DNA of 64,000 bases from Candidatus Woesebacteria bacterium GW2011_GWB1_39_10. Its GTDB lineage: Bacteria; Patescibacteriota; Microgenomatia; UBA8517. Under the pieces are notes generated by a model. The model had not been told where the DNA came from. It was given only the letters and a program-made list of their open reading frames with translations, and searched no databases. The DNA lies in the NCBI GenBank assembly GCA_000993205.1, contig LBVU01000002.1, forward strand, positions 28,250 to 92,249. Reading direction: 5' to 3'. Positions within the stretch are counted from its first letter, which is position 1. Each line of letters starts with the position of its first letter. A program made the translations under genes and the position numbers. Shown here one piece after another: positions 1 through 64,000 of this stretch.

Positions 1-1463
1 AGTTAATTAATGAGTTTTCCAAGAAGGGGCAGAGTCTTACTCTCTATAAATCTGGTGATTTTTCTGATCTTTGCCGAGGAGGGCATGTAGTCCACCCAAA
101 TCAAGAGATTGCACATTTCAAATTATTGTCCATCGCCGGCGCCTATTGGAGAGGCAATGAGAAGAATAAAATGCTTACGCGCATTTATGCCACGTGTTTT
201 CCGACAAAAGAAAAGCTGGAAAAATATCTTTTTCAACAAGATGAAGCTAAAAAGAGAGATCACAGAAAATTAGGCAAGGAAATGGGTTTGTTTACAATTA
301 ATGATCAGGTTGGACAAGGTCTTACCATTTGGTTACCAAATGGTTCAACCATAAGACGCGAGATAGAAAACTTCATGGTCGCCGAACAAGAAAAGCTTGG
401 TTACAAGCACGTTTATAGTCCCCACATTGGCCAAAAATCGCTTTGGGAAAAAAGCGGACACTGGGCCCTTTATAGAGAAAAAATGTATTCACCAATGGAT
501 GTTGATGGAACGGAGTATCTTGTTAAACCAATGACATGCCCAATGCACATTCAAACATATCAATTTAAATCAAGATCTTACAGGGAGCTACCGCTAAAAA
601 TTGCCGAAATAGCATCTGTTTACAGATACGAAAAATCAGGAGAACTGAATGGACTTCTGAGAGTTCGGGCATTTACTCAGGATGATGCGCATATTTTTTG
701 CACACCTGAACAGGCAGTTGATGAATTCATTTCGGTCTTTAAATTAATTCAGAAAATATATATGACTTTTGGGTTTACTGATTACAAAGTTCGTCTTGGA
801 GTTAGATCAAAGAAAGAAAAATACCTTGGAAACGATTCTCTATGGAAAGGGGCTGAAAAGAAGGCAGTTGAGGCATTAAAGAAAGTTGGATCTGACTACT
901 TTGTATCTGAGGGCGATGCCGCCTTTTATGGTCCCAAGGCTGATTTTCTAATTAAGGATGCATTAGGACGTGAATGGCAATGTGGTACCGTTCAAGTTGA
1001 TTTCATGTTACCCGAACGATTCGGCCTCAAATATATTGACCAAGATGGTAAAGAGAAAACACCTGTTATGGTTCATAGGGCACCACTGGGTTCAATCGAA
1101 AGATTCTTGGCGATTCTTATTGAAAATTATGCCGGTAATTTTCCAACTTGGCTAACACCAGTTCAGGTAAAAATTTTGCCAATTTCTGAAAAACATCTTG
1201 GTTATGCAAGGACAGTCCTTGCTAGGCTCAAAGAAAGCGGAATTCGCGTTGAACTTGACGACAGAAACGAGAGATTGCAGGCAAAAATCCGCGATTCCCA
1301 AATGGAGAAAGTTGCCTATATGTTAATTGTGGGAGACAAAGAAATGGAAAACGATTTAGTTGCACCAAGAAGTAGAACCGGTAAAAATTTTGGTACTCAG
1401 AAATTGGATAAATTTGTCAGAAATATTTTAGATGAGATTAAAAACAAAAAATCTGAAGTGTAA
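1..1463 (+). CDS. thrS: Threonyl-tRNA synthetase, 5'-truncated by the window edge (frame is open from nt 3).
   Basis: The upstream in-frame translation reads ...DLCRGGHVVHPNQEIAHFKLLSIAGAYWRG, which matches the ThrRS catalytic core. The C-terminal anticodon-binding region is present. Confidence 0.9.
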   Translation, partial: LINEFSKKGQSLTLYKSGDFSDLCRGGHVVHPNQEIAHFKLLSIAGAYWRGNEKNKMLTRIYATCFPTKEKLEKYLFQQDEAKKRDHRKLGKEMGLFTINDQVGQGLTIWLPNGSTIRREIENFMVAEQEKLGYKHVYSPHIGQKSLWEKSGHWALYREKMYSPMDVDGTEYLVKPMTCPMHIQTYQFKSRSYRELPLKIAEIASVYRYEKSGELNGLLRVRAFTQDDAHIFCTPEQAVDEFISVFKLIQKIYMTFGFTDYKVRLGVRSKKEKYLGNDSLWKGAEKKAVEALKKVGSDYFVSEGDAAFYGPKADFLIKDALGREWQCGTVQVDFMLPERFGLKYIDQDGKEKTPVMVHRAPLGSIERFLAILIENYAGNFPTWLTPVQVKILPISEKHLGYARTVLARLKESGIRVELDDRNERLQAKIRDSQMEKVAYMLIVGDKEMENDLVAPRSRTGKNFGTQKLDKFVRNILDEIKNKKSEV

Positions 1464-1568
1464 CAACCCCCAAGGTTCTTCAAAAATGGATGGGAAAGGA
1501 AAAGATTGAAATTAAGTAAGTTTGACAGAAACTGAAGTCGGCCGTAAACTACATCATAATCAAAATAT

Positions 1569-3020
1569 ATGGCAACTTTTGGAGCGGAAATTGAGAAACC
1601 TATATCAGATATAGCTTCTGGTTTACCTCGTGGAATTTCTCAAAAATCATTTACAAGAATTTCAGCAAGTTATAAGAATGGAGAACTGGACTACAGCGAC
1701 ATCCAACCCGAAACGGCAATTGCAGTAAACGCACCAGAGATTGGGCACATAGGTCTAGATAATGGTTTTAATCTCCAAGAAACTTCTACACGTGTTACCA
1801 GGAACTTGGGAGAACTTGAGGCCATCTTAAAAACCGATTTAAAGACCTTACAAAATGTTTTAGCTGAAGAAGGAGCGACTGTTATAAATCTTTCGATTCA
1901 TCCCTTGGGAAAAACTGATTCAGCTACTCATAAAGTTTTTGTTGCGCCAAAAGGTGTTTATAAATATATTGCTCTGAGAGGTTGGGATCACGCTGCAGGA
2001 ATTGACGCTAAAGCACAGAATAGTCCATCAACTGGTGTCGAGCCACAAAACGCAGCAAAAGCTCTCACCGCAGTAATTGGCGCCTCCGCAGCAATGATAG
2101 GACTTTTTGCAAACAGCCCATTCGAGGAAGGTCAAGTAAGCCCATTTAAGGAGACTAGATTAAAAATGTGGGATAGGTTTATGAAAAATTCTACATCGGA
2201 AGGTGATAGGTTAACTGCTAAATTTCCCGAAAAACCATTCTTTACACTAAAAGATTATTTTACTTGGATGTTTGGTCCCGGAACTAATATGCATTTTGTA
2301 ATAGCTTCGGGTGGAAACTACAAAACATTCGGGGATGCAGCAATTATAATTAACGACAATCCATCTGTTTTGAGTTATTTATCAATGGGAAAAGCAGAAG
2401 GGAAATTCTTAAATTCAGGCCAAAAAATTACTATTATACCAGACCTAAAACATATGGAGGCGCTTCAATTTGCACAATTTACCAGTGCAAGAATTAGATG
2501 GCATTTTGATTCATTAAAGGTGAATAAACAGGAATTCCTTAATGCATATAAGAATGATTCTCTTGAGGAATTGTTTACAAACGGCTCGGTTTCTGACATT
2601 TACATTGAAGGTAGAGACCCGGGAGCAAATTTTCCTGATACACATCTAAACTCACTTGGTAATGAATTATCCTGGTCAACTATTATGGCGCCAAGCGCAA
2701 TTCAATCAGGAATAATTAACAATTTAGACGAGGCGCTTCAATATCTCAGAACTTTTAAGTGGCAACATCTTAATCTTTTGAGAGAAGCCGCAATTAAGGA
2801 CGGGTTGCACGGTGAGGTGGGTGGTGTAAAGGTTTTTGAGTTCACAAAAAAAGTTCTTGAAATTTCAGCAAAGGGACTTCCTGTAGGGCAACAAAAATTA
2901 CTAGCGTATCCTGTCCATGTCTTACAAACAAAACAAAACGGAGCGGATAGAGCGCTTGTAGATTATTCCAAAGGAAAATCAATTAAGGATATTGTAAAAT
3001 CAAGAAATGTCTCCGTCTAG
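1569..3020 (+). CDS. Carboxylate-amine ligase of the glutamate-cysteine ligase (GCS/GshA)-like family.
   Basis: The 483-aa protein carries GAEIE near its N-terminus and IHPLG motifs that resemble GCS2/GshA-type ligases. The assignment rests on remembered motifs only. Confidence 0.35.
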   Translation: MATFGAEIEKPISDIASGLPRGISQKSFTRISASYKNGELDYSDIQPETAIAVNAPEIGHIGLDNGFNLQETSTRVTRNLGELEAILKTDLKTLQNVLAEEGATVINLSIHPLGKTDSATHKVFVAPKGVYKYIALRGWDHAAGIDAKAQNSPSTGVEPQNAAKALTAVIGASAAMIGLFANSPFEEGQVSPFKETRLKMWDRFMKNSTSEGDRLTAKFPEKPFFTLKDYFTWMFGPGTNMHFVIASGGNYKTFGDAAIIINDNPSVLSYLSMGKAEGKFLNSGQKITIIPDLKHMEALQFAQFTSARIRWHFDSLKVNKQEFLNAYKNDSLEELFTNGSVSDIYIEGRDPGANFPDTHLNSLGNELSWSTIMAPSAIQSGIINNLDEALQYLRTFKWQHLNLLREAAIKDGLHGEVGGVKVFEFTKKVLEISAKGLPVGQQKLLAYPVHVLQTKQNGADRALVDYSKGKSIKDIVKSRNVSV

Positions 3021-4143
3021 CAAACCTATCGTCATTAAAAAAATAGAAGTAAGACTTTTACGATTGCCTTTAATTACGACCTTCACAACGGGATTTGGAA
3101 CAATCAATTACAAAGAAACAGTTGTGGTCAGGCTTGAAGATTCCGACGGAGTAGTTGGTTGGGGTGAAGGGGCTGCTTTATCTTTTCCGAATTACTCCCC
3201 CGAAACTGCCATTACAACATATTTAGGACTTAAAGAATATTTATTACCATCGATTGTCGGAAAGCGTATTTCTGGTCCTGAAGGTCTCGATAATTTATAT
3301 TCACAAGTAAAAGGTTACCATTTTGCCAAAACAGCAATTGACTGTGCGATGTGGATGATTTGTTCAATCAAGTCCCAACAATCATTGAAACAGCTTCTTG
3401 GAGGAAAAAGTGAGAGTGTCGCTATTGGCGAAAGTATCGGAATTAAAAATTCCATCGATGAAACTTTGGAAGAAATTTCATTAAGACTGGACCAGGGATA
3501 TCAAAGAATAAAAATTAAAATTAAACCTGGCTGGGATGTCGAGCTCGTTAGAAAAGTTAGAGCAAAATTTAGTGACATTCCCTTGATGGTGGATGCCAAC
3601 TCTTCTTATTCATTAAATGATGTTCCCATATTTAAAAAACTTGATAAATTTAACTTAATGATGATTGAACAACCGTTAGGTGATACCGATATTGTTGACC
3701 ACTCGTTTTTGCAAAAAGAAATTACAACCCCTATTTGCCTTGATGAAAGCATTCTGTCAGTGGAGGATGCCAGGAAGGCTATAAAAATAGGGGCATGTAA
3801 AATAATAAATATTAAGCCCGGACGTGTTGGCGGGATTTCAGAATCTAAAAAAATCCACGATTTTTGCCAAGATAATAATATCGGCGTATGGTGCGGTGGA
3901 CTATTAGAAACTGGGATCGGTCGCGCCTTTAATATCGCACTTTCTTCCCTTCCGGGTTTTAAATATCCTGCAGACATGTCTCCGAGTTCGTTTTTTTATA
4001 AAGAAGACTTAATCGATCCAACATACGAAGTGGATAAAAACGGATATATTGCAATACCAACAGCTACAGGTCTTGGCTACAATCTTGAAATGAAACGTAT
4101 TAATAAATATACAAAACAAAAATACAATACAAGGGCATATTGA
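3007..4143 (+). CDS. Enolase-superfamily MR/MLE enzyme, likely an o-succinylbenzoate synthase / N-succinylamino-acid racemase / dipeptide epimerase.
   Basis: It has the KIKIKPG K-x-K catalytic motif, the MVDANSSY metal-ligand region and a length typical of OSBS/NSAR. It overlaps the upstream ligase gene by 14 nt. Confidence 0.65.
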   Translation: MSPSSKPIVIKKIEVRLLRLPLITTFTTGFGTINYKETVVVRLEDSDGVVGWGEGAALSFPNYSPETAITTYLGLKEYLLPSIVGKRISGPEGLDNLYSQVKGYHFAKTAIDCAMWMICSIKSQQSLKQLLGGKSESVAIGESIGIKNSIDETLEEISLRLDQGYQRIKIKIKPGWDVELVRKVRAKFSDIPLMVDANSSYSLNDVPIFKKLDKFNLMMIEQPLGDTDIVDHSFLQKEITTPICLDESILSVEDARKAIKIGACKIINIKPGRVGGISESKKIHDFCQDNNIGVWCGGLLETGIGRAFNIALSSLPGFKYPADMSPSSFFYKEDLIDPTYEVDKNGYIAIPTATGLGYNLEMKRINKYTKQKYNTRAY

Positions 4144-4178
4144 CATTAAAATTTATTTTTGTTAGTCTCCTCTAAACA

Positions 4179-5390
4179 ATGAATGCTGAAAATAAAAAGA
4201 GTGAGGGTTATGTAGCCACTGGTTTGCCAGTTGAATATAGAGGAGAATATGGGCAAATTATAGACTTAGGTCTTGCAGCAAATCCCAGTGGCGCAGCATT
4301 CGATGCTAAGAAATTAGCCGATCTAACTTCTACAAAACAAATCGCAGAATATGATGAAGATGTCCACCATTCGGACATTAAAGACCTGTTAATCGAAGGA
4401 ATTGGTCTTAAAAATATAGGAAACGAATCCGTCATTTTTCATCCAAACGGCAGTTACGGAGCGGGTGATGAGGTTATAAGGGCTTTATCAAACCATTCTC
4501 ACCAACAAGGAAAAACGTTAACGGTTTATGTTCCAACTTATTCTTTTCCGAATGTTGAACAATATGCCGCGCGTAATAATGCCAGGTATGTACCGGTAAT
4601 TTCCGATAAGTCGTTTTTGCAAAGCGATTCTCTTAATGCCGTTCTAGACATGAAAAGTAATCAGTTATCGGGAAATGTTGTTTATGTTGACTATCCAAAT
4701 AACCCCTCAGGCGTTGCGAACAAAGATCTTTTACGAAAAGTTGTAAACCATGTAAGTTTCCACGGAGGAATACCTTTTGTTGATTTGGCGTTTGGTGAAG
4801 TTTTAGGCGATGAATTTAAAGACGGTATTCAATATACGATAGATCGTGGAGGTGTGTGCGTGGGTTCATTAACCAAAACACAGGGCCTGGCTGCTCTACG
4901 TGCAGGTTATATTCTTATGAACCCGGGATTGTCTAAAAACCTATATAGTAAAGGCGAAAAACTTGTATTTGGTCTTCCAGCCCATGTTAAAAATGCCTAC
5001 ACATTGTTGTTCACGGGTTCTGAAGGAAAAACTCTCGCTAGGGCACAAGCTCTTAAGGCGATTAATTATAATCACCAGACAAATAGCAAACTTTATGAAG
5101 CTTTAACAAATTTAGGTCTAAAAATAGCGCCTACTATTTACGAAACCCCCGTGCAAATCGTGGCAAATGCCAACGACGACCTCTTCACCAGGCTTGCATG
5201 TGTAGGAATTAAAAGCGAAAGTTTGAACGAGTATTCTAATACTTTGGGCAAAGAGGCCTCAAAAGGATATGGAAACCAAGCTGTTAGAATATTGACCCCA
5301 AGAGTGGGAATGCTTGAAGAAACAATTAAAAGATTTCGTGTTGCAATGCAATTAACAGACAACCATATTCAATCAAAGGCCAAGAAATAA
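4179..5390 (+). CDS. PLP-dependent class I/II aminotransferase.
   Basis: It carries the YVDYPNNPSGV motif (the NPxNPTG-like aminotransferase signature), is 403 aa long, and has a likely PLP-lysine region around SLTKTQG. Confidence 0.6.
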   Translation: MNAENKKSEGYVATGLPVEYRGEYGQIIDLGLAANPSGAAFDAKKLADLTSTKQIAEYDEDVHHSDIKDLLIEGIGLKNIGNESVIFHPNGSYGAGDEVIRALSNHSHQQGKTLTVYVPTYSFPNVEQYAARNNARYVPVISDKSFLQSDSLNAVLDMKSNQLSGNVVYVDYPNNPSGVANKDLLRKVVNHVSFHGGIPFVDLAFGEVLGDEFKDGIQYTIDRGGVCVGSLTKTQGLAALRAGYILMNPGLSKNLYSKGEKLVFGLPAHVKNAYTLLFTGSEGKTLARAQALKAINYNHQTNSKLYEALTNLGLKIAPTIYETPVQIVANANDDLFTRLACVGIKSESLNEYSNTLGKEASKGYGNQAVRILTPRVGMLEETIKRFRVAMQLTDNHIQSKAKK

Positions 5391-5395
5391 ACACC

Positions 5396-6472
5396 ATGGA
5401 GAGAAAATATTTTAAAGAAAAATTAACTGAACTTGTAGCCATCCCGACTATCAGAGAAAAAGAGATGCTAAAAGAAAGTTCCGAAGCTTTAGATCTCATA
5501 GAAAGTTGGGCCGACTCCGCATTGTCAAAAAGGCGTATTAAAAATGGAAAAACTGAAATTTTACTTTTAGGAAACGGAAATTTACTAAACCCAGATATCG
5601 GTTATTTAGCACACGTGGATGTAGTCGATGCCGACAAAGAAATGTTTAAAATGACCGAGACTGATGGAAAATTTTATGGACGAGGAGTAAGCGATATGAA
5701 ATTTTCGATACCTATTGGAATTGAAATACTAAACAAATTAGCCAAAGATAAAGGCGCTCCAGTTATGACTCTCGCCATAACAACAGACGAGGAAGTCGGA
5801 GGCGGGGATGGAGGAAATTATTTAGCAAATGAAATTAAATTTATTCCTGAAGTTCTTATAGTACCGGACGGAGGAGATGATTTTGTTTTTGTTAATAAAT
5901 CTAAAGGTAAGGCAACTCACGCCTCAACTCCTTGGCTTGGAAAAAATGCATTAACGCCATTAATCAAAATAGCAAGTGGGCTGGGCGCGATATATGATCA
6001 GAATTCTGCATCACCCAATTGGGAAACCACGATGAATTTGGGAGTACTCCAAGGTGGCAAATCGACCAATCAGGTTTGTGACGAAGCTACTCTCAAATTG
6101 GATTTTAGATTTCCCGAGACCAGAAGTGCTAACGAAATATTGGAAGAGGTAAGAAAAGCTTCTGAAAAAATTGATCCCAATCTTTCCATTAAACTTGGTG
6201 CCCAAGGTGACCCAATATATACAGACATAAAAAATCTTGAAGTGACAAGATTTTTAAAAATAGCTAGAGATGTTCTCGGCAGAAATATAAAAATTGAAGG
6301 AGAAAACGGAGCATCTGACGCTAGATACTGGGCCAAGTATAATATTCCTATAATAATGAAGCCGAATGGAGGAGGTATACATAGTGACAAAGAGTGGATC
6401 GATGTTGAATCTTGTCTAACGTATTATGAAATATTATCAAAGTATGTAAACGAATTCACTAGTATAATTTGA
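5396..6472 (+). CDS. M20 family metallopeptidase / deacylase (ArgE/DapE-like).
   Basis: It has the M20 metal-ligand motifs HVDVV, GRGVSDMK and TTDEEVGG. A paralogue sits at 12196..13356. Confidence 0.7.
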   Translation: MERKYFKEKLTELVAIPTIREKEMLKESSEALDLIESWADSALSKRRIKNGKTEILLLGNGNLLNPDIGYLAHVDVVDADKEMFKMTETDGKFYGRGVSDMKFSIPIGIEILNKLAKDKGAPVMTLAITTDEEVGGGDGGNYLANEIKFIPEVLIVPDGGDDFVFVNKSKGKATHASTPWLGKNALTPLIKIASGLGAIYDQNSASPNWETTMNLGVLQGGKSTNQVCDEATLKLDFRFPETRSANEILEEVRKASEKIDPNLSIKLGAQGDPIYTDIKNLEVTRFLKIARDVLGRNIKIEGENGASDARYWAKYNIPIIMKPNGGGIHSDKEWIDVESCLTYYEILSKYVNEFTSII

Positions 6473-6595
6473 CAAGAGATAATCTAATGTTAGAATACCA
6501 ATTAGTATGAATCCTAAAGATTTCGCATTCAAATTTTTCTTTATTGAAAAGGAGCTTAAATAAAGCGCCACAGGGCACTTTTTTTTATTTATAAA

Positions 6596-8113
6596 ATGGA
6601 AAGATTTTTACCTGCAAACAAAGATAAAGAACAAGCTCGAGTTTTGCAATATTTTATTGACCCTCAAAATCCCAACATGCAGTATAAACAATTTGCGAGA
6701 AACTTGACGTCAATGTTTTTGGGAGCAAACCCTTCAGCTGAACAACAAAAAATCGCCAGACAACTCATGGGGATTTTTGATGAAGTAAAAGACGCAAGAC
6801 AATTTAATGAAACATATATCGGACACATGCTGTCTGAGGCATCAATTCCTGGAATGTGGGGTTATATGCTTGCTACAAGACTTGGGAGCAATACCGTAGC
6901 CCGTGAAGTTTCTGAATTGGAATCAAGACTGGAACCGGAAGCTATTCGAGGATTGATGAAAATGGTTGGCTATGACCAAAACGAAGCAAGTGGAACTTTT
7001 ACTTCGGGAGGCTCAATTGCAGTTTTTACTGCAATTGATGTTGCAGTCAAAAGAATAAAAAGACAATTCGACGAGGCGGAAAAACAAATAGACAAACCAT
7101 TGGTAATTTTATACAACAAATTTGCCCATTATAGTTTTCATAAAGCTGTAGATGCCTTGGGCGGGCCAGCTAGAATGATCGAAAAAATGGAGGTAGAATC
7201 TCCCGGTTTCAGAATGAATCCTCGCGATCTTGAAAAAAAGATCGAACAGAGTTTGAAAGAAGGCAAGATCGTCGCAGCCGTGTTTGCTATTGCCGGGGAA
7301 ACAGAAACCGGAATCGTCGATGATCTAACCCAAATATCAAAGATATCAAAAAAACATGGCATTTTTACTATTGCCGACGGAGCTTACGGAGCACCATACA
7401 GATTGTCTCGCAAAAGTTCACTTTTCAAATCCTTAAACGAATATGATGCAATCACTATCGATGGCCACAAGGCACTTTACACACCCTATTCAAATGGGGC
7501 AGTACTTTTTAAAGATAAACACAACCACGTTCTTCTAAATCTGGGGGTCAAAGCGCCATACGTTAAGTTTGAAGAAAAAGAAGAGGCAATTTTAAGAAAT
7601 TTATCTTATAAAAATCTCGGGTTTAGTCTTGGAGAAAAAAGATTCGAAGGATCAGGTGGAGCTGGGTCAATCCTTTCAACTGTAGCAGTATTGAGAACTC
7701 TAGGGCTTGAAGGGCTGACCACCGTCTACGACATCACGCTAGATAGAATCGAATATTTGAATGACAGATTGAATCGTTCTAAAATACTAATGCCCATACA
7801 TGAACCAGATGTAAATTTGCAGTGCTTTAGAATTAGACCAGATGTTGAACACTTGTTCGGTGTAAACGATAACAGTCGAAGATCAGATATTGTTGAAAAA
7901 AGTAGAATCGATGATGTAGATAAAGGGTTGAGAGGCAAAGGCGGGTTTTTCTTCTCTTCAACAGATTTTGATCTTCCCAATTATTATGGAAAAATTGAGC
8001 AAACTGCGGTTTGGAGAGCTTGTCTTATGAATCCAAGAACTTCTAACAAAATATTGGACCAGGCCGTAGCCGAACTTGAAAGTTCAGTTCTTAAAAGATT
8101 AGGGTCAAAATAG
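6596..8113 (+). CDS. PLP-dependent group II amino-acid decarboxylase.
   Basis: It has the TSGGSIAV motif and DGHKALYTPY (the S-x-HK PLP-lysine motif), and its 505 aa fit the GAD/MfnA/TyrDC family. Confidence 0.65.
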   Translation: MERFLPANKDKEQARVLQYFIDPQNPNMQYKQFARNLTSMFLGANPSAEQQKIARQLMGIFDEVKDARQFNETYIGHMLSEASIPGMWGYMLATRLGSNTVAREVSELESRLEPEAIRGLMKMVGYDQNEASGTFTSGGSIAVFTAIDVAVKRIKRQFDEAEKQIDKPLVILYNKFAHYSFHKAVDALGGPARMIEKMEVESPGFRMNPRDLEKKIEQSLKEGKIVAAVFAIAGETETGIVDDLTQISKISKKHGIFTIADGAYGAPYRLSRKSSLFKSLNEYDAITIDGHKALYTPYSNGAVLFKDKHNHVLLNLGVKAPYVKFEEKEEAILRNLSYKNLGFSLGEKRFEGSGGAGSILSTVAVLRTLGLEGLTTVYDITLDRIEYLNDRLNRSKILMPIHEPDVNLQCFRIRPDVEHLFGVNDNSRRSDIVEKSRIDDVDKGLRGKGGFFFSSTDFDLPNYYGKIEQTAVWRACLMNPRTSNKILDQAVAELESSVLKRLGSK

Positions 8114-8238
8114 TTGACAACGTCTTTAAAAAAAACTAAGCTATACGTAATGACTTTGATTTCTAACAGATTTTTCTTTTTTACCTTCCTTTCAACGGGA
8201 GGTAATCTTATGTAGCTAAAAAACAAAGCAAATAAGGG

Positions 8239-8262
8239 ACCTCCCCAAAAGGGAGGTTTTTT
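8239..8262 (+). terminator. Rho-independent terminator.
   Basis: CCTCCC / GGGAGG stem, loop CAAAA, followed by TTTTTTG. It lies downstream of the decarboxylase gene. Confidence 0.5.
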
Positions 8263-8286
8263 GTTGGTTAGAAAGGAGACAAAAAC

Positions 8287-8463
8287 ATGCGCGAAACAGA
8301 AATACAAAATACAACTGCATCTAAAGTTGTAACAACTGTAGATGCCGTCATCCACGATGCAATTAAAACCAGTCCTCCTATTGATAAAAAAAGAGGAGAT
8401 CTTATTCGCGGAGAAACATATTATTTAACCGGAGGCGACCCAGATAAAAGAAATCAAATATAG
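8287..8463 (+). CDS. Small hypothetical ORF of 58 aa.
   Basis: It has a good SD (AGGAGA, 7 nt upstream of ATG) and translates as MRETEIQNTTASKVV.... There is no recognisable family. Confidence 0.2.
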   Translation: MRETEIQNTTASKVVTTVDAVIHDAIKTSPPIDKKRGDLIRGETYYLTGGDPDKRNQI

Positions 8464-9074
8464 TTTGCCGGAACGATAATTGGCAAAACTCTCACATCAC
8501 TATTGCTAGTTTTTCCCGGTCTATAGGCCACCAATGGTAAACCATTAAAAGACCTACCTACATACAAATAATTTTCACCAGGACCAATTGTTGTGGTGGA
8601 TGCGTTATCGTAGCTTCCGGCTCTTCTAAAAAAACTCATATTTGTTTTTGAGGTGTAACCACAATCAAGGTCTAAGTAATCCAACGCCGTCCCAATAATT
8701 GCTTTTACACCAGGAATGATCTGAGAAAGTGACTGGCTGTATTTCTTCGTCATTTCCTGTTGCCCCTGAAGCGTCAAACCACCCGAACCGGGAAGAAATA
8801 AATCATCAACATTAATAGCGACCTCTGACGCTTTACATCGCTCATTTTCAATTTCAAGTCCATTGTGCCAATTAGACCAAAAACCTACACCATTCATTTT
8901 CAATGATGCAACTGATTCGCCTCTGAGCTCGAAAATTTGAAAACCTCGCTTTTCTAATTCAATTCGTTGTTCGGAAGAAAACCTTGTAATTGCAAATACC
9001 TCCCGGCCTGATAAAATATCCTTCATGTTGATACTATAACATGGCATGTCAATCTGGGAAAACAATATAGTCAT
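8454..9074 (-). CDS. Hypothetical protein.
   Basis: A 206-aa ORF with no recognisable motifs. It is divergent from the 9046..9456 ORF. Confidence 0.4.
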   Translation of the reverse strand: MTILFSQIDMPCYSINMKDILSGREVFAITRFSSEQRIELEKRGFQIFELRGESVASLKMNGVGFWSNWHNGLEIENERCKASEVAINVDDLFLPGSGGLTLQGQQEMTKKYSQSLSQIIPGVKAIIGTALDYLDLDCGYTSKTNMSFFRRAGSYDNASTTTIGPGENYLYVGRSFNGLPLVAYRPGKTSNSDVRVLPIIVPANYI

Positions 9075-9456
9075 GGAACGTCACAGTGAGGGAAAAAGGA
9101 TTATCACAAGATTAAACAGCAACCAAAATCTTATCGAGATTGGTGAACCTGGCAACTGTCGAATATGGACAACTTTGGCATTTAAAATAGTCCGATCAGC
9201 GTTTCCAAACACACAACTCGAAGCCAGAGAAGTGGATATTTCCGAATACCTACAACACACTTTTTTAAAAATCACACCTATCAATGAAGAGCCTCTTTTG
9301 TGTGATGGACTGGGGCAGAAAAACATCCTCCTTTTTTTTGATTACGAATCCGAAGCTCCAAAACATCTTCAAAATAGTCGCATGGATATACTTAACAGTT
9401 ATTTAAAATTTGACAACTCCAAATTCCGTGATAATATACATTTGTTAACATCGTAA
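9046..9456 (+). CDS. Hypothetical protein; the alternative start is at 9073.
   Basis: A 136-aa ORF with no recognisable motifs. Confidence 0.3.
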   Translation: MSIWENNIVMERHSEGKRIITRLNSNQNLIEIGEPGNCRIWTTLAFKIVRSAFPNTQLEAREVDISEYLQHTFLKITPINEEPLLCDGLGQKNILLFFDYESEAPKHLQNSRMDILNSYLKFDNSKFRDNIHLLTS

Positions 9457-9465
9457 AAGCTGTGA

Positions 9466-9781
9466 AGCAGTGAAGTAGTTAAGTTGAGTGGTAAATAGAG
9501 ACGAGGCGGTTGGTGCAAGACCTCGCAAGCTCAAATTAATGAATTACCCTGCAGAGCCGGTTCGACAAAATCGAGCCCGGGAGTGCCCGTAAACGCACTA
9601 GAGTCTGTTGGAAATCAAAGGACTTGAATAATGAGGGTTATCTCATAATTTCTAGTCCCGCGGAGCCTAAAGGCGAAGTGGGATTTTTTGTTGAGATAAC
9701 TAAAGAAGGGTGGTAACGCCTTTAAAGGGCCCCTTCAGTTTCTGAGATTTTGTCTCGGGAATTGGAGGGGCTTTTTTGTTT
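9466..9781 (+). promoter_or_regulatory. Candidate T-box riboswitch leader: Stem I with specifier loop, stem IIA/B-like pseudoknot, stem III, T-box sequence, antiterminator/terminator.
   Basis: Stem I pairs GCAG 9467-70 with CUGC 9549-52, UUGAG 9484-88 with CUCAA 9530-34, and CGAGG/CCUCG at the apex. The internal loop has AGUA on the 5' side and GAA on the 3' side. An AGAGA element lies at 9497-9501. An F-box-like CCGUAAA lies at 9587-93 inside a pseudoknot-capable CGGG AGUGC CCG UAAAC GCACU. Stem III pairs GUUAUCUC 9637-44 with GAGAUAAC 9693-9700. The T-box-like sequence AGAAGGGUGGUAACGCC at 9704-9720 forms an antiterminator (AAGGG/CCCUU with a 7-nt UGGUAAC bulge). That antiterminator is mutually exclusive with the terminator GCCCCUUC 9729-36 / GGAGGGGC 9764-71 plus U6 9772-77. 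SD GGGGGTG and the ATG at 9803 follow. Confidence 0.5.
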
Positions 9782-9802
9782 TCCCAAAAGGGGGTGATAA
9801 AC

Positions 9803-10876
9803 ATGAATAAAGAAATATTACGCGAACAATTGATAAATCTTGAGACGCGAAATGCCGGAATGAAAATTCTTAACCCGGGAGACTTAACGTCCGAAAAAAC
9901 TGCAGACAATGTCATTAAGTTATTAAAAGCGATGTATGTTGAACATGGTATTACCAAAGATAAGAAAAAACTAGTAAAGGATATTGAAGTCGGAAACGTT
10001 TTAAGTTGGTTTGCCCAAAAAGACGAAAATTTTGTCGCAACAGCTTCTCTTGTAAAACAAGACGATGGCGCTTGGGAGCTCGGTAGAGCAGTATCGCTTG
10101 ATCGCGGCAATGGACTAGGCAAAAGGGTAATTCTTGAAGCCTTAAAATTTCATCTAAAAAATCATTCTAATGAGGCGTTAATTGCTGAAGTTCGCGCCGC
10201 AGACGAATTCAAGCAAGTTCCGTCCGGACTTGCAACTCAAAAGATATTTTTTGGTACTATCAACTCGATTTTGCCAATTACACCCTTTGCAATTGCTCCG
10301 TTATTTGCGCACGGGGATCCACTAAGAAATGAGCAATTTATTCTTTCGGCAAGTGATATAAAGCCGGGAAAAACTATCAGTGAAAAAATTTCTGACTCTA
10401 TTAACAATAGGTCAACCAAGGGAACTATTCCAAGGTTACAGGTGATACAAACTGCTCCTTTTCGTCTGGCGATTCCTAATGATAACGGAAAAAAAGCTAG
10501 TCAAGTAGCATCAGAGTCCGTTGATTTTAAAGGTTGCTCACTATTTCCGGTAGAAGTTACAGACCGAAACATGCCGTTAATTGGTATGTTGTCTTCGAGA
10601 TCTGACATGGTTTTGTGTGGAGTTGACCGTCTATTGGGTAATGAAGGGAAACCGGTAGTATTAATCGCCACATTAGGTTTCCACGGCAATATTTTGACTG
10701 GTCAGTCATCAGAGTTGGCGCCCACTGAAGTTTCTGAAGTGCTTCCGACTGAAATGCGGAAAGACACACAAGCAATTGCTGATAAATTTTCGCATATACG
10801 CGAAGCGCAACTAAACGAGTTTAGAGATGGACTGCACCCTTATTTCCGTACAGACATAATTAAGTTATCACTTTAA
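9803..10876 (+). CDS. Hypothetical protein with a GNAT-like motif; its last ~14 codons are encoded by the left end of the IS3-family element.
   Basis: SD GGGGGTG lies 6 nt upstream of ATG 9803; the ORF track extends to 9776. The N-terminal region carries RGNGLGKRVILEAL, which resembles GNAT motif A. Coding runs into the IS left inverted repeat (10833..). Confidence 0.5.
   Translation: MNKEILREQLINLETRNAGMKILNPGDLTSEKTADNVIKLLKAMYVEHGITKDKKKLVKDIEVGNVLSWFAQKDENFVATASLVKQDDGAWELGRAVSLDRGNGLGKRVILEALKFHLKNHSNEALIAEVRAADEFKQVPSGLATQKIFFGTINSILPITPFAIAPLFAHGDPLRNEQFILSASDIKPGKTISEKISDSINNRSTKGTIPRLQVIQTAPFRLAIPNDNGKKASQVASESVDFKGCSLFPVEVTDRNMPLIGMLSSRSDMVLCGVDRLLGNEGKPVVLIATLGFHGNILTGQSSELAPTEVSEVLPTEMRKDTQAIADKFSHIREAQLNEFRDGLHPYFRTDIIKLSL
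10833..10861 (+). repeat. IS3 left terminal inverted repeat (IRL).
   Basis: It begins TG and includes the 10-nt core CGTACAGACA, which recurs inverted at 12081-12090. Confidence 0.55.
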
Positions 10877-10916
10877 ACTATCGGTTAAACTGTAGCCAGA
10901 AAGGAGGTGAAAAATT

Positions 10917-11234
10917 ATGTCAGGTACTAAACGAAAATTTACCAGAGAATTTAAACTTCAGGTTGTCACTGAAATTGAATCAGGGACTAAGACCAGAGCT
11001 CAAATTACTCGTGAATATGAATTATCAGAGGGACTAGTTACTAAGTGGGTTGCGGTCTATCGAGCTAATCCTCAAACTGCCTTTACAGGTAGACTGGTAG
11101 CCAGTGAGGAGGAAAGACTAAAAATTAAAATTAAAGAGCTTGAGTGGGCATTGGGTAGAAAGACAATGGAGGTGGAAACCCTGAAATTTACACTGGAAGG
11201 ATTAAATGTTAAAAAAGGGGGCTTTATGAAGTAG
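10917..11234 (+). CDS. IS3-family transposase OrfA (HTH DNA-binding).
   Basis: The sequence FTREFKLQVVTEIESGTKTRAQITREYELSEGLVTKWV followed by a leucine-zipper-like LKIKIKELEWAL is a classic IS3/IS911 OrfA. RBS AAGGAGGTG. Confidence 0.85.
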   Translation: MSGTKRKFTREFKLQVVTEIESGTKTRAQITREYELSEGLVTKWVAVYRANPQTAFTGRLVASEEERLKIKIKELEWALGRKTMEVETLKFTLEGLNVKKGGFMK

Positions 11235-12097
11235 CAGAAACATTTTGTCAAAAAGGACAATCTATTACAGATTTGTGTAGAACCCTACATGTCTCAAGGA
11301 GCGGGTATTATGAATATCTGAAAAACAAAAATCTTAAAAATATGGATGAAGAATTAGTTAAAAACCAAATTGAACAAATTGCCCTGGAATATCCAAGATA
11401 TGGATACAGAAGGATTACTGAGGAACTTAAAAGAAGAGATTTTATAGTTAATCACAAAAGGGTCCTAAAACTGATGCAAGAAGAAGATTTACTTTGCAAA
11501 CACAAAAAGAAGTTTATGGTTACAACTGATTCTAACCATCCACTTCCAATTTACCCAAACTTAATTAAAGGAATGATTGTGACTAGGATTAACCAAATCT
11601 GGGTGGCAGACATTACTTATATCCCCCTGACCACTGGCAAATTTGTATTTTTAGCAGTAGTACTGGATCTTTATTCAAGAAAAGTAGTTGGTTGGCATTT
11701 AGGAAGTGACTTATCATCCATTTTAGTTTGTCATGCCCTGCAGATGGCAATACTCAGCCGAAAACCACCTGCAGGGCTAACTCATCATTCAGACCGTGGA
11801 GTTCAATATGCCAGTTATGAGTATACAAATATTTTAAAACTAAATAATATTCAAATTTCTATGAGTAGAAAGGGTAATCCATATGACAATGCAGTTTGTG
11901 AAAGTTTTAACAAAACATTCAAATGGGATGAGGTTAGGCTAAATAAATACAACAATTATTTTGAAGCTAAAGAAGCCATTGCAAACTATATTGAGCAGAT
12001 TTACAATGCAAAAAGGTTACATTCAAGCCTAAACTACAGGCCACCGAATGAATTTGAAGAGAGTTTAATTAACAGTCAATTGTCTGTACGTTATTAG
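11213..12097 (+). CDS. IS3-family transposase OrfB (DDE integrase core), probably expressed as an OrfAB fusion by -1 frameshifting.
   Basis: The -1 frame opens at 11213, directly over AAAAAAG (11211-17). The rve-type motifs are LCRTLHVSRSGYY, HSDRGVQYAS and GNPYDNAVCESFN. Confidence 0.85.
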   Translation, partial: KRGLYEVAETFCQKGQSITDLCRTLHVSRSGYYEYLKNKNLKNMDEELVKNQIEQIALEYPRYGYRRITEELKRRDFIVNHKRVLKLMQEEDLLCKHKKKFMVTTDSNHPLPIYPNLIKGMIVTRINQIWVADITYIPLTTGKFVFLAVVLDLYSRKVVGWHLGSDLSSILVCHALQMAILSRKPPAGLTHHSDRGVQYASYEYTNILKLNNIQISMSRKGNPYDNAVCESFNKTFKWDEVRLNKYNNYFEAKEAIANYIEQIYNAKRLHSSLNYRPPNEFEESLINSQLSVRY

Positions 12098-12104
12098 GGG
12101 TTCA
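12075..12104 (+). repeat. IS3 right terminal inverted repeat (IRR); it overlaps the orfB C-terminus.
   Basis: The reverse complement TGAACCCCTAATAACGTACAGACAATTG matches IRL at about 19 of 24 positions and ends ...TTCA. Confidence 0.55.
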
Positions 12105-12195
12105 CTCCAAGAAAATGGCACAGAGGTTTTGGGAAATTGAGATGAATTGGTCAAAACAAGATGAGAGGTGGAAAGGCTAATACTTTGCATCTCTT

Positions 12196-13356
12196 ATGGC
12201 ACAAGGGATGCGTAGCCTGTCGGTAAGTGATAGAATCGGAATGGTAAAGATATATAAACTTATGAAAAAAGAAGAATTTATTAGTCAGATTGCAAAACTT
12301 GTTTCCTTTGAAACTGTTACCGGTAACGTAGCAGAAAACTCAGAGGCCTTGAGTTATGTGGAATCCTTAATAAGCAAGGACGCGGAAGTAAAAAGAATCA
12401 AGAATAAAGACGCCGAAATTTTAATTGCCGGTAATTCCAACATAATGACGCCGGATGTTGGATATATGGTGCACATGGACGTAGTTGCTGGCAAACCTGA
12501 ACAATTTAAGGTCTCCATAAAAGCAGATAAAATATTCGGTCGGGGTACCAGCGACATGAAGTTTTCTATTCCAATCGGAATCTCTCTTTTGAATCAGCTT
12601 ATTGCCACTAAATCAAAAATTACTTTTTCTTTAGCTATTACAACAGATGAAGAAATTGGAGGATTTGCAGGTGGAGCGTTTCTTGCAGAAAAACTTAAAT
12701 TCAGACCGAAAGTTTTAATCGTTCCGGATGGCGGAGATAATTTAACATTTGTAAACAAAGCCAAAGGAGTTTGCCAATTGGTTATTACCGCTAAAGGCTC
12801 CCCAGCCCACGCCAGCAGGCCATGGGTGGGTAGAAACGCCCTGGACATGCTTTCTACACTTTCTGTGGAGCTTTTGAAAATTTACGGCAAAAACAATATC
12901 AAAGAAAATTGGAATACGACCATGAATACGGGCCAAATTCAGGGTGGAATTTCTATCAACCAGGTCTGCCCAGTTGCAGTAATGAAAGTTGATTTCAGAT
13001 ATCCCGAAACTGACAGCATAGAAAAGATTACGAAAACTGTTTCCGGTATTGCCGCCAAAATCAGCAATAACATAACCATAGAAAAGGCCTCAACCGGTTT
13101 GCCCACTTTTACAAATACCGATTTGTTTGTTGTCAAGGATTTCCTAAAGACAATGGAAAAAGCATACGGCAAAAAGATCGTAGTTACACACACATACGGA
13201 GCTTCCGATGCCCGCCATTTTGCCAAATTTAATGTTCCTGTTTTAATGATGAAACCTATGGGTGGCGAGATCCACTCAGAAACAGAATGGGTAAGTATTT
13301 CTTCTTCATTGAAATTTTACGATGGACTGTTAGAATTCATATATGGACAAAATTGA
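12196..13356 (+). CDS. M20 family metallopeptidase / deacylase, a paralogue of 5396..6472.
   Basis: It has HMDVV, GRGTSDMKFSIPIGI and TTDEEIGG motifs and aligns along its whole length with the 5396 gene. Confidence 0.7.
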   Translation: MAQGMRSLSVSDRIGMVKIYKLMKKEEFISQIAKLVSFETVTGNVAENSEALSYVESLISKDAEVKRIKNKDAEILIAGNSNIMTPDVGYMVHMDVVAGKPEQFKVSIKADKIFGRGTSDMKFSIPIGISLLNQLIATKSKITFSLAITTDEEIGGFAGGAFLAEKLKFRPKVLIVPDGGDNLTFVNKAKGVCQLVITAKGSPAHASRPWVGRNALDMLSTLSVELLKIYGKNNIKENWNTTMNTGQIQGGISINQVCPVAVMKVDFRYPETDSIEKITKTVSGIAAKISNNITIEKASTGLPTFTNTDLFVVKDFLKTMEKAYGKKIVVTHTYGASDARHFAKFNVPVLMMKPMGGEIHSETEWVSISSSLKFYDGLLEFIYGQN

Positions 13357-14509
13357 GGAAGTATTAACACGTGGTGTTGCAGAAATATTGCCGACCAAAG
13401 AAGGTTTGGCAAAACTGATGTCAGAAAAGAAAATAACGCTATATCAAGGATTCGATCCGACAGGCGCTCAACTTCACATTGGCCACGCAGTCGGCTTTAG
13501 GAAACTCGCGCAATTTCAGGCGCTTGGACACAAGGTAATCTTCCTCATTGGAGATTTTACCGGAATGATAGGGGACCCTTCCGGAAAATCGACTGAAAGA
13601 AAAGTTTTAACTAGGGAAGAGGTTTTGGAAAATGCTAAAACTTATAAAGAGCAGGCAGGTAGAATATTAAAATTCGATGGGGAAAATCCTGTCGAAATTA
13701 AATATAACAGTGAATGGCTGGGGAAAATGAGTGCAATTGAATTCTTACAACTTTCTCACAATTTGACATACACCCAAGTTGTTGAACGGGATATGTTCCA
13801 GGAACGTCTTAAAAAGAGACAGGATGTTTACATGAATGAATTTCTTTATCCTTTTATGCAAGCTTATGATTCGGTTGCGATGAATGTGGATTTGGAAATC
13901 GGTGGACAAGACCAGAAGTTTAACATGTTGATGGGCAGAAAATTAATGCGAAATATCTTACATAAAGAAAAATATGTAATGACACTTCCACTTCTGACAG
14001 ACTCAAAAGGAAATAAAATTGGTAAGACTGAGGGTAATGTAATTGGTTTAACAGATTCTGCAAAAGAATTTTATGCAAAAATAATGTCGCTTTCGGACAA
14101 CTCGATTGTAAACTGTTTTACAATCTTAACCGACAAATCTATTGGGGAAATAAAACAAATAGAGAAAGATATTGCGAAAGGCAAGAATCCTTTTGAATTT
14201 AAAAAACAATTAGCTTTTGATTTAACCAAGTGGTTAAATTCTGAAAAAGACGCTAAAGAAGCTCAGGCAAATTTTGAAAAGACTTTTCAGGAGAGGGCGC
14301 CAGAATTTAACATTAAAGTTAATGCGGGAGAGTCTCTAATCAAAACCATCATTCCTTTTACCAACAGACAAAGCGTAAGCGCCGCTAAGGAGTTGATTAA
14401 ACAGGGAGCGGTGGACATTAACGGACAAAAAGTTACTGATGGATCAACTACGCTTAAAACCGGTGATGAAATAAAGGTCGGAGGCCGGACCTTTCTCAAG
14501 GTAAAGTAA
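13343..14509 (+). CDS. tyrS: Tyrosyl-tRNA synthetase.
   Basis: It has the HIGH motif (LHIGHAVG) and a KMSKS-like motif (KIGKTEG) on a class I Rossmann fold with a C-terminal S4-like domain. It is 388 aa. Confidence 0.9.
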   Translation: MDKIEEVLTRGVAEILPTKEGLAKLMSEKKITLYQGFDPTGAQLHIGHAVGFRKLAQFQALGHKVIFLIGDFTGMIGDPSGKSTERKVLTREEVLENAKTYKEQAGRILKFDGENPVEIKYNSEWLGKMSAIEFLQLSHNLTYTQVVERDMFQERLKKRQDVYMNEFLYPFMQAYDSVAMNVDLEIGGQDQKFNMLMGRKLMRNILHKEKYVMTLPLLTDSKGNKIGKTEGNVIGLTDSAKEFYAKIMSLSDNSIVNCFTILTDKSIGEIKQIEKDIAKGKNPFEFKKQLAFDLTKWLNSEKDAKEAQANFEKTFQERAPEFNIKVNAGESLIKTIIPFTNRQSVSAAKELIKQGAVDINGQKVTDGSTTLKTGDEIKVGGRTFLKVK

Positions 14510-14577
14510 GGTATGAGTAAAAGTTGGCCAAAGAACGTTTTTATTGCGCAAGCGTCTCATATGATAGAATAGTAGGA

Positions 14578-14601
14578 ATATCATATATCGATATATGATA
14601 T
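14578..14601. promoter_or_regulatory. Perfect 24-nt AT-rich palindrome (ATATCATATATCGATATATGATAT) in the tyrS-recG intergenic region.
   Basis: It is exactly self-complementary. A second 14-nt palindrome TCTGATATATCAGA lies at 14758-14771, and AATTCGGA direct repeats lie between the two. Confidence 0.3.
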
Positions 14602-14611
14602 TAAATAATAA

Positions 14612-14716
14612 ATGATATCTAAAAAGGGCAAAAAAATATTTGTAGTAATAGTTATAATTTCTTCCTTGGCACTTCTGGCCGGAGCAGTGTTACCTTATAT
14701 TCTATACGCAAGATAG
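14612..14716 (+). CDS. Small hydrophobic peptide of 34 aa; speculative.
   Basis: It translates as MISKKGKKIFVVIVIISSLALLAGAVLPYILYAR, a single predicted TM helix. It has no clear SD. Confidence 0.15.
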   Translation: MISKKGKKIFVVIVIISSLALLAGAVLPYILYAR

Positions 14717-14789
14717 ATTCCAGATACATCAGAATAATTCGGAAGAATTCGGATATATCTGATATATCAGACCTGTCTGACTTCTCCGA

Positions 14790-14798
14790 TGATATAAT
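14790..14798 (+). promoter_or_regulatory. Extended -10 promoter (TGaTATAAT) only 7 nt upstream of the recG ATG, implying a leaderless transcript.
   Basis: TG at 14790-91, TATAAT at 14793-98, ATG at 14806. Confidence 0.35.
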
Positions 14799-14805
14799 CT
14801 GAGTA

Positions 14806-16848
14806 ATGAATCTTGATTCACCGATTTCCAACCTTCCCAAAGTCGGACCGATATTCGAAAAGAAATTTGAAAGATTGGGTATTAATACCATTGAGGATCT
14901 TTTTTACCATGTTCCTTCGCGCTATCTGGACTATTCATTAATAACAACTATTAACAAACTTCGCGCGGATGAAACCGTTACCATTCACGCCAAAATTGCT
15001 TCCATCGCTAATATTTTTTCTAAAAGAGGAGTGAGAATGCAGATTGGGTCGGTTGAGGATGAAACGGGAAAATTAATGGTCGTTTGGTTTAACCAACCAT
15101 TCTTATTAAAAATGCTTTACCCGGGACGCCTTGTTTCCTTGTCGGGAAAGGTTGGATTTTTCAATAGAAAATTGTGTTTAAGTTCACCCGATTACGAAAT
15201 ATTGGATGAAGAAGGAGACCAAACTTTCCACACAGGCCGTTTTGTTCCTGTTTATCCCGAAACTTCTGGTCTTTCTTCCAAATGGCTTCGAACCAAAATC
15301 CGCGATGCGTTTGCCACCACAGAAATCGAAGAATATTTGCCGAAGGATGTGTTGACAGGGGGGGCCCTTGTCAGTCTGAAGGATGCGATACAAAAAGTGC
15401 ATTTCCCTAAAAATCTAGAGGAAGCTGAGGAGGGGAGAAAAAGATTGGCCTTTAACGAAGTCCTAAATCTCCAACTAAAAAGCTTAATCAGAAAATCAAA
15501 CTGGAAAGAAAATCGCGTCATCAATAGATTAGAAATTAACAGTTCAGTAGTTCAACAGTTTATCAGTTCATTACCTTTCAAATTAACCGAATCCCAATCT
15601 AAAGCCATGGATGAAATTCTTAAAGATTTGGGTGGAGAAATTCCCATGAATCGTTTGTTGGAAGGGGATGTGGGAAGCGGAAAAACAGTTGTCGCGGCAG
15701 TCGGGGCATTTGTGGCATTTTTAAACGGTTACCAAACATTAATAATGGCTCCCACTCAAATTTTAGCATCCCAGCATTACGAGACCCTTAATCGTCTATT
15801 TTCCAAATTCAAGCTTCGTCTCTCACTTCTAACTTCCGCAGTCAAACTTCACGATCTTGGACGAACGGATGTCTTTGTCGGTACTCATTCGTTAATTCAT
15901 AGTAAAGTTGACTTTAGTAAAGTAGCTTTTGTAGTGATTGACGAACAACACAGATTCGGCGTCGAGCAAAGAAGACATCTGGTTAAAAAAACCGGAACTC
16001 CGCATGTTTTAACAATGACCGCAACCCCCATTCCAAGAACCGTAGCCCTTACCACTTACGGTGACTTGGATTTGTCAGTCTTGACCGAAATGCCGGAAGG
16101 ACGCCAAAAAGTTACAACCTGGGTTGTTCCAGAAATCAAAAGAGATGGAGCATACGAGTGGATGAAAAAACAAATAATAAATAACAAATCTCAAATCTTT
16201 ATTGTTTGCCCTTTGATTGAAGACTCAGACACCGAAACTCTTGCAGACGTAAAATCAGTCACCTCCGAATTCTTAAATCTTAAATCTGTATTCATAAATC
16301 AAAAACTCGGCCTATTGCATGGCCGCCTCAAGTCCAAGGAAAAAGATGAGATTTTGGACAAATTCAGATCGGGTACGATCGATATTTTGGTCGCGACCCC
16401 TGTTGTTGAAGTTGGAATAGATATCCCCAACGCCACTATAATGGTAATTGAGGCTGCCGAGCGTTTTGGCCTTGCCGGGCTTCATCAGCTTCGCGGCCGA
16501 GTTGGGAGGGGATCGAAACGATCATATTGTCTAATCTTTTCAAATTACCACTCCGGGGCAGCCTACACACGATTGCGCGCGATGGAAAAGAGTTATTCCG
16601 GCTTTGAGTTGGCTGAACTGGATTTAAAGCTAAGAGGCCCCGGAGAAATCTTCGGAACTGCCCAATCAGGTTTCCCGGAGCTTAAGATCGCCTCTTGGAA
16701 CAACTTTGAGTTAATTAAGGCAACCAAAGAAGTTGCGGAGGACATCATCAAAAACCCCAAAAAATACACATTGGTTAAAACCAAATTCGAATATACTAAA
16801 AAATACGGCTGGCGTCTTTCCTACTTGAATGACGTCACTCATGTTTAA
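14806..16848 (+). CDS. recG: ATP-dependent DNA helicase RecG.
   Basis: It has a wedge-domain N-terminus, GDVGSGKT (Walker A), DEQHRFGV and TATPIPRT motifs, and is 680 aa. Confidence 0.9.
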   Translation: MNLDSPISNLPKVGPIFEKKFERLGINTIEDLFYHVPSRYLDYSLITTINKLRADETVTIHAKIASIANIFSKRGVRMQIGSVEDETGKLMVVWFNQPFLLKMLYPGRLVSLSGKVGFFNRKLCLSSPDYEILDEEGDQTFHTGRFVPVYPETSGLSSKWLRTKIRDAFATTEIEEYLPKDVLTGGALVSLKDAIQKVHFPKNLEEAEEGRKRLAFNEVLNLQLKSLIRKSNWKENRVINRLEINSSVVQQFISSLPFKLTESQSKAMDEILKDLGGEIPMNRLLEGDVGSGKTVVAAVGAFVAFLNGYQTLIMAPTQILASQHYETLNRLFSKFKLRLSLLTSAVKLHDLGRTDVFVGTHSLIHSKVDFSKVAFVVIDEQHRFGVEQRRHLVKKTGTPHVLTMTATPIPRTVALTTYGDLDLSVLTEMPEGRQKVTTWVVPEIKRDGAYEWMKKQIINNKSQIFIVCPLIEDSDTETLADVKSVTSEFLNLKSVFINQKLGLLHGRLKSKEKDEILDKFRSGTIDILVATPVVEVGIDIPNATIMVIEAAERFGLAGLHQLRGRVGRGSKRSYCLIFSNYHSGAAYTRLRAMEKSYSGFELAELDLKLRGPGEIFGTAQSGFPELKIASWNNFELIKATKEVAEDIIKNPKKYTLVKTKFEYTKKYGWRLSYLNDVTHV

Positions 16849-16940
16849 TTGAAAATTATAAATTGATAATTGTAAATTTCGTAATTTTAACATAAGCAGA
16901 GCTTGCCATGAGCAGAGCCTCATGGTAAAATTACGGTTAT

Positions 16941-17099
16941 ATGGTACCTTTACCAAAACGAAAACACACAAGAAGTAGAACCGGAATTAGACGCGGAGGA
17001 CAGCCCAAAATGGTTCTTTCAAATCTGACAAAGTGTACCAGTTGTGGAAAATTGAAGGAAAATCACAGAACTTGTCCGTATTGTGGCTTCTGGCGATAA
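16941..17099 (+). CDS. rpmF: 50S ribosomal protein L32; below the ORF-track length cutoff.
   Basis: It translates as [23 protein letters not shown]...[21 protein letters not shown], with the L32 signature and zinc-ribbon cysteines. Confidence 0.75.
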
Positions 17100-17103
17100 T
17101 TCG

Positions 17104-17478
17104 ATGAAAACATCAACTGACCCCAGGCACATTAGAAGAAGGGAAGCCGTCAAGTCCCTTTTTGCCGAAACTTTTGCCAAACAACCGGGGAACGGCGAGT
17201 TGGTAATCAAGATTCTTAGCCAAAAAAAGAAAATCGATAAACTAATTGAGGACGCGGCCCCGCAATGGCCCATCGATAAACTTAACAAGATTGATTTGGC
17301 AATTTTGAGGCTTGCCGTCTACGAACTTGAGAATGACGATACTCCGCCTAAAGTCGTAATCGACGAAGCGGTGGAACTTGCCAAAGAGTACGGCGCCGAA
17401 TCTTCCTCTTCATTTATCAACGGTGTATTGGGTACAATATACAAGGACGAGACTGATGCCGCAGCTACGAAAAAATAA
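17104..17478 (+). CDS. nusB: Transcription antitermination factor NusB.
   Basis: The NusB-family stretch is [42 protein letters not shown]. The start is taken as the ATG 4 nt after the rpmF stop; the ORF-track start is 17083. Confidence 0.75.
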
Positions 17479-17480
17479 CA

Positions 17481-17723
17481 ATGGATACAGATCTAAATAA
17501 TATCTCAGTAAAAATTAAAAGAGAGTTGTCTGATTTTCTGGGAATTGACATGGAAGACGTTGACGATGAAACATCTTTAAAAGAGGACCTTCACATGGAC
17601 CCGGCAAGCATAACAGACTACATAGAAATATTGTCAAAGGCCGGTTTTGACACGGACAGGCTTGATTTAACAGAAATCGAAACCTTCGGAGATCTTCTTG
17701 AGGCATTATCCTCTCACACCTAA
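17481..17723 (+). CDS. Acyl-carrier-protein-like protein (80 aa) lacking the canonical DSL serine.
   Basis: It aligns to ACP helix II: ...EDLHMDPASITDYIEIL against ...EDLGADSLDTVELVMAL. Its position immediately upstream of rnc mirrors acpP-rnc synteny in Firmicutes. Confidence 0.5.
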   Translation: MDTDLNNISVKIKRELSDFLGIDMEDVDDETSLKEDLHMDPASITDYIEILSKAGFDTDRLDLTEIETFGDLLEALSSHT

Positions 17724-17725
17724 GT

Positions 17726-18397
17726 ATGGATAAAATAAAATCCTTAAAAGCAAAATTCAAAAACCAGAATCTCTTCGACTCGGCTCTCACCCACAGGTCC
17801 TGGGTTAATGAACATAAAGGAGTACGTACAAATAACGAAAGACTTGAGTTTCTGGGAGATGCTGTTTTGGAATTTATTGTTTCCAAAGAACTTTTTGCTA
17901 AATTCCCCGATAAAGAAGAAGGATATCTTACTGCGCTACGGGCGAATATAGTCAACACCATTTCGCTCTCAGAAGTAGCAAAAAAGCTTGATTTAGGACC
18001 ACTGATTTTTTTAAGTAAAGGCGAGGAGGATGGCGGCGGAAGGCAAAACACATCCCTTCTGGCAGATACGGTTGAAGCAATAATCGGAGCCATGTTTATT
18101 GACCGCGGGATCGAGGCTTCCGAAAAGTTTATTGAAGAAAATCTACTGAAAGATGTTGAGGTCCGCGCCAAGGAACCTCTTAAAGACAGCAAGTCCCAGC
18201 TTCAGGAACACGTTCAGTCGCTTGGTTTTTCCGCGCCAAAATATCAGGTAGTAGAAGAGTCCGGTCCGGATCACAATAAAAAATTTATTATCGAGGTTGT
18301 TGTAAACGGAAAACCCTGGGGCAGGGGAGAAGGAAAAAGTAAAAGTACCGCCGAACAGGATGCGGCTAGACAGGCTCTGGCAAAAAAGGTACAATAG
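17726..18397 (+). CDS. rnc: Ribonuclease III.
   Basis: It has the ERLEFLGDAVL signature and a C-terminal dsRBD. Confidence 0.9.
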   Translation: MDKIKSLKAKFKNQNLFDSALTHRSWVNEHKGVRTNNERLEFLGDAVLEFIVSKELFAKFPDKEEGYLTALRANIVNTISLSEVAKKLDLGPLIFLSKGEEDGGGRQNTSLLADTVEAIIGAMFIDRGIEASEKFIEENLLKDVEVRAKEPLKDSKSQLQEHVQSLGFSAPKYQVVEESGPDHNKKFIIEVVVNGKPWGRGEGKSKSTAEQDAARQALAKKVQ

Positions 18398-18415
18398 CTT
18401 CATGATAAGCAAAGC

Positions 18416-18658
18416 TTGTCACAAAATTATTTTATGATTGCAATAAGATTATCAAGATTCGGCCGCAAAAAAGCTCCCTTTTATAGGGTTGTGGCTGTTG
18501 ATTCAAGAAAAAAGGCAACCGGGATGGTTTTAAAAACCCTAGGAACATGGAACCCTGCAAAAAAAGAATTTAAAATTAATAAAGATGAATTAAAAGTCTG
18601 GGTAGAAAAAGGTGCGCAAGTTAGCGCTACCGTCAAAAAATTAATTAGTACCAAATAA
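18416..18658 (+). CDS. rpsP: 30S ribosomal protein S16.
   Basis: The sequence IAIRLSRFGRKKAPFYRVVAVDSRKKATG is S16. Confidence 0.85.
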   Translation: MSQNYFMIAIRLSRFGRKKAPFYRVVAVDSRKKATGMVLKTLGTWNPAKKEFKINKDELKVWVEKGAQVSATVKKLISTK

Positions 18659-18660
18659 AT

Positions 18661-18888
18661 ATGCGTGATTTACTGGATTTTATACTTAAAGGAGTGCTCG
18701 GGGAAGAAAAATTTGATGTCGACGAAGCAGAGATCGAAGGCCGAATTGCTTATTCCATTAAAACCGATCCCAAAAACATCGGCCTTATTATCGGAAAAGG
18801 CGGGCATATGATTAAGTCTCTTAGAAACATCCTCAAAGTCCGCGCCACGCTCGAAAAGAAAGCGGTCTCTTTGGATATTTCTGAGTAA
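18661..18888 (+). CDS. KH-domain RNA-binding protein (YlqC/UPF0109-like).
   Basis: It carries the GLIIGKGGHMIKSLR GXXG KH motif. The rpsP-KH synteny is conserved. Confidence 0.7.
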   Translation: MRDLLDFILKGVLGEEKFDVDEAEIEGRIAYSIKTDPKNIGLIIGKGGHMIKSLRNILKVRATLEKKAVSLDISE

Positions 18889-18889
18889 A

Positions 18890-19567
18890 TTAAGGACTAA
18901 AAGGATCAGTTCTGCCTGTTCCAGTAGACGGAGGAACAATAACAAAAACAGGCTTCCTAAGACTTCCCATATCGGTAATCAACTGTTTTTCGGCTTCGGT
19001 AAGGTTTGTAATCTCTGTAGTTAACAAAGGCAATTTGGTGGGAAGAGGGGACCAAAAAGACTTCACGGAAATAGCGGCTCTTTCTACTCCTCCGTTTTCG
19101 CTAAGTTTTATTTTATCAACAACAATAACCGGAGCAATATTCCCCGTAGCTTTTATGAATGCTATCATTTGGTCCCGCGGCGCAATAATATCAAAACTGA
19201 TATCGGTTCTAAGAAGCCCTGTTTTATCAGCAATTTCGGGACCGCTTTTTATTCCTGAGACCAAAACTGAATTTTCCAAAGCCAGTAATTTAATTTGCGA
19301 GACTACTGCCAGCGACGGGTTGGATTCGGGAAGCACAACAAGTGCGGCGTTGGCCGATTCTCCCACAGAAGCCGAAACGGTTCTCAGAATGTCTGTTTTT
19401 TGAGTTAAAATCGTCCGGTCTTTTTGCGCCTTGGCAAGACCAGCTCTTACTTCCGATATTTTTGATAATCCGAATTTACCAACAATAATAAAAAGTATTA
19501 TAACGGCAAGAAGAGGAAATACCGCTACTGTTATCTGTTTTGTTCCCGTCGATAAATTCTTAAACAT
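18890..19567 (-). CDS. pilO: Type IV pilus assembly protein PilO.
   Basis: It has a single N-terminal TM, a coiled-coil region and a periplasmic domain, and sits immediately downstream of pilN-like and pilM-like genes. Confidence 0.55.
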   Translation of the reverse strand: MFKNLSTGTKQITVAVFPLLAVIILFIIVGKFGLSKISEVRAGLAKAQKDRTILTQKTDILRTVSASVGESANAALVVLPESNPSLAVVSQIKLLALENSVLVSGIKSGPEIADKTGLLRTDISFDIIAPRDQMIAFIKATGNIAPVIVVDKIKLSENGGVERAAISVKSFWSPLPTKLPLLTTEITNLTEAEKQLITDMGSLRKPVFVIVPPSTGTGRTDPFSP

Positions 19568-19569
19568 TA

Positions 19570-20097
19570 TTACAATATATGAAAGGTGGCAAGATATCCA
19601 CTTGCCGGATTGTATCCAAAGGTCGTAAGCGTAACAAATTTAAAAACTTCGGAATCTGAAATATTTTTAAGAAAAGCGGACAAATCGCTGTTGCTTCTAA
19701 AAACTACGGATAAATCAAGTTTTTGCGGATCGATGCTAAGTTCGCTTAAATTTGAATTCGGACCGATGTTTATCAAAAACGGCTCGATCCTGGAGAATAT
19801 TTTAATCGAACTTACAACACCCCGGGCCATTCCGATCTTTGCAAGACGGTCTTTAAGAAGAACCACTGCCTGTTCTGTCTTTTCCTGAGAAACAATTAGG
19901 GATTTAATTTCGTCCACTTCAGAAGAAATACTCTGTAATTGAATCGAACTAAAAGCAAAAAAGGCTGCCAGTCCAAGAGCAAAAATTATAAATCCGGAAA
20001 GCAAAATTACATTCAACATCCGCACCAACTTAAGTGTTTTTCCCAAAGTACTGCTTATTGTATGCTCCGGAGGCAATAAATTAAGTGTGACAGTCAT
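19570..20097 (-). CDS. pilN: Type IV pilus assembly protein PilN.
   Basis: It has the N-terminal LNLLPPE motif (PilN INLLP) followed by a TM helix. Confidence 0.65.
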   Translation of the reverse strand: MTVTLNLLPPEHTISSTLGKTLKLVRMLNVILLSGFIIFALGLAAFFAFSSIQLQSISSEVDEIKSLIVSQEKTEQAVVLLKDRLAKIGMARGVVSSIKIFSRIEPFLINIGPNSNLSELSIDPQKLDLSVVFRSNSDLSAFLKNISDSEVFKFVTLTTFGYNPASGYLATFHIL

Positions 20098-20106
20098 ATT
20101 TGTTAA

Positions 20107-21120
20107 CTATTCCCCGCGCATAGCCAAACCAACCGCCACCGAATAAAGTGATGCGTAGGGTGCCAGGCGTTTGGCAGTATCCGGGTCAACAGCGGTTTTG
20201 ATAAAAGGATTGCCGACCAACACTTCCAGTCCCAAAAGAGAGCTTAGGGCAGAAACGATCTCGCGCATACCGCTTGTTCCACCCGAAATAATTATAGCTT
20301 TCGGAGAATCTCCCTTTTCCTCCGTCTGATAATAATTAATGGCTTTTTTGATCTCGTCTACAACCATTCTTAATACAGGGTCAAGGGCACCTTTAATTTT
20401 CCCTTCCAACTCTTTTGAAGAAAGTCCGTAAGTTTTTTTGTACTCTTCAGCCTGCGGGGCAGATATGCCAAGGCCCTGGGAAACAGCCCTCGTAAAAGCT
20501 TCTCCGGCAATTGGAATAGACCTGGAAAAACTAAGAAGACCATTTTTGACGATTGCGATATCGGTACTGGTTGCCCCAAAATCGGTAATTAAAACCGTCT
20601 TGTCAACCGGCGCAAGCGCTCGGGTTAAAGCAATCAGTTCCGTTTCAACTGCAACCGGAGTCAACCCCGCAGCCTCCACTACTTTGGTATACCTTTCAAC
20701 TACAACCTTTGGCGCCGCCACCAGTAAAACCAAAACTTCCGGGGGACTGGTTTTTTCGTTCCGCTCAAGAATAGAGTGCTGAATAACTGCTTCAGCAACA
20801 GGAATCGGAATATATTGCTCAGATTCCCATTTAATAGCAGAGGCAATTTCGGAATCGGTTAACATAGGAAACCTGATTGTTCTTGTAAATACTTGGGATT
20901 CGGGAACGGAGATAACCACATCTTTTGATGATACGCCGGCCTCATTATGAAGATGTTTAACAACAGAGCCTAAGTCGGCATATTCTTTATCATCAACCAA
21001 TTTATCCACACTATTGCCAGAATAACCGACAATTCCGGAAGCGGAAAGAGCAAATCCATTCCCCTCTTTTTGAAGTTCTACTATTTTAATTGTTTTACTT
21101 CCAATATCAAGTCCGGTCAT
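20107..21120 (-). CDS. pilM: Type IV pilus assembly ATPase-like protein PilM (actin fold).
   Basis: The N-terminus reads GLDIGSKTIKIVEL and the fold is actin/FtsA-like. It is 337 aa. Confidence 0.8.
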   Translation of the reverse strand: MTGLDIGSKTIKIVELQKEGNGFALSASGIVGYSGNSVDKLVDDKEYADLGSVVKHLHNEAGVSSKDVVISVPESQVFTRTIRFPMLTDSEIASAIKWESEQYIPIPVAEAVIQHSILERNEKTSPPEVLVLLVAAPKVVVERYTKVVEAAGLTPVAVETELIALTRALAPVDKTVLITDFGATSTDIAIVKNGLLSFSRSIPIAGEAFTRAVSQGLGISAPQAEEYKKTYGLSSKELEGKIKGALDPVLRMVVDEIKKAINYYQTEEKGDSPKAIIISGGTSGMREIVSALSSLLGLEVLVGNPFIKTAVDPDTAKRLAPYASLYSVAVGLAMRGE

Positions 21121-21153
21121 GTGAGCAGTTATATAATTATACTAGATACTTTT

Positions 21154-22065
21154 TTATTTTGTAATCCCGGTTGAGCTATAAATTGCAAAGTCAAAAATAG
21201 GCGGCGGTTCCGGCCAACCCTGAAAAACGCTCAAACGTCTGTTTGATTGCCCCGCAGTACCGGTTGAATCAATCTGAGATCCTTGAGAGGGAAGTACGGT
21301 ATTTCCGGGAAAATTTACGTCAAAACCAATTTTGTGGGCAACATCGGTGTTATAAAAAATTCTAAGACGCGCAAACTGTAAACCGTTTTGCTCATTGTAA
21401 GATCCGGCAGGAATACCCAATGTCGATAAATCAATTTCTCTTCCAAATTCATAAATCTCGCCTCCGATTGCGCAGGTTCCCGCATCGGGGAGGGAAAAAT
21501 TATTGGCGGGATTGCGCGCGGCAAAAGGGTCAAAAGCGGCTCTTGCAATTTTTATCGTGGCTAAATCCCCCGGGGTTGTTTCGTAAAAAACTGACAATTC
21601 AATAGCCGGTGTTGTGGCGTCGGATGCAGCTGTGCCCGGGTTTCCCCAACAAACCTTAATGGTCTGGCCGGTAAAACAAGGGCTGCCTATGCTACAAATT
21701 AAAGCGTCGTTATTTGCAGAATCATGCGCTACAAACCAGATAGTTGCGCTCCCCCCGGACGTGAGAGATAGGGGATAAACAAAATTATTTGATCCCTGGG
21801 CAACATCTGAAACGTCTGATGAATAAGTGGCAGAGCCTATGGAAACATTCGTTCCTCCCGCACCGATTACCAACGCCTTCTCAATTCCCGCCTCAGCGGC
21901 AGAAAAAGCGCGGATCGCCTCTTCGCTTCCCGATGAAACGGCAATGCCGGTTATACTTCGGGAAAGAATAAAAAGCACCAGGGTAAGTACCACCGCAAGG
22001 AAAAGGAGTACCAATACCAATGCCTGTCCGCTATCTGCTTTGTACTTTATACTTTGGACTTTCAT
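21154..22065 (-). CDS. PilX-like minor pilin / pilus-associated protein.
   Basis: The N-terminus QALVLVLLFLAVVLTLVLFIL resembles the PilX_N domain. It is the first gene of the pilMNO operon. Confidence 0.45.
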   Translation of the reverse strand: MKVQSIKYKADSGQALVLVLLFLAVVLTLVLFILSRSITGIAVSSGSEEAIRAFSAAEAGIEKALVIGAGGTNVSIGSATYSSDVSDVAQGSNNFVYPLSLTSGGSATIWFVAHDSANNDALICSIGSPCFTGQTIKVCWGNPGTAASDATTPAIELSVFYETTPGDLATIKIARAAFDPFAARNPANNFSLPDAGTCAIGGEIYEFGREIDLSTLGIPAGSYNEQNGLQFARLRIFYNTDVAHKIGFDVNFPGNTVLPSQGSQIDSTGTAGQSNRRLSVFQGWPEPPPIFDFAIYSSTGITK

Positions 22066-22089
22066 CTAATTTAGTTTAACAGCGTTTGA

Positions 22090-22791
22090 ATGGTGGGTCA
22101 ACGAAAACATGATATAATTTTATTGATGAAGCTGTTCAAGATCATAACAATCGGGGCAATCATACTTCTTATAACTATTCTGGCCGGCTTGTCTTTCCAA
22201 TATTACAAACAGAGTAAACTTCTTCAGGAATCCTCAAATAACCTTAATGGGCCCAAAAAAATAGAGTTAAACCTTAAGGGGATAGTAAAAAAAGGCAAAG
22301 ATATCGATCCTCAAAAATCGTATTGCCCGAACGGCATTTATATTGTTACTACTGACAAAACCTATCAACTAAGAACCCCGGATGATTTAAATGAAAAGGC
22401 CTCAACTGCATACGCAATGTACCGCGACGCAGAAGTTGCCCTGACTGCCAAATTTCAGGATATATCGCCAAACTGCGGCAGTGTTAAAAACTGCGGCTGT
22501 GACGAATTTGTGCTGGTTGAAAAAATTGAGAAAACAAAGGATACTCCGAGCAGCTTTAACTCATATAACGGAAGGATTGTCTGTCTACCGTTGGTAGAAG
22601 GAAATGTAAATTCTGCCAACTGCGCGCTTGGCCTGGCCACAGATGACGGCAAGTATTACATTTTGGAGGACGTGCCGGACAGCCTTATCGTCGAGGGAAA
22701 CGATGTCAAAATCACCGGAGAGCTTGTCAAGGAAAAAACCGCTACAAAATATCGGATCGATGGTGTAATAAACGTAGTGGAAGTTAAATAA
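22090..22791 (+). CDS. Hypothetical membrane-anchored Cys-containing protein.
   Basis: It has an N-terminal TM (IITIGAIILLITILAGL) and several Cys pairs. The likely start is 22123. Confidence 0.4.
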   Translation: MVGQRKHDIILLMKLFKIITIGAIILLITILAGLSFQYYKQSKLLQESSNNLNGPKKIELNLKGIVKKGKDIDPQKSYCPNGIYIVTTDKTYQLRTPDDLNEKASTAYAMYRDAEVALTAKFQDISPNCGSVKNCGCDEFVLVEKIEKTKDTPSSFNSYNGRIVCLPLVEGNVNSANCALGLATDDGKYYILEDVPDSLIVEGNDVKITGELVKEKTATKYRIDGVINVVEVK

Positions 22792-22835
22792 AGTTCAAAC
22801 TTGACAGATCTGAATTAATATACTATTATAGGACT

Positions 22836-24233
22836 ATGGCTACAGAAGATGACGCAAAAATAACAAGGCGAGATTTTTTGAAGTTTGCTAGTTTAGCTTT
22901 TGGTGGGCTTGCTTTTGCTCCTCTTTTACGTACAAAGGAGAGTGTTTCCAACTCAAACTTTGAACCGTACACTTCGATGCTCGGTACAAACGGTCTGACG
23001 ATGGTTCTTGATAAAAATACGAAAACTCTGAGCTTGTTCGAAGGCCAACCGGACAAAATGGAGATCAACGGCATTCAACTTATCCAAGTTACAGGTCAGC
23101 CTAAAGCGCTCGTGGAAAATTTTCCACTTATTCTTTCACCTGAACAACCTACAAAAAGAGCGGGTGTCAGGAAATTTTCGTATCAAATCGAAGATGTTCT
23201 CATCTATTCATCTCTTCTCGCAAATGGGACACTTGGCACTAAAAAGTACGAAGAAGAAAAAGCTAAAAAACAAATATTGATTGATGCCAATCCCAATAAA
23301 TTTACGTCTCTTGACACAAATGGAAACATAGTTAGCGGTCTGTATGGAAAAGTGACAATTGAAATAGGAAGAAATTGGGACGATTCCCCCAGATACGGAA
23401 GTGTTAAAGTTGTATCGAATGATAATACAATATCACGGTTTTTTAGAATGTACCCCGCTTCCCCCCAAATAACTCAACCTGATGAAAAATTTGCCGAATC
23501 AACTGGCAAGGGAACCTATCTTATTAGAGCAATTCCTACGGCGCGCACCACCCCCGAAGCCCCGGAACCTTCCGTCCCCGATTTGGGCGACCCAAGATAT
23601 GGACAAGCAATTAAAGCGCTTGGGCCAGACCGCGTTCAAATTACAGAAGACCAAGTCCTTGTGGACTGGGAAGGCACCGGCAATTTTGTACCGGCTTTCT
23701 GGAAAGATAAAAATGGAAATTGGAAAAAGCGTTTTCTTTTAAGAGCCGATGGCGCCGAGAACATCACAGCCCAAGGCCTTCGCTATTCAAAGCTGGACAA
23801 CAAACAAAATTCAACCCACGTAGGAATTGTTTTCTCACACCAGAATATAGGCTTTGTAGATGCCATTCTAAACGGGAACTTATGGGAAATAGACAATCCA
23901 AACGGCAAAGAAGGCAAAGTTATAGTCTCGGAGGCTCTTACGCAAAGGGGTGGTGTTGAAGAGCTCATCGCCGTAACAATCGCCTATGATATAGGAGACG
24001 GTATTGACGTTTCCGTGCCGGGTGGTAAAAAAATAGGCAACGTTTTTGACTATTCACTAAAATTCAAGCAGGGGAACCAACGTTATTTTCAGTTTCGGAT
24101 AAAAGAAGATTCCTCTTACGAAAAATATCCTGTATACATATACAATAAACCTGATATTCCGGCCAACAAAGAATTCGTGGAGGGTGGCCGGGCTCCAGAC
24201 ATACTTTTCACAACAGGTACAGGAAAATTATAA
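22836..24233 (+). CDS. Hypothetical secreted protein with a twin-arginine (Tat) signal.
   Basis: The N-terminus reads TRRDFLKFASLAFGGLAFAPLL. Confidence 0.5.
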   Translation: MATEDDAKITRRDFLKFASLAFGGLAFAPLLRTKESVSNSNFEPYTSMLGTNGLTMVLDKNTKTLSLFEGQPDKMEINGIQLIQVTGQPKALVENFPLILSPEQPTKRAGVRKFSYQIEDVLIYSSLLANGTLGTKKYEEEKAKKQILIDANPNKFTSLDTNGNIVSGLYGKVTIEIGRNWDDSPRYGSVKVVSNDNTISRFFRMYPASPQITQPDEKFAESTGKGTYLIRAIPTARTTPEAPEPSVPDLGDPRYGQAIKALGPDRVQITEDQVLVDWEGTGNFVPAFWKDKNGNWKKRFLLRADGAENITAQGLRYSKLDNKQNSTHVGIVFSHQNIGFVDAILNGNLWEIDNPNGKEGKVIVSEALTQRGGVEELIAVTIAYDIGDGIDVSVPGGKKIGNVFDYSLKFKQGNQRYFQFRIKEDSSYEKYPVYIYNKPDIPANKEFVEGGRAPDILFTTGTGKL

Positions 24234-24287
24234 CCAAATTGCCATAAAAGACTGGCGAACTTCTCATCAAAGTAGTAGTATTTAAGT

Positions 24288-26075
24288 GTGAATAAATTCG
24301 CCTTAACGACACTACTCATTCTTTCCTTTGCCTTCCTTTTTTCTAAAGTAGCAATAGCAGAAAGCGGTTGCGGGGGAACCGAATTTTGCCAAGACACAAA
24401 AATCGTCAACGAAATCGAATGTAACTATCAAGTAGAATCCCAGAGCTGCAAAAGAGATCTTACCGGGCAGTCAACGACAATCAACTGCACGGCGACACAG
24501 GATGATTGCTATTCGTATGAAACAGGAACGGCCTGCCGATATTCTCAGAATCTTGAGGAGTGCGAACCCACCGGTAGAAAAAAAGTCAGTTGTTGCTCGG
24601 GGGCGGGCGGGGGGAATTATGAATGCAATGGGGAAACAGAATTGATCAGAGATTGTCTTCCCAGAAGCTCGTGCAATGATGACAGAAGAGGGGCAAGGTG
24701 TGGCGAGGGAAATCAATTTTGGTGCTTTTCGCTTCAATGCATGGATTGCGCTGCAACGGATCCAAGTGTCCCGGAGGTTTCATTTAACGAAACAGGGAAT
24801 TCGGCCACTATTTCGTGGAATGCCGGCACGGGCGGGGTAAGCCAAAGCCTCTATGTTGGAAGCGACCAAACCATGGTCAACAACAATTGCACCGGCGCAG
24901 GCACTCCTTGTGTTTACTCAAGCGCAAATGCAACTTCGCCTACGGAAGTTCCGGGACTAACTCCGGGGACTTTCTATTATGCAAAAGTGGTAAATTATAA
25001 AGACGCCGCCTGCAGCGCGGAATCGTCTCAAAAGTTTATCTCCTGCAATAACATTACCCCTCTTTCAATGACCCTCAAACCCAATGAAGCAAAAGTTCTG
25101 ACGGCTACCCTAACTGGTTCGTCCGAAACTCCCACGGTTAATTTTTCTGTTAATAACGGAGTTGTTTCGGTTTCACCGCTCTCCGATAACGATGGGACTG
25201 ACGGATATAAAACCACTGTTACGGCGGGACCCGGGTCGGGACAATCGGTAGTCACATCGGGTGTGGCAATCGGGGCCATAACTTACTGCTCCGCAGACAC
25301 GGCGGTTGACATTATTCCACCCGGCGCGTGGTGGCAGGTGGGGGATGGGGATGTGTCTGCCGGCGGGGATTTAACAAGCGATGTGCCAAATGGAAACTAT
25401 TTTGATCTTAGTGGTAGCGGAGGATACCCTGGAATTCCAATATACTCAGGCGTCACGAACTTAACCGCTTCTAATGTATCCCCACCCGGGTTTGGATGGC
25501 TGGCTCAAAGCGGGGGAACCGACGGTAAAATTTACGATTATCAATTTTTCGCAAACCAGATTCCGGCTGATACCGTAATTACAACTGTCCCCAATGGCAA
25601 TGTCGACGGCAGTTTTTTTGAAAGCGGGGGAACACTTTCCTACGGCTACTATTGGTACAAATATACAGGGAACGGAACAAATCTTTCAGTTGATACGCCC
25701 ATAGATCTTACTGGTACAGACCGGAAGATTATTCTTTTAGTTGAAGGGGCGGGACTAACAATAAAAGGAGACATTGTTTTGACCGACGGACGGGAATTTT
25801 TTGGCGCATTTGTAAACGGGGCAATTGATGTTGACCCACTTGTTACATCACTTGAAGGAATTTATCTGGCCGATTCCACTTTTGGAACAGGAATAGGCAT
25901 CGACCAACTGCATGTCCGCGGATCGATAGCTTCATACGGAGGGGTTGCTCTACAAAGAGATTTGAATAACGATACCAATCCTTCAGAATTTTTTGAATAC
26001 GCCCCGGACCAAATTCTTATGTTCCCCACAAAGCTCGGCGCAAGAAAAATTAGTTGGAAAGAAGTCGCGCCTTAG
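24288..26075 (+). CDS. Large secreted Cys-rich hypothetical protein (GTG start).
   Basis: It has a signal peptide (LTTLLILSFAFLFSKVAIA) followed by an N-terminal Cys-rich ~130 aa. It is 595 aa. Confidence 0.5.
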   Translation: MNKFALTTLLILSFAFLFSKVAIAESGCGGTEFCQDTKIVNEIECNYQVESQSCKRDLTGQSTTINCTATQDDCYSYETGTACRYSQNLEECEPTGRKKVSCCSGAGGGNYECNGETELIRDCLPRSSCNDDRRGARCGEGNQFWCFSLQCMDCAATDPSVPEVSFNETGNSATISWNAGTGGVSQSLYVGSDQTMVNNNCTGAGTPCVYSSANATSPTEVPGLTPGTFYYAKVVNYKDAACSAESSQKFISCNNITPLSMTLKPNEAKVLTATLTGSSETPTVNFSVNNGVVSVSPLSDNDGTDGYKTTVTAGPGSGQSVVTSGVAIGAITYCSADTAVDIIPPGAWWQVGDGDVSAGGDLTSDVPNGNYFDLSGSGGYPGIPIYSGVTNLTASNVSPPGFGWLAQSGGTDGKIYDYQFFANQIPADTVITTVPNGNVDGSFFESGGTLSYGYYWYKYTGNGTNLSVDTPIDLTGTDRKIILLVEGAGLTIKGDIVLTDGREFFGAFVNGAIDVDPLVTSLEGIYLADSTFGTGIGIDQLHVRGSIASYGGVALQRDLNNDTNPSEFFEYAPDQILMFPTKLGARKISWKEVAP

Positions 26076-26137
26076 CCGGAATCTAACCTTCGCTAAAAGT
26101 TTAGTCAACAAAGAAAGCGTTCCTATATCCCTTATTT

Positions 26138-26166
26138 TTGACTTAATTTACAAACTAGGATACTAT
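26138..26166 (+). promoter_or_regulatory. Candidate sigma70-type promoter for folE.
   Basis: TTGACT (26138-43), a 17-nt spacer, then TACTAT (26161-66). The ATG is 10 nt downstream with no SD, which indicates a near-leaderless transcript. Confidence 0.35.
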
Positions 26167-26176
26167 ACATCCTCAG

Positions 26177-26761
26177 ATGGTTAACTCAAGAACTGGCACA
26201 TATGATTCTCTAGAAGAACTTGCTAGACAAGTTATATCTTTAACTGGTGAAGATCCAAACAGAGAAGGATTGAAAGAAACACCAAAAAGGGTAGCAAAGA
26301 CTTATAAAGAGCTATTGAGTGGGTATGAAATGGACCCAAGCCATGAAATTACAATGTTTGACAGTAATGGTTTCAATGAATTGGTTAGTGTAACCGAGAT
26401 TGACTTCTACAGCTTATGCGAACACCACATGCTTCCATTTTTTGGTAAAGTACATATAGGTTATGTACCAGACAAGAAGATTTTGGGTTTATCCAAATTT
26501 TCTAGAATTGTAGATATATATTCAAGAAGGCTTCAGACTCAAGAGAATCTAACAAAACAAATATTTGATTTGTTAGAAAATAAACTTTCTCCAAAGGGAT
26601 TGATCGTTTCTATTGAAGCAAGACATTTATGTGTACGGATGAGGGGTGTAAAAGAAAAGGGAAGTTCAACAAAAACTACAATTAAAAACGGTATATTATT
26701 AAAAAGACGTGATTTTGCCGATCAATTCTTCATAGATTCTCATTTAAAAGTTATTTCTTGA
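26177..26761 (+). CDS. folE: GTP cyclohydrolase I.
   Basis: It has the CEHHMLPF motif and the HIGYVP/SRRLQTQENLT region. Confidence 0.9.
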   Translation: MVNSRTGTYDSLEELARQVISLTGEDPNREGLKETPKRVAKTYKELLSGYEMDPSHEITMFDSNGFNELVSVTEIDFYSLCEHHMLPFFGKVHIGYVPDKKILGLSKFSRIVDIYSRRLQTQENLTKQIFDLLENKLSPKGLIVSIEARHLCVRMRGVKEKGSSTKTTIKNGILLKRRDFADQFFIDSHLKVIS

Positions 26762-26776
26762 TATTATCAATTGTAG

Positions 26777-27457
26777 TTAAATTGTTCTTTTAATATAAGT
26801 GCCCCCATCAAAAGGTATAATTTTGCCTGTTGAATAAAAATTATTTTCGGAAAGAATAAAATCTATCAAATTAATCAACCCCTCACATGGGTTTTTTACA
26901 GAGACCAAACTCCTTGAATAATACCCTGTTTTATTGGTAGCACTTTCTCTAGTTTTGGTTGGTCCCAATCCAATGCCTATTACAGATGTTGTTTGAGCTA
27001 GTTCAACAGCAAGCAATCTAATGTAGACTTCTAAAAGTGCTTTTGAGAAGGAATAATAAAAATGATTCTTTTTTGGTTGAACTAATCCTTCATCTGTGAG
27101 GCAAATAATTTTAGAATTAGCTCTAAATTTTAGATTAAAAATCAAATCTAAATAACTTATAAAGTTTATATTGACAGTGGAAATGAATTTCATTTTATTC
27201 CATTTTGATTCGACGCTATAAACACTGGCAAAGAATAATAATCCGTCATATTTATTACCTCTTGTTTTATTAATAAAATTCTCAATCGACGCCTCATCGG
27301 CTAAATTTAATTGATAATATTTAATTTTAGACAAATGAGGATTGATTTTTATGTTTTTGTGTATTGTAATATCCATCTGATATTTTAGATAGTATTTTTT
27401 AACAAAAGTCTGAGCGATTTTTGACTTACCTCCAATTAGTAAAATTCTCTTTTTCAT
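26777..27457 (-). CDS. Short-chain dehydrogenase/reductase.
   Basis: It has an N-terminal LLIGGKSKIAQ Rossmann motif and a YSFSK (YxxxK) catalytic motif. It overlaps the upstream transketolase-like gene by 4 nt. Confidence 0.6.
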   Translation of the reverse strand: MKKRILLIGGKSKIAQTFVKKYYLKYQMDITIHKNIKINPHLSKIKYYQLNLADEASIENFINKTRGNKYDGLLFFASVYSVESKWNKMKFISTVNINFISYLDLIFNLKFRANSKIICLTDEGLVQPKKNHFYYSFSKALLEVYIRLLAVELAQTTSVIGIGLGPTKTRESATNKTGYYSRSLVSVKNPCEGLINLIDFILSENNFYSTGKIIPFDGGTYIKRTI

Positions 27458-29397
27458 TTATCTAATAAACTTTTTGCTTTTCGCACAATACCCAGTTCAT
27501 CAATTTGATAATATCTTTCAAGATCGACAATACTCCCAGTTGTTCCAAAATCAAATCCGTGACCTGCGATAACACTGGGTCTTATTGATGTAAATTCCAT
27601 AACAGCCATACTCACAACCGATTGCAAAACTTTGTGAAAACCGTTATAGACAGTCAATACTGGCGTATCATTTTCTAATAAATTTAAAAAATCTTTTCCA
27701 AGTTCACCTGGGCTGATAACATTAACTACTCTAGTTGGTATATTATATTTGGATTCTAAAATTTCGGCTGCTTTAACAGAATTATGTGTTGTAAAACCAC
27801 TACTAACAATTACCAACCCAGGTTTTTTGCCGGGATCGTGCGTAATATAATGTCGAATATTTTTTAAGTCATCGATCTGGCGGTATAAAGGAGAAATATT
27901 TTTTCTGTGGAGTCTCGCATAAACAACTCCTGGATTATTTGTAAACGCCCAATTTAAAACATTAAACAAATCTTGCACATCGGCTGGTTCTTTTATGTTT
28001 AGTCCTGGCATATTTATCAGTGCTCCCGGTTGCCCACTTGTTTGGTGTGTCTTACCGTTCCTTTCTTGTGTTAAACCACTGTGTTCACCAACAATTATCA
28101 TTTTACTTCCACCCTGGGCAACAGCGTTTAATTGATCCATTGCTCTGTATATAAAAGCATCTCCAAAATTAATGAAAATACGAGCAAGTGGATCAGAAAT
28201 TGAAATCCCATGTGCCATCGCAACGGCATGCTGTTCCCTGATGCCTGTATCAATAAATTTAGTAAATCGCTCAAAATTAGCCATTTCTACTAAATCTTTT
28301 CTAATAAAGTCTGGAGTAATTACGTACATTTTTATCCGGTTGTCGGCCTCGATGATACTTCTCAATTCTTTAAAGTAAAATCCTTGGGAGTTATCAAGAT
28401 TGGTTTCATCATCGGGATTGACTGCAATATTAACATTTGGAAATTCGACTTTTGATTCTAACGATTGATCTAGCTTTTCAGGTCTAGTGACTAATCCATT
28501 AGCTAACAATTTTGCTTGCTGAACCTCGTCATTACGACTTTTTATTTCTTTTGCAGATAATTCTAATGCCTGACGCGCTAAATCTTTAGGAGTAACACTT
28601 AGGGTGTGATATCCACAAAAGTTTTCTTCTGCACCAGAAATGCCCCGACCTTTAATTGTATGTGCAATTACAAATGTTGGTTTTTGAATGTCTTCAAATT
28701 TTGAATACACCTCCATTATCTCTTCAACATTATGCCCGTCTGAAATTTCTAAAACATTCCAGCCATATCCCTCCCATATCCGTCTAACATCAGATCCGCT
28801 GTCAGATTCATTAGTCGGGCGAGATAATTGTTTGTCATTTTTATCAAGAATACAAATTAGGTTATCTAAACCCAAATTTGCGGCGTGTCTGGCAGCCTCA
28901 CTTATATTGCCTTCTTGTTCCTCACCGTCTCCTAAAAAAACGAATGTCTTGTGATTTGACCCTTTCTCTTTTGCGACAATTGCATCTCCAACTCCGTAGG
29001 ATAAAATCATACCAAGTGAACCCGACGGGGTTATGTCAACACCTGGGGTCGTATGCATATCTTCGTGACCTTGCAGCCTCGAGCCGAATTGCCTGTAAGT
29101 TTTTAGTTCATCTTCAGAAAACAAACCCATTAAACTAAATATTTTATATCTAACAGGTCCTTTATGACCAAGTATTAGAACCCTGTCTCTATTTTTATCT
29201 TGCGGATTAGCTGGATCAAATTTTAATACTCCTCCAAAATACAAACAGGTTAGTAACTCAATACATGAGGAATTTCCACCTAAATGTCCACTATTTGCAT
29301 TGATAATCGTTTCGAATACTGATTTTCTAATTTCTAGTGCGAGATTATTCAAAATATCTTTATCGTATTGCTTCACTGGTGGTGATAGTCTTTCCAT
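27454..29397 (-). CDS. Transketolase-like TPP-dependent enzyme.
   Basis: It has GHLGGNSS and DRVLILGHKG (TK N-terminal TPP motifs) and a pyrimidine-binding domain with GIREQHAV and GKTHQ. It is 647 aa. Confidence 0.65.
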   Translation of the reverse strand: MERLSPPVKQYDKDILNNLALEIRKSVFETIINANSGHLGGNSSCIELLTCLYFGGVLKFDPANPQDKNRDRVLILGHKGPVRYKIFSLMGLFSEDELKTYRQFGSRLQGHEDMHTTPGVDITPSGSLGMILSYGVGDAIVAKEKGSNHKTFVFLGDGEEQEGNISEAARHAANLGLDNLICILDKNDKQLSRPTNESDSGSDVRRIWEGYGWNVLEISDGHNVEEIMEVYSKFEDIQKPTFVIAHTIKGRGISGAEENFCGYHTLSVTPKDLARQALELSAKEIKSRNDEVQQAKLLANGLVTRPEKLDQSLESKVEFPNVNIAVNPDDETNLDNSQGFYFKELRSIIEADNRIKMYVITPDFIRKDLVEMANFERFTKFIDTGIREQHAVAMAHGISISDPLARIFINFGDAFIYRAMDQLNAVAQGGSKMIIVGEHSGLTQERNGKTHQTSGQPGALINMPGLNIKEPADVQDLFNVLNWAFTNNPGVVYARLHRKNISPLYRQIDDLKNIRHYITHDPGKKPGLVIVSSGFTTHNSVKAAEILESKYNIPTRVVNVISPGELGKDFLNLLENDTPVLTVYNGFHKVLQSVVSMAVMEFTSIRPSVIAGHGFDFGTTGSIVDLERYYQIDELGIVRKAKSLLDK

Positions 29398-29408
29398 AAA
29401 ATATAAAT

Positions 29409-30749
29409 CTAATTAATGTCCCTCCAAAATTGTCTTATAGAAAAATCTCTTAAAATTCCTTTCGGATTTTCTGTGTCAATTCTTCTAGCATAGACTATCG
29501 GTATAGAAAAATTTAGATCTTTGATTGTAGTCTTTTCATAATAACCTTTTTTGTAGGCCGTATACTGATAACTTTCGTGATCTCGATCAATACCTATTCC
29601 TACAATGCCTTTTTCTGCTGATTCATAACCCCAAAAATAATAAAAAGCAGTTTCATACAACGCTTTGCCAAACTGGGTCATTTGTTGTGAATCAACAAAC
29701 CATTTGAAGATATCACCAATTGCAAATTCACCATCTTTGTCTTTTACTCCTTGTAGATTTGTATCCAAATATTTTTGAAGTTCTTTTTTTTCTCTTCCCG
29801 AATTTTCATAAAATGGCATTAATCTTCCTATTTCTGGCATTGCTATTTGACTGACAATCTTTGATAATTGATCATTTTCATTAGGTATACTTCGTAACAG
29901 GCCCCAACGTGGCCCATATCTATTTTCAAGAAACTCTTCTACCTGAGAAGTAAAACTATCTAATGACAGTAGATTTATGTCAACAGCTTCTGTTGAGGTA
30001 TTTTTCATTAAAATTTTCATTTCTGCTTCATGCAAATCAAGCGTTTTTACCAATTCTGCGAGTCTTCCAGTTTTTAAATAATGTATAAAAATTTCAGGAA
30101 ACATATTCGAAGAGGCTCTTTTGGTTGCAGTTTGCTGATACCAATCGATCGTTAATTTATCTACACCAGCATTTACTAATAATCCTACTTCCAAATTCAA
30201 AGCCCTTACTATTTTTATTTTGTGAATATGATCTCTGAGAGAGAGTTCTCTAATTTTATGTGATTCGCGATGTGCGCATAAAAATGACTGTATACGAATG
30301 GAGGGTTCTTTATAAATCTTTGTAATAAAAGAGACCCCATCATCGATAAAATTAGAATCAGCCACAAAATTTTTATTCAAATGAAAATTAAACCCACTCA
30401 AAAGATAAGGTAAGAATCCCAATACAAACTGCTTGTCTATATTTTTTTTAATAATTTTGGGCAACCTCTCAATAATTTGTCTACCTTTTTTGACCTCTTC
30501 TCTATTGGGAATTTGATCAGAAATGACATATATCATAGTTGCCACAGCCCGTTCCCAACGCGAAGGTTTTTTGATACCTAATGGATCGAAATCGAGAGAG
30601 CCAATATTCTGCAGTAAACCATTCGATTCAAACAAAGCTGGTTCTTCTGATTTTTTAAGTTTTGAGAGATCGTCAACCTCAACTTCATCACCTGACAATG
30701 AGGAAAGTTTTTGATTTGCTGAGATATCGTAGTAATTAACTCTTTCCAT
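29409..30749 (-). CDS. Hypothetical protein of 446 aa.
   Basis: It has no recognisable motifs. It is co-oriented and tightly spaced with the TK-like gene. Confidence 0.4.
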   Translation of the reverse strand: MERVNYYDISANQKLSSLSGDEVEVDDLSKLKKSEEPALFESNGLLQNIGSLDFDPLGIKKPSRWERAVATMIYVISDQIPNREEVKKGRQIIERLPKIIKKNIDKQFVLGFLPYLLSGFNFHLNKNFVADSNFIDDGVSFITKIYKEPSIRIQSFLCAHRESHKIRELSLRDHIHKIKIVRALNLEVGLLVNAGVDKLTIDWYQQTATKRASSNMFPEIFIHYLKTGRLAELVKTLDLHEAEMKILMKNTSTEAVDINLLSLDSFTSQVEEFLENRYGPRWGLLRSIPNENDQLSKIVSQIAMPEIGRLMPFYENSGREKKELQKYLDTNLQGVKDKDGEFAIGDIFKWFVDSQQMTQFGKALYETAFYYFWGYESAEKGIVGIGIDRDHESYQYTAYKKGYYEKTTIKDLNFSIPIVYARRIDTENPKGILRDFSIRQFWRDIN

Positions 30750-30871
30750 ACTTTTAACGTCGAATATACCGCATTACTGCGATTAGAGGATTATATCACT
30801 AAATGCAAATTTAAGCCCAAATTGATTATTGAGTAACAAAGTTACTCGGCTGAAGCGATCCTAGTAGAAAT

Positions 30872-31396
30872 TTATTTAGCGGTGTTTATTACAAAAGTTT
30901 TTATTCTGTCAAGCTCCTTATAAAAATGATCGTTACCTGGCCATTCAACTAAATTGTAATTAATCACACCCTCAGCTTTAAGAAAAATTTTTAATTCTTT
31001 GGCTGACGTAATTGGATCATTTGTATGTTGGATTATTGTCAATGGTACTTTAAGATTTTTAAACCATTTATTAATATCAAAATTATGTTTGTAAGCCCAA
31101 TGTACTGGAACACCTACAAAAAAACATTTTATAGGTAATATTTTTTCATCAAATATCGCCTTCGTGGCTACCAAACTGCCGACAGATTTAGCAAATATTA
31201 TATATTTGGCTTTTAAATTTATATTCTTAATCAATTTATCGACTTCCTTGTTGAGGTTAATTAATTCCGTACCAGATTTCCAATGATCGTAATACTGGAT
31301 TTGAGTTGATTTAAAGTATGGCTTAAGGATCAATTCAATTTCTTCTATCCAATCTTTATTGTCTACACCATTTCCACCCAAAAGTATTAAATTCAT
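30872..31396 (-). CDS. RBBP9/YdeN-like small serine hydrolase (alpha/beta fold).
   Basis: It has a nucleophile-elbow-like FAKSVGS and resembles YdeN along its length (GGNG...DWI; NDP; GNDHF). Confidence 0.4.
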   Translation of the reverse strand: MNLILLGGNGVDNKDWIEEIELILKPYFKSTQIQYYDHWKSGTELINLNKEVDKLIKNINLKAKYIIFAKSVGSLVATKAIFDEKILPIKCFFVGVPVHWAYKHNFDINKWFKNLKVPLTIIQHTNDPITSAKELKIFLKAEGVINYNLVEWPGNDHFYKELDRIKTFVINTAK

Positions 31397-31598
31397 ATGA
31401 TTGCTTATAATTTAGCTTTCCAGCATATTCTCTCACACTTGAAAATCCTTTTTATAGTTATATCCCGCTAAAGGTTTTCCATTCTTGATTACAACCAATC
31501 TCAACCTGACATTTAATTTATGCTCATTCATGTGGGAACCTCATTATAACACCAAACCTGGCAAGGGTTTACATTGAAGTGTATAATCCCTATTTAAT

Positions 31599-33440
31599 AT
31601 GGAGATCCTCCATCCTTCATTTTCTCCCGAATTGGCGGCGCCCACCCGTCTGGAAGATTTAGTAGCCAAGGAACCATTTCTTCAAAAAGCCTGGGATGTC
31701 GCCGAAACTGCTCATGCAGGCCAAACCAGGAAAGACGGGAAAACTCCGTATTTCACTCATTGTATAGGTGTAGCCAGAATCATGTACGAAGAGTGGGGGA
31801 TTACCGATCCGGAAAAACTTTCCGTTGGCCTTCTTCACGATACGATTGAGGATACCGATTTAACTCTCGATAACATCCGAACAGTTTTCGGTGAAGAAGT
31901 GGCCTTCGGTGTTGAAAGTGTTACCCAATTCAGCCCCGAAAATGAAGCAAAATTAATTAAAGCTGAGGCTGATTTTGAAAGCGCCAAAAAAGTTTTTGCA
32001 AAAACTTTGATTGACCCGATCGTTGCGATCTACAAACTTGCCGACAGACTTTACAACATGAGAGATATGGCTGCAATAACACCACAAAAACGCACGGAGA
32101 ACGGAATTACGTCCCTGAACTATTTTGCCCCTCTTGCAGAATCTCTTGGAATGTGGGTTGTTAAAAGGGAGTTGGAAAATTTATCACTCCAATATACAGA
32201 TTCAAAAAAATTTGAAATTTATTCAGGTTTGATGGAAAAGGACCCACGCACAAACGAGCATTTTATCGCCTACATGACATCATTTTTAACCGAAAAATTA
32301 AAAGATGAAGGTACCGAATGTAAAGTATCCTATCGAAAAAACAGTCTTGTAAAAATAATGGACAAGGCAAAAAACAATTTATTTAAAGATATTGACGATG
32401 TTATCAGTTTCCGTGTAACTGTTAGTTCAAAGGATGAAAGGAGCATTAGAAACGAATGCATGAAAGCGCTTGGTGTTATTTGGGAAGAGTTTGGGGGTAC
32501 TGAGGATCAAAAAAGATTTGACAATTTTTATTTTGTACCCAGAGACAATGGCTATAGCGCTTTTCAGGTAACTTTAAATCTGCCCGAAGGGGCAATAAAA
32601 ATCGCTATAACGTCAAAGGAAAAGGAAGATTACAACAATTGGGGTGTTCTAAGTTCACTTAAGAAGGGTAAAACGGACCTAAAAAAGTATGCTCTTAAGC
32701 TGGTCTTTACGCCAATGGGGGAGGTTAAATTCTTTCCTCCAAGCGCCAATGGATTCGATTATGCCTATCACATTGACGAAAAACTAGGCGCGCAAGCGAT
32801 GGAAATGTTAGTCAACGGGCAACGGCAAGATCTTGCAACAATTATTCCAAACGGAGCGGTTGTAAAAATCCTGGGAGGAGAGGAAAGAATTGCGCCGGAC
32901 GCCGGAGTGGTCCACCATGTATTACCCAAAACAAAACAAAAAATCGATCGGCAGTTTTTGGAGCTTGAAATGACTGAACAACAAAAAAGTGGGCGCGAAA
33001 TTGTTACAAAAATAATTTCCCAAAGAGGACTCTTAAATTTGTACGATATCTTGAGATTAAAGGAATACTCCAGAATAATTATGGATATTCTGGACCAGCT
33101 CGGAAGTAAGGGTTCTTTAACCAGACTTTATCAATCGATTGGCTCAGGAGTGGTCAGTGAGAAAGATTTAATCTCAGAACTGGATAGAAACGGAATAACT
33201 AAAGAGGCTATGGGTTTTACTTCAGTTCTTATTGAAGGGCCGGATGGACCCGGGCGGCTGAACTTCTTCACCTCAACGGTCGAAAAACTCGGGGGGAACA
33301 TTCGCAGGAACTATGGTGAAAGCGCTAAACAAATTTTTACTCAACACTTCGTTATTGAAAATTTAAATGAGGGGGCCGAGAAAAAGTTGGGGGAATTGCT
33401 TAAAAAAGATCCAAGAATAGCCAAGGTAATCGTTGTTTAA
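31599..33440 (+). CDS. RelA/SpoT-homologue (p)ppGpp hydrolase/synthetase.
   Basis: Its HD domain carries HAGQTRKDGKTPYFTHCIGVA...LLHDTIEDT. The synthetase-like region (DVISFRVTV...NGYSAFQVTL) has substitutions at the conserved Gly and His. Confidence 0.65.
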   Translation: MEILHPSFSPELAAPTRLEDLVAKEPFLQKAWDVAETAHAGQTRKDGKTPYFTHCIGVARIMYEEWGITDPEKLSVGLLHDTIEDTDLTLDNIRTVFGEEVAFGVESVTQFSPENEAKLIKAEADFESAKKVFAKTLIDPIVAIYKLADRLYNMRDMAAITPQKRTENGITSLNYFAPLAESLGMWVVKRELENLSLQYTDSKKFEIYSGLMEKDPRTNEHFIAYMTSFLTEKLKDEGTECKVSYRKNSLVKIMDKAKNNLFKDIDDVISFRVTVSSKDERSIRNECMKALGVIWEEFGGTEDQKRFDNFYFVPRDNGYSAFQVTLNLPEGAIKIAITSKEKEDYNNWGVLSSLKKGKTDLKKYALKLVFTPMGEVKFFPPSANGFDYAYHIDEKLGAQAMEMLVNGQRQDLATIIPNGAVVKILGGEERIAPDAGVVHHVLPKTKQKIDRQFLELEMTEQQKSGREIVTKIISQRGLLNLYDILRLKEYSRIIMDILDQLGSKGSLTRLYQSIGSGVVSEKDLISELDRNGITKEAMGFTSVLIEGPDGPGRLNFFTSTVEKLGGNIRRNYGESAKQIFTQHFVIENLNEGAEKKLGELLKKDPRIAKVIVV

Positions 33441-33448
33441 ATTAAAAA

Positions 33449-34009
33449 TTAATAACTTCTCAGAAGAATTTGTGAATTCGATGATAATGTTGTGTCTTGA
33501 ATACCGCCTCCAATAACACTCCGCATTTCAAGAAAAACATTGACTGATGGTGGATTCGCCGAAGCGCCTTTTTGACAGATAAAACTGCATGATGTGACTA
33601 TTACATCATCTGACGTAAGCCTACCCGAACCCGAAGCCACATGAGCGTCGGCGCCGCCAATATTCACGCATGAAAAAGAAGTAGCATCTCCTTGTTGGTC
33701 GGTATAATTTAAAATGTGAGAATCCGGATTAGTGACACAGTCGGGAATCGAATTCGCATTTCTAATCTGGCGTTCTATAACGCTCATCGCATAATTAAGA
33801 TTTTCACCCACTTTGACTTGACTCTCGCTTTTCCTACCTCCCCGCAAAGATAGGGCAATTGATCCGGTAACAATAATTCCCAAAAAAGCAAAAATCGCCA
33901 CAACAATCAATATTTCTAAAAGACTCATCCCGCGAATCAGTTCCTGTTTGGACTTAGTTGTAAATTGTAAATTGTAAATTGTAAATTTTTTCATCACCTC
34001 TGTCTCCAA
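33449..34009 (-). CDS. Type IV pilin-like protein (prepilin).
   Basis: It has a class III signal ...ELIRG|MSLLEILIVVAIFAFL. A 27-aa leader contains a perfect (ATTTACA)x4 repeat. The likely start is the inner Met at 33994. Confidence 0.6.
   Translation of the reverse strand: METEVMKKFTIYNLQFTTKSKQELIRGMSLLEILIVVAIFAFLGIIVTGSIALSLRGGRKSESQVKVGENLNYAMSVIERQIRNANSIPDCVTNPDSHILNYTDQQGDATSFSCVNIGGADAHVASGSGRLTSDDVIVTSCSFICQKGASANPPSVNVFLEMRSVIGGGIQDTTLSSNSQILLRSY
33960..33987. repeat. Perfect heptanucleotide tandem repeat (GTAAATT)x4 inside the leader-coding region of the pilin gene.
   Basis: The sequence gtaaatt gtaaatt gtaaatt gtaaatt encodes KFTIYNLQFTT on the minus strand. Confidence 0.9.
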
Positions 34010-34446
34010 TCGGAAAAGTTTGTTGTACTTCTAACTTCATGTATTCCCTGAGAATCTTGCCATGTGACGACAATGTCTGCTTCAATTAGGGTTTTTGTGT
34101 TAACAGTCGTTATATTAAAATTGACCTGCCTTTTGAATAAAGTGTCGGAAATTTCATCACCACCGATACAGGCCCTCTGTAAATTCCACGAAAGTTCGAC
34201 AAGACACCAAACTCCTGATTGAGCTTTAATGATAAACCCATCCATATCGCTGTCTCTCTGACCTCTAAGCCATTCTGTCGCTTGTTGAGCATAAATGGCC
34301 GCCTGATTGCTATTTTTAGAATAAGTCGAATTTCTTATAGAACTTGCAACCAGCGAAACAATTCCGGTAATAATAAGGGCGGAAATGGCCAGCGCAATAA
34401 CTATCTCAAACATTGATTGCCCTAAATTTTTTTCTTTACTGATCAT
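33994..34446 (-). CDS. Pseudopilin-like protein.
   Basis: It has N-terminal KNLG|QSMFEIVIALAISALIITG, a prepilin-like site with Glu at +5. Confidence 0.5.
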   Translation of the reverse strand: MISKEKNLGQSMFEIVIALAISALIITGIVSLVASSIRNSTYSKNSNQAAIYAQQATEWLRGQRDSDMDGFIIKAQSGVWCLVELSWNLQRACIGGDEISDTLFKRQVNFNITTVNTKTLIEADIVVTWQDSQGIHEVRSTTNFSDWRQR

Positions 34447-34447
34447 T

Positions 34448-34957
34448 TTACTTGATTTCGCCCGATGAACTAACGATTACGTCCAATGTATTATTTATTC
34501 CAACTTGGCTAATGGTAACTACTGCTGTCGCTCCGCTCACGAGATTTGTACCATGACCCAATACTTTGAACTCAATCGGGTTCGGAGAAGGCGTTGAAAG
34601 TATAATTCCGTCCGGCATGTTGACAGTTTTAACCGTAACCGGCCCTCCGCTACAATTGGCGGCGACAAGATACTGCGATGAACTACTTACAGTGAATGTG
34701 AAGCCGCTCAAATTATTTGGCGGGTCGCATTTTGCGTCTATTGGTTTTTGTCCGGACAGAGCCTGCTCCTGCGCCAGTCTCAAGTCTCCCACAACAAGTT
34801 TCCCAACCCCGCCAACTGCCTGACGCCTCGAAAAATCTCTAAAACTGGTAAATCCAAAGCCAAAAAGCATTCCAATAATCGTTAAGCCCACCAGAATTTC
34901 AATCAGGGTATATGCCGAAGTATTTTGTATATTGTATTTAGTATATTGGGCAGACAT
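34448..34957 (-). CDS. Type IV pilin-like protein.
   Basis: It has NTSA|YTLIEILVGLTIIGMLFGF, with Ala at -1 and Glu at +5. Confidence 0.5.
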   Translation of the reverse strand: MSAQYTKYNIQNTSAYTLIEILVGLTIIGMLFGFGFTSFRDFSRRQAVGGVGKLVVGDLRLAQEQALSGQKPIDAKCDPPNNLSGFTFTVSSSSQYLVAANCSGGPVTVKTVNMPDGIILSTPSPNPIEFKVLGHGTNLVSGATAVVTISQVGINNTLDVIVSSSGEIK

Positions 34958-34970
34958 TTGATTGGGCTAT

Positions 34971-34996
34971 ATACAATATACTACATACTACATACC
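34971..34996. repeat. ATACTAC-type heptamer tandem repeat (~3.5 units) directly upstream of the pilin gene start at 34957.
   Basis: The sequence is atacaat atactac atactac atacc. Confidence 0.7.
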
Positions 34997-35001
34997 CGAG
35001 C

Positions 35002-35559
35002 CTAGGGGTTTGTTACTTTATAGTTGCAGGTAGACGTCCCACACGAGGAGCTTTCTTCACAAGTAACTGTGGTTCCTCCTTGCTCCAGAGCGGCGCATAA
35101 TTCGTAAGCTGTTCCGTCTGCCGAATAATATTTATAATCGTTGTTAGGAGAGATTGGATCAACGGGGACACTGGAAAGATAAATATTTGAATCTAAACAA
35201 GAAGTAGTAGAAGTTCCATCGCCTTTGAGTACAGAACCCAAAGACAACGGATATTTATTGCAATCAGCTTTATATATTTCAACGGCGCTTCTTATCTGTT
35301 CCAAATCCGCCTTTCTTCTTGAATCGCGGGCAGATTGCCTGGCGCCCTGAAGACCAAAAACAGAAAGTCCGATCAGGATTCCGATTATGGAAATCGTTAC
35401 CAATAGCTCAATCAGCGTGAAGCCCGAATTTGTAATTTGAAATTTGCTTGCACTCGCTTGACGTGTGTAATTTGAAATTTTCATTATAGTGGGCATACTC
35501 CTCCCACGGGCAAACTCCAACTTGCTACCGTAATCGTTCCAACTTTTCCACCTGAACAA
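35002..35559 (-). CDS. Type IV pilin-like protein.
   Basis: It has ...QITNSG|FTLIELLVTISIIGILIGL. The leader coding contains a 15-nt direct repeat AAATTTCAAATTACA x2. The likely start is 35496 or 35484. Confidence 0.65.
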   Translation of the reverse strand: MFRWKSWNDYGSKLEFARGRSMPTIMKISNYTRQASASKFQITNSGFTLIELLVTISIIGILIGLSVFGLQGARQSARDSRRKADLEQIRSAVEIYKADCNKYPLSLGSVLKGDGTSTTSCLDSNIYLSSVPVDPISPNNDYKYYSADGTAYELCAALEQGGTTVTCEESSSCGTSTCNYKVTNP

Positions 35560-36035
35560 ATAATCCAGTAATTATCCGAGCTCTCCAACTTGTCCCATAA
35601 AACATATTGAATTCCCAAAGCTGTCCCGTCTGATACGGTACCATCCGATTGATATTTGTATACATAGAAACCGCTCGTATCGGTTTTGCTTGGATCCGAA
35701 GGACAACCGGTCATGGATAAATCTGAACACAGTGTGGTTGCGGCGCCTATCCCTGATGCGTCGGGGCGGGAAGGGTAGAAAGTATTATTTTTATTTGCAT
35801 AACTTTCGAGCGAACTTTGAAATTGTTTTAAATCCGATTTTCTTTGAGTATCGCGGCCTTGGCGTTGGGCGGTAGTAAAAGAAGCTAAAGATAAGGCAGC
35901 TAAAATCCCGATTATTGAAATCACCACTAGAAGCTCAATCAGTGTGAAGCCCAAATTCTTCGTTCTTCGTTCTTCGTTCATCGTTTTTATAGTCATTGTT
36001 CTATTTGAAACATCCATTTTGTTGTTGGACACCAA
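35484..36035 (-). CDS. Type IV pilin-like protein.
   Basis: It has MNEERRTKNLG|FTLIELLVVISIIGILAAL. Codons 2-8 are encoded by (AACGAAG)x3. The likely start is 35981. Confidence 0.65.
   Translation of the reverse strand: MVSNNKMDVSNRTMTIKTMNEERRTKNLGFTLIELLVVISIIGILAALSLASFTTAQRQGRDTQRKSDLKQFQSSLESYANKNNTFYPSRPDASGIGAATTLCSDLSMTGCPSDPSKTDTSGFYVYKYQSDGTVSDGTALGIQYVLWDKLESSDNYWIICSGGKVGTITVASWSLPVGGVCPL
35958..35985. repeat. Heptanucleotide tandem repeat (CTTCGTT)x3 plus one imperfect unit at the 5' end of the pilin coding sequence.
   Basis: The sequence is cttcgtt cttcgtt cttcgtt catcgtt. The imperfect unit contains the ATG on the minus strand. Confidence 0.9.
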
Positions 36036-36436
36036 GCATCGTACGGCGCGGCTGCGGCCGAAACCCCTTGAGTATCACTGGCATTCTCCAAACACGCAGA
36101 AAGAATATAACTATTACCATCTGTGCCAACTTCATATTTATGTGTTTGACTTGTAAGCGGGTCTCCCGGTAATTTGCTCATATAAGTAACCCCGCTGTCC
36201 GTCCATGAAGATCCCCAAAGACTGTCAAAATAGCCATCCACAGGATAGGTGTTTTTATCATTGTAATAAAGTCTTAAGGCGGTTGCGATGCTTCTAATAT
36301 CGGATTTTCTTGCAGCATCCCGCGCCCTGCTTCTTGCCGAATTAAGATTTGCGCTAACCAAGGTAGCCAATATACCGATAATAGAAATAACCACAAGAAG
36401 TTCAATTAAGGTAAAGCCCCGGGCAAGTTTGTACAT
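35993..36436 (-). CDS. Type IV pilin.
   Basis: It has MYKLARG|FTLIELLVVISIIGILATL, a canonical short leader. Confidence 0.75.
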   Translation of the reverse strand: MYKLARGFTLIELLVVISIIGILATLVSANLNSARSRARDAARKSDIRSIATALRLYYNDKNTYPVDGYFDSLWGSSWTDSGVTYMSKLPGDPLTSQTHKYEVGTDGNSYILSACLENASDTQGVSAAAAPYDAWCPTTKWMFQIEQ

Positions 36437-36451
36437 AATTAAGTATATAAT

Positions 36452-36982
36452 TTATTCGGACGGTTTAGTATTACTACTGGTTATGGCAAAATTGCAATAC
36501 TTAGTGCCTCCTCCACATAGATAACCCGTCGGAGGAATAATCAAATCCGGATCCTGAGTGTTTTCAAGGTATGCAAAAAGCTGAAACTTTTGACCGTTCG
36601 GCGCGTCTGCTATACGATAATAATAATTTTGACCTGATACGGGATCTTTGGGCATTACCTTGAAATAAATTGTTTTTCCGTCCCCAAATTCCCCGGTTCC
36701 CCAAGCGCACGTAGTAGAAGTATTATACGGACAAGCCAAGATCGCCCCTCCTGAATCATCAGGATATTTCCCGTAATCAGAATAAAAAAGCTCAAGGGCG
36801 CTTGATATCTGTTTTAAATCACTCTTCCTTTGGGCATCTCTTCCTCTCGCTTGAGAATTTCTAAAAGAAACTAGAGCAATTGTAACTAAAACACCTAAAA
36901 TCGCCATTACCACAAGAAGCTCAACCAGAGTAAATCCAATTTCATAAATCTTGAATCTTGATGGAATATAATTACTTTTCAT
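36452..36982 (-). CDS. Type IV pilin-like protein.
   Basis: It has ...KIYEIG|FTLVELLVVMAILGVL. Confidence 0.7.
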   Translation of the reverse strand: MKSNYIPSRFKIYEIGFTLVELLVVMAILGVLVTIALVSFRNSQARGRDAQRKSDLKQISSALELFYSDYGKYPDDSGGAILACPYNTSTTCAWGTGEFGDGKTIYFKVMPKDPVSGQNYYYRIADAPNGQKFQLFAYLENTQDPDLIIPPTGYLCGGGTKYCNFAITSSNTKPSE

Positions 36983-36984
36983 TA

Positions 36985-37578
36985 TTATTTCTTAAGAAAA
37001 CGTTCCTGTTCGCACTGCTCTAAACTTTTGTTCGTTGTACAACCAAAACCCCGACCCATATTGCAAATTTTGACTCCGCACATAATGTTTCTTGATAAAA
37101 TTTTGGGGTCGTATTCCGGTTCTGTCTCCACCTCAAAAGAAGCAAAAACCTGATAAGTGCTACCATCAGAAAAATAGGTATATGTTACCCCTTTATCTAA
37201 ATCGGGGTCTCGCGGCATTATTTTTAGATATACTTTTGAGCTTCCCGGAGTCAAATCCACCAAAGAATCTTTTCCCCACCGACAAGGTATAAGATTAACC
37301 GTTAATTTACCATCTTTGCCTATCTGGACATTGTCTCCCTCTTTTTTACATCCAAGAATCATTCCGTCTTGCGATGGCGGAAAGGCACCAAAATCATCCC
37401 GATACGAAGCCAAAACATTAGAAAGCGCTCCCATATCATCTCTACGTACCTGATCCCTGGATCTTTTGATACTCGAAACAAAATTGGGAACTGATATGGC
37501 TATCAAAACCACAAAGATAATAATGACTGATAAAGTTTCTTCTTTAGTAAAAAGTTTCATTATTTCCAACTCATACAC
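36985..37578 (-). CDS. Degenerate pilin-like / pilus-associated protein.
   Basis: It has an N-terminal hydrophobic helix (MKLFTKEETLSVIIIFVVLIAI) but no canonical G-FTLIE. Confidence 0.35.
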   Translation of the reverse strand: MYELEIMKLFTKEETLSVIIIFVVLIAISVPNFVSSIKRSRDQVRRDDMGALSNVLASYRDDFGAFPPSQDGMILGCKKEGDNVQIGKDGKLTVNLIPCRWGKDSLVDLTPGSSKVYLKIMPRDPDLDKGVTYTYFSDGSTYQVFASFEVETEPEYDPKILSRNIMCGVKICNMGRGFGCTTNKSLEQCEQERFLKK

Positions 37579-38222
37579 TCGCTAACCGGTAATCCGCATT
37601 GTCCATAACAACTCGAGTTCTGATAATTGGGATCGCATTCGGGTCCAGGGCGGGCCGGGTCCCAAAGAATAGACACACAAACATCATTTCTACATCCATA
37701 AAAACTTGAGGGAACTCCGCCTCCTCCCGGTGGAGGAGTTTCCCCCGTTGGTAGAGGAGTGCTCTCCGGCGACGGACCTATACCCACCGTAGCTGTTGGA
37801 GCGTTTGCAGAAGAAGAGTAATAATCGAAGGCAAAATTTGGACCCACCCAGCCGACTACCGAAGAATCCAAATGATTTTCAAACTTAGCATAAATTCTAT
37901 ACCAGTTCGGGCAAACACTATCAGTGTATTCATAAAAGTATGAAGCGTTGGTTAGTGGATCGCATGGAATCCTGTCAAGATAGGGTACAAGCCCTGTTCC
38001 GGGGTTACAGGTAACCAGTTGAGAAAGAGGATAGCAATTATGGTCTTTTTCGTACTCCTCAAGAGCAACTTGGATTCTTTGAATATCGGCCTTTCTTTTT
38101 GCGTCCTTACCTTTAAAAATTTGTCCACGAAAATAAGCAAGCGCAACTAGGGCCAAAGCCGCAATAATAAAAACAACAATGACAAGTTCTATCAAAGTCA
38201 TACCCCGCAAATTTCTTTTCAT
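37560..38222 (-). CDS. Type IV pilin-like protein with a Cys-rich C-terminus.
   Basis: It has MKRNLRG|MTLIELVIVVFIIAALAL. The C-terminus is PPGGGG followed by six Cys. Confidence 0.7.
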   Translation of the reverse strand: MKRNLRGMTLIELVIVVFIIAALALVALAYFRGQIFKGKDAKRKADIQRIQVALEEYEKDHNCYPLSQLVTCNPGTGLVPYLDRIPCDPLTNASYFYEYTDSVCPNWYRIYAKFENHLDSSVVGWVGPNFAFDYYSSSANAPTATVGIGPSPESTPLPTGETPPPGGGGVPSSFYGCRNDVCVSILWDPARPGPECDPNYQNSSCYGQCGLPVSECMSWK

Positions 38223-38223
38223 T

Positions 38224-38973
38224 TTAAAATCCTAAAAAGGATAAAAGTTTACTACCAAGTACAAAAGTTAATAAAAGTCCCGTTATTAAAAACGGTCCGA
38301 ATGCTACCCGATCCTTAAGTGCGGCACGCCCAAGCAAAATCAGTATGATTCCGGCTACTCCTCCTGTCAAGAAAGACAGAAAAAGCCATATCGGGGAAAA
38401 TTTGAGTCCAATAATAATTCCGCCCATAACTGCAAACTTAACATCCCCAAGTCCCATTCCGCGGCCTTTTGTAAATAAGTTAATTAAAAGCAAAAAAGAC
38501 GCGCTGGCAAATCCGGCGAGAAGGTCGGAGTATAGTGAATGAGTAGTAGATAGTAGAGAAAAAAATAATAAATAAAAAACCATTCCGGAAAAAGTTAAGT
38601 AATCTGGAATGATCTGATGCTCCAAATCAATTATAAAAATAAGAATTAAAATAGAAAATACAACAAGATATGTAAAAAGGGGGATATATTCAAAGGAGAA
38701 TTTTTGCCAGATTAGTAAAAAACCTAAGGCAGTTGTAATTTCAATCAGGGGATAACGCCAGGAAATATGTTTTGTACAATTTCTACATCTACCTCTCAAA
38801 AACAAAAAGGACAAAACCGGCACATTGTCATACCAGGCAATTTTGTGTTTACACTTGGGACAATAACTTCTGCCTGATACTATCGATATTCCTTTCGGAA
38901 AACGAAACGAAAAAGCGGTAAAAAAAGAACCAAAAACTAAACCTAATGCAATAAAAAGAATTTCTAAAAACAT
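38224..38973 (-). CDS. pilD: Prepilin peptidase (A24 family).
   Basis: It has an N-terminal CPKC...CRNC zinc motif and the DLEHQIIPD and GMGLGDVKF active-site regions. Confidence 0.85.
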   Translation of the reverse strand: MFLEILFIALGLVFGSFFTAFSFRFPKGISIVSGRSYCPKCKHKIAWYDNVPVLSFLFLRGRCRNCTKHISWRYPLIEITTALGFLLIWQKFSFEYIPLFTYLVVFSILILIFIIDLEHQIIPDYLTFSGMVFYLLFFSLLSTTHSLYSDLLAGFASASFLLLINLFTKGRGMGLGDVKFAVMGGIIIGLKFSPIWLFLSFLTGGVAGIILILLGRAALKDRVAFGPFLITGLLLTFVLGSKLLSFLGF

Positions 38974-38979
38974 CGGGAG

Positions 38980-39594
38980 TTAATCCGGAATACAGACGTA
39001 GCAGAGATCTGTTACCCAATTTGTATCACTTCCCGTTGTGCAGGCGCCATTGACGGCCACCGTTCCGTTCGCTTGAAATGAAAGACTGTGTACTTTGCTA
39101 GGAGTTGAGGTTGCCGCCTTGTCGCGCTCTGACTTGGAAATGGGGATAAAACAGGCATAAACACTGGCGGATGAGGTCCCGGCCTTTCCTATCATGATTT
39201 GCTTGTCAGCTGTAGCGCCGCTGACCCAATCACGGCTCAAAAATTCAGTTTTAAGTTCGTCATTGGTAATCAAAATACCAGATGTGGAACAGTCGCTTCC
39301 GCAGAGCCCAACAGCTTCACTCGAAGCCGAGAGAAACGCAAATTCTACATCCGAAGATGTTGTACAGCCAGCCGCAGCACATCCTTCCCAAGGAAACTTA
39401 CTGTGAGATGCATAATATCTTTCAACCGCTGAAATAAGTTGCCCGCCGTCTGCCTTAAACCTTGCGTCCCTTGCACGATTGCTTTGTTCAATGGGATTAA
39501 TAGCAGCAATGACAATAAGAGCGATAGCGCCAAGAAGCCCTATAACTATGAGGAGCTCAACTAACGTAAAACCTTTGGACAGATACTTTTTCAT
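38980..39594 (-). CDS. Type IV pilin and major-pilin candidate.
   Basis: It has MKKYLSKG|FTLVELLIVIGLLGAIALIV, the first position in the pilin gene run, and C-terminal Cys pairs. Confidence 0.7.
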   Translation of the reverse strand: MKKYLSKGFTLVELLIVIGLLGAIALIVIAAINPIEQSNRARDARFKADGGQLISAVERYYASHSKFPWEGCAAAGCTTSSDVEFAFLSASSEAVGLCGSDCSTSGILITNDELKTEFLSRDWVSGATADKQIMIGKAGTSSASVYACFIPISKSERDKAATSTPSKVHSLSFQANGTVAVNGACTTGSDTNWVTDLCYVCIPD

Positions 39595-39641
39595 CTACAA
39601 ATAAGTATTCTATGTTTGAATATGCTTGTCAAGTGGCTTCT

Positions 39642-40052
39642 TTAAAACAACTTCAATTTTAACCCTGCCAACCTAATTTTTCTGATTATTTCGTGTTTAA
39701 ACCACTTTTCCTGAAACTCAACCTGTTTTTCAATCTCGCTATCTGACAGGGTGCGACCCTGTCCAACGACAACCAATTTATCATCGTCGTCATCAGTACG
39801 CTGAATAACGGCACCACAGACTCCTTTGAATTTTTCTAAGGGCTTATTCTCGCCAAGTATAAACGCATCTAACTCATCACCGTCACCTGAGGCTGTATTT
39901 GGAATATATCCGTAATTGACCGGATAGATGTAATTATATTCCGGGTGTTTACTACCCAAGGGCCGATCAACCACAACTTTCATCTCTTTTCCCAAAAAAT
40001 CTTTCGCGTTTGTCAGTTGATCGATTTTACCATTTGTAGTCCAAATGGCCAA
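39642..40052 (-). CDS. Short inorganic-pyrophosphatase-like protein (family I PPase core, 136 aa).
   Basis: It has YPVNYGYIPNT and SGDGDELDAF, the PPase NYGFIP and DGDPLD-like motifs. It is shorter than the canonical ppa at 49566. Confidence 0.45.
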   Translation of the reverse strand: MAIWTTNGKIDQLTNAKDFLGKEMKVVVDRPLGSKHPEYNYIYPVNYGYIPNTASGDGDELDAFILGENKPLEKFKGVCGAVIQRTDDDDDKLVVVGQGRTLSDSEIEKQVEFQEKWFKHEIIRKIRLAGLKLKLF

Positions 40053-40088
40053 GCCCTGCTTATCGTGTCAGATGGTATAATTCTTATT

Positions 40089-40667
40089 ATGTATACCGAA
40101 TTTGAGGCGACATTTACAAACATTGATAAAGACGACATAAGGAATCGTCTTAAAAATGCGGGGGCAAAACTGATCCGTCCTGAATTTATGCAAAAACGTG
40201 TGGTTTTTAATCTGCCACAAGGACACGAAATCCCCGGCGGATGGTTAAGAGTCCGCGATGAAGGGGATAAAATCACAATGAGCTTAAAAATAGTAAACGG
40301 AGACAAAATTGAAGATCAAAAAGAAACACAGTTAACGGTTAACAGTTTTGACGAAGCAGCAACAATTTTGGAAACAATAGGTTGCGACAAAAAAGCGTAC
40401 CAGGAAAGCAAGCGCGAACTTTGGGAATTGGACGGAGCAGAAATCACCATCGATGAGTGGCCATTTCTAGAACCATTTGTGGAAATTGAAGGAAAGTCCG
40501 AAGAAGAAGTTAAAAATGTTTCGGAAAAGCTTAATTTTGATTATAGCAAGGCAAAGTTTTGCGCGGTGGACGTTTTATATAGTGAAAAATATGGAATAAG
40601 CCAAGACAAAATAAACAATCACACCCCCGAAATCTTATTTAACGGTCAAAATCCGTTTATAAATTAG
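40089..40667 (+). CDS. CYTH-domain protein (class IV adenylyl cyclase / triphosphate tunnel metalloenzyme-like).
   Basis: The N-terminus YTEFEATF carries an ExExK-like motif and the size is ~190 aa. The ORF-track start at 39945 is upstream of the likely Met at 40089. Confidence 0.55.
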   Translation: MYTEFEATFTNIDKDDIRNRLKNAGAKLIRPEFMQKRVVFNLPQGHEIPGGWLRVRDEGDKITMSLKIVNGDKIEDQKETQLTVNSFDEAATILETIGCDKKAYQESKRELWELDGAEITIDEWPFLEPFVEIEGKSEEEVKNVSEKLNFDYSKAKFCAVDVLYSEKYGISQDKINNHTPEILFNGQNPFIN

Positions 40668-41869
40668 AAGCTACTAGTCAAATTATAAATTGGTAAGATA
40701 ACAGCAATAACTAGAAATCCCACTCCAAGTCCCAACATTACCATTACCAACGGTTCAATTGCGGCTGTTAACCCTTTTACCTTTTCGTCGCTTTCCAGTT
40801 CAAAAATATGACTGATTTTGGTTAAAACCTCATCCATTTTTCCGGTCTCCTCACCAACCGCAATCATCTGGGAAAGCAAAAAGGGGAAGGCCTCGGGGTG
40901 TCTGGCAAAAGAAAATGCAATCGGAAACCCTTTCTCTACTTGTCTGGAAGCGTCTTTTAAAGCATCTGATATCACGCTGTTTCCCACAACCTCGCTCGTT
41001 ATGTTTAAAGCTTCCAAAATTGGAACTCCCGCCCCAACCATTAAGGATAGTGTTCTTGTAAGCTCGGTCAAAATTATTTGTTTTTGAAGGTATCCAAAAA
41101 CAGGGATTTTAAAAATAAGTTCATCAACTTTTCTTTTTCCAGTTTTTGTGCTTTTATAAAGTTTGAATAAATAGAAACCAAGGCCCGCTATTGCCAAAAC
41201 GATAAACCAATAACTAACAAAGAAATTCGAAATTCCGATTAAAATTCTTGTAGGCAAGGGAAGTGTGGCATTGAACTCAGAATAAAGCGAGGTCAATCGT
41301 GGAATAACGAATATCATCATTATAAAAGCAACTATCACCATGCCGGTTCCAATAATTGCGGGGTAAATTAAGGCGCCTTTAACCTTGCCGTTAAATTCCT
41401 GCTGCTTTTCCAAAGTATCAGCCAACCGAAGAAGTACCGCGTCCATTACCCCTCCAACTTCGCCCGATTTAACCAGAGCCAAATAAGTTCTTGAAAAAAT
41501 TTTTGGATGTTTATTCATTGCGCCGGAAAGAGATTCTCCTGCTTCAACGTCCGCCAAAATTTGCGCAACAACTTTTTGCATAGCGCCATTACTTTGAGAT
41601 CTAAGTATTAGAAGAGCTTCTGTTATAGGAAGCCCTGCACTTATCATTGTTGAAAGCTGACGGGTAAAAGTTGAAACGTCACCTGTGGTAATTCGCTCCT
41701 TAATTCTTTTTATAATGGAAAAGGGCGAATCCATTTTTGCGGAAATTGAAATAACATAAAGCCCTTTGCCGCGAACTAGTTTTGCGGCATGACTCATGTC
41801 TGCCCCTTCAACTTCGCCGGCTACCAGCCTGCCTTGTTTGTCTTTTGCTTTATAATTAAACCTCTTCAT
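40664..41869 (-). CDS. pilC: Type IV pilus platform protein PilC (GspF family).
   Basis: It has two GspF repeats (FTRQLSTMISAGLPITEAL; LTRTLSLMVGAGVPILEAL) and three TM regions. Confidence 0.85.
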   Translation of the reverse strand: MKRFNYKAKDKQGRLVAGEVEGADMSHAAKLVRGKGLYVISISAKMDSPFSIIKRIKERITTGDVSTFTRQLSTMISAGLPITEALLILRSQSNGAMQKVVAQILADVEAGESLSGAMNKHPKIFSRTYLALVKSGEVGGVMDAVLLRLADTLEKQQEFNGKVKGALIYPAIIGTGMVIVAFIMMIFVIPRLTSLYSEFNATLPLPTRILIGISNFFVSYWFIVLAIAGLGFYLFKLYKSTKTGKRKVDELIFKIPVFGYLQKQIILTELTRTLSLMVGAGVPILEALNITSEVVGNSVISDALKDASRQVEKGFPIAFSFARHPEAFPFLLSQMIAVGEETGKMDEVLTKISHIFELESDEKVKGLTAAIEPLVMVMLGLGVGFLVIAVILPIYNLTSSF

Positions 41870-41964
41870 ATATATATAAATAGCTTAATTACAAGCTTAG
41901 TCCACACAGAGTCTTCGAGGTGTCTTCTTGGCTTATAATTAAATCTCTTCATGCAGAAGTTTTT

Positions 41965-43023
41965 CTAGACACTACGCACTAAACGCGACAATTCTTCGGG
42001 CCTAAGGGACCAGCTTTGGGCAACTTCCATAGATACTATTCCACGCCTTACCAAATCCGCCAGAGAGCGTTCAAGCGTGCTCATTCCGGCCTCCTGCGAA
42101 GTTTCCAAAATACTCTCAATCTGATGGGTCTTGCCTTCACGAATAGAAGTCTTTATGGCGGTGGTTCCCAGCATTATTTCGTAAGTTACAACGCGTCCTT
42201 TGGTTGTTGAGGGGATCAGCCTTTGGGAAAATACCGCCTCAATAACATTCGATAGCTGAAGTTTAACCTGTCCCTGCTGTTCCTCCGGAAATACATCTAC
42301 TATTCTGTCAATTGTTTGAGCGGCGCTATTTGTATGAAGTGTTGCAAAAACCAAATGCCCCGTCTCGGCAACAGTTAATGCCGCCGCGATTGTTTCATAA
42401 TCGCGCATTTCCCCAACGAGTACTACATCGGGATCCTCTCTTAATGCCGATCTGAGAGCTGTCTCCCAGGAATGAGTATCACTCTGCATTTCGCGCTGAG
42501 AGATGATCGATTTGATAGGTTTAAAAATAAACTCAATTGGATCCTCAATTGTTACAATATGAGAAGCGCGGGTTTCGTTAATTTCATCTATCATTGCTGC
42601 AAGAGTAGTTGATTTTCCGTGACCTGTTGGCCCGGTGACAAGAACCAGTCCTTGCCTTAAGGTTGTAAATGAATGAAGAATTTTGGGTAACCCCAGAGCG
42701 TCTATCTTTGGAATCGTTAAAGGTATTTGTCTAAAAGAAACAGCCGTCGTGTTTTTCTGGGTGTACGCATTAGCTCTAAATCTGGCTTTATCAGAAAACG
42801 GCAACGAAAAATCAATTTCTTTGTTTACAGTTAATCTCTCTATCTGCTCACTCGTAAGAACTTGTTTAAGAAGTCCGCCAATCGAATCCGGCGTAGAAAT
42901 ATCTGTACCCGGCGCAGCCAAAAGCTCGCCATCTATCCTTAAAGTAGGAGGAACTCCTGAAACCAAATGCAAATCGCTGGCTTTTAGATCAACTACTTGT
43001 TGTAATAATTGTTTAATATCCAT
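41965..43023 (-). CDS. pilT: Twitching-motility ATPase PilT.
   Basis: It has Walker A GPTGHGKST and the VLVGEMRD, AETGHLVFATLHT motifs. It is 352 aa. Confidence 0.85.
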   Translation of the reverse strand: MDIKQLLQQVVDLKASDLHLVSGVPPTLRIDGELLAAPGTDISTPDSIGGLLKQVLTSEQIERLTVNKEIDFSLPFSDKARFRANAYTQKNTTAVSFRQIPLTIPKIDALGLPKILHSFTTLRQGLVLVTGPTGHGKSTTLAAMIDEINETRASHIVTIEDPIEFIFKPIKSIISQREMQSDTHSWETALRSALREDPDVVLVGEMRDYETIAAALTVAETGHLVFATLHTNSAAQTIDRIVDVFPEEQQGQVKLQLSNVIEAVFSQRLIPSTTKGRVVTYEIMLGTTAIKTSIREGKTHQIESILETSQEAGMSTLERSLADLVRRGIVSMEVAQSWSLRPEELSRLVRSV

Positions 43024-43110
43024 AACTTTTAACTAAAAACTAATAATTAATATGTAATAACTTCATTCATCAGTTTTAAATTATTAATTCTAAATTATTA
43101 ATTCGTGGCG

Positions 43111-44901
43111 CTATTCCTGAGCGACACGCAGTATCTCTTCTACTGTAGTGATTCCTTCGGCAACCTTCAAGTACCCATCCTGTTTAAGCGATATCATGCC
43201 ACCCTCCCTGGCTGCGCGATCAATATCTCCGGCAGAAGCTCTTTCCAAAATAAGTTTACCGATTTTTTCAGTTATAGTAATCGTCTCAAAAATTCCCATC
43301 CTTCCCAAATAGCCCGAGTTTCCGCAATCCGGATCCCCTTTACCTCTATAAAGTTTAACCTCACCCTGAGACTGCCAAAGACTGCCTAATTCTTTTTTCA
43401 TTTCACCAACAATTTTAGGGTCTGGGGTATAGCTCTCTTTACAATCGTCATGAATTTTTCTAACAACTCTTTGGGCAACAAGGCAAGTAATGGAGGAGGC
43501 CAATAAATACGGTTCCGCACCCATGTCCAGTAGTCTTGGCAAAGCGCCCGAAGCGTCGTTTGTGTGAAGTGTAGAAAATACCAAATGCCCCGTCAAAGAT
43601 GCCTGAATAGCAAGATCTGCGGTTTCACTGTCGCGGATTTCTCCCACAAGAATGATATTGGGATCTTGTCTAAGGAAAGATTTTAAACCATCTGCGAATG
43701 TTAGTCCCACGGCAGAATTAATTTGCACTTGATTTACCCCCGGTATTTTATATTCGATTGGATCTTCCAATGTCACAATATTTACTTTTGGGGTATTAAG
43801 TCGCGATAGCACAGAATATAAGGTCGTGGTCTTTCCGGAACCTGTCGGACCGCAGATTAGTATTATTCCGTGCGGACGCAGAATTGCGTCCTGAAGATCT
43901 TTAAGGCTTTTTCCCCGAAGTCCCAATTCCTGAAGAGTTGGAACTCCTCCGGACTTTTTTAATAACCTCATAACTATTTTCTCCCCCCAGGTTGTGGGCA
44001 AACTGGAAATACGAAGATCTACTTCTTCCTCACTGCCTTTAAAATTAAACCTGCCGTCCTGAGGAATTCTTTTTTCATCAATCTTCATTCCGCCTAAAAT
44101 CTTTATCCTACTTATTAATGAGTCGTGCAGTTCCTGAGGAATAGTAAGCTTCTCCTGCAAAATTCCGTCAATTCTATAACGCACGCGGGTTGACTTCTCT
44201 TCAGGCTCAATGTGAACATCGCTAGCTCTTGATTTAATGGCAAAATCGAGTATTTGGGAAACAATCTCGGCTATTTTTTCTTCCCTTATAAAACCGCCCC
44301 GTGATGATTCAATTGCTTTTACACCTTCTTTTTCTTCCGGAGTAACCTCCTTCATTGCAGCCGTAACCTGTTTCGTGAGAGAGGTTGTGTAGCGGGTTTG
44401 AATAAAATCATCCACCTTCATGGGCTCCGCCGCATATGTTTTAACGTGTAACCCCGTCTTTTGTTCAATAAATTCTATGGCCGCCAAGTCCAGCGGGTCA
44501 GCCATGGCCAAACCCAAAATTTTATCTTTCTTATCGTAATTAACAGGGAAAACCCTAAATCTTTCCGCAACCTCCGAGGGAAGAACCGCTAAAGCGTTGG
44601 GGTCGATTGGGGCGATGTTTAAATCAACGTACGGAATATTATAAAGTTGAGCCTTGGCCTGAACAAGCTTATCTTCAGGAACCATCGAAGCTTCTTTGAT
44701 AATATCTTCCTGGGTTTTTCCGCTTTGAATTTCGGTAAACTTTACCTGTTCGGCCCGCCGGGCGTCAAGTGCCCCAAGTGTCACTAAAATATCGGCAAGA
44801 GTTCCGGTGGAGTTTAAACTATTGGTACCGTTTACAGGTTGAGCAGTGGGCATATTTATAGCTAAAAACTTAGAGCTAAAATCTAAGAGCTCTAAATACA
44901 T
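43111..44901 (-). CDS. pilB: Type IV pilus assembly ATPase PilB (GspE family).
   Basis: It has an N-terminal GspII-like domain, Walker A GPTGSGKTTT, ILVGEIRD and a CxxC tetracysteine. It is 596 aa. Confidence 0.85.
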   Translation of the reverse strand: MYLELLDFSSKFLAINMPTAQPVNGTNSLNSTGTLADILVTLGALDARRAEQVKFTEIQSGKTQEDIIKEASMVPEDKLVQAKAQLYNIPYVDLNIAPIDPNALAVLPSEVAERFRVFPVNYDKKDKILGLAMADPLDLAAIEFIEQKTGLHVKTYAAEPMKVDDFIQTRYTTSLTKQVTAAMKEVTPEEKEGVKAIESSRGGFIREEKIAEIVSQILDFAIKSRASDVHIEPEEKSTRVRYRIDGILQEKLTIPQELHDSLISRIKILGGMKIDEKRIPQDGRFNFKGSEEEVDLRISSLPTTWGEKIVMRLLKKSGGVPTLQELGLRGKSLKDLQDAILRPHGIILICGPTGSGKTTTLYSVLSRLNTPKVNIVTLEDPIEYKIPGVNQVQINSAVGLTFADGLKSFLRQDPNIILVGEIRDSETADLAIQASLTGHLVFSTLHTNDASGALPRLLDMGAEPYLLASSITCLVAQRVVRKIHDDCKESYTPDPKIVGEMKKELGSLWQSQGEVKLYRGKGDPDCGNSGYLGRMGIFETITITEKIGKLILERASAGDIDRAAREGGMISLKQDGYLKVAEGITTVEEILRVAQE

Positions 44902-44973
44902 TATTACCTAAAGCGCCGTTAGTATCAAGATCCCACTTGATTAGTTGTTAGTTATTAGATATTAGTTAGTAAT

Positions 44974-45606
44974 ATGCATGCATACCTTCTGATAAATCAA
45001 GACTTAAATGTCAAAAGTCAAATCGAGGATTTGGCGAAAAAATTGAATGCAAAGATGTTGAGCTTTCCGATTGTTAAAGTAGAGGACACCAGAAATTTGA
45101 ATGATCTGATCAGATTAAGTTTTAATGAACCAACTTTGATAATTTGCGAACGGATCAACGAAGCGGGAGATGAAGCTTTAAATGCATTTCTTAAAAATTT
45201 GGAAGAACCGCAAGAGAATATTTATTTTGCCCTGACTGCGCCGTCTGTAAGAAAGGTTTTGCCAACCATCGTCTCACGATGTGAGATTGTAAAAATTCGA
45301 AGCACGAATATCGAAATCCGAAACAATGATGAAATTGAAAAATTCCTAAATGGGAACGTTGGGGAAAAACTTAATTACATCGATAAAATCAAGGATAGAA
45401 ATAAAGCCATAGAATTAGTCGAGAATTCGGTCATTTTCCTTCATGGAACACTACATGAAAATGCTGTAAAATGTAAAGTTCAGGCAAATAACATTGAGGT
45501 TGCCATAAAAACTCTTACTGGACTAAAAGCAAACGGCAATGTAAATTTACAACTGACTAACATGCTAATTAATATCTCGAATCTAAAAACTAATAGCCAT
45601 AACTAA
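44974..45606 (+). CDS. DNA polymerase III delta'-like subunit (short).
   Basis: It has FLKNLEEP and TIVSRCE motifs, like the clamp-loader delta' region. Confidence 0.45.
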   Translation: MHAYLLINQDLNVKSQIEDLAKKLNAKMLSFPIVKVEDTRNLNDLIRLSFNEPTLIICERINEAGDEALNAFLKNLEEPQENIYFALTAPSVRKVLPTIVSRCEIVKIRSTNIEIRNNDEIEKFLNGNVGEKLNYIDKIKDRNKAIELVENSVIFLHGTLHENAVKCKVQANNIEVAIKTLTGLKANGNVNLQLTNMLINISNLKTNSHN

Positions 45607-45670
45607 AAACTAATTAACTTTTCAGAAGATTTTTAGTTCAAAAATATAGATTTTAGATATTAATTTTTAG

Positions 45671-47602
<1,932 letters not shown>

Positions 47603-47736
47603 TCGCTAACGGAGTCCGTCGGCCAATTTTGGCATGAGGCGTGAACGGATAGTTCTGAAAAGCCGTATGCGAAAATCAGACGGGCCAAGTTGGCAACATT
47701 GGATGTCTAAATTTTAATTTTTGGTATACTTCAATT

Positions 47737-48411
47737 ATGAAAACTGCGGTTGTAATTGGTGCAAATGGAGGAATTGGCAAGGAACTATCCAACACACTTA
47801 AAAATGATGGGTATAATATTATTTCTGTGGCACGATCTTCTGATATCTCGTGCGATTTAACTGATTACAATCAGATTGAACAGGCAATTGGTGAAATAAA
47901 AAAACTAACAAATAAAGTCGATCTTCTGGTTAATGCAGCGGGTGTCGCAACTTATAAAAATTTAAGCGATGTCACCAATGAAAACATCCAAGAAGCTTTT
48001 ATGGTTAATGTAATAGCGCCTTCAATTTTTATCAGAGAACTTAGCACTCTCATGACCCACAAAGATGCGTTGATTTTAACTATTGGTTCAGGTATGGGAA
48101 CAATTCCATCAAAAGGGCGAAGTATTTATTGTTCCACCAAATTTGCTATTCGAGGACTATCTCTAAGTCTTAGTGAAGAATATCAAGATAAATATCCCAA
48201 GTTTTGTTTGATTACATTAGGAAGCACTTTAACCAGTTTCGGCCCAATGACAGTTGAGGAAAAGAAAAAAGAGTTTAAAAAGGGGAAAGCATACTTCCCT
48301 GTTGAATGGGTTGTTAACAAATTAATGGAAATCATAAAAGGCAAAAGCAGGAGTGACGAGATAACTCTTTTCCCTGGTGAATTTGGCTTCGGCACTTGGG
48401 TAAAACCATAG
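47737..48411 (+). CDS. Short-chain dehydrogenase/reductase.
   Basis: It has VIGANGGIGKEL and a YCSTK catalytic motif. Confidence 0.65.
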   Translation: MKTAVVIGANGGIGKELSNTLKNDGYNIISVARSSDISCDLTDYNQIEQAIGEIKKLTNKVDLLVNAAGVATYKNLSDVTNENIQEAFMVNVIAPSIFIRELSTLMTHKDALILTIGSGMGTIPSKGRSIYCSTKFAIRGLSLSLSEEYQDKYPKFCLITLGSTLTSFGPMTVEEKKKEFKKGKAYFPVEWVVNKLMEIIKGKSRSDEITLFPGEFGFGTWVKP

Positions 48412-48445
48412 AATTTAAGATTACGAACAATTTGTCTTTCACTAT

Positions 48446-48468
48446 CATAATATATATTATGTAAGTAT
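48446..48468. promoter_or_regulatory. Palindromic element CATAATATATATTATGTAAGTAT immediately upstream of, and overlapping, the start of the TrpR-like gene.
   Basis: A 16-nt perfect palindrome plus TAAGTAT. An identical copy lies at 48920-48942 just after the gene's stop. Confidence 0.4.
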
Positions 48469-48910
48469 GACACTCATTTCCAAACATCCATTAAGAGGTG
48501 ATACGCTACAACGAACTTTTGAACTTTTTACACAAACAATTCTAAACATCAAAGACAAAGAAACTACTAAAAACTTCATCGACGGATTCTTCACCCCCAC
48601 AGAAAAAATCATATTTGCTAAACGAATTGCCATTTACGTAATGCTTGCTAAAGGCAATAATTATATAGATATTATAAGTCTACTTAAAGTTAGTCCGCCC
48701 ACAATCGCGCGTGCAAGTAGCCACCTAAAATATTCACACGAATTAGATAGCGTCATTAAAAAAATTCTAATTAAAGACTCTGCAAAAGAGGCTATTGAAG
48801 AACTCGCGAGTGTCTTTGATATTCCAGGAAAAGGTAGGAGTTTGTCATCAGTAGGAAAAAGCAGATTTGAGAGATCGAAAAGAATTGCCAAACTTAAAAG
48901 CGAATTCTAG
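48467..48910 (+). CDS. Trp-repressor-like (YerC/YecD family) HTH protein.
   Basis: It has LTPTEKIIFAKRIAIYVMLAKGNNYIDIISLLKVSPPTIARASSHLK, like the TrpR/YerC fold. Confidence 0.45.
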   Translation: MTLISKHPLRGDTLQRTFELFTQTILNIKDKETTKNFIDGFFTPTEKIIFAKRIAIYVMLAKGNNYIDIISLLKVSPPTIARASSHLKYSHELDSVIKKILIKDSAKEAIEELASVFDIPGKGRSLSSVGKSRFERSKRIAKLKSEF

Positions 48911-48915
48911 TTCTA

Positions 48916-48942
48916 CTTACATAATATATATTATGTAAGTAT
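48916..48942. promoter_or_regulatory. Second copy of the palindromic element (CTTACATAATATATATTATGTAAG, a 24-nt perfect palindrome) downstream of the TrpR-like gene.
   Basis: It is identical to the upstream copy across the 23-nt core. It may be a bidirectional terminator or an operator. Confidence 0.4.
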
Positions 48943-48953
48943 TTACAACTAAA

Positions 48954-49517
48954 TTAAATTGACAAAGTAATTAGGTTCCGTTGGGTTGTTTTATCACGGC
49001 GAAACGAAGGAAGGATTGGATCATCAAAGGTACATTTTGAGTCAATCGTTATATCTTCATTTTTAACTCCAAGCGAAACCAATTGCTGTCTTGCAACTTC
49101 ACTCAAATCCAAGAATGTACGACCACTGTTCAAGGTGACACCTTTGACGTATGACGAGAATTTGGAAGCAACGTCTTCTTTAACTTCGTAGTGTTCCGGA
49201 CAGATGTGTGGTCCGATAATGATTTTCAATTTTCCAGTTTCCATTTTCCATTGATTTTCCATTTTCTGAATTGTTTTGACGATGATTTCGTTCTCAAGTC
49301 CCCTCCACCCGGCATGAATAAGACCGATTCCTCGACCTTTTTCGTCAACTACAAAAATCGGTAAACAATCAGCAACACGAACGCCAAGAGTGACGCCGGG
49401 ATCACTTGTTATCATCGCATCGCAGTTGGGGATAGTTGTCCCAATATCTTTTTTACCAACCATAACGACATTATTTCCATGAATCTGTTGCATCAAAATA
49501 ACATCTTTCATTTTCAT
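48954..49517 (-). CDS. YfiH/PgeF (DUF152, laccase-domain) family protein.
   Basis: It has VADCLPIF and HAGWRG motifs. Confidence 0.7.
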   Translation of the reverse strand: MKMKDVILMQQIHGNNVVMVGKKDIGTTIPNCDAMITSDPGVTLGVRVADCLPIFVVDEKGRGIGLIHAGWRGLENEIIVKTIQKMENQWKMETGKLKIIIGPHICPEHYEVKEDVASKFSSYVKGVTLNSGRTFLDLSEVARQQLVSLGVKNEDITIDSKCTFDDPILPSFRRDKTTQRNLITLSI

Positions 49518-49526
49518 ATCATCCTA

Positions 49527-49556
49527 TTGTAAATCGTAAATCGTAAATTGTATAAT
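49527..49556 (+). promoter_or_regulatory. Candidate promoter for ppa: TTGTAA, an 18-nt spacer made of GTAAATC heptamer repeats, then TATAAT.
   Basis: -35 at 49527-32 and -10 at 49551-56. The ATG at 49566 lies 9 nt after the -10 box, so the transcript is leaderless or near-leaderless. Confidence 0.35.
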
Positions 49557-49565
49557 TGTCAGAAT

Positions 49566-50042
49566 ATGGATTTTAAAGCATTCATCGAAATTCCACTCAA
49601 CTCAAATATTAAATATGAGGTGGATGAAGAAACGGGAGAGCTTACAGTAGACAGATTCCTGCACACCGCAATGAGCTACCCCTTCAACTACGGTTATGTT
49701 AAGGGCACCAAAGGAAAAGACGACGATCCACTTGATGTTTGTATCTTTTCCTCCCTTCCCGTTACCCCCGGAGTAGTTATGAAATGCCATGCTATCGGAC
49801 TTTTGGAGATGGAAGACGAAGGCGGAATAGATACCAAAATTTTTGCCGTTCCCGATAAAAAAATAGATCCAATATTCGGAGTTTGGACAAATATTAAAGA
49901 TGTGCCGGAAATAATTTTATTAAGAACCAAACACTTCTTTGACCATATGAAAGAGCTTGAACCGGGTAAATGGGTTAAAACAGGAGAATTCAAAGATGCT
50001 CCTGAAGCTGAAAAAGAAATCGATGCTTCCAAAAATAAATAG
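49566..50042 (+). CDS. ppa: Inorganic pyrophosphatase (family I).
   Basis: It has PFNYGYVKGT and DDDPLDVCIF (the DGDPLDVLV-type motif). The ORF-track TTG start is at 49548 and the likely ATG is at 49566. Confidence 0.85.
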   Translation: MDFKAFIEIPLNSNIKYEVDEETGELTVDRFLHTAMSYPFNYGYVKGTKGKDDDPLDVCIFSSLPVTPGVVMKCHAIGLLEMEDEGGIDTKIFAVPDKKIDPIFGVWTNIKDVPEIILLRTKHFFDHMKELEPGKWVKTGEFKDAPEAEKEIDASKNK

Positions 50043-50049
50043 CAGTTCT

Positions 50050-50826
50050 ATGAAGAAAATTTTATTGACTTTGTCAGTTTTTGTTTTGCTTCTCGTCGTT
50101 TTTTCCTCTCCCGTTTCTGCAAATCATTCGTGGGGTGGATATCATTGGGCAAGAACTGCAAACCCTTTTACCTTGAAACTGGGAGACAATCTTTCTCCAA
50201 ATTGGAAGCCATTTTTGGCAACGGCGTCTGCTGATTGGTCTACATCTACCATACTTGATACAACAATTGTCACAGGGCAAGGCGGCAAAAACTGTAAGGC
50301 GACTAACGGGAGGGTTGAGGTTTGCAACAGAAAATACGGAAACAACGGTTGGCTGGGAATTGCCCAAATATGGATTACCGGCGGAGTACATATAACTCAA
50401 GGGGTAACCAAAATGAATGATACCTATTTCGGTAAGCCTGCGTACAATACACCAGCCTGGAAACAAATGGTTATGTGTCAAGAAGTGGGACACACATTGG
50501 GCCTTGATCATCAGGATGAGATTTTTGACAACTCCAATCTTGGAACCTGTATGGATTACACAAGCGATCCAAGCACAAACCAGCATCCCAATCAGCATGA
50601 TTATGATGAGTTGGATACTATATATAGTCACCTGGACAGTTTCACCACGATTGGCCAGGCTTCCGGACAGGTTACCAGACAGCTTGGACAACTCGCAGCA
50701 AACCAAGATCTTAACAATCCCGGAGAGTGGGGTAGATCAATACGGGATAATGGCAAGGTTGCCATATTTGAACGCGATCTTGGCTTGGGAAATAAAGTCT
50801 TCACATTTGTCATTTGGGCCAAATAA
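50050..50826 (+). CDS. Secreted zinc-metalloprotease-like protein (metzincin-like).
   Basis: It has a signal peptide MKKILLTLSVFVLLLVVFSSPVSA and QEVGHTLGLDHQ (a HExxHxxGxxH-like motif with Q at the first position). Confidence 0.4.
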   Translation: MKKILLTLSVFVLLLVVFSSPVSANHSWGGYHWARTANPFTLKLGDNLSPNWKPFLATASADWSTSTILDTTIVTGQGGKNCKATNGRVEVCNRKYGNNGWLGIAQIWITGGVHITQGVTKMNDTYFGKPAYNTPAWKQMVMCQEVGHTLGLDHQDEIFDNSNLGTCMDYTSDPSTNQHPNQHDYDELDTIYSHLDSFTTIGQASGQVTRQLGQLAANQDLNNPGEWGRSIRDNGKVAIFERDLGLGNKVFTFVIWAK

Positions 50827-50866
50827 TTTATTTCGCTCCTTCATTTTGCGATGATATACTAAATAA

Positions 50867-51478
50867 ATGCTTAAAATCATCTCCTGGTTATTAATTATTT
50901 TAGGGCTCGCTCTACTGATTTTTATTTTTGGTCCCGTTATTAAAGAAGAAACCAAATATAAACTTGGGCAAATTGCTAATGTTAAATATGTAATTGGTAC
51001 TGAACAGTTGGATACTTTTGAAAAACCGCTCACTCCTCCAAACACAGATTTCTCTGTAATTATCCCCAAAATTGGCGCCGTAGCCCCTGTTGTCGATAAT
51101 GTGGACGCTACAGACCCAAAACAATACCTTTCAGCTCTCAAAAAAGGTGTTGCCCATGCGACAGGAACTGGAATCCCAGATGAAATCGGAAATGTATACC
51201 TTTTTGCCCACTCAACGGATGCTTTCTGGAATGTTAGTTCATATAATGCCGTATTTTATCTAATAGGGAAACTTAAACCGGGAGATGAGATAGTTATTTA
51301 TTACCAAAACAGGTTAATAACATACCAAGTTTATGACAAGAAAGTAGTTAGTGCCGACTCGTCCCAATATTTGGGCACACTAACACCCGACGAAAAGACA
51401 TTAACACTCCAAACATGTTATCCGCCTGGAACAACTTTTGAAAGACTTATAGTACTGGCAAAGCAGACGAGCCCTTGA
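50867..51478 (+). CDS. Sortase (transpeptidase).
   Basis: It has an N-terminal TM, the His region VYLFAHST, the active-site LTLQTCYP (the TLxTC motif) and an Arg near the C-terminus. Confidence 0.75.
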   Translation: MLKIISWLLIILGLALLIFIFGPVIKEETKYKLGQIANVKYVIGTEQLDTFEKPLTPPNTDFSVIIPKIGAVAPVVDNVDATDPKQYLSALKKGVAHATGTGIPDEIGNVYLFAHSTDAFWNVSSYNAVFYLIGKLKPGDEIVIYYQNRLITYQVYDKKVVSADSSQYLGTLTPDEKTLTLQTCYPPGTTFERLIVLAKQTSP

Positions 51479-51526
51479 CATTGTGGTAACTGATAGTATA
51501 ATCACGACATAAAGATAAATATTGAT

Positions 51527-54500
51527 GTGAAAAAAACCTTATTTCAAAAAACAGCCTCATTCATTGCCACCATTGCGGTTTTAATTAATTCGTTTGGAGC
51601 CCCCCTGACAGTTATAGCTCAGGAAATTACCCCAAGTCCCACACCTGCTGAAACGAGTTCACCGACACCTGAGGCTACTGCTTCGACTGAGCTCACCGCT
51701 TCGCCTACTGCTCAGTCCGATGCAACACCCGCCGAAACTGCAAGTCCGACACCTGAAATTACCCCAACCCCGACTGATACAGTTACACCAGCCCCAACTG
51801 ATACTCCCATTGCAACACAAGCACCGGAAAGTAACCCTACGGTTCAAGGTCCTCCGGCTTCCGATCAACCAACTTCAAGCCCAACAGCAACCCCGATAGT
51901 GACACCTGCTCAGCCTGAAGTAGAGGGAAGTTTAACAACAGAGATAGTAGAAACAAATTTGTTCTCAGAAACACTTCAGGAAAATAGCTGGTTTAACCTT
52001 GTCACAGATAAACTTGATTATGCGCCCACTGAGGCCGCAGTAATTACCGGAACCGGTTTCGCGGCAGGGAAAACTTACAATCTAACGGTAAGTTCGGTAG
52101 ACGAACCGGCAACCACAACCACGGTTGAAGTAATCGCGGATCTAAACGGTTCATTTGCTTACGTTTACCAACTCGACGGCAACTACCGACCAAATTATTC
52201 GGTTGAAGTTAAAAGTGATGGAGTGATTGTTGCCTCAACGACCTTTACCGACTCGCCGGTTTCCGGCACCCTTCTAGACTCTGACGGAGCAAACGATGAA
52301 CCGGGACAAAAAGATTTAACCAAACTTTTTTTTGATTATACGAATATCCCCACCTCAATAAATATCGGGTGGGACTGGGACGACTCTGGTTTCTCTGGAG
52401 CAAACACGGGTGATGCCTGTGCATTATTTGACACAGACACTGATGGTTATGCCAATTATGCTCTTTGTGTTACTGTTGACAATGACCCGGCAACTTTTCA
52501 GACAACCAGTCTTTACTCCTGTAACGATACCCGTTCTGACAGATGTCCAAGCGAGGCGCCAATTTCCCTGTTCACTTCTACTTGCGGTGCCAATGTTCAG
52601 GCAACTGACCCCTTCCCCGGACCTCCAGCAGCTCAACAGGGCGATGATTATCCAAACGACTCTGTAGCCAGCTGCACCGCTCAATTATCCGAAGTGGGAG
52701 GAGCTTCGTCAAAACTACTTGATGTTTGTTCTTTTCCATCGTCAATTTCCCATTCTGACCCTTCGGACTGTATAGTTGCCTCGACAGCTTCTCAAACAGG
52801 ATTTTTGGAGGTTAAAAAAGTATTAGACCCCACAAGCGATACCGGGAAATTTGATTTGCAAATTGACGGAACTACTTACGCTTTTGACGCAACTCATAAC
52901 GGTACAACCGGAGAAAAAATTGTGGATGCTGACAGCCACACTGTCAGTGAAACCGCCGGAACAGGTACGACATTAAGCAATTACACTTCGTCAGTTGTTT
53001 GTAGAGATACCAATGGCACCGGGAGCGTAGTCTCAACTACGGGAAGTGCCCCTTCTTGGACAGTTGGCGTTGGAAACGGAGACGATATTGTCTGCACTAT
53101 CACAAACACTCTCCGGCAAGCACATCTTATCGTTGTAAAACATGTAATTAACGATAATGGAGGCACTGCGGTCGCCGGCAATTTTACTTTAGATTCAGGA
53201 GGAACCAACGACACCCCGGATAATTTTGCCGGAGTTGAATCACCCGGAACCGACGTCACACTTGATGCAGGTTCATATAACGTGACCGAGTCCGGCCCAG
53301 GTGGATACTCTGCAAACTATTCAGCAGATTGTTCCGGATCGATTTCGGCCGGACAAACAAAAACCTGTACAGTAACAAACGATGACCAAGCTGCAACCTT
53401 ACATGTTATTAAAGTAGTAACAAACGATAACGGTGGAACAAAAACATTTACTGATTTTTCATTCCAAGTAAATGGGGGTGGAGCAACCGCCTTTGAAGCA
53501 GATGGACAAAACGATCTTACCGTAAACGCAGGAACATATAGTGTGACAGAACCTGGAGTTGCAGGTTATTCTACAACTTACGATAACTGTTCAAACCTCG
53601 TTATTTCAAATGGGGGAAGTGCCACCTGTACTATTACCAACGATGATATTCAACCCAAACTCACACTTACAAAAATTGTAACAAACGACAATGGGGGGAA
53701 TGCGGTAGTTAACGATTTTCCGCTATTTGTAGGAGCAACCGGAGTTACAAGTGGTGTTCAAAACGGATTTGATGTCGGTAGTTATACCGCTTCTGAAACA
53801 AATCTTACAGGTTACACTGCAGGTTCATGGGGAGGGGACTGTGCAACTGATGGTTCAATTACGCTCGCTGCAGGAGATGTAAAGGCTTGCAGCATTACCA
53901 ACAACGACCAAGCTGCACACATTGTCTTGATTAAAAATGTCACAAATGACAATGGAGGTTCAGCAGGCGCAAACGATTTTGGGTTGACTGTTGGTAGTTC
54001 TTCTGTCACTTCGAGTAGTACAACTGATGTAAATTCTAACGTATCAACTACGTTAAACGAGACAGGTCTGGCCGGATATGATTTTGTTTCAATTACAGGA
54101 GACGCAAAATGTCCGGCTGTCTTGGGTGGAACGGTAACACTTAATGAAGGGGAAACCGTAACGTGTACCATAACGAATGATGATATTGCCCCAACACTTA
54201 AGCTTACAAAAAGCGTCACCAACGACAATGGTGGAACAGCAGTAGCCGGGAGTTGGACACTTGGAGCGGATGGTGATAGCGGATTCCAAGATTTGGGTGA
54301 TTCAACAACTTTCCATACAGTAAAAGCGGGTGTGAGTTACGCGCTTTCCGAGTCCGGATTAGCAGGGTATGCTCAAGACGGAAATTGGTCGTGTGATGGT
54401 GGTGATCAGAACGGGAGCAACATAGCTCTCGGGTTAGCGCAAGACATAATTTGTACGGTTACAAACAATGACATCGCCCCATCGCTTACATTAATCAAAG

Positions 54501-57500
54501 CTTTGGTGACCAACAATGGTGGAAACGACACGGAGTCAGACTGGACTTTGACTGCTTCCGGTCCAACCGGCTTCAGCGGAGTTGGGTCATCTATCAGTAA
54601 TGGTGCGTCTTTTTATACCGGAACTTACGACCTTTCCGAGTCGGGTCCCGGAGGATACATAGCCAGTAACTGGGTTTGTACAGGCGGAACACAAAACGAC
54701 GGCAATACCATAACTTTAAGTTTGGGGCAGTCCGCTACTTGTACCATTACCAACGATGATGTTCCTGCCAGTATTACACTCACTAAAGTGGTCCAAAACA
54801 ATTTTGGTGGAACAGCCGGAGTAGACGATTTCGGTCTATCGATAGGCGGAACGTCAGTCTCTTCCGGTCAAACATTAAGTGTCAATTCCAATAGTTCTTA
54901 TACCCTTAATGAAGCGGGATTGTCTGGGTATTCATTCGTTTCCCTAACAGGCGACGATCTTTGTCCGGACGTACTTGGCGGAACGGTTACTCTTGATGAA
55001 GGGGGAACTATCTCTTGTATAATCACAAACAGTGACGTTCAACCACAGCTGACAGTCATAAAACATGTAATAAATGATAATGGCGGAAGTTCTTTAGCCG
55101 GAGCCTTTACAATAAATGTAACAGGCACAAGTGTTTCAACCACCTCCTTCGGCGGATCAGAATCCGGAACGACAGTAACTTTAAATGCCGGTTCATATAC
55201 TGTCGACGAAGATCTGTTTGCGGGGTACTCAAAAACCCTTGGCGCAGACTGTTTTGGAACAATTGCGGTCGGCGAACACAAAACCTGTACTATTACCAAC
55301 AACGATATTGCTCCAACACTTACATACGTTAAATCAGTAACTAATAATTATGGTGGAACTCTTGGTGCAACTGATTTTCCATTATTCATAAATGGAAGTC
55401 AGGTCATAACTGGCACTCCAAATACTTTATTAGCCAATTACTTATACACTCTTACAGAAACTCAGCAAACTGGATATACCGGCGGTTATTTTACAGGTGA
55501 TTGCTCAGCCGATGGATCAATTGTTCTTTCAGTTGGGGACAATAAAACGTGTTATATAAGTAATACCGACGTTCAACCAAAACTCACAATTACCAAGGTT
55601 GTAATTAATGATGATGGTGGTACAAAAGAGATTACCGATTTTCCTCTTTTTGTAAACTCAACTAGTGTAAAAAGCGGTGTACAAAATGGATTCAACGCTG
55701 ATAGCTACACTGTTAGTGAGACAGGTATCTCAGGATATACATCCACAATCTCAGGGGACTGTACAGCAAACGGGTCAGTAACATTGGCTGTCGGGGATGT
55801 GAAATCTTGCGTCATTACCAACGACGATATTGCTCCTAGATTAACATTGGTAAAAACAGTGGTAAACGACAATGGCGGTGACAAGGTTGTTTCAGATTTT
55901 ATACTTAAAATAAACGACACATCTGTTATAAGCGGTGAAGAAAACATACTTTCTGCTGGAACTTATACAGCAAGTGAGATTGAACTGCCCGGGTATGCTG
56001 CAACTGTTTGGGGCGGGGACTGCAACAGAGACGGAAGCATTACTTTAAACCCCGGAGACAATAAGTCCTGCACAATCACAAACGATGATCAACCGGCAAC
56101 ACTACGTGTAGTAAAAGTTATTGATCCTGGAAATACAGGAGCAACTGAAAGTTTCGGTGATTTCTGGTTCGAGGTAAACGGGGGTGGAACATCCGCCTTT
56201 GAAGCAGACGGACAAAACGACCTGACCGTTGATGCGGGAACTTACAATGTTACAGAGAAGGGAGTTACCGGTTATTCAACTTCTTACGACAACTGTTCAG
56301 ACGTTGCTATTCCGAACGGAGGAGAGGCAACTTGTACTGTTACAAATACGGCGATTGCGCCAACACTGACTGTTATCAAAATCGTCGAGAACGGAAATAC
56401 AGGAGCGACTTTCAGCTCTTCCGATTTTCAAATGAAAGTTGACGACGCAAACGTTCCTCAAAACTCTGCACAAGATGAAACCATCGGCTCTCATACAGTA
56501 AGCGAATTGGGCCCTTCCGGATACACTTCGGTGTTTAGTGGAGATTGCAACACTGACGGAAATGTGACACTTGCCCTCGCCGATGACAAAACTTGCACTA
56601 TTACCAACACTGCTATTGACCCAACGCTAACTTTGATCAAAACGGTTGTAAACGATAACGGTGGACAAAAAGAAGTATCAGATTTTCCTCTTTTCATAGA
56701 TGACAACGGTGTAACGAGTGGTGAATCCCGTGTTCAAACAGTCGGTACGCACACAGCAACTGAGACCTCTGACGCAGGGTACACGGCTTCAGTTTGGGGT
56801 GGGGACTGTGCAGAGAACGGAACCATTACTCTTTCACTGGGCGACGATAAAATCTGTACAATTACCAACGATGATAATCCGGGAACCCTTATAGTCAAAA
56901 AAGTAATCGACGGTGGAGAAGCCAGTTTTCAAGATTTCTCATTCCAAATCAACGGGGGCGAACCAGTCGGTTTTGACTCGGAGGACGGTCAGAATGAGGA
57001 AACCGTAGACGCAGGGACTTATTCCGTTACAGAACCAAAGGTTGAAAATTATGTCACTTCCTACGACAACTGTACCAGAATTCAGATTGCAAACGGGGAG
57101 AGTGCAACTTGTACCATAACCAATATTTGGCAAAATCCTCAAATTTCAATCATTAAAGAGAACAACGCCGGCGGTGGGGTTGGCGCAGGGTCAACCGTAA
57201 TCTACACCATAAAGGTATCAAACAACGGTAATGTAAATTTTGATAACGTACTTGTAACCGACTTCTTACCCGGAGGATTTACGTATGTAGTCGGATCAAC
57301 GACAGGGGCAACATTTATCAACGTCCTTGGTTCAAAATTGACTTGGAATATTGACAACCTGGCACCGGAAGAAACTGCCACCATCACATATCAGGTTACG
57401 ACAAATTCCGCTCTAACCGACGGTGATTATAAAAACTTTGCAACCTGCCAAGCTACTTACAATGAAGAAGAAACAATAAGCTGCGACCAGGTAAATTCAA

Positions 57501-57679
57501 CTGTAAAAATCGGCCACGGAATTAGTTACGGCGGAAATTTGCAGGGTCAGGTCTTGGGAGCATCCACAGAACTTCCCGCAACAGGGAGCCCGACATTACT
57601 TTTGATCCTATCTTTAGGGTTACTCGGAACCGGATTATACTTAAAAGGTTACGACAAAAAACGAAATGTTAAAAATTAA
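51527..57679 (+). CDS. Giant (2050 aa) cell-surface protein with ~17 tandem ~95-aa repeat domains and a C-terminal LPATG cell-wall sorting signal; GTG start.
   Basis: It has a signal peptide and a Thr/Pro-rich N-terminal linker. The repeats read ...TNDD(I/Q)AP(T/K)LT(L/V)IK.V.NDNGG.... The C-terminus is GQVLGASTELPATGSPTLLLILSLGLLGTGLYLKGYDKKRNVKN, that is LPXTG followed by a TM helix and a basic tail. Confidence 0.8.
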   Translation: MKKTLFQKTASFIATIAVLINSFGAPLTVIAQEITPSPTPAETSSPTPEATASTELTASPTAQSDATPAETASPTPEITPTPTDTVTPAPTDTPIATQAPESNPTVQGPPASDQPTSSPTATPIVTPAQPEVEGSLTTEIVETNLFSETLQENSWFNLVTDKLDYAPTEAAVITGTGFAAGKTYNLTVSSVDEPATTTTVEVIADLNGSFAYVYQLDGNYRPNYSVEVKSDGVIVASTTFTDSPVSGTLLDSDGANDEPGQKDLTKLFFDYTNIPTSINIGWDWDDSGFSGANTGDACALFDTDTDGYANYALCVTVDNDPATFQTTSLYSCNDTRSDRCPSEAPISLFTSTCGANVQATDPFPGPPAAQQGDDYPNDSVASCTAQLSEVGGASSKLLDVCSFPSSISHSDPSDCIVASTASQTGFLEVKKVLDPTSDTGKFDLQIDGTTYAFDATHNGTTGEKIVDADSHTVSETAGTGTTLSNYTSSVVCRDTNGTGSVVSTTGSAPSWTVGVGNGDDIVCTITNTLRQAHLIVVKHVINDNGGTAVAGNFTLDSGGTNDTPDNFAGVESPGTDVTLDAGSYNVTESGPGGYSANYSADCSGSISAGQTKTCTVTNDDQAATLHVIKVVTNDNGGTKTFTDFSFQVNGGGATAFEADGQNDLTVNAGTYSVTEPGVAGYSTTYDNCSNLVISNGGSATCTITNDDIQPKLTLTKIVTNDNGGNAVVNDFPLFVGATGVTSGVQNGFDVGSYTASETNLTGYTAGSWGGDCATDGSITLAAGDVKACSITNNDQAAHIVLIKNVTNDNGGSAGANDFGLTVGSSSVTSSSTTDVNSNVSTTLNETGLAGYDFVSITGDAKCPAVLGGTVTLNEGETVTCTITNDDIAPTLKLTKSVTNDNGGTAVAGSWTLGADGDSGFQDLGDSTTFHTVKAGVSYALSESGLAGYAQDGNWSCDGGDQNGSNIALGLAQDIICTVTNNDIAPSLTLIKALVTNNGGNDTESDWTLTASGPTGFSGVGSSISNGASFYTGTYDLSESGPGGYIASNWVCTGGTQNDGNTITLSLGQSATCTITNDDVPASITLTKVVQNNFGGTAGVDDFGLSIGGTSVSSGQTLSVNSNSSYTLNEAGLSGYSFVSLTGDDLCPDVLGGTVTLDEGGTISCIITNSDVQPQLTVIKHVINDNGGSSLAGAFTINVTGTSVSTTSFGGSESGTTVTLNAGSYTVDEDLFAGYSKTLGADCFGTIAVGEHKTCTITNNDIAPTLTYVKSVTNNYGGTLGATDFPLFINGSQVITGTPNTLLANYLYTLTETQQTGYTGGYFTGDCSADGSIVLSVGDNKTCYISNTDVQPKLTITKVVINDDGGTKEITDFPLFVNSTSVKSGVQNGFNADSYTVSETGISGYTSTISGDCTANGSVTLAVGDVKSCVITNDDIAPRLTLVKTVVNDNGGDKVVSDFILKINDTSVISGEENILSAGTYTASEIELPGYAATVWGGDCNRDGSITLNPGDNKSCTITNDDQPATLRVVKVIDPGNTGATESFGDFWFEVNGGGTSAFEADGQNDLTVDAGTYNVTEKGVTGYSTSYDNCSDVAIPNGGEATCTVTNTAIAPTLTVIKIVENGNTGATFSSSDFQMKVDDANVPQNSAQDETIGSHTVSELGPSGYTSVFSGDCNTDGNVTLALADDKTCTITNTAIDPTLTLIKTVVNDNGGQKEVSDFPLFIDDNGVTSGESRVQTVGTHTATETSDAGYTASVWGGDCAENGTITLSLGDDKICTITNDDNPGTLIVKKVIDGGEASFQDFSFQINGGEPVGFDSEDGQNEETVDAGTYSVTEPKVENYVTSYDNCTRIQIANGESATCTITNIWQNPQISIIKENNAGGGVGAGSTVIYTIKVSNNGNVNFDNVLVTDFLPGGFTYVVGSTTGATFINVLGSKLTWNIDNLAPEETATITYQVTTNSALTDGDYKNFATCQATYNEEETISCDQVNSTVKIGHGISYGGNLQGQVLGASTELPATGSPTLLLILSLGLLGTGLYLKGYDKKRNVKN

Positions 57680-58565
57680 ATCAATCACCGGCTTATTTAT
57701 TTGCTCATTCGCTTATTTACTTATTTGCTTATTCGGTGTGAGGCCGGCCTACGCCTCAGTTCTTTCAATCCAAACTCTGCCTTCCTATATAAACACCAAC
57801 AACTTCAAACTTTCCTGTACTAGTGATGGGGGAACGTTCCAATTTGAGGTTAGTGTGCACGGCGGAGCATTTACGACTTTTGGACCGGTAATCAACACAA
57901 GTACGGAGCCTTGCATAGTTCAAGTCGATTCATCTATTGTAAACAGCCAGACCGACTATACATTCAGGATTGGTGGATTCACAACCTCAACTATTTATGA
58001 CACAAACGGTCCCGCCGCACCATCAGGATACTACAAAGAGGGTTTGAGTAATGGCTTCAAAATTCACTGGACCAACCCAAGCGACAGTGATTTTTCTAAA
58101 GTAAAAATCTACCGCGGTGAAACTGCTGACTTTTCTGCCGACAGTTCACATGAGATTACAACCCAACCCGGTGGAGCGGGGAGCCTAATGACTTACGACG
58201 ATATATTCGCAGTGGATTCTTCCAAAACTTATTTTTACGATCTAAGAGCAATTGACTATGCGGGAAATTCCTCTGATCTTGTGGGTGATGGATCTTCCAC
58301 AAGCTCAACAACAGTTACTACAGCCAGTCCTAAGGCCGGAACAGACAAAGTGACACAATTGCCCAAGGGAAACGGCGGTAGTGTCTTAGGAACCGAGACA
58401 AATGGCACTCCAACTCCTTCCGCCAGTCCCACTGAGATAGGAGGGCCAGTTAGCACCAATCCCGGAATCATGAAATGGATTCTGACACACAAAAAGATAT
58501 CTTTAGGGGTTGCTTTCGGACTTATAATAATAAGCTACCTGCTCTTCAGAAGGAAAAAATCTTAA
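57666..58565 (+). CDS. Surface protein with a signal peptide and a C-terminal TM anchor.
   Basis: It has an N-terminal signal, and a C-terminal hydrophobic helix plus RRKKS tail preceded by a Ser/Thr/Pro-rich stalk. Confidence 0.45.
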   Translation: MLKIKSITGLFICSFAYLLICLFGVRPAYASVLSIQTLPSYINTNNFKLSCTSDGGTFQFEVSVHGGAFTTFGPVINTSTEPCIVQVDSSIVNSQTDYTFRIGGFTTSTIYDTNGPAAPSGYYKEGLSNGFKIHWTNPSDSDFSKVKIYRGETADFSADSSHEITTQPGGAGSLMTYDDIFAVDSSKTYFYDLRAIDYAGNSSDLVGDGSSTSSTTVTTASPKAGTDKVTQLPKGNGGSVLGTETNGTPTPSASPTEIGGPVSTNPGIMKWILTHKKISLGVAFGLIIISYLLFRRKKS

Positions 58566-58629
58566 CCTATAATTTTGCCTCTTGACAAGCAGAGAAAGTA
58601 CCGCTATTATCCCATCATAGTTTTATATT

Positions 58630-59373
58630 ATGACTAAGTTTAACTCAGGCAAAGCATCTATTTTAGCTCTCACTTCCGCTTTTGCGGTCGCGGCTTTTTT
58701 TCTCGGAAAATCTTTTACTTTGATTCTAGCCTCTCCTGCCGGTGACGTTCCAAAAGCCTACTGTCATGCAGCTGGACTGACAGGAACCACCCACTTCAAT
58801 TATCACTACAATAAAGCTTGGACGGCCCACTTTTATGACAACGGAAGTCCTAAAGCAGGACACGAAGACGACTTTTACACATTAATCGGCGATAGAGATT
58901 GTGACGGTCAAGTTGACTCAACACCAACCCCTACCCCAACAGATTGTGACGGAGATTGCCCAACTGCAACCCCCGAACCAACCGATGACGTCTGTCCAAA
59001 TATCGAGGGTGTTCAAGACTCTGTCCCTGAAGGATATTTTGTAAATAATGATGATAACTGTGTCGAAGGGGAAGAACCAACTCCCGAGCCTACACCAACA
59101 CCAAATCCTGACGTTTGTGCAAATATCGACGGTGTTCAAACCGGTGTACCTAGCGGGTTACACATGGATGCCGGAAACGTCAACTGTGTTTCGTTCTCTG
59201 ATTCAAATCCTCCCGAAGTTCCATATACACCTCAGGGTCAAGTCCTTGGAGCCTCTACAATGGCAGGGACAGGGTCATTTGCTGAAAACTTATATATGGG
59301 TATAATGGGTGTAGGTGCAATTCTCACTCTTAAAGGCGCAAAGAACTTCAAAAAAGCTTTCAAAAAAGCTTAA
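58630..59373 (+). CDS. Surface protein and candidate sortase substrate with a variant sorting signal.
   Basis: It has an N-terminal TM/signal and a TP-rich linker. The C-terminus GQVLGASTMAGTGSFAENLYMGIMGVGAILTLKGAKNFKK parallels the giant protein's GQVLGAST-ELPATG-S, followed by a hydrophobic helix and a basic tail. Confidence 0.45.
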   Translation: MTKFNSGKASILALTSAFAVAAFFLGKSFTLILASPAGDVPKAYCHAAGLTGTTHFNYHYNKAWTAHFYDNGSPKAGHEDDFYTLIGDRDCDGQVDSTPTPTPTDCDGDCPTATPEPTDDVCPNIEGVQDSVPEGYFVNNDDNCVEGEEPTPEPTPTPNPDVCANIDGVQTGVPSGLHMDAGNVNCVSFSDSNPPEVPYTPQGQVLGASTMAGTGSFAENLYMGIMGVGAILTLKGAKNFKKAFKKA

Positions 59374-59911
59374 GATCTTCCGTGGTCCGCTTTTTTTAAC
59401 CTTTCTAGGATTGTCCATATTTACCTTTGGAATTTACAACTATTATAAAGTCCGAATACTTTCGTTTGACTCTGTTCCTCCGGAAGCTAATAAATCTATT
59501 GAAAATGTTGACTCTCCTGTAGAAATAATTATTCCCTCAATCAAGATTGACCTCAAAGTCGAGCCGGGACAGATTAAAGACGGTGTCTGGCAAATCTCAG
59601 GGTCTTCAGCTACCTTTCTTACAACCTCAGCCGCCCCGAGGACGGAAGGCAATATGGTGATCTATGGTCACAACAAAAAAGTTATTTTTGGCAATCTGCC
59701 TTATTTAAGCCTGGGACAAAGAATTGTCATCAAGACAAAAAGTGGAAAAATCTATAATTATGTGGTCGATCAAAAATACTTTGTTGGCCCCGATAGGGTA
59801 GACTTGGTTTCTCCGTCCGATAAAGAGGAGCTTACTATATATACCTGCTACGGACTTTTTGATGGTCAGCGCGCAGTAATCAAAGCCAGGCCACTCAAGG
59901 ACAGTCCTTGA
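59315..59911 (+). CDS. Sortase (second copy).
   Basis: It has an N-terminal TM, MVIYGHN (His), LTIYTCY (the TLxTC motif) and a conserved Arg. Its stop codon lies inside a REP-like palindrome. Confidence 0.7.
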   Translation: MQFSLLKAQRTSKKLSKKLKIFRGPLFLTFLGLSIFTFGIYNYYKVRILSFDSVPPEANKSIENVDSPVEIIIPSIKIDLKVEPGQIKDGVWQISGSSATFLTTSAAPRTEGNMVIYGHNKKVIFGNLPYLSLGQRIVIKTKSGKIYNYVVDQKYFVGPDRVDLVSPSDKEELTIYTCYGLFDGQRAVIKARPLKDSP

Positions 59912-59912
59912 A
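59895..59912. repeat. REP-like palindromic element copy 1 (CTCAAGGACAGTCCTTGA).
   Basis: A CAAGGA / TCCTTG stem around CAG. Four copies cluster around the Y1 transposase gene. Confidence 0.6.
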
Positions 59913-59930
59913 AACTTCATTTTGTGCCTA

Positions 59931-59950
59931 CTCAAGGACAGTCCTTGCAA
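59931..59950. repeat. REP-like palindromic element copy 2.
   Basis: The sequence CTCAAGGACAGTCCTTGCAA lies 19 nt after copy 1. Confidence 0.6.
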
Positions 59951-60628
59951 TTACTCTAAGATAAGGTCTCCCAGAAATATTGCACTATCCTTCTTGTAAT
60001 CTTCAACAAAACTTTTATACGAATTCACTTTTTTAAATTCCGGTAAAACTTTATTGTTAAAGAACGAGAGAACTGTTTCCGGCTTAATCCAAGGTGTTTG
60101 TCTCTTTCCTAAATATTCAGGGTAAGAGGAATAAGCGCTTAGCAAATCGTCTGTATACTCTCTTGGATTTAGATGGATGTATCTACTTAAATGTAGTAGG
60201 TATTCTTCGCTTGCAACCAATACTGCCTTATATCGACCTTGAAATAGCGATCCAACACGATCATATTTTTTATTGAAATACATTGAGTATCTAGTCATAA
60301 GAGATCTCATTAGTCCTTGAATCGAGTCGAAATCCTTTTGTTTAATCAAAAGGTGAAAATGGTTGGGCATTAGACAATAAGCAATTAGGTCAATTTTTTC
60401 AAAATAACTTTTTACAGGCCTTCTTATGCTCTGCAAGGACAGTCCTTGCATAATATATTTCGTTCTCAGATCTTGTTCCTCAAGCGGGGAAAAAGCCTCT
60501 TTTATATAACGTAAAAAAACTTTGTAATCCTGACTATCTTCAAAAATTATCCTTTTTTCAACCCCGCGGTTATAAATATGATAAAAGCCTTTTTCGACAT
60601 AAATTTTCAAGGAATTTCTGGAAGGCAT
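59951..60628 (-). CDS. HUH Y1 tyrosine transposase (IS200/IS605 TnpA-like / REP-associated tyrosine transposase, RAYT-like).
   Basis: It has the HUH motif LMPNHFHLLI and catalytic-Tyr regions LSRYIHLNP and YKAVLV. It is flanked by REP-like palindromes on both sides. Confidence 0.65.
   Translation of the reverse strand: MPSRNSLKIYVEKGFYHIYNRGVEKRIIFEDSQDYKVFLRYIKEAFSPLEEQDLRTKYIMQGLSLQSIRRPVKSYFEKIDLIAYCLMPNHFHLLIKQKDFDSIQGLMRSLMTRYSMYFNKKYDRVGSLFQGRYKAVLVASEEYLLHLSRYIHLNPREYTDDLLSAYSSYPEYLGKRQTPWIKPETVLSFFNNKVLPEFKKVNSYKSFVEDYKKDSAIFLGDLILE
60431..60450. repeat. REP-like palindrome copy 3, inside the Y1 transposase coding sequence.
   Basis: The sequence is CTGCAAGGACAGTCCTTGCA, with an 8-bp stem. 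Confidence 0.5.
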
Positions 60629-60644
60629 AATTTAAATGTAATAC

Positions 60645-60665
60645 TCAAGGACAGTCCTTGCAAGT
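60645..60665. repeat. REP-like palindrome copy 4, 17 nt upstream of the Y1 transposase start.
   Basis: The sequence is CTCAAGGACAGTCCTTGCAAG. Confidence 0.6.
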
Positions 60666-60849
60666 ATCTCCCCATTGCTTCACGAATAACCTTGAGGTAA
60701 AATAATTTAAAGCTAAATAGCCTCGATTTTTTGTTTGGAACAAAAAATAAATTCGAGTTAATAAATCCGAAATACGAAACAATATTTAAATTCTAAATTT
60801 CAAATAGAAAAGTTTCGAATTTCGTGCTTCGGATTTCGTATTTAAATGT

Positions 60850-63483
60850 ATGGATATCGGTAAAATTCAACAAACAGAGATAACTACAGAGCTTTCCAAG
60901 TCATATTTGGATTACGCAATGAGCGTTATAGTGGCCCGAGCCTTACCCGACGTACGGGACGGACTTAAACCAGTTCACAGGAGAATTTTATACGCAATGC
61001 ATTTGATGGGGCTTCATTTTGTAGGCAGCTCCACAACAAAATCCGCCAAAGTCGTCGGAGAAGTTTTGGGTAAATATCATCCGCACGGAGACATGGCTGT
61101 TTACGATGCCATGGTCCGCTTGGCTCAAATCTTTTCAATGCGCTATCCGTTGGTCCATGGACAGGGAAACTTTGGGTCTGTTGACGGCGACCCGCCCGCG
61201 GCCATGAGGTATACCGAAGTTAAACTTGCAAAAATCGCAGACATGATGCTTGCAGATATGGAGAAAGAAACAGTAGACTTCACGGACAATTTTGACGCAA
61301 CGCTTAAAGAACCGGTTTTTCTTCCCGCAGTTTTACCAAATTTACTTCTTATGGGTAGCGAAGGTATTGCAGTCGGAATGGCTACAAAAATTCCTCCACA
61401 TAATTTAACTGAATTGGTTGATGGCATAACCGCTATGATCAAAAAAGGCAAAGTTATAACTGAACAAAAGGCGCAGGAAGAGCAAACCGATTTTGTTATT
61501 AAAAAGATCAATCTGGTAGCTTCAGGTGAGTCTAAAGCCTTAACTGAGGCCGAAGTTAACCCAACAGCAGTTTCTTTTGAAAGCGAAATAGATATTGATG
61601 AACTAACGGATATTATTCCCGGCCCGGACTTTCCTACAGGGGGAGCAATTTATGACGCCAACGGACTTAAAGAACTTTACGCGACAGGCCGTGGCAAAAT
61701 AGTTGTCCGTGGTATTGCTGAAATTGTAGAGGGTGCAAAAGGCAAACAACAAATTATAATCAGCGAACTTCCGTACCAGGTAAATAAGAGTGAACTTGTA
61801 GCCAAAATCGCCGAACTTGTAAAAGATAAAAAAGTGGTAGGAATTAGCGACCTTCGGGACGAAAGTGACAAAGACGGAATGAGAGTCGCGATTGATCTTA
61901 AACGCGACGCAAAACCCAAGTCGGTTTTGAATAATATTTTCAAACACACCAGGCTTCAAAGCAGCTTCCCGGCAAATTTTGTTGCCCTGGTAGATGGCAC
62001 CCCACACACATTAAATCTTAAAACAATTCTTGTTGAGTACGTTAAGCATAGACAAAGAGTTGTTATAAGACGCACAATCTTTGAGTTAACAGAAGCCAAA
62101 AAACGAGCTCATATTTTAGAAGGGCTTAAAATCGCGCTCGATAATTTGGATGCCGTAATCAAAACCATCAGAGAGAGTAAAACTCAGGAGGATGCCAAGA
62201 AAAACTTAATTGAAAGATTTAAGTTGTCCGAAATTCAAGCAACTGCAATTCTTGATATGCAGCTTAGAAGATTGGCAGCACTTGAACGAGAAAAAATTGA
62301 AAAAGAATACGCAGAAATCAAGAAATTGATTGATCAGCTTATTGCGATTTTGAAAGATCCTAAACAGGTTTTGAATATCATTGTTAAGGAATTAGGGGAG
62401 TTAAAAGAAAAATACGGTGACAAAAGAAGAACTAAAATTTATAAAAACCCGCTCGGGGAAATCAGCGAAGAAGATTTGGTGGCCAAGGAGGAAACATTAA
62501 TCACCGTTACAAAAACAGGATACGTTAAACGCCTTTCTGCAACAAGTTACCGCGCACAACGCAGGGGAGGAAAGGGTGTAATCGGGATGGCAACTAAAGA
62601 AGAGGACGAGATTGAACACATCTTATCCGCTACAACTCATGATACAATTCTTTTCTTTACCAATAAAGGCCGTGTTTTCGGGCTAAAAGCATGGGAAATT
62701 CCGGAAAGCAGCAGGCAGGCAAAGGGCCAGGCCCTTGTCAATTTGTTGAATCTTGAACAAGGCGAAGAAATAAAATCCATTCTTCCGCTTTCGAAAGAAC
62801 TCGGCATTAAGAATTTGGTAATGGCTACTAAAAACGGACTTATTAAAAAGACAGGTATCGACGAATTTGAAAATTTGAGATCATCGGGTCTTATTGCAAT
62901 CAAGCTTAGAGACAATGACATGCTTATTTCTGTTCACCCGACAACTGGCGACGATCACATTATTCTTCTTACCCGAAATGCCAAGTCAATTAGATTTCCT
63001 GAGACAAATGCACGTCCAATGGGGCGCGCCACAACGGGAGTCACCGGCATAAAAATGGACACAGGGGATGAACTGATTGGAATGGAAGTATTTCCTGCAA
63101 AAGAAAATATCCCAACCGACAAAAGGAAAAAGTTCTACCGCGATATTTTAACCATTGCCGAACACGGACTTGGAAAACGCACCCCAATTCATCTTTTCCC
63201 GGTACAAAAAAGGTCGGGTAAGGGAGTTAAAGCAGCTGTAGTTTCAGCAAAAATCGGGAATTTGAAAACCGCCGCGATGGTTACCGAAAAATATGATCAG
63301 GTGATTATTACCAGCAAAATGGGTCAGGTCATTAAACTACCTTTGAAAAATATTCCTCAACTTGGCAGGGCCACTCAAGGAGTCATCTTGATGAGATTTG
63401 CTGACAAAGGAGATAGTGTCGCCGCCGCGGCCGTTTTGGAAAAAGGGGTAGACGAAGAAGATGAAGAAAATATCGAAAAGTAG
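60850..63483 (+). CDS. gyrA: DNA gyrase subunit A.
   Basis: It has [29 protein letters not shown] with the catalytic Tyr region, beta-pinwheel C-terminal repeats and an acidic tail. It is 877 aa. Confidence 0.95.
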
Positions 63484-63492
63484 TATATTTAT

Positions 63493-64000
63493 ATGATGGA
63501 AGAAAAGAAAAACATTCCGCAACAAAACAACTCTTTGGTTTCAGTAATTATCTTTTTCGTTCTCCTTTTTGTATTTGCCAAATGGGGACCGGCAGTTAAT
63601 TTTAGCTCGACTGTTCAATCTAAAGGCGATCCGTTCATCGTCAGCGGGGAAGGGAAAGTCTTTGTAACTCCTGACGTTGCCAAAATTACTTTTGGTATTC
63701 AGGAAAACGGAAGCTCACTTAAACAGGTTCAAAATAGCGTAAATACAAAATCCAAATCTCTAACCGATACAATCAAAAAGCTTGGCATTGCTCAAGATGA
63801 CATCAAAACCATTTCATATAACGTTTATCCGCAATATGACTACACAAATTCAAGCCAAAGGATAACTGGATACCAAGTCTCTACCAACTACCAGGTGACC
63901 GTAAAAGACTTTGACAAAGTAAATGACCTGATAGTTCTGGCAACTGAGGCCGGTGCCAACATTGTCGGAGAAGTTAGTTTTGAGTTAAACGACTCTACTA
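63493..64000 (+). CDS. SIMPL-domain (DUF541/YggE-like) protein, 3'-truncated by the window end.
   Basis: It has an N-terminal TM and then GEGKVFVTPDVAKITFGIQENGSSLKQVQNSVNTKSKSLTDTIKKLGIAQDDIKTISYNVYPQYDY, a SIMPL-family pattern. Confidence 0.55.
   Translation, partial: MMEEKKNIPQQNNSLVSVIIFFVLLFVFAKWGPAVNFSSTVQSKGDPFIVSGEGKVFVTPDVAKITFGIQENGSSLKQVQNSVNTKSKSLTDTIKKLGIAQDDIKTISYNVYPQYDYTNSSQRITGYQVSTNYQVTVKDFDKVNDLIVLATEAGANIVGEVSFELNDST

Follow-up and report, generated by a model that had tools for sequence, protein, structure and literature searches.

A ligase-enolase-M20 gene cluster and a separate tyrosine T-box operon in Candidatus Woesebacteria: a possible ATP-dependent acylate-racemise-deacylate module for amino acids

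We analysed a 64-kb stretch of a Candidatus Woesebacteria genome (referred to here as the window), in which the amino acid-processing genes form two independent units rather than a single pathway: unit A (1569-8113), with five genes, and unit B (9410-14509). A preliminary description had treated most of this interval as one pathway. The genes that it listed are all present, in the order and at the positions given, in a genome of the candidate phyla radiation (CPR), and its family assignments were all confirmed, but two of the genes, those for the GNAT-motif protein and the second M20, belong to a separately regulated tyrosine T-box operon. Features are on the forward strand unless indicated otherwise. 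The left flank, outside the system, is thrS (threonine--tRNA ligase; 1-1463; TIGR00418, 607 bits), whose frame is open from base 3 and whose 5' end lies beyond the window; the complete gene in a related assembly (L001) codes for 594 aa. A penicillin-binding protein gene is found upstream in the lineage of the window.

The first gene of unit A (1569-3020) codes for a carboxylate-amine ligase of 483 aa with a glutamate-cysteine ligase (GCL) fold. The protein matches Pfam GCS2 (35.8 bits, cut-off 21), and all NCBIfam equivalogs scored far below their cut-offs, the models for GCL, EgtA, and YbdK giving 15 to 24 bits against 176 to 371. Foldseek searches with its AlphaFold2 model (pLDDT 93.4) retrieved the plant GCL 2gwc as the top match (TM 0.71/0.78), followed by YbdK, GshA, PafA, and GS. 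Residues E7, E9, E71, E347, and R349 are invariant. The family is a small one, counting 85 representatives (E ≤ 1e-30) out of 1.84 billion. Its proteobacterial homologues, 33 to 41% identical, have no enolase or M20 gene nearby; therefore, the family is not restricted to the role that we propose for the ligase here, that of a putative ATP-dependent N-acylating enzyme.

Overlapping the ligase gene by 14 nt, and translationally coupled to it through this overlap, is a gene (3007-4143) for an enolase-superfamily enzyme of 378 aa. It belongs to the N-acylamino acid racemase/o-succinylbenzoate synthase (NSAR/OSBS) subfamily and has the KxK motif, as had been described: TIGR01928 gave 343 bits (cut-off 200.65), both MR_MLE_N and MR_MLE_C match, and the motifs KIKIKPG, DANS, EQP, LDES, and NIKPGRVGG are present, with K161/K163, K263, and R266 retained. 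In the PDB, it is best matched by 1wuf, 1wue, and 1sja (E values from 1e-96 to 1e-89), with 41% identity to 1wuf. OSBS enzymes of Listeria and E. faecalis are its nearest relatives of solved structure, and characterised NSARs prefer hydrophobic substrates (PMC12006748). All enolases linked to the ligase fall in a single clade, and we propose that the enzyme is an N-acyl-amino-acid racemase.

The next two genes code for a class I (HisC-like) PLP aminotransferase (4179-5390, 403 aa; Pfam Aminotran_1_2, 60 bits) and M20a, an ArgE/DapE-type M20 metallo-deacylase (5396-6472, 358 aa; Pfam Peptidase_M20 and M20_dimer). The aminotransferase has the conserved NPNNPxG motif, the PLP lysine K233, and R370, and a profile search against the PDB placed histidinol-phosphate and phenylalanine aminotransferases on top. 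M20a carries the metal-binding and catalytic motifs HVDVV, GRGVSDMK, DEE, and GGIHS; its best NCBIfam matches, below cut-off, are to the DapE/ArgE subfamily, and in a neighbour-joining tree it clusters with the tyrS-linked M20b type of unit B. We consider it a candidate N-acyl-L-amino-acid hydrolase. The last gene (6596-8113) codes for a group II (fold-type I) PLP-dependent amino acid decarboxylase of 505 aa (Pfam Pyridoxal_deC, 100 bits) with the PLP-lysine motif DGHK and about 65 close homologues in CPR. Its top NCBIfam matches, to PanP, DABA, and tyrosine decarboxylases, all fall far short of the cut-offs, and its PDB matches are mixed, including DABA, GADL1, CSAD, and tryptophan decarboxylases.

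Promoter-like sites precede the ligase gene (1522-1550; TTGACA-17-TAAACT, 10/12 matches) and the decarboxylase gene (6469-6496; TTGACA-16-TAGAAT with TG upstream, 11/12), both being consensus matches only in a region where the total count of such sites is not above chance. Downstream of the decarboxylase gene there is a small ORF of 58 aa (8287-8463), and genes of like size (58 to 64 aa) were called at the same place in L001, L100, and L101. It is followed on the opposite strand by a conserved gene of 206 aa (8454-9074) that matched neither Pfam nor NCBIfam; L100 and L101 carry homologues (35 to 47% identity) in the corresponding location. A 136-aa ORF (9046-9456) lies upstream of the T-box, and its homologues (36 to 46% identity) are directly 5' of the leader in L082, L091, L092, and L101.

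Unit B is a separate operon with a tyrosine T-box, a GNAT-fold fusion gene, M20b, and tyrS, kept in about 15 loci, none of which has a ligase or enolase gene within 10 kb. The tyrosine-specific T-box leader (9453-9773) matches RF00230 at 9453-9737 (94.4 bits, gathering score 93). Its specifier loop, UGAAUUACCCUGC, presents the codon UAC, and its intrinsic terminator (9727-9773) has a 20-bp stem and then a T-run. A promoter-like site (9410-9437; TTGACA-16-TAATAT, TG upstream) ends 16 nt 5' of the Rfam match. The same leader is found in L082-L093, L095, and L101, with covariation in its flanking helix.

The gene behind the leader (ORF 9776-10876, true start at 9803) belongs to a family of about 40 members and matched nothing in Pfam. 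Its AlphaFold2 model (pLDDT 91.5), with an N-terminal GNAT domain and a C-terminal domain, retrieved the GNATs 1ghe, 1tiq, and 1xeb with Foldseek (TMt 0.6 to 0.7 over about 180 residues), and the predicted fold is that of a GNAT. This family was absent beside the other 18 ligase-enolase loci compared. The second M20 gene and the GNAT-motif gene had been placed after the T-box and the insertion sequence, and the former is indeed a paralogue of M20a, but the insertion sequence lies inside the 3' end of the GNAT-fusion gene. This IS3-family element (10828-12109; NF033516 transpos_IS3, 309 bits; orfA 10917-11234, orfB 11273-12097) is bounded by terminal inverted repeats of 29 nt (10828-10856 and 12081-12109, 79% complementary). 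It has replaced the last 21 codons of the gene, the original 3' end of which survives at about 12113-12178; removing the element and 4 bp in silico restores the C-terminus ...FWEIEMNWSKQDERWKG, matching the homologues. The identical insertion is present in the independent assemblies L001, L003, and L004.

M20b (12196-13356; Pfam M20 and M20_dimer) is 44 to 48% identical to M20a and has the motifs HMDVV, GRGTSDMK, DEE, and HSETE. It is the constant partner of tyrS in the tyrosine T-box operon: in L084, L088, L089, and L101, homologues with 64 to 69% identity are flanked by tyrS on one side and by the GNAT-fusion gene or a different gene on the other. In the window, tyrS (tyrosine--tRNA ligase; 13343-14509) overlaps the 3' end of M20b by 14 nt, its relatives being 51 to 57% identical (tblastn) and its homologues having Pfam tRNA-synt_1b and S4, and there is a promoter-like site at 13309-13336 (TTGAAA-16-TAGAAT, TG upstream).

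The conserved core of unit A is the ligase-enolase pair, which is adjacent and codirectional in 19 compared loci of CPR and allied genomes, with an intergenic gap of -14 to +13 nt in 15 of them. This recurrence exceeds what chance clustering would give. The two proteins coevolve, their pairwise distances being correlated with r = 0.85, a value reached by none of 2,000 Mantel permutations. About 17 of these 19 loci also have an M20 gene in the cluster. Most CPR loci also include two orphan families without Pfam or PDB matches, F3 (560 to 900 aa), directly 5' of the ligase gene, and F7 (about 320 aa), between the enolase and M20 genes; hence, the common form of the pathway has steps beyond the scheme proposed below. 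Other neighbours are stand-alone glutamine-amidotransferase-type hydrolases in three clusters (L017, L063, and L026), a VanX-like M15 dipeptidase in L032, an Asp/Glu racemase in L034, and a beta-lactamase-like gene in L026. The aminotransferase and decarboxylase had been described as parts of the pathway; they are present in unit A but are missing from most ligase-enolase-M20 loci, being accessory genes of a few lineages and not part of the core.

A different picture was found in L100 and L101, which retain in the same syntenic slot orthologues of the aminotransferase (56 to 63% identity), M20 (62 to 63%), and decarboxylase (45 to 67%). There, the ligase and its enolase are replaced by a protein of 302 to 306 aa and another NSAR-type enolase, 42% identical to that of the window (tblastn) and outside the ligase-linked clade. 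The first of these replacements is named "predicted GNAT superfamily acetyltransferase" in IMG for L101 and matches Pfam Acetyltransf_1 weakly (E = 0.0098) in L100. The gene table of a third lineage lists a 308-aa protein overlapping an enolase, beside decarboxylase and aminotransferase genes. From these weak matches and the source annotation, the 302- to 308-aa proteins are probably GNAT acyltransferases. The ligase had been regarded as an added step; this exchange in at least two relatives leads us to read it as an ATP-dependent stand-in, most likely taking the place of a GNAT acyltransferase.

The explanation that we favour, and to which we give about an even chance of being correct, combines an acylate-racemise-deacylate module in unit A with a tRNA-Tyr-controlled operon in unit B, which would be switched on by uncharged tRNA-Tyr. 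In unit A, the GCL-fold ligase would acylate an amino acid on its alpha-amino group at the expense of ATP, the carboxylate being most probably the gamma-carboxyl of glutamate (alternatively, succinate or aspartate). The NSAR/OSBS-type enzyme would then interconvert the D and L forms of the resulting N-acyl-amino acid, and M20a would hydrolyse one epimer, presumably L, to the free amino acid, regenerating the acyl donor; the net conversion would be D-amino acid + ATP to L-amino acid + ADP + Pi. Where they occur, the aminotransferase and decarboxylase would process the amino acid further into a keto acid or an amine. These steps, like the acyl donor, substrate, and direction, are predicted from gene families and neighbourhoods; in support of the proposal, the families of the three core enzymes act on N-acyl-amino acids or form amide bonds. 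The known pathway consisting of a GNAT succinyltransferase, an NSAR/OSBS enzyme, and an M20 L-desuccinylase (bioRxiv 10.1101/2022.03.03.481873) converts D- to L-amino acids in Geobacillus kaustophilus by the same logic, but with a succinyl-CoA-dependent GNAT transferase instead of an ATP-dependent ligase. The analogy with it, already drawn in the preliminary description, is the best available reading.

Some indications of the molecules involved come from the neighbours. The acyl group is possibly gamma-glutamyl, since the structural matches of the ligase (GCL, GshA, GS, and PafA, which ligates Pup) are generally known to activate the gamma-carboxylate of glutamate and the amidotransferase-type hydrolases occur in three clusters. 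The VanX-like dipeptidase, Asp/Glu racemase, and beta-lactamase-like genes hint at a D-amino acid. A possible substrate is tyrosine, if not a different aromatic amino acid. Three hints point to tyrosine: no more than a few kilobases separate tyrS from the cluster in the window, in L100, L101, L028, and L034, and on the P0334 contig; M20a groups with the M20b type; and NSARs favour hydrophobic substrates.

Unlikely, but deserving consideration, is a biosynthetic route of the protect-modify-deprotect type, with the logic of DapD-DapC-DapE-DapF-LysA or LysX-LysJ-LysK. The ligase would add an N-acyl protecting group, the aminotransferase would convert a distal keto or amino function of the protected intermediate, the racemase would set the configuration, M20a would deprotect, and the decarboxylase would form the end product, for example an amine, a diamine, or lysine (from diaminopimelate). 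Translational coupling joins the aminotransferase gene to the M20 gene in the window, L100, L101, and L007, in the order of ArgD-ArgE, DapC-DapE, and LysJ-LysK, which fits this route at least as well as simple deracemisation; the two genes are adjacent or overlapping in L010 as well. Succinyl-diaminopimelate desuccinylase and ArgE/DapE head the NCBIfam matches of both M20s, [LysW]-lysine hydrolase follows further down for M20b, and the aminotransferase weakly matches the DapC and LL-DAP aminotransferase models. Furthermore, the five genes stay together in L007/L081 despite rearrangement (the aminotransferases of L007 and L010 being only 22 to 25% identical to that of the window), and an extra class III aminotransferase gene is directly 5' of the ligase gene in L009 and L010. 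However, all these model scores are far below equivalog cut-offs, the aminotransferase and decarboxylase are not core, no kinase, reductase, or dap/arg gene accompanies the cluster, and the usual substrates of the HisC-like family are histidinol phosphate and aromatic amino acids.

We consider it improbable that the three-step module runs from L to D. It would then supply a D-amino acid, for instance D-Glu, D-Ala, or a non-canonical one, to the cell wall or to a product of the gamma-glutamyl-D-amino-acid kind. An Asp/Glu racemase (L034), a VanX-like gene (L032), MurB, Alr, and MurC near the P0334 cluster, and the penicillin-binding protein gene upstream in the lineage of the window would suit this direction, but the characterised ArgE/DapE-type M20 deacylases that we know of are L-specific, and several genomes have Alr or Glu racemase beside the cluster, so the need for a second, costlier route is not evident. 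The linkage to tyrS and a tyrosine T-box fits instead the supply of an L-amino acid for translation.

The chances are slimmer still that the ligase is a true synthetase of gamma-glutamylcysteine, or of another low-molecular-weight thiol or dipeptide, among functionally unrelated amino acid enzymes. Its UniRef name (glutamate--cysteine ligase), the GCS2 match, the plant GCL fold match, and the weak EgtA and YbdK matches point that way, but the GCL, EgtA, and YbdK scores are a small fraction of the cut-offs, there is no glutathione synthetase gene nearby, and neither the coupling and coevolution with an NSAR-type enolase nor the exchange for a probable GNAT plus NSAR would be explained. Finally, that the enolase is the o-succinylbenzoate synthase of menaquinone synthesis, as the name of the TIGR01928 model it passes and its OSBS relatives might suggest, is hardly credible, given that this model spans the whole promiscuous NSAR/OSBS subfamily, that the constant partners of the enzyme are the ligase or probable GNAT plus an M20, that no men gene was found in the 64-kb window or in about 25 related loci, and that CPR bacteria are, to our knowledge, generally described as being without respiratory chains and quinone synthesis.

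If the acylate-racemise-deacylate reading is true, the replacement of a GNAT by a ligase would suit an organism of a group that, as far as we know, is generally described as having no TCA cycle, and unit A would be an ATP-driven version of the known D-to-L amino acid pathway in a tiny-genome groundwater bacterium.

The genes between thrS and tyrS had been read in the preliminary description as one amino-acid-processing pathway spanning 1569-13356. Every gene named there was recovered by ORF listing and profile searches, and the "CPR-like" host was rightly recognized, the genome being that of a Candidatus Woesebacteria within the candidate phyla radiation (CPR). However, the single pathway was rejected because the genes belong to two units, A and B, that are inherited independently. 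The gene for thrS runs past the left edge of the window, with its frame open from base 3. It is followed by unit A (1569-8113), five co-directional genes encoding a GCS2-family ligase (1569-3020), an enolase-superfamily protein (3007-4143, overlapping the ligase gene by 14 nt), a class I aminotransferase (4179-5390), an M20 peptidase (M20a, 5396-6472) and a group II PLP decarboxylase (6596-8113). After the decarboxylase come two small ORFs and one opposite-strand gene without assigned function. Homologs of the 206-aa gene at 8454-9074 (-) lie in the same place 3' of the decarboxylase in two related loci (L100 and L101), where an ORF of 58-64 aa is also called in the position of window 8287-8463 (+); both genes could be part of unit A. 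Unit B (9410-14509) consists of a T-box leader (9453-9737, RF00230), a GNAT-fusion gene (9803-10876) whose 3' end contains an IS3 element (10828-12109), a second M20 gene (M20b, 12196-13356) and tyrS downstream of it (13343-14509). The remainder of the window codes for type IV pilus genes, gyrase, a RelA/SpoT protein and transketolase, and also holds several ORFs of 230-600 aa without a Pfam match (22090-26075) and a very large one of 2050 aa with a GTG start (51527-57679).

The first gene of unit A matches Pfam GCS2 with 35.8 bits (cut-off, 21) over residues 71-204 only. Its AlphaFold2 model (pLDDT 93.4) was closest in Foldseek to the plant glutamate-cysteine ligase (GCL) 2gwc (TM 0.71/0.78, probability 1.00), followed by YbdK (1r8g) and then by E. 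coli GshA, PafA/Dop and glutamine synthetases; the predicted fold is that of the GCL/YbdK superfamily. The scores against equivalog models are very low (EgtA, 24 bits with a cut-off of 371; YbdK family, 19 with 176; PRK13515, 15 with 371) and a profile search returned no sequence-level PDB match, so that by sequence the ligase would not be an ortholog of the characterized GshA, plant GCL, EgtA or YbdK. Residues E7, E9, E71 and E347 are invariant and H111 nearly invariant among 16 homologs and, judged by motif position, the acidic ones are putative equivalents of the Mg ligands of GshA. The family is small, with 85 proteins at E<=1e-30 and 663 at E<=1e-3 in a profile search of 1.84 billion representatives, and the nearest proteins beyond it are GCL-like and likewise uncharacterized.

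When one genome per species was scanned, 71 loci proved to encode a ligase relative; tblastn and ORF clustering divided them into two groups. Besides loci from CPR (Patescibacteria), the CPR-type group takes in one Oligoflexia MAG and several MAGs whose taxonomic assignment is questionable. CPR-type clusters with the same orphan neighbors were seen in L011, L012, L016, L017, L020 and L038 (labeled Gammaproteobacteria), L014 (Weeksellaceae) and L009 (Micrarchaeia); these labels look wrong for the gene content, and mis-binning or mislabeling is possible. The proteobacterial homologs (33-41% identical) lack enolase and M20 genes within 10 kb and adjoin MFS transporter, metallophosphoesterase and glycosyltransferase genes, as in Azospirillum (L080, 5524-11722), where the ligase relative sits between an MFS transporter and metallophosphoesterase/glycosyltransferase genes without a racemase. 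Since the members in Proteobacteria have no racemase neighbor, the family has at least one other role; their context offers no pointer to the ligase substrate.

Placed within its superfamily, the second gene of unit A proved to be of the N-acyl-amino-acid racemase/o-succinylbenzoate synthase (NSAR/OSBS) type that the preliminary description had proposed. It scores 343 bits with TIGR01928 (cut-off, 200.65), is 41% identical to Listeria lin2664 (1wuf, E 1e-96), matches the Amycolatopsis NSAR 1sja at 9e-89 and the E. faecalis OSBS at E ~1e-89 to 1e-96, and shares 37-50% identity with characterized NSAR/OSBS members. By these matches it genuinely belongs to the subfamily, which lies in the MLE subgroup of the enolase superfamily. 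It retains K161-x-K163, the metal ligands D189/E214/D239, the second base K263 and the second-shell R266, within the motifs KIKIKPG, DANS, EQP, LDES and NIKPGRVGG. The Glasner laboratory has tied second-shell R266 to racemase activity, and characterized NSARs prefer hydrophobic substrates (PMC12006748). A pattern search found K-x-K and N-x-K-P-G-R-V-G-G in 18 of the 19 ligase-linked enolases, with one substitution in the remaining locus (L007). The ligase-linked enzymes form a clade of their own, marked by an invariant Glu 142 (window numbering), immediately preceding the conserved Ser in the G-x-S-I-G strand, and an invariant Trp 176 downstream of K-x-K. Neither residue is found in GNAT-linked or Firmicute NSAR/OSBS enzymes, where these positions are hydrophobic or variable, and both offer a lead as candidate determinants of acyl-group recognition. 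Two paralogs were also noted: a second enolase inside the ligase-linked clade in the Oligoflexia locus L018 (12477-13679 (-)), and a divergent one in the Saccharimonadales locus L032 (3219-4385; TIGR01928 124 bits, below the cut-off) that adjoins a VanX-like M15 dipeptidase.

In the CPR-type group, the NSAR-type enolase gene lies immediately 3' of the ligase gene on the same strand; of the 19 loci compared, 15 have the two genes spaced by -14 to +13 nt. The pairwise distance matrices for ligase and enolase are correlated (r=0.85; 0 of 2000 Mantel permutations as high). Since the pair is conserved and co-evolving, chance juxtaposition was rejected. One locus (L020, ligase 42% identical) has no enolase match in the stretch compared. 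An M20 gene is present in ~17/19 CPR-type clusters, and the aminotransferase and decarboxylase are rare (three or four lineages each); therefore, the conserved core consists of ligase, racemase and M20. The aminotransferase and decarboxylase are still linked, although rearranged, in the closest species-level relative, and in an Amesbacteria genome (ligase 68% identical) the decarboxylase, aminotransferase and M20 genes are transcribed divergently from ligase and enolase.

In other CPR genomes the pair is most often accompanied by two orphan families, F3 and F7, neither of which is present in the window and for which no Pfam or PDB profile match was obtained. F3 (560-900 aa) lies directly 5' of the ligase in nine loci (for instance L061 8298-9977, L016 7477-9996 and L063 14732-17425) and F7 (~320 aa) between enolase and M20 in four (among them L014 12773-13714 and L016 12738-13742). 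Stand-alone glutamine-amidotransferase-type hydrolases also occur, of class I (Peptidase_C26-like) in L017 and L063 and of class II in L026. Other neighbors are a VanX-like M15 dipeptidase (L032), an Asp/Glu racemase (L034), a beta-lactamase-like gene (L026), Radical SAM genes near the cluster (L015 and probably L038) and, in L028, a class II DAHP synthase together with tyrS. No T-box or other riboswitch was found 5' of the ligase clusters at Rfam gathering scores in 19 related loci.

Among the remaining enzymes, the aminotransferase is HisC-like and has both the PLP lysine and the carboxylate-binding arginine. M20a and M20b contain the catalytic and dimerization domains of the family and its motifs (H-x-D, G-x-G-x-x-D-x-K, D-E-E and a C-terminal His). 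Their best scores against the DapE/ArgE/LysK equivalogs are 124 and 140 bits (cut-off, 381) and against the DapE-ArgE subfamily model 123 and 131 bits (cut-off, 217.6); they are classed here as predicted ArgE/DapE-type deacylases, short of equivalog identity with DapE, ArgE or LysK. At about residue 170, M20a (5396-6472) lacks ~10 residues (VCQLVITAKG) that in M20b stand at the start of the dimerization/lid domain. The decarboxylase matches Pyridoxal_deC with 100 bits (cut-off, 27) and has the D-G-H-K PLP-lysine motif, but it reaches no equivalog cut-off (TIGR03811, 68 bits against 905).

Tracing the decarboxylase family into its genomic contexts led to L100 and L101, relatives in which the same slot as in the window is occupied (PBP, serS, the cluster, an opposite-strand gene without assigned function, tyrS and recG). 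Identities of 56-63% for the aminotransferase, 62-63% for M20 and 45-67% for the decarboxylase mark these three as clear orthologs of the window proteins. In place of the ligase, however, the first gene encodes a protein of 302-306 aa. The L101 copy is named "predicted GNAT superfamily acetyltransferase" in IMG, only the L100 copy has a weak Pfam Acetyltransf_1 match (E=0.0098), and a PDB profile search with the two sequences returned only the GNAT YqjY, weakly (E=1.1). On the basis of these weak matches and the IMG name, both are probably GNATs, a tentative call; they gave no NCBIfam match, and hhalign found no relation to the family of the GNAT fusion at 9803. The enolase of L100 and L101 passes TIGR01928, is 42% identical to that of the window (tblastn) and falls outside the ligase-linked clade. 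In a third lineage (P0334 contig), the gene table lists a decarboxylase and an aminotransferase next to a 308-aa protein whose gene overlaps that of an enolase; M20 and tyrS are paired just 5' of them. Ahead of a conserved aminotransferase-M20-decarboxylase trio, a two-gene cassette has thus been exchanged: it holds either a probable GNAT with its own NSAR or the GCL-fold ligase with its own NSAR. This swap is the strongest evidence available that the ligase provides the N-acylation step.

Unit B is organized around its leader, which scores 94.4 bits with RF00230 (gathering score, 93) and has the specifier loop UGAAUUACCCUGC, in which UAC (Tyr) takes the codon position when aligned to the Rfam consensus. 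A promoter-like site precedes it and a strong terminator follows (9727-9773), so the region 9453-9773 is predicted to be a tyrosine-specific T-box. The order leader, GNAT fusion, M20 and tyrS is found in ~15 related loci with the same UAC specifier loop, and the leader is conserved with a covarying flanking helix in at least 14 (L082-L093, L095 and L101), although most of these leaders fall just short of the Rfam gathering score and had to be picked out by inspecting motifs and alignments. Ligase and enolase genes are missing within 10 kb of the operon in all of the ~15 unit B relatives. In L101 this leader is followed by other genes, yet the series still closes with M20-tyrS; therefore, M20 and tyrS are the constant members of the operon. 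In L082 (8284-12389) the operon runs on into a group II decarboxylase and two tyrS paralogs (432 and 384 aa), and prephenate dehydratase genes lie just 5' in L082 and L083. In L083 (8057-10154) and L102 (9945-14138) the GNAT-fusion-M20 pair comes with a PEP-utilizers mobile-domain protein (105-110 aa) and two unassigned proteins (~250 and 320-340 aa), a set adjoined by a 493-aa protein with faint Hpr_kinase_C and Ldh_1_N matches.

The GNAT-fusion gene (9803-10876, true start at 9803) has no Pfam match and belongs to a family of only ~40 proteins. Its AlphaFold2 model (pLDDT 91.5) shows an N-terminal GNAT fold and an unassigned C-terminal domain, and Foldseek matched it to many GNAT structures (probability 1.00, TMt 0.6-0.7). 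The acyl-CoA-binding motif A, R-G-N-G-I/L-G-K, is conserved in the family, and a distant relative in L102 matches Acetyltransf_1 at E=6e-10. The model thus supports a GNAT-fold protein, and the GNAT motif noted earlier is real. As the acylating enzyme of unit A, however, the protein was rejected because it never accompanies the ligase-enolase pair elsewhere. The IS3 element (NF033516, 309 bits) has two ORFs, orfA with an HTH and orfB with an rve domain, between terminal inverted repeats at 10828-10856 and 12081-12109. Deleting it together with 4 bp restores the reading frame and a homolog-like C terminus (interrupted gene, 9803-10876 plus ~12113-12178). The insertion parts M20b and tyrS from the T-box leader and, being common to several independent metagenome assemblies, appears fixed in the population. 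A promoter-like site just 5' of tyrS may, as a speculation, keep it expressed.

For unit A we propose that the ligase would use ATP to acylate an amino acid at its alpha-amino group with a carboxylate, the racemase would bring the N-acyl-D and N-acyl-L forms to equilibrium, and M20 would hydrolyze one of them, presumably the L form, with the outcome that a D-amino acid would be converted into the L-amino acid at the expense of ATP. GCL, GshA, glutamine synthetase (GS) and PafA all activate the gamma-carboxylate of glutamate. Considering that these are the structural matches of the ligase and that amidotransferase-type hydrolases, of a kind known to cleave gamma-glutamyl amides, occur in three related clusters, we favor as a hypothesis a gamma-glutamyl group as the acyl moiety, with succinyl or beta-aspartyl as alternatives. 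The nearness of tyrS to the cluster in six lineages, the grouping of M20a with the tyrS-linked M20b type in a neighbor-joining tree, the HisC-like aminotransferase and the hydrophobic preference of NSARs suggest tyrosine or another aromatic amino acid as a hypothetical substrate. A fully specified version, in which the ligase makes gamma-glutamyl-D-amino acids, the enolase clade is a hitherto unrecognized gamma-glutamyl-amino-acid racemase of the NSAR/OSBS subfamily and the thrS-tyrS island is a tyrS-linked, T-box co-regulated system for detoxification and salvage of D-tyrosine (or aromatic D-amino acids), is rather unlikely to hold as a whole. If true, the island would let an auxotrophic CPR symbiont turn scavenged bacterial D-tyrosine into L-tyrosine for translation.

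The main rival to D-to-L conversion is a scheme of protection and deprotection, in which the acyl group would shield the alpha-amino group while the aminotransferase acts elsewhere on the molecule and the decarboxylase finishes the product. The tight coupling of aminotransferase and M20 and the DapE-, ArgE- and LysK-like best matches of the M20 enzymes are in keeping with it, but aminotransferase and decarboxylase are missing from most loci and no dap or arg genes are present, which leaves this scheme doubtful. A module running in the opposite direction, from L to D, seems quite improbable. Very improbable too is a genuine gamma-Glu-Cys synthetase, which would leave the co-evolving racemase and the cassette swap unexplained. 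Finally, a menaquinone OSBS role for the enolase, considered in the preliminary description as MenC proper with a full menaquinone pathway, has no support and was dismissed, as men genes are absent from the window and from ~25 related loci.

The proposed D-to-L conversion resembles several known systems in part. The Geobacillus pathway described in 2006, as outlined in bioRxiv 10.1101/2022.03.03.481873, combines a GNAT succinyl-CoA:D-amino-acid N-succinyltransferase, an NSAR/OSBS and an M20 enzyme. The likeness to it drawn in the preliminary description holds in that unit A has an NSAR/OSBS enzyme and an ArgE/DapE-type M20 in one cluster and, in the proposed logic, an N-acyl-amino acid is made, racemized and broken. 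It fails in a defining feature because there is no GNAT in the same operon: the first gene encodes a GCL-fold ligase, predicted to be ATP-dependent, instead of an acyl-CoA-dependent GNAT, so that by this comparison unit A would replace the GNAT by an enzyme of an unrelated superfamily with a different energy source. Moreover, the racemase belongs to its own clade (E142, W176), the acyl group is probably not derived from succinyl-CoA, an aminotransferase and a decarboxylase are added, and the host is a CPR bacterium, whereas the known hosts are Firmicute, Chloroflexus-type and actinobacterial species. The classical version, in which a probable GNAT comes first, seems to be present in L100 and L101 (and in P0334, whose gene table is alike).

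The carrier-protein pathways of Thermus and Sulfolobus use the ATP-dependent ligases LysX/ArgX, the aminotransferase LysJ and the M20 hydrolase LysK. LysX, an ATP-grasp enzyme, joins the substrate alpha-amino group to the gamma-carboxyl of glutamate as a removable tag, and LysK cleaves the gamma-glutamyl-amino-acid bond. Unit A likewise has a presumably ATP-dependent ligase followed by an aminotransferase and an M20 hydrolase. However, its ligase is GCL-fold and not ATP-grasp, the LysX tag is the C-terminal glutamate of the carrier LysW and no such carrier is seen in unit A, the Lys pathway has no racemase, and its kinase and reductase steps are missing from unit A. In putrescine use (PuuA/PuuD) and ergothioneine synthesis (EgtA/EgtC), a ligase of the glutamine-synthetase/GCL superfamily is paired with a glutamine-amidotransferase-type hydrolase. 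The unit A ligase is of the same structural superfamily and three related clusters have amidotransferase genes, but PuuA/PuuD and EgtA/EgtC work without a racemase, the usual hydrolase in the ligase clusters is an M20, and the substrates of PuuA and EgtA are amines or thiols as opposed to amino acids keeping a free alpha-carboxylate. In the Enterococcus TDC (tyramine) cluster, a tyrS-like gene and a tyrosine-responsive leader stand beside a tyrosine decarboxylase (PMC3315439). The window also has tyrS under a tyrosine-sensing leader near a group II decarboxylase, and in L082, where a decarboxylase and two tyrS paralogs directly follow the T-box operon, the arrangement recalls these clusters, but in the window there is no Tyr/tyramine antiporter, the decarboxylase is not close to TIGR03811, and the T-box of the window also drives GNAT-fold and M20 genes.

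In the searchable literature, nothing was found on the pairing of a ligase with an NSAR, on racemases acting on gamma-glutamyl-amino acids or on salvage of D-amino acids in CPR. If true, the proposed conversion would be a second design for deracemization, with ATP and a GCL-fold ligase in place of succinyl-CoA and a GNAT, and a natural control exists in the relatives whose corresponding slot is filled by the probable GNAT version. It would also give a first function to a small uncharacterized branch of the GCL superfamily and probably a new substrate class to NSAR/OSBS, a much-studied model of enzyme promiscuity. The proteins are small, soluble-looking enzymes, and testing them in vitro is feasible without culture of the organism. 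A tyrosine T-box over GNAT-fold and M20 genes together with tyrS would widen the T-box regulon in a poorly studied phylum. CPR organisms are regarded as dependent on building blocks that they scavenge, and a D-to-L route using D-amino acids from the cell walls or exudates of their neighbors would be a concrete, testable part of this scavenging lifestyle.

Follow-up and report, generated by a model that had tools for sequence, protein, structure and literature searches.

The tyrS leader of Bacillus subtilis, the prototype and founding example of the class I T-boxes, combines a UAC specifier with a tyrS target. The class I T-boxes of the Rfam family RF00230 share a common set of parts, i.e. an S-turn specifier loop, an AGAGA element, a distal platform, Stem II, Stem IIA/B, Stem III, a UGGN bulge, an antiterminator/terminator pair and a U-run. 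Immediately 3' of the specifier, T-boxes normally carry a purine, which pairs with U33; this feature is conserved and not strictly defining (PMC2879506). In a comparative survey, T-boxes were abundant only in Firmicutes (PMC2494555), and a full-text literature search for T-boxes or riboswitches in the Candidate Phyla Radiation (CPR) or Patescibacteria yielded no paper.

The leader described here lies on the forward strand of a 64 kb stretch of DNA, the whole of which was analysed and is referred to as the window, and with it a genome of the Woesebacteria (CPR/Patescibacteria) is seen to encode a complete T-box that is supported by covariation. It has the parts of the RF00230 class I T-boxes listed above, and both the UAC specifier and the tyrS target of the B. 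subtilis prototype. In contrast to this known type, the host of the leader belongs to the CPR/Patescibacteria and not to the Firmicutes, the specifier is followed by a pyrimidine and not by a purine, Stem III is ~70 nt longer and includes a terminator-like hairpin with U6, and two genes, termed X and M20, precede tyrS in the operon; the host lineage, the pyrimidine, the Stem III module and the co-regulation of two further genes with tyrS are new. We consider it highly probable that window positions 9453-9782 form a transcriptional (class I) T-box specific for tRNA-Tyr, which headed an ancestral unit X-M20-tyrS that was later split by an IS3 element. The main value of the locus is the functional lead that it gives on X and M20, together with a possible pause element. 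The features are compiled in Table 1.

Gene X encodes a protein that matches, at 100% identity, a hypothetical protein of Candidatus Woesebacteria GW2011_GWA2_40_7 (lineage Patescibacteria/Microgenomates), in agreement with an earlier note on this DNA, which had judged the genome to be CPR-like from its letters.

Table 1. Features of the T-box leader and of the genes downstream in the window.
Feature	Position	Strand	Description
Promoter-like site	9410-9437	+	TTGACA, 16-nt spacer, extended -10 TG-n-TAATAT; pattern scan
Stem I	9459-9557	+	Binding domain for tRNA anticodon and elbow, GA/K-turn-like base; Rfam alignment
S-turn of specifier loop	9474-9477, 9541-9543	+	AGUA and GAA, respectively; Rfam alignment
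AGAGA bulge	9497-9501	+	Rfam alignment
Distal loop	9505-9522	+	GGCGGUUGGUGCAAGACC; in Stem I
Specifier codon	9545-9547	+	UAC (Tyr), followed by C9548
Stem II	9559-9577	+	7 bp, CAAAA loop
Stem IIA	9578-9589	+	CGGG/CCCG, with F-box-like CCCGUAA
IIB pseudoknot	9578-9599 (whole IIA/B)	+	Loop AGUG pairs with CACU 9596-9599
Hairpin IIIa	9601-9625	+	Sole Stem III in the short-form leaders L013 and L014
Extended Stem III	9635-9701	+	IIIb: 9635-9645 pairs with 9692-9701; MFE fold
T1	9656-9683	+	G+C-rich hairpin at tip of Stem III, U6 (9684-9689) directly after
T-box sequence	9704-9720	+	AGAAGGGUGGUAACGCC, with UGGU 9711-9714
Antiterminator	9706-9735	+	Helix A1 AAGGG/CCCUU, 7-nt bulge UGGUAAC, helix A2 GCCUU/AGGGC
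Intrinsic terminator	9724-9774	+	Hairpin of ~25 bp, then U6GU4 (9772-9782)
SD	9788-9797	+
Start of X	9803	+	ATG
Gene X	9803-10876	+	357 aa as now read; N-terminal GNAT domain, C-terminal domain weakly GNAT-like
IS3-family element	10828-12109	+	orfA 10917-11234, orfB 11273-12097; HTH_Tnp_1 and rve domains
Displaced original 3' end of X	12112-12180	+	KMAQRFWEIEMNWSKQDERWKG with stop; translation matches C-termini of homologues, e.g. P0003, P0005
M20	12196-13356	+	M20-family ArgE/DapE-like deacylase, second gene; Pfam Peptidase_M20, M20_dimer
tyrS	13343-14509	+	Tyrosine--tRNA ligase, third gene; TIGR00234, Pfam tRNA-synt_1b and S4

Architecture and conservation of the leader

An Rfam scan matched the full length of RF00230 (model positions 1-219 of 219) directly to window positions 9453-9737 on the plus strand, with 94.4 bits (E 2.1e-19); the margin above the gathering score of 93 is a narrow 1.4 bits, and this is the sole Rfam match above threshold in the whole window. 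The earlier note had claimed a canonical T-box architecture for this region and had proposed a scan with this model, and every element that it listed is present in the sequence. The 5' end of the leader is ~13 nt upstream of the start given there (9466). In the Rfam alignment the distal loop is displayed as GGUUGGUG, and the T-box sequence reads AGGGUGGUAACGCC. The 338-nt leader folds with -125.7 kcal/mol (z = -6.05 against dinucleotide shuffles), and fold and motifs together are far beyond what chance would give.

The promoter-like site, a match to the consensus alone (10 of 12 positions plus the TG), ends 16 nt upstream of the Rfam match, and transcription probably starts just after it. An open reading frame upstream of the leader (9046-9456) was considered as a part of the system and was rejected; it is conserved in the loci L013 and L014 only, and not in L001. 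No NCBIfam family was found for the two small open reading frames upstream of the leader.

For comparison, 21 loci that encode relatives of X at 42-72% identity were collected, and each scanned locus with upstream DNA has an RF00230 match directly 5' of X (L001, L002, L004-L007, L010-L015, L017, L019 and L020). With 43-88 bits (E 3e-6 to 4e-18), all of these homologous leaders score below the RF00230 gathering score; the window leader outscores every one of them, and its helices are intact.

Covariation among the leaders, as suggested in the earlier note, was examined on two alignments, and compensatory changes in the proposed stems are directly visible. The two results that the note had named as speaking against a T-box, a sub-threshold Rfam score and a lack of compensatory changes, were therefore both not obtained. 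The first alignment (A6; 13 leaders) was made with a covariance model built from six leaders and was used for Stem I, because a structure-blind MAFFT alignment of the whole leaders (A3) is out of register in the variable middle of this stem. In A6, an alignment fitted to the structure, 95.7% of the Stem I cells are paired, with changes on both sides in 20 of the 23 pairs; when the partners were slid by 1-3 columns, 27-38% of cells paired. The covariation score of Stem I on the same structure-fitted alignment is 0.82, as against 0.20 in shuffles, and none of 500 shuffles reached as high a value.

A3 was counted for the helices that are in register in it; helix IIIb and the antiterminator helix A1 are also out of register, in a divergent subgroup. 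For Stem II, IIA, IIB and IIIa taken together, 94% of cells in A3 pair, as against 22-43% for slid partners, and compensatory change is seen in 14 of 21 pairs. The changes affect both sides in six of the seven pairs of Stem II and in six of the eight pairs of IIIa (94.8% paired), and IIB is paired throughout (100%), with the variants GUG:CAC, GCG:CGC and GUC:GAC; compensatory changes are also seen in A3 for IIIb.

The antiterminator folds in the window leader, and in most of its relatives (exceptions L005 and L014), when the RNA ends before the 3' arm of the terminator, whereas the full-length RNA of all 12 leaders folded forms a much more stable terminator that uses up the 3' strands of the antiterminator. 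In the window the energies are -45.2 kcal/mol for the terminator and -12.4 kcal/mol for the antiterminator, and the two structures are mutually exclusive, as the 5' arm of the terminator (from 9724) overlaps the 3' strands of the antiterminator (to 9735). The terminator was also called independently by a pattern scan (at least 20 bp at 9727-9773, then T6GT4). A translational T-box was considered and rejected, because the terminator carries a U-run and the switching helices do not include the SD.

We infer from these features that the leader acts by tRNA-dependent antitermination. Stem I would bind tRNA-Tyr, through pairing of UAC with the GUA anticodon and through the distal platform. The 3' ACCA of uncharged tRNA would then pair with the UGGU of the bulge and stabilise the antiterminator, with readthrough into the operon; with charged tRNA the far more stable terminator hairpin and its U-run would form, and transcription would stop.

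Specifier codon and cognate tRNA

The specifier is read as UAC (Tyr), because this triplet keeps its register and never varies among the leaders, relatives have a tRNA-Tyr(GUA) gene with A73 beside the leader, and the synthetase of the operon is TyrRS. UAC is found in all 13 leaders, always 1 nt before the lower helix, and it occupies the specifier position in the Rfam alignment. The 3' side of the specifier loop is GAAUUAC(C/U) in 11 leaders, GAAAUUUACU in L004 and GAAUUUACU in L019. In L013 and L014 the leader is preceded, at a distance of ~480 nt, by a tRNA-Tyr(GUA) gene, and the tRNA of L013 has A73; the UGGU bulge, present in 12 of 13 leaders (UUGU in L011), predicts such an A73 discriminator. 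A search for tRNA genes in the window found none.

The earlier note had left the choice between UAC, ACC and AUU open, an ambiguity that is removed by the fixed register of UAC among the leaders. Sensing of tRNA-Thr via ACC/ACU or of tRNA-Ile via AUU would draw on the stretch GAAUUACC, which holds AUU, UAC and ACC alike; ACC and ACU both encode Thr, and the C/U variation among the leaders sits at that third position, thrS is also encoded in the window (126-1463), and with AUU the base after the codon would be a purine (A), as usual. However, AUU overlaps the GAA of the S-turn and shifts its register in L004 (GAAAUUUAC) and L019 (GAAUUUAC), while UAC stays 1 nt from the helix, and ACC/ACU would abut the helix with no spacer base. 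The regulated synthetase is TyrRS, the neighbouring tRNA gene in L013 and L014 is that of tRNA-Tyr, and thrS, 8 kb upstream, does not belong to the unit, so that a threonine or isoleucine specificity is hardly credible next to the UAC specifier placed by the Rfam alignment.

The base 3' of UAC is a pyrimidine in all 13 leaders (C in eight, U in five).

The hairpin and U-tract in Stem III

An insertion of ~70-80 nt between IIIa and the T-box sequence is present in 11 of 13 leaders including that of the window; the short-form leaders L013 and L014 are without this Stem III module. The hairpin T1 with a tract of U5-6 occurs in all 11 long-form leaders, with differing stem sequences and a dG of -8.8 to -14.7 kcal/mol, and a distance of 18-27 nt separates the end of the U-run from the UGG of the T-box sequence in 10 of them. 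T1 was tabulated per sequence; a second covariance model (IIIb and T1) was dropped for its poor alignment of T1 and a spurious match in the window (26225). Complementarity exists between the 3' strand of IIIa and the segment immediately upstream of T1; it co-varies, and in the window itself it is weak; mean duplex energies are -6.7 kcal/mol for cognate, -3.3 kcal/mol for non-cognate and -2.4 kcal/mol for shuffled partners.

As transcription proceeds, T1 forms before the 3' strand of IIIb is made, and at that stage it would resemble an intrinsic terminator or a hairpin pause. A pause is favoured as its most likely, and possible, role, because programmed pauses, which act as kinetic checkpoints, are reported for the glyQS T-box (PMC13001445) and lineage-specific insertions are known in T-boxes, e.g. 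stem Sa of the staphylococcal glyS T-boxes (PMC9177973). Pausing just before the discriminator is known to aid tRNA capture, and the hairpin and U-tract of the window leader have this position and a predicted activity in pausing or termination. Stem Sa is comparable as a clade-restricted extra module inside a canonical T-box, but the glyS-type insertion is in the antiterminator/terminator domain and the module of the window is in Stem III.

A stronger version, in which T1 and U6 (9656-9689) are a real terminator or strong programmed pause upstream of the T-box decision, i.e. a two-checkpoint attenuator unlike the standard T-box, is no more than tentative. The retention of T1 and its U-tract in every long-form leader despite changes in stem sequence, the spacing to UGG, the persistence of T1 in the distant leader of L024, the co-varying complementarity of IIIa with the segment 5' of T1 and the glyQS precedent are all in its favour. 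In the finished RNA, however, T1 is the tip of the long Stem III and its U-run is partly pairable within that stem, and L013 and L014 keep all other parts of the T-box without T1. Moreover, the terminator scan did not call the irregular T1 of the window, no alternative structure was found that clearly disrupts it, and lineage-specific insertions are known in T-boxes (PMC9177973). The embedded hairpin and U6 are a test case for programmed pausing in T-box function.

The operon, the IS3 element and possible roles of X and M20

The gene order at the related loci, read directly from tblastn searches with the proteins of the window, is T-box, X, M20 deacylase, tyrS, in most cases with recG next. 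The X-M20-tyrS order is found in at least 15 loci at 42-72% identity of X (L001-L010, L015, L018-L021 and others), with short or overlapping junctions, and also in a distant, P0049-like branch of X (L024, L026; L022 has X-M20); M20 follows X in nearly all related loci. Other arrangements are seen in L011 (M20 precedes the leader, and X and tyrS are separated by an LMW-PTP/ArsC-like gene), L013 (X-M20, then a histidine-phosphatase-like gene, no tyrS) and L020 (a different transposase between leader and X). In the window, tyrS scores 347 bits against TIGR00234 (cut-off 113.8), and the M20 protein matches Peptidase_M20 and M20_dimer above threshold (75.5 and 56.8 bits), with NCBIfam matches to ArgE/DapE subfamilies that are all below the curated equivalog cut-offs.

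M20 and tyrS start 1.3 kb beyond X in the window and in the same orientation, a gap that exists because an IS3-family element occupies the interval. Its insertion into the 3' end of X, in the orientation of the operon, is directly visible. The element has terminal inverted repeats of 29 nt (79%, TGGACTG.../...CACTCCA; TGGACTGCACC... / ...GGGGTTCACTCCA) and is flanked by AGA on both sides; the last 16 codons of X (from 10828) are IS-derived. With orfA (HTH_Tnp_1), orfB (rve integrase), a length of ~1.28 kb, TG...CA repeats and a 3-bp flanking repeat it has no notable difference from the IS3 family and is relevant only as an interruption of the operon. Excision with a clean 3-bp AGA duplication puts the old tail of X 1 nt out of frame, and a perfect frame could not be reconciled.

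The leader had been described as preceding a non-synthetase gene; X does lie directly downstream, but the relatives point to an X-M20-tyrS operon that is split here by the IS3 element. By its gene order, the leader is that of a tyrS operon, the classical target of T-boxes. That it is instead a dedicated regulator of the GNAT-like X, with a nearby tyrS that is coincidental or separately expressed, is quite improbable. X is the only intact-looking gene between leader and IS, L013 has the leader before X-M20 without tyrS downstream, L022 in the distant branch has X-M20 without tyrS, and a promoter-like site (13309-13336) lies just before tyrS of the window. In the great majority of loci, however, X, M20 and tyrS are contiguous, on one strand and tightly spaced or overlapping, the sole T-box of each locus is the one upstream of X, and the insertion accounts in full for the distance from X to M20-tyrS in the window.

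No terminator-like site was found on the plus strand between X and tyrS and the IS is co-oriented with the operon, so that readthrough and co-transcription of M20-tyrS through the IS are possible; promoter-like sites are also present at 11979-12007 and 13309-13336, and tyrS may be driven by other promoters since the insertion. It is rather unlikely, though less so than a regulator dedicated to X, that the leader has become a decaying relic in this genome, i.e. that the IS has inactivated X and uncoupled tyrS and leaves the T-box without useful output. The IS is inside X and replaces its last ~20 codons, the clean 3-bp excision leaves the old tail out of frame, and L020 has a second, independent IS in the same operon. 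On the other hand, the helices of the leader are intact and its Rfam score exceeds that of every other leader, the replaced part of X is a C-terminal helix of poor conservation that lies past the last conserved columns, and the IS has the orientation of the operon, with no plus-strand terminator found before tyrS. The IS3 element of the window and the second IS in L020 are natural experiments on the uncoupling of a synthetase from its riboswitch.

The Tyr specifier provides a functional handle on two unannotated genes, X and M20. No Pfam family above threshold and no NCBIfam family was found for X, a profile search against the sequences of the PDB gave nothing significant, and an exhaustive profile search among 1.84 billion clustered proteins found only 71 representatives of its family. 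The GNAT-like N-terminal domain proposed for X in the earlier note is borne out by the predicted GNAT fold and a motif R-G-N-G-L-G-K at residues 101-107, in which G102 is nearly invariant and G106 invariant in 39 homologues; the match to Pfam PF00583 is below the gathering threshold (16.6 bits as against 20.7, E 0.0097). The acyl-CoA pyrophosphate-binding motif of GNAT enzymes is Q/R-x-x-G-x-G/A, and X carries RxxGxG. The best fold matches of X are acyl-CoA N-acyltransferases of the GNAT type (NatA/Naa10, RimI and the tabtoxin resistance protein TTR), and no Fem-type (FemX, FemA) or L/F-transferase structure is among its top matches. The use of aminoacyl-tRNA by X, which had been suggested, thus finds no support in the fold matches, and to judge from the predicted structure X does not look like a Fem-type aminoacyl-tRNA transferase.

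The linkage of X-M20 to tyrS persists over deep divergence, and the two genes are therefore candidates for functions in acquiring tyrosine or in quality control, in organisms whose biosynthesis is minimal. Synteny and regulation suggest, with low confidence, that X and M20 might act on tyrosine or a derivative; in a plausible scheme, the deacylase would release tyrosine and X would modify a related amine. A reading that combines this with the Stem III module is possible but doubtful: X-M20 would be an unrecognised tyrosine-linked pair, confined to CPR/Patescibacteria and induced with TyrRS by uncharged tRNA-Tyr, and the Stem III hairpin with U6 would be a checkpoint, by pausing or termination, that has to be passed before the tRNA 3' end is read. 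If it holds, the roles of X-M20 could be the salvage of tyrosine from N-acyl-tyrosine or peptides, or the handling of D-tyrosine or Tyr-tRNA.

A tyrosine-decarboxylase-like PLP enzyme recurs near these loci (window 6596-8113; L013, L022 and L024).

Leader variants and tRNA-Tyr genes beside the leader

In L024, which belongs to the distant branch of the gene X family (X is the GNAT-like gene downstream of the tyrosine T-box in the window), the leader retains Stem I with GAAUUACCC, Stem II, the IIA/B pseudoknot, hairpin IIIa, and stem IIIb with its internal hairpin T1; no UGGN T-box bulge was recognisable in this leader, and two consecutive hairpin-plus-U6 elements are present. The B3_4 domain of the TyrRS encoded at this locus is the editing-type domain known from PheRS-beta, and a second tRNA-synt_1b gene lies near the TyrRS gene. 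In the rearranged operon of L011, the bulge reads UUGU in place of UGGU.

The 3' strand of IIIa (window 9617-9627) is complementary to the segment immediately 5' of T1 (9646-9657), and equivalent complementarity was found in L001, L004, L005 and other loci. The two segments co-vary across subgroups (cognate, -6.7 kcal/mol; non-cognate, -3.3 kcal/mol), and the complementarity is weak in the window itself (-2.5); it could represent an alternative or tertiary pairing.

The tRNA-Tyr(GUA) genes adjoining the T-box at two loci, L013 and L014, are short (72-74 nt), with a G1-C72 pair and A73. The variable loop, as read in L013, comprises 5 nt; a long variable arm is the norm for bacterial tRNA-Tyr. 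The Rfam tRNA model gave the L013 copy a score of only 37 bits.

Table. Coordinates of features in the window and at related loci
Feature	Location	Strand	Remarks
Leader, distant branch	L024:4192-4450
TyrRS gene	L024:7129-8982		617 aa; N-terminal B3_4 domain
Small P-loop kinase gene	L022:4244-4795 (distant branch)		directly upstream of X; AAA_33 weak, SKI faint
Small P-loop kinase gene	L024:4512-4994		between leader and X, directly upstream of X; AAA_33 weak, SKI faint
tRNA-Tyr(GUA) gene	L013:4165-4238		adjoins T-box
tRNA-Tyr(GUA) gene	L014:866-937		adjoins T-box
IS3-family element	window 10828-12109		within 3' end of X; AGA at each flank (10820-10827, 12110-12180)
Transposase-like gene	L020:322-1263	minus	313 aa; between T-box terminator and X
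Promoter-like site	window 13309-13336		TTGAAA-16-TG-TAGAAT; 10/12 matches; inside M20 3' end
PLP-dependent decarboxylase	window 6596-8113
PLP-dependent decarboxylase	L013:8594-9130
PLP-dependent decarboxylase	L022:1623-3209
PLP-dependent decarboxylase	L024:1025-2554
Gene run upstream of leader	window 126-6472	same	includes thrS and the next four
GCS2-like carboxylate-amine ligase	within window 126-6472	same
MR/MLE-family enzyme	within window 126-6472	same	Pfam MR_MLE_N + MR_MLE_C
Class I/II aminotransferase	within window 126-6472	same
Second M20 deacylase	window 5396-6472	same
Rearranged operon	L011:2020-5165		M20 upstream of leader
LMW-PTP/ArsC-like gene	L011:3471-3995		CX5R motif; between X and tyrS

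Insertion sequences and the X-M20-tyrS operon

When the IS3-family element and one AGA copy are taken out of the window, the old tail of X is 1 nt out of frame, and therefore either a later indel or an assembly error in an A-run is indicated. The transposase-like gene of L020, a second lineage, differs from that of the window; this insertion is an IS hit on the same operon, independent of the one in the window.

The M20 genes 3' of X fall into two subfamilies: those of L001/L004-type loci share approximately 30% identity with the M20 of the window, and those of L010, L011 and L013 share 47-70%. The pairing of X with M20 is maintained despite the differing M20 type. The promoter-like site lies 7 nt upstream of the tyrS start and could serve as an internal tyrS promoter.

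Genes near the operon and upstream of the leader

A PLP-dependent decarboxylase gene recurs near the X-M20(-tyrS) cluster and may be part of the same tyrosine-related neighbourhood; both tyrosine decarboxylase MfnA and PanP are matched weakly, with every score below the cut-offs. In the window, thrS aligns to the TIGR00418 model only from model position 129 onwards; its N-terminal region thus appears to be absent, or the start of the ORF may have been assigned wrongly. The second M20 shares 47% identity with the operon M20 of L010, L011 and L013.

Follow-up and report, generated by a model that had tools for sequence, protein, structure and literature searches.

Heptanucleotide tandem arrays in prepilin leaders and other pilus-gene segments of Woesebacteria, possible latent frameshift switches

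Pilin genes of Candidatus Woesebacteria bacterium GW2011_GWB1_39_10, a CPR bacterium from groundwater, carry tandem arrays of 7-nt units in the sequence that encodes the prepilin leader, and we found that arrays of this one period recur in type IV pilus loci of related Woesebacteria and Microgenomates. In the 64,000-nucleotide stretch analyzed here (the window), a sequence-only reading had reported repeats at the 5′ ends of four pilin genes; all four are present, with small corrections of coordinates, and belong to a much larger pattern. Our preferred explanation, which we hold tentatively and with somewhat less than even confidence, is that the arrays are slippage-type heptanucleotide microsatellites lying in frame in tolerant segments of pilus genes, where they would be latent switches.

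Period specificity and distribution of the arrays

Arrays of at least 4 copies numbered 8 to 11 in the window for period 7, and 0 to 3 for each other period from 6 to 15. When at least 80% identity was required, 8 period-7 arrays were counted, with none for periods 6 and 8 to 15 and none in shuffles. Two heptamer runs in the window reach at least 3 perfect copies, a length not attained in any of 30 dinucleotide shuffles. The comparison set of 54 related Woesebacteria/Microgenomates type IV pilus loci (745 kb) gave the same picture, with 59 period-7 arrays carried by 27 loci (0.2 in shuffles), 5 arrays of period 6, 1 each of periods 8, 9, and 10, and none of periods 11 to 16; perfect arrays of at least 3 copies numbered 21 at period 7 and none at periods 6 or 8 to 12. 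A set of 76 arrays comprises about 50 distinct, unrelated units, which are AT-rich (25% GC), with copy numbers of 4.0-6.9; for the repeats in general the range is 3.4 to about 7, and no array exceeds 7. No heptamer array was found in the outgroup, a small sample of six loci.

These counts leave almost no probability to the repeats being chance low-complexity sequence or assembly artefacts. The AT-richness of the units and the imperfection of several arrays would agree with such an origin, but shuffles yield practically no arrays, no period other than 7 is enriched, assemblies obtained independently with different assemblers contain base-identical arrays, and loci from chromosome-level MAG records carry arrays as well. 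Chance and artefact are already refuted. AT-richness was also rejected as a driver, as array density and locus GC are uncorrelated (rho 0.16, p 0.23).

Half of the 76 arrays (38) lie in pilin leaders, and the rest divide equally between other coding sequence (19) and intergenic DNA (19). Per kb this amounts to 2.0 arrays for leaders, 0.25 for intergenic DNA, and 0.026 for the remaining coding sequence; because all loci had been picked around pilus operons, sampling accounts for part of this link to pilus genes. On the sense strand, 39 of the 59 arrays are found within 150 nt upstream of a G/FTLIEL-type cleavage motif, and an array at lag 7 accompanies 47 of 464 pilin sites, compared with 3, 1, 1, 0, and 0 sites at lags 5, 6, 8, 9, and 10. 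A second location is the loop of the prepilin peptidase PilD between the IIPD and GMGLGDVK motifs, which holds in-frame arrays in 10 of 46 relatives and is mostly 58 aa long whether the array is present or absent. The PilD gene of the window (38224..38973, minus strand) has only a vestigial 7-periodic stretch in this loop (38437-38613). Most arrays outside the leaders and the PilD loop abut start codons.

The units at the same pilin positions differ among species. Three syntenic species share mature pilins that are 71-89% identical, but their leaders have diverged in the repeated unit, its copy number, and the overall length, as in (AATTTAC)4 against (AAAATCA)4 against about 1.7 copies. A species pair at 90% identity differs by 12 indels of more than 3 nt, and 3 of these (21, 48, and 18 nt) fall in pilin leaders and keep the frame.

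Pilin genes and arrays of the window

The window encodes PilD, PilC (40664-41869), PilT (41965-43023), PilB (43111-44901), and PilM (20107-21120), together with a series of genes whose products have the short, charged leader with Gly or Ala as its last residue, the hydrophobic helix, and the Glu at +5 of type IV prepilins. N_methyl scores exceed the Pfam cut-off for the pilins at 35002, 35484, 35993, 36452, and 37560 and fall below it, with the motif still visible, for those at 33449 and 34448. Gene callers are at odds over three of the pilins, and we set the starts by stop/start overlap or by the sole in-frame ATG; on this basis array-bearing leaders measure 15-22 aa, against 7-9 aa in array-free pilins of the same operon.

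The last gene of the operon (33449..33994, minus strand) encodes a pilin-like protein of 181 aa with a 22-aa leader, MKKFTIYNLQFTTKSKQELIRG, followed by MSLLEIL (Glu at +5). The preceding stop codon and the ATG at 33994 have one base in common, in the string TGATG. For this protein the N_methyl score is 17.1 bits, against a cut-off of 21.2, and homologs bear the name prepilin-type cleavage/methylation protein. Leader codons 3-12 consist of a perfect array, 33958..33987, reading (AATTTAC)x4.3 in the sense direction and (TTGTAAA)x4.3, with no mismatches, on the plus strand, and both unit and copy number recur in an ortholog that is 52% identical (locus L016). In the pilin gene 35484..35996 (minus strand; 170 aa from ATG 35996, N_methyl E 4e-8), the leader is MTIKTMNEERRTKNLG, followed by FTLIELL, and its start and the preceding stop codon overlap in ATGA. 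Some gene callers choose another ATG, at 35981, which gives 165 aa and an 11-aa leader. The array within this leader (35956..35985, minus strand, sense unit GAACGAA) counts 3.4 perfect copies of TTCTTCG at 35956-35979, or 4.3 copies reaching 35985 with one mismatch. For these two genes the arrays reported earlier are confirmed and their limits revised: (GTAAATT)x4 at 33960-33987 becomes 33958-33987 with 4.3 copies in a gene that spans 33449..33994, and (CTTCGTT)x3-4 at 35958-35985 becomes 35956-35979 for the perfect part, with the gene starting at 35996.

The neighboring pilin gene (35002..35484, minus strand; 160 aa) starts with an ATG that has one base in common with the upstream stop (TAATG) and has the leader MKISNYTRQASASKFQITNSG, followed by FTLIELL. 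Its leader contains the duplicated 15-mer noticed earlier, with copies of AAATTTCAAATTACA at 35466-35480 and 35431-35445 (35431..35480, minus strand), spaced by 35 nt (5 x 7) and each internally 7-periodic; Tandem Repeats Finder (TRF) reports 2.9 copies at 35427-35446.

The GspH-like minor pilin gene 34448..34957 (minus strand; 169 aa), with the leader MSAQYTKYNIQNTSA followed by YTLIEIL, is flanked upstream by an intergenic array (34967..34997, minus strand; GTATGTA GTATGTA GTATATT GTATATA) that is the conserved element GTATGTAGTATATTGTATATAG. This repeat, read earlier as about 3.5 copies of ATACTAC, does exist, but only 2.6 copies (34978-34995) are perfect; over 34967-34995 TRF gives 4.1 imperfect copies ending 10 nt upstream of ATG 34957. 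A further array of period 7/14 inside the leader (34920..34948, minus strand; AATATAC TAAATAC AATATAC AAAATAC) had been overlooked. The intergenic array would form the 5′ arm of a predicted hairpin whose 3′ arm, 34906-34941, takes in part of the leader array and whose loop, 34942-34966, holds the ATG; the arms match at 13 of 14 inverted positions and the MFE is -24.7 kcal/mol (z -2.3). The sequence-only reading had assigned the upstream repeat a role in promoter spacing, which finds no support here, as promoter-like sites are not enriched and the repeat is predicted to pair with the array inside the leader. A consensus scan (CPR promoters being uncharacterised) found 16 promoter-like sites where 11.7 +/- 3.4 were expected, and none spanning 34967-34995. 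The repeat is more probably one arm of a hairpin around the start codon than a promoter spacer of the hmw or hif kind. A broader promoter reading was rejected too: (TTTACAA)n can be taken as TTTACA-N17-TACAAT, but the in-register -10 hexamer is TACAAC, the scan is unenriched, and most units (e.g., GCAAATG, GAACGAA) have no likeness to a promoter.

Weaker or imperfect leader arrays are found in the pilin 36452..36982, whose 16-aa leader has two copies, (TCAAGAT)x2.1, at 36947..36961 (minus strand), and in the PilX_N-like pseudopilin gene at the head of the pilM operon (21154..22065), with AAAGTCC AAAGTAT AAAGTAC AAAG at 22038..22062 (minus strand). Elsewhere, an imperfect array of 5.9 copies (43022..43062, minus strand) abuts the pilT start codon, ATTAGTT x4.1 (44940..44968) lies in the divergent pilB/holB spacer 6 nt before the holB ATG, and an array of unit TACRATT, of the same unit family as the array at 33958, is found in the intergenic DNA that separates a YfiH-like gene from inorganic pyrophosphatase (49526..49559). 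An imperfect array lies 7 nt upstream of gyrA (60813..60843, plus strand). Five of the six non-coding arrays of the window end within 10 nt of an ATG, mostly without a Shine-Dalgarno sequence. Two more arrays are translated in frame in other genes, one inside the YfiH-like (Cu-oxidase_4) gene (49222..49252, minus strand; KMENQWKMETGKLKI) and an imperfect one inside recG (16165..16189, plus strand; KKQIINNKSQI).

Switching potential, observed alleles, and rival explanations

Seven is not a multiple of three, and the expectation that gain or loss of a unit would shift the frame was borne out in silico, where changes of one or two units cut the window pilins to 3-23 aa and changes of three units restored the frame. 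Among 47 leader arrays, 30 are fully translated, 8 contain the ATG, 4 lie in the 5′ UTR, and 5 have no ATG; four of these last start at GTG or TTG, and L064:7605 has only a possible ATA. A clear OFF frame was seen in none of the 47, and none of the 10 PilD arrays is out of frame. No copy-number variants appeared in three natural populations (about 20, 5, and 9 independent assemblies, consensus sequences in which minority variants may be hidden), nor leader-length variants in 90% protein clusters of the window pilins. Some of these ~34 assemblies differ by SNPs, yet their arrays are identical. Two leaderless homologs (P0033 and P0047) were rejected as OFF alleles, being gene-caller start errors with in-frame short leaders upstream. 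Programmed -1 frameshifting at slippery heptamers was rejected as well, as the units depart from the X XXY YYZ pattern.

The contingency-locus interpretation proposed earlier is supported in part. A unit that is not a multiple of three lies inside an ORF beyond what composition would give, and loss of the product is reversible in silico; a copy-number difference among close strains (consensus assemblies) and ON and OFF alleles in nature were not found across ~34 assemblies and 47 leader arrays. The proposed comparison of copy numbers in relatives gave identical arrays within populations and differences of both unit and copy number among three syntenic species. Phase variation by the heptamer arrays is possible, as minority variants may escape consensus assemblies.

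Contig ends at the array of 33449..33994 could suggest length heterogeneity. Among Logan contigs, one recurring in 4 samples (L004) stops at 33959 and another of 33.8 kb (L095) at 33987, and a MEGAHIT contig (L015) stops at 33958; these positions coincide with the two limits of the (AATTTAC)4 array. We rejected this reading, as L016, from another Rifle species, carries the identical 31-mer (window 33958-33988). In a k=31 graph a shared 31-mer is expected to break contigs at 33987 and 33959, and a 5-copy allele at 33987 and 33958; the breaks at 33959/33987 appear to fit the 31-mer shared with the L016 species, its co-occurrence in those samples being assumed. A metagenome contig collection matched neither a variable-gap array pattern nor the downstream flank alone; since the variable-gap pattern does match the window and 7 loci, the collection lacks this population.

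We propose that the arrays most likely arose by replication slippage or tandem duplication, a process that would be lineage-specific because 7-nt units alone are favored. They persist in the prepilin leader, one PilD loop, and short spacers directly upstream of start codons. The prepilin leader is tolerant because PilD removes it and little is needed in it beyond charge and the pre-cleavage Gly. Only frame-keeping states are seen, and array-bearing leaders are two to three times the usual 7-9 aa; selection probably keeps the translated arrays in frame. Each translated array would then be a latent frameshift switch, with 1-2 units gained or lost leaving a 3-23 aa stub, and switching, if it happens, would be rare, with OFF cells normally selected against. 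A subset of the arrays forms inverted pairs that are predicted to be able to fold as a hairpin around the start codon.

A stronger reading takes the arrays as true contingency loci, a pilus "phasome" in which slipped-strand, reversible switching of individual minor pilins has been selected and PilD arrays would abolish all piliation; we consider this rather unlikely. It agrees with the non-3 unit in the 5′ coding part of surface-organelle genes, where changes of 1-2 units truncate, and with the concentration of arrays in pilin leaders and PilD. The differing units at the same positions across species resemble convergently evolved phase-variable genes, the spread of many distinct units over many relatives is a result that selection for a switch could give, and the perfect arrays imply recent homogenisation. 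The genome of Haemophilus influenzae Rd KW20 is 1.8 Mb in size. SSR criteria for H. influenzae accept at least 3 uninterrupted heptamers as a candidate SSR, which speaks for a phasome here, and by that criterion Rd KW20 has no heptamer SSR (PMC2651432). However, neither clear OFF frames nor copy-number or leader-length variants were found in the leader and PilD arrays, assemblies, and protein clusters described above, the arrays reach at most 7 copies where known phase-variable heptamer tracts have 13-38, and the contig breaks fit the shared 31-mer better than length heterogeneity. Like arrays also adjoin housekeeping genes, upstream of gyrA and holB as well as pilT, and lie in frame in RecG and the YfiH-like enzyme.

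The arrays could instead be cis-acting nucleic-acid elements, with inverted pairs forming start-codon mRNA hairpins (affecting translation, processing, or stability in a long pilus operon) and single AT-rich arrays keeping the initiation region unstructured, which we regard as improbable. In at least 6 species the element GTATGTAGTATATTGTATATAG precedes pilin ATGs at a distance of 0-20 nt and pairs with leader ATAC-type arrays; of 7 regions built this way, 6 have a more stable predicted fold than shuffles (z -2.0 to -5.2), one that places the ATG in the loop. The gyrA 5′ region is similarly arranged, its array and an inverted array at ~60763-60780 giving a predicted hairpin (z -3.1), and the closeness of non-coding arrays to ATGs points the same way. 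Yet few of the 76 arrays have an inverted partner (at least 12/14 matches), 8 as compared with 3 of 76 in a control, and the perfect arrays at 33958 and 35956 have none; covariation is weak, with 1 compensatory pair among 18 in the alignment fold, and no Rfam family matches there. The ~50 unrelated units also exclude one sequence-specific binder, whether protein or RNA, with HutP- or TRAP-like periodic sites.

Several observations bear on a purely neutral model of tolerated junk. Array density is 8 times higher in leaders than in intergenic DNA, which goes against it, and neither the differing units at the same pilin positions in different species nor the (AATTTAC)x4 kept in orthologs only 52% identical would be expected under it. 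The constant length of the PilD loop is not explained by simple expansion, and the microsatellite explanation gives no reason for a unit of 7 nt over 4, 5, or 8. A more radical variant of the phasome reading is that a dedicated process may write 7-nt tandem copies at unchanged segment length, as hinted by the constant PilD loops.

Known repeat systems and implications for CPR pili

Translational phase variation has classical cases in Neisseria, where the signal-peptide codons of opa contain (CTCTT)n and those of pilC a poly-G tract. The opa case is listed in PMC11868660. The likeness lies in a non-3 tract in the leader-coding part of a surface or pilus-associated gene, where an indel shifts the mature frame. 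However, the Neisseria tracts are long, have units of 1 or 5 nt, encode part of a Sec signal peptide, and vary between isolates in copy number and ON/OFF state, whereas the Woesebacteria arrays have 7-nt units in 3.4-7 copies within a class III (prepilin) leader, with every allele seen ON and no copy-number variation found. Closer in unit length are the (ATCTTTC)n repeats of H. influenzae hmw1A/hmw2A and the intragenic, frameshift-associated (AATTTTG)14 of PittAA hmw1a (PMC8262952, PMC2651432), in genes that encode a surface adhesin. The hmw tracts lie between two promoters, grade transcription, and have 13-38 strain-variable copies, whereas our arrays are short, are translated, and showed no variation in the data examined.

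Cyanobacterial STRR heptanucleotide arrays are described as mostly intergenic and G+C-richer. They resemble ours in a lineage-specific tandem-heptamer excess of several unrelated unit families, seen here at period 7 only, mostly near genes, sometimes inverted, and with no agreed function (the term, short tandemly repeated repetitive, is used in PMC2670836 and others). Ours, by contrast, are found in a CPR bacterium, and of the 76 only 19 are intergenic, half being translated as part of prepilin leaders. At the pil1 locus of Streptococcus gallolyticus, a leader peptide encoded ahead of the pilus genes varies in length with its number of GCAGA repeats (PMC3894217), and the mechanism includes a stem-loop; that leader is, however, a separate regulatory mini-ORF controlling the transcription terminator of a sortase pilus operon, whereas our repeats belong to the prepilin leader of the pilin itself, and no terminator turned up.

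CPR bacteria are believed to rely on type IV pili for host attachment and DNA uptake; a full-text literature search returned no paper describing heptamer arrays of this kind. For annotators, the arrays carry a warning of systematic errors in the start codons and leader lengths called for CPR pilins. It is rather doubtful that Woesebacteria run a low-frequency type IV pilus phasome, with leader arrays as minor-pilin switches and the PilD loop as master switch, so that pilus composition is varied or piliation abolished under phage or host pressure. If true, CPR/Patescibacteria would gain their first contingency-locus system, one that would also be the first to exploit a prepilin leader, and subpopulations would arise that escape pilus-specific phages or alter host attachment. 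If the arrays are not switches, their exclusive 7-nt period and the fast in-frame turnover of leaders would point to an unusual mutational process in reduced genomes. A period-specific, lineage-wide class of repeats in prepilin leaders and the peptidase gives a concrete, testable handle on CPR pili.

Heptamer arrays in the pilin leaders of the window

The window derives from Candidatus Woesebacteria (Microgenomates, CPR) in Rifle aquifer groundwater, according to source names and near-identical contigs. Its type IV pilus operon runs from 44901 to 33449 on the minus strand and encodes PilB (43111-44901), PilT (41965-43023), PilC (40664-41869), a pilin (38980-39594), the prepilin peptidase PilD (38224-38973) and nine pilin-like genes between 37560 and 33449; 22065-20107 is occupied by a PilX_N-like gene and pilM. 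Because the stop and start codons of consecutive genes in the pilin row overlap (TGATG, ATGA, TAATG), the sequence itself settles most of their start sites.

All four repeats that the sequence-only reading had placed at pilin leaders are present, with small corrections of coordinates. A perfect (AATTTAC)x4.3 array on the sense strand (33958-33987) spans codons 3-12 of the 22-aa leader of the pilin-like gene 33449..33994, and a perfect (GAACGAA)x3.4 array (35956-35979; 4.3 copies with one mismatch) lies in the leader of pilin 35484..35996, which is 16 aa long, or 11 aa from the second ATG. The repeat noted ahead of the third pilin, a GspH-like minor pilin (34448..34957), does occur at 34967-34995, 10 nt before the ATG at 34957, but it is imperfect, with about four copies; a further period-7/14 array inside that leader (34920-34948) had been overlooked. 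The leader of 35002..35484 contains two copies of the 15-mer AAATTTCAAATTACA, spaced 35 nt (5 x 7) apart. Since pilins without an array in the same operon have leaders of 7-9 aa, much of the additional leader length in the array-bearing pilins can plausibly be put down to the arrays.

The heptamer pattern is not due to chance. Shuffles of the window contained no perfect heptamer run of at least three copies, and among periods 6-15 the window has eight arrays of at least four copies at 80% identity, all of period 7; lowering the identity to 75% gives 11 period-7 arrays.

Other repeats and elements were seen outside the pilus operon. In-frame heptamer arrays occur within two housekeeping enzymes, RecG (16165-16189) and a YfiH-like laccase-domain protein (49222-49252), the latter encoding a peptide of KMENQWKMETGKLKI type, similar to several leaders of pilins in relatives. 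A 2050-aa protein with 15 SpaA-type prealbumin-fold repeats and DUF11 (51527-57679, plus strand) is probably a giant surface adhesin, and its gene carries a 24-nt tandem repeat at 51759-51804. A T-box leader (Rfam RF00230; 9453-9737, plus strand; 94.4 bits, gathering cut-off 93) precedes the ORF 9776..10876.

Recurrence and turnover among relatives

Comparison with related genomes, which the sequence-only reading had proposed as a check, revealed that the arrays recur lineage-wide. In 54 Woesebacteria/Microgenomates pilus loci (745 kb), obtained from a genome scan with alignment of last-pilin orthologs, 59 period-7 arrays (at least four copies, 80% identity) are spread over 27 loci; by the same criteria there are five arrays of period 6, one each of periods 8, 9 and 10, none of periods 11-16, and 0.2 in shuffles. 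Period 7 has 21 perfect arrays of at least three copies; periods 6 and 8-12 have none. Of the 59 arrays, 39 are on the sense strand and precede a G|FTLIEL-type cleavage motif by no more than 150 nt, with most of them stopping 0-20 nt short of it, and 47 of 464 pilin sites carry a period-7 array, the same test giving 3, 1, 1, 0 and 0 for lags 5, 6, 8, 9 and 10. Leaders contain 2.0 arrays per kb, compared with 0.25 for intergenic DNA and 0.026 for other coding sequence; array density shows no relation to GC content. The 76 arrays comprise about 50 distinct units with a mean GC of 25%, and carry between 4.0 copies, which is the threshold for detection, and 6.9, with none longer; six outgroup loci had no arrays.

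A further site is the PilD loop between the IIPD and GMGLGDVK motifs, which contributes 10 of the 19 arrays in the other-coding class. An in-frame array with species-specific units is found there in 10 of 46 PilD genes (related loci L016, L028, L031, L038, L047, L051, L053, L055, L059 and L062), and the loop is mostly 58 aa long with or without it. The window PilD loop (38437-38613) retains only a vestige, TCTACTA x2.

Leaders of last-pilin orthologs range from 4 to 34 aa, the long ones looking like translated heptamers, and (AATTTAC)x4 is also found in an ortholog that is only 52% identical. Mature pilins of three syntenic species share 71-89% identity, yet their leaders differ at the same positions in unit, copy number and length, as in (AATTTAC)4 versus (AAAATCA)4 versus about 1.7 copies, or GAACGAA-type versus ATAC-type units. 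Within a species, related units of orthologous arrays have changed in concert (ACAGTWA versus ACAATYA), and units alternate so that in-frame stop codons are avoided. Two species with 90% identity are separated by 12 indels of more than 3 nt, and three of these fall in pilin leaders and keep the frame. Together, these leader differences and in-frame indels indicate, from comparison of the sequences, that the arrays turn over on evolutionary time and are seen only in frame-preserving states.

The first pilin after pilC, which is probably the major pilin, has no in-frame ATG, GTG or TTG in several relatives (L047:4701, L049:2580, L051:2213, L052:2611, L059:2967, L060:2776 and L068:2406); a strong GGAGGTGA precedes ATT, ATA or ATC codons there, which suggests a non-canonical start codon in those species.

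Inverted arrays and predicted hairpins

The intergenic repeat before the third pilin corresponds to a conserved element, GTATGTAGTATATTGTATATAG, which in at least six species precedes pilin start codons by 0-20 nt. With an optional trailing G, GTATGTAGTATATTGTATATAG(G) is found at window 34967-34995 and, in relatives, at L084:3331, 4389 and 4920, L032:2919 and 4437, L062:6795, L018:3460, and L042:4907 and 5519; it precedes different pilin genes from one species to another, much as a portable regulatory module would. The element is complementary to the ATAC-type array within the following leader, and for six of seven regions of this kind the prediction is a hairpin with the ATG in its loop that is more stable than the folds of shuffles (z -2.0 to -5.2), the window arms being 34967-34997 and 34906-34941. 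No Rfam family matched this hairpin region. The proposal that the upstream repeat alters promoter spacing found no support in a consensus scan, in which promoter-like sites are not enriched; the repeat is a conserved element predicted to pair with the leader array.

Inverted arrays also precede gyrA (60763-60843; AAATCCG AAATACG ... TTTCGTG CTTCGGA TTTCGTA), with a long predicted hairpin (z -3.1) ending 7 nt before the ATG. An IS200/Y1-type transposase gene (59951-60628, minus strand) lies directly upstream of this spacer. Only 8 of the 76 arrays have an inverted partner and covariation support for the start-codon hairpin is weak, suggesting that hairpins explain a subset of the arrays and not the two perfect ones.

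Switching and alternative explanations

The reading of these genes as contingency loci is partly supported: the architecture fits, but no variability was seen in assemblies, frames or protein clusters. When units were added or removed in silico in four genes (pilins 33449, 35484 and 34448 and the PilX-like gene), a change of one or two units left stubs of 3-23 aa and three units restored the frame. The 47 leader arrays divide into 30 preceded by an in-frame ATG, eight that contain the ATG, four in the 5′ UTR and five with no ATG; of these five, four could plausibly start at GTG or TTG, and L064:7605 has only a possible ATA. None of the 47 is clearly OFF, that is, at a copy number that breaks the frame, and every PilD array is in frame. 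The expected copy-number heterogeneity among strains was not observed: about 20 assemblies of the window's population, five of a second population that differ by SNPs and nine of a third contain no array indel, these being consensus assemblies in which rare variants may go unseen. The 90% protein clusters of the window pilins include no leader-length variants, and the leaderless form expected from an OFF allele was not found in a collection of 15 billion proteins; variant alleles were also looked for in the JGI metagenome collection and none turned up, this collection lacking the window's population.

The 33958-33987 array has contig ends at its two edges, which resembled length heterogeneity but were rejected as evidence of it, as they fit a 31-mer shared with another Rifle species, that of L016; in a k=31 graph the shared 31-mer predicts breaks at 33987 and 33959, as observed, and a five-copy allele predicts 33987 and 33958.

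Two differences distinct from the arrays were noted. The deposited MAG L011 (GenBank LBZO01000033.1) lacks 110 nt (35489-35598), which joins pilins 35484 and 35002 in a single reading frame for a 289-aa protein that has two N_methyl motifs, and also lacks 32113-32210 in a RelA/SpoT-like gene; because five independent contigs end at 35498-35596, the 110-nt gap may reflect genuine structural variation or a mistake in an old assembly. In a 3382-nt ENA contig, the last pilin (window 33449-33994) is split into ORFs of 109 and 72 aa (P0003/P0004) by a frameshift near codon 108, distant from the heptamer array; the split marks a pseudogene allele or else a misassembly.

We tentatively favor, at a little under an even chance, heptanucleotide microsatellites held in frame in tolerant pilus-gene segments and serving at most as latent switches. 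A purely neutral model leaves unexplained why leader array density is eight times that of intergenic DNA, why the same subset of pilins bears arrays in all three syntenic species, why PilD loop length is constant, and why the unit is always 7 nt. True phase variation, the main rival, is rather unlikely; the truncations predicted for the window genes fit it, but no OFF frame, population variant or leader-length variant accompanies them, and arrays of at most 6.9 copies compare with 13-38 in known phase-variable heptamer tracts (PMC8262952, PMC2651432). A cis-acting role in RNA or DNA, ranked after it, appears improbable for the arrays at large, being better supported for the inverted pairs, but these are few, have weak covariation support and leave the two perfect arrays unexplained.

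No earlier description of such arrays in CPR bacteria was found in full-text literature searches. The heptamers of CPR prepilin leaders belong to a known kind, simple-sequence repeats in leader-coding DNA, and the observation made in the window is confirmed and generalized to the lineage. Under the microsatellite reading, the arrays would arise by slippage, persist in frame in tolerant segments of pilus genes, and lengthen and diversify the prepilin leaders, acting as latent switches at most.
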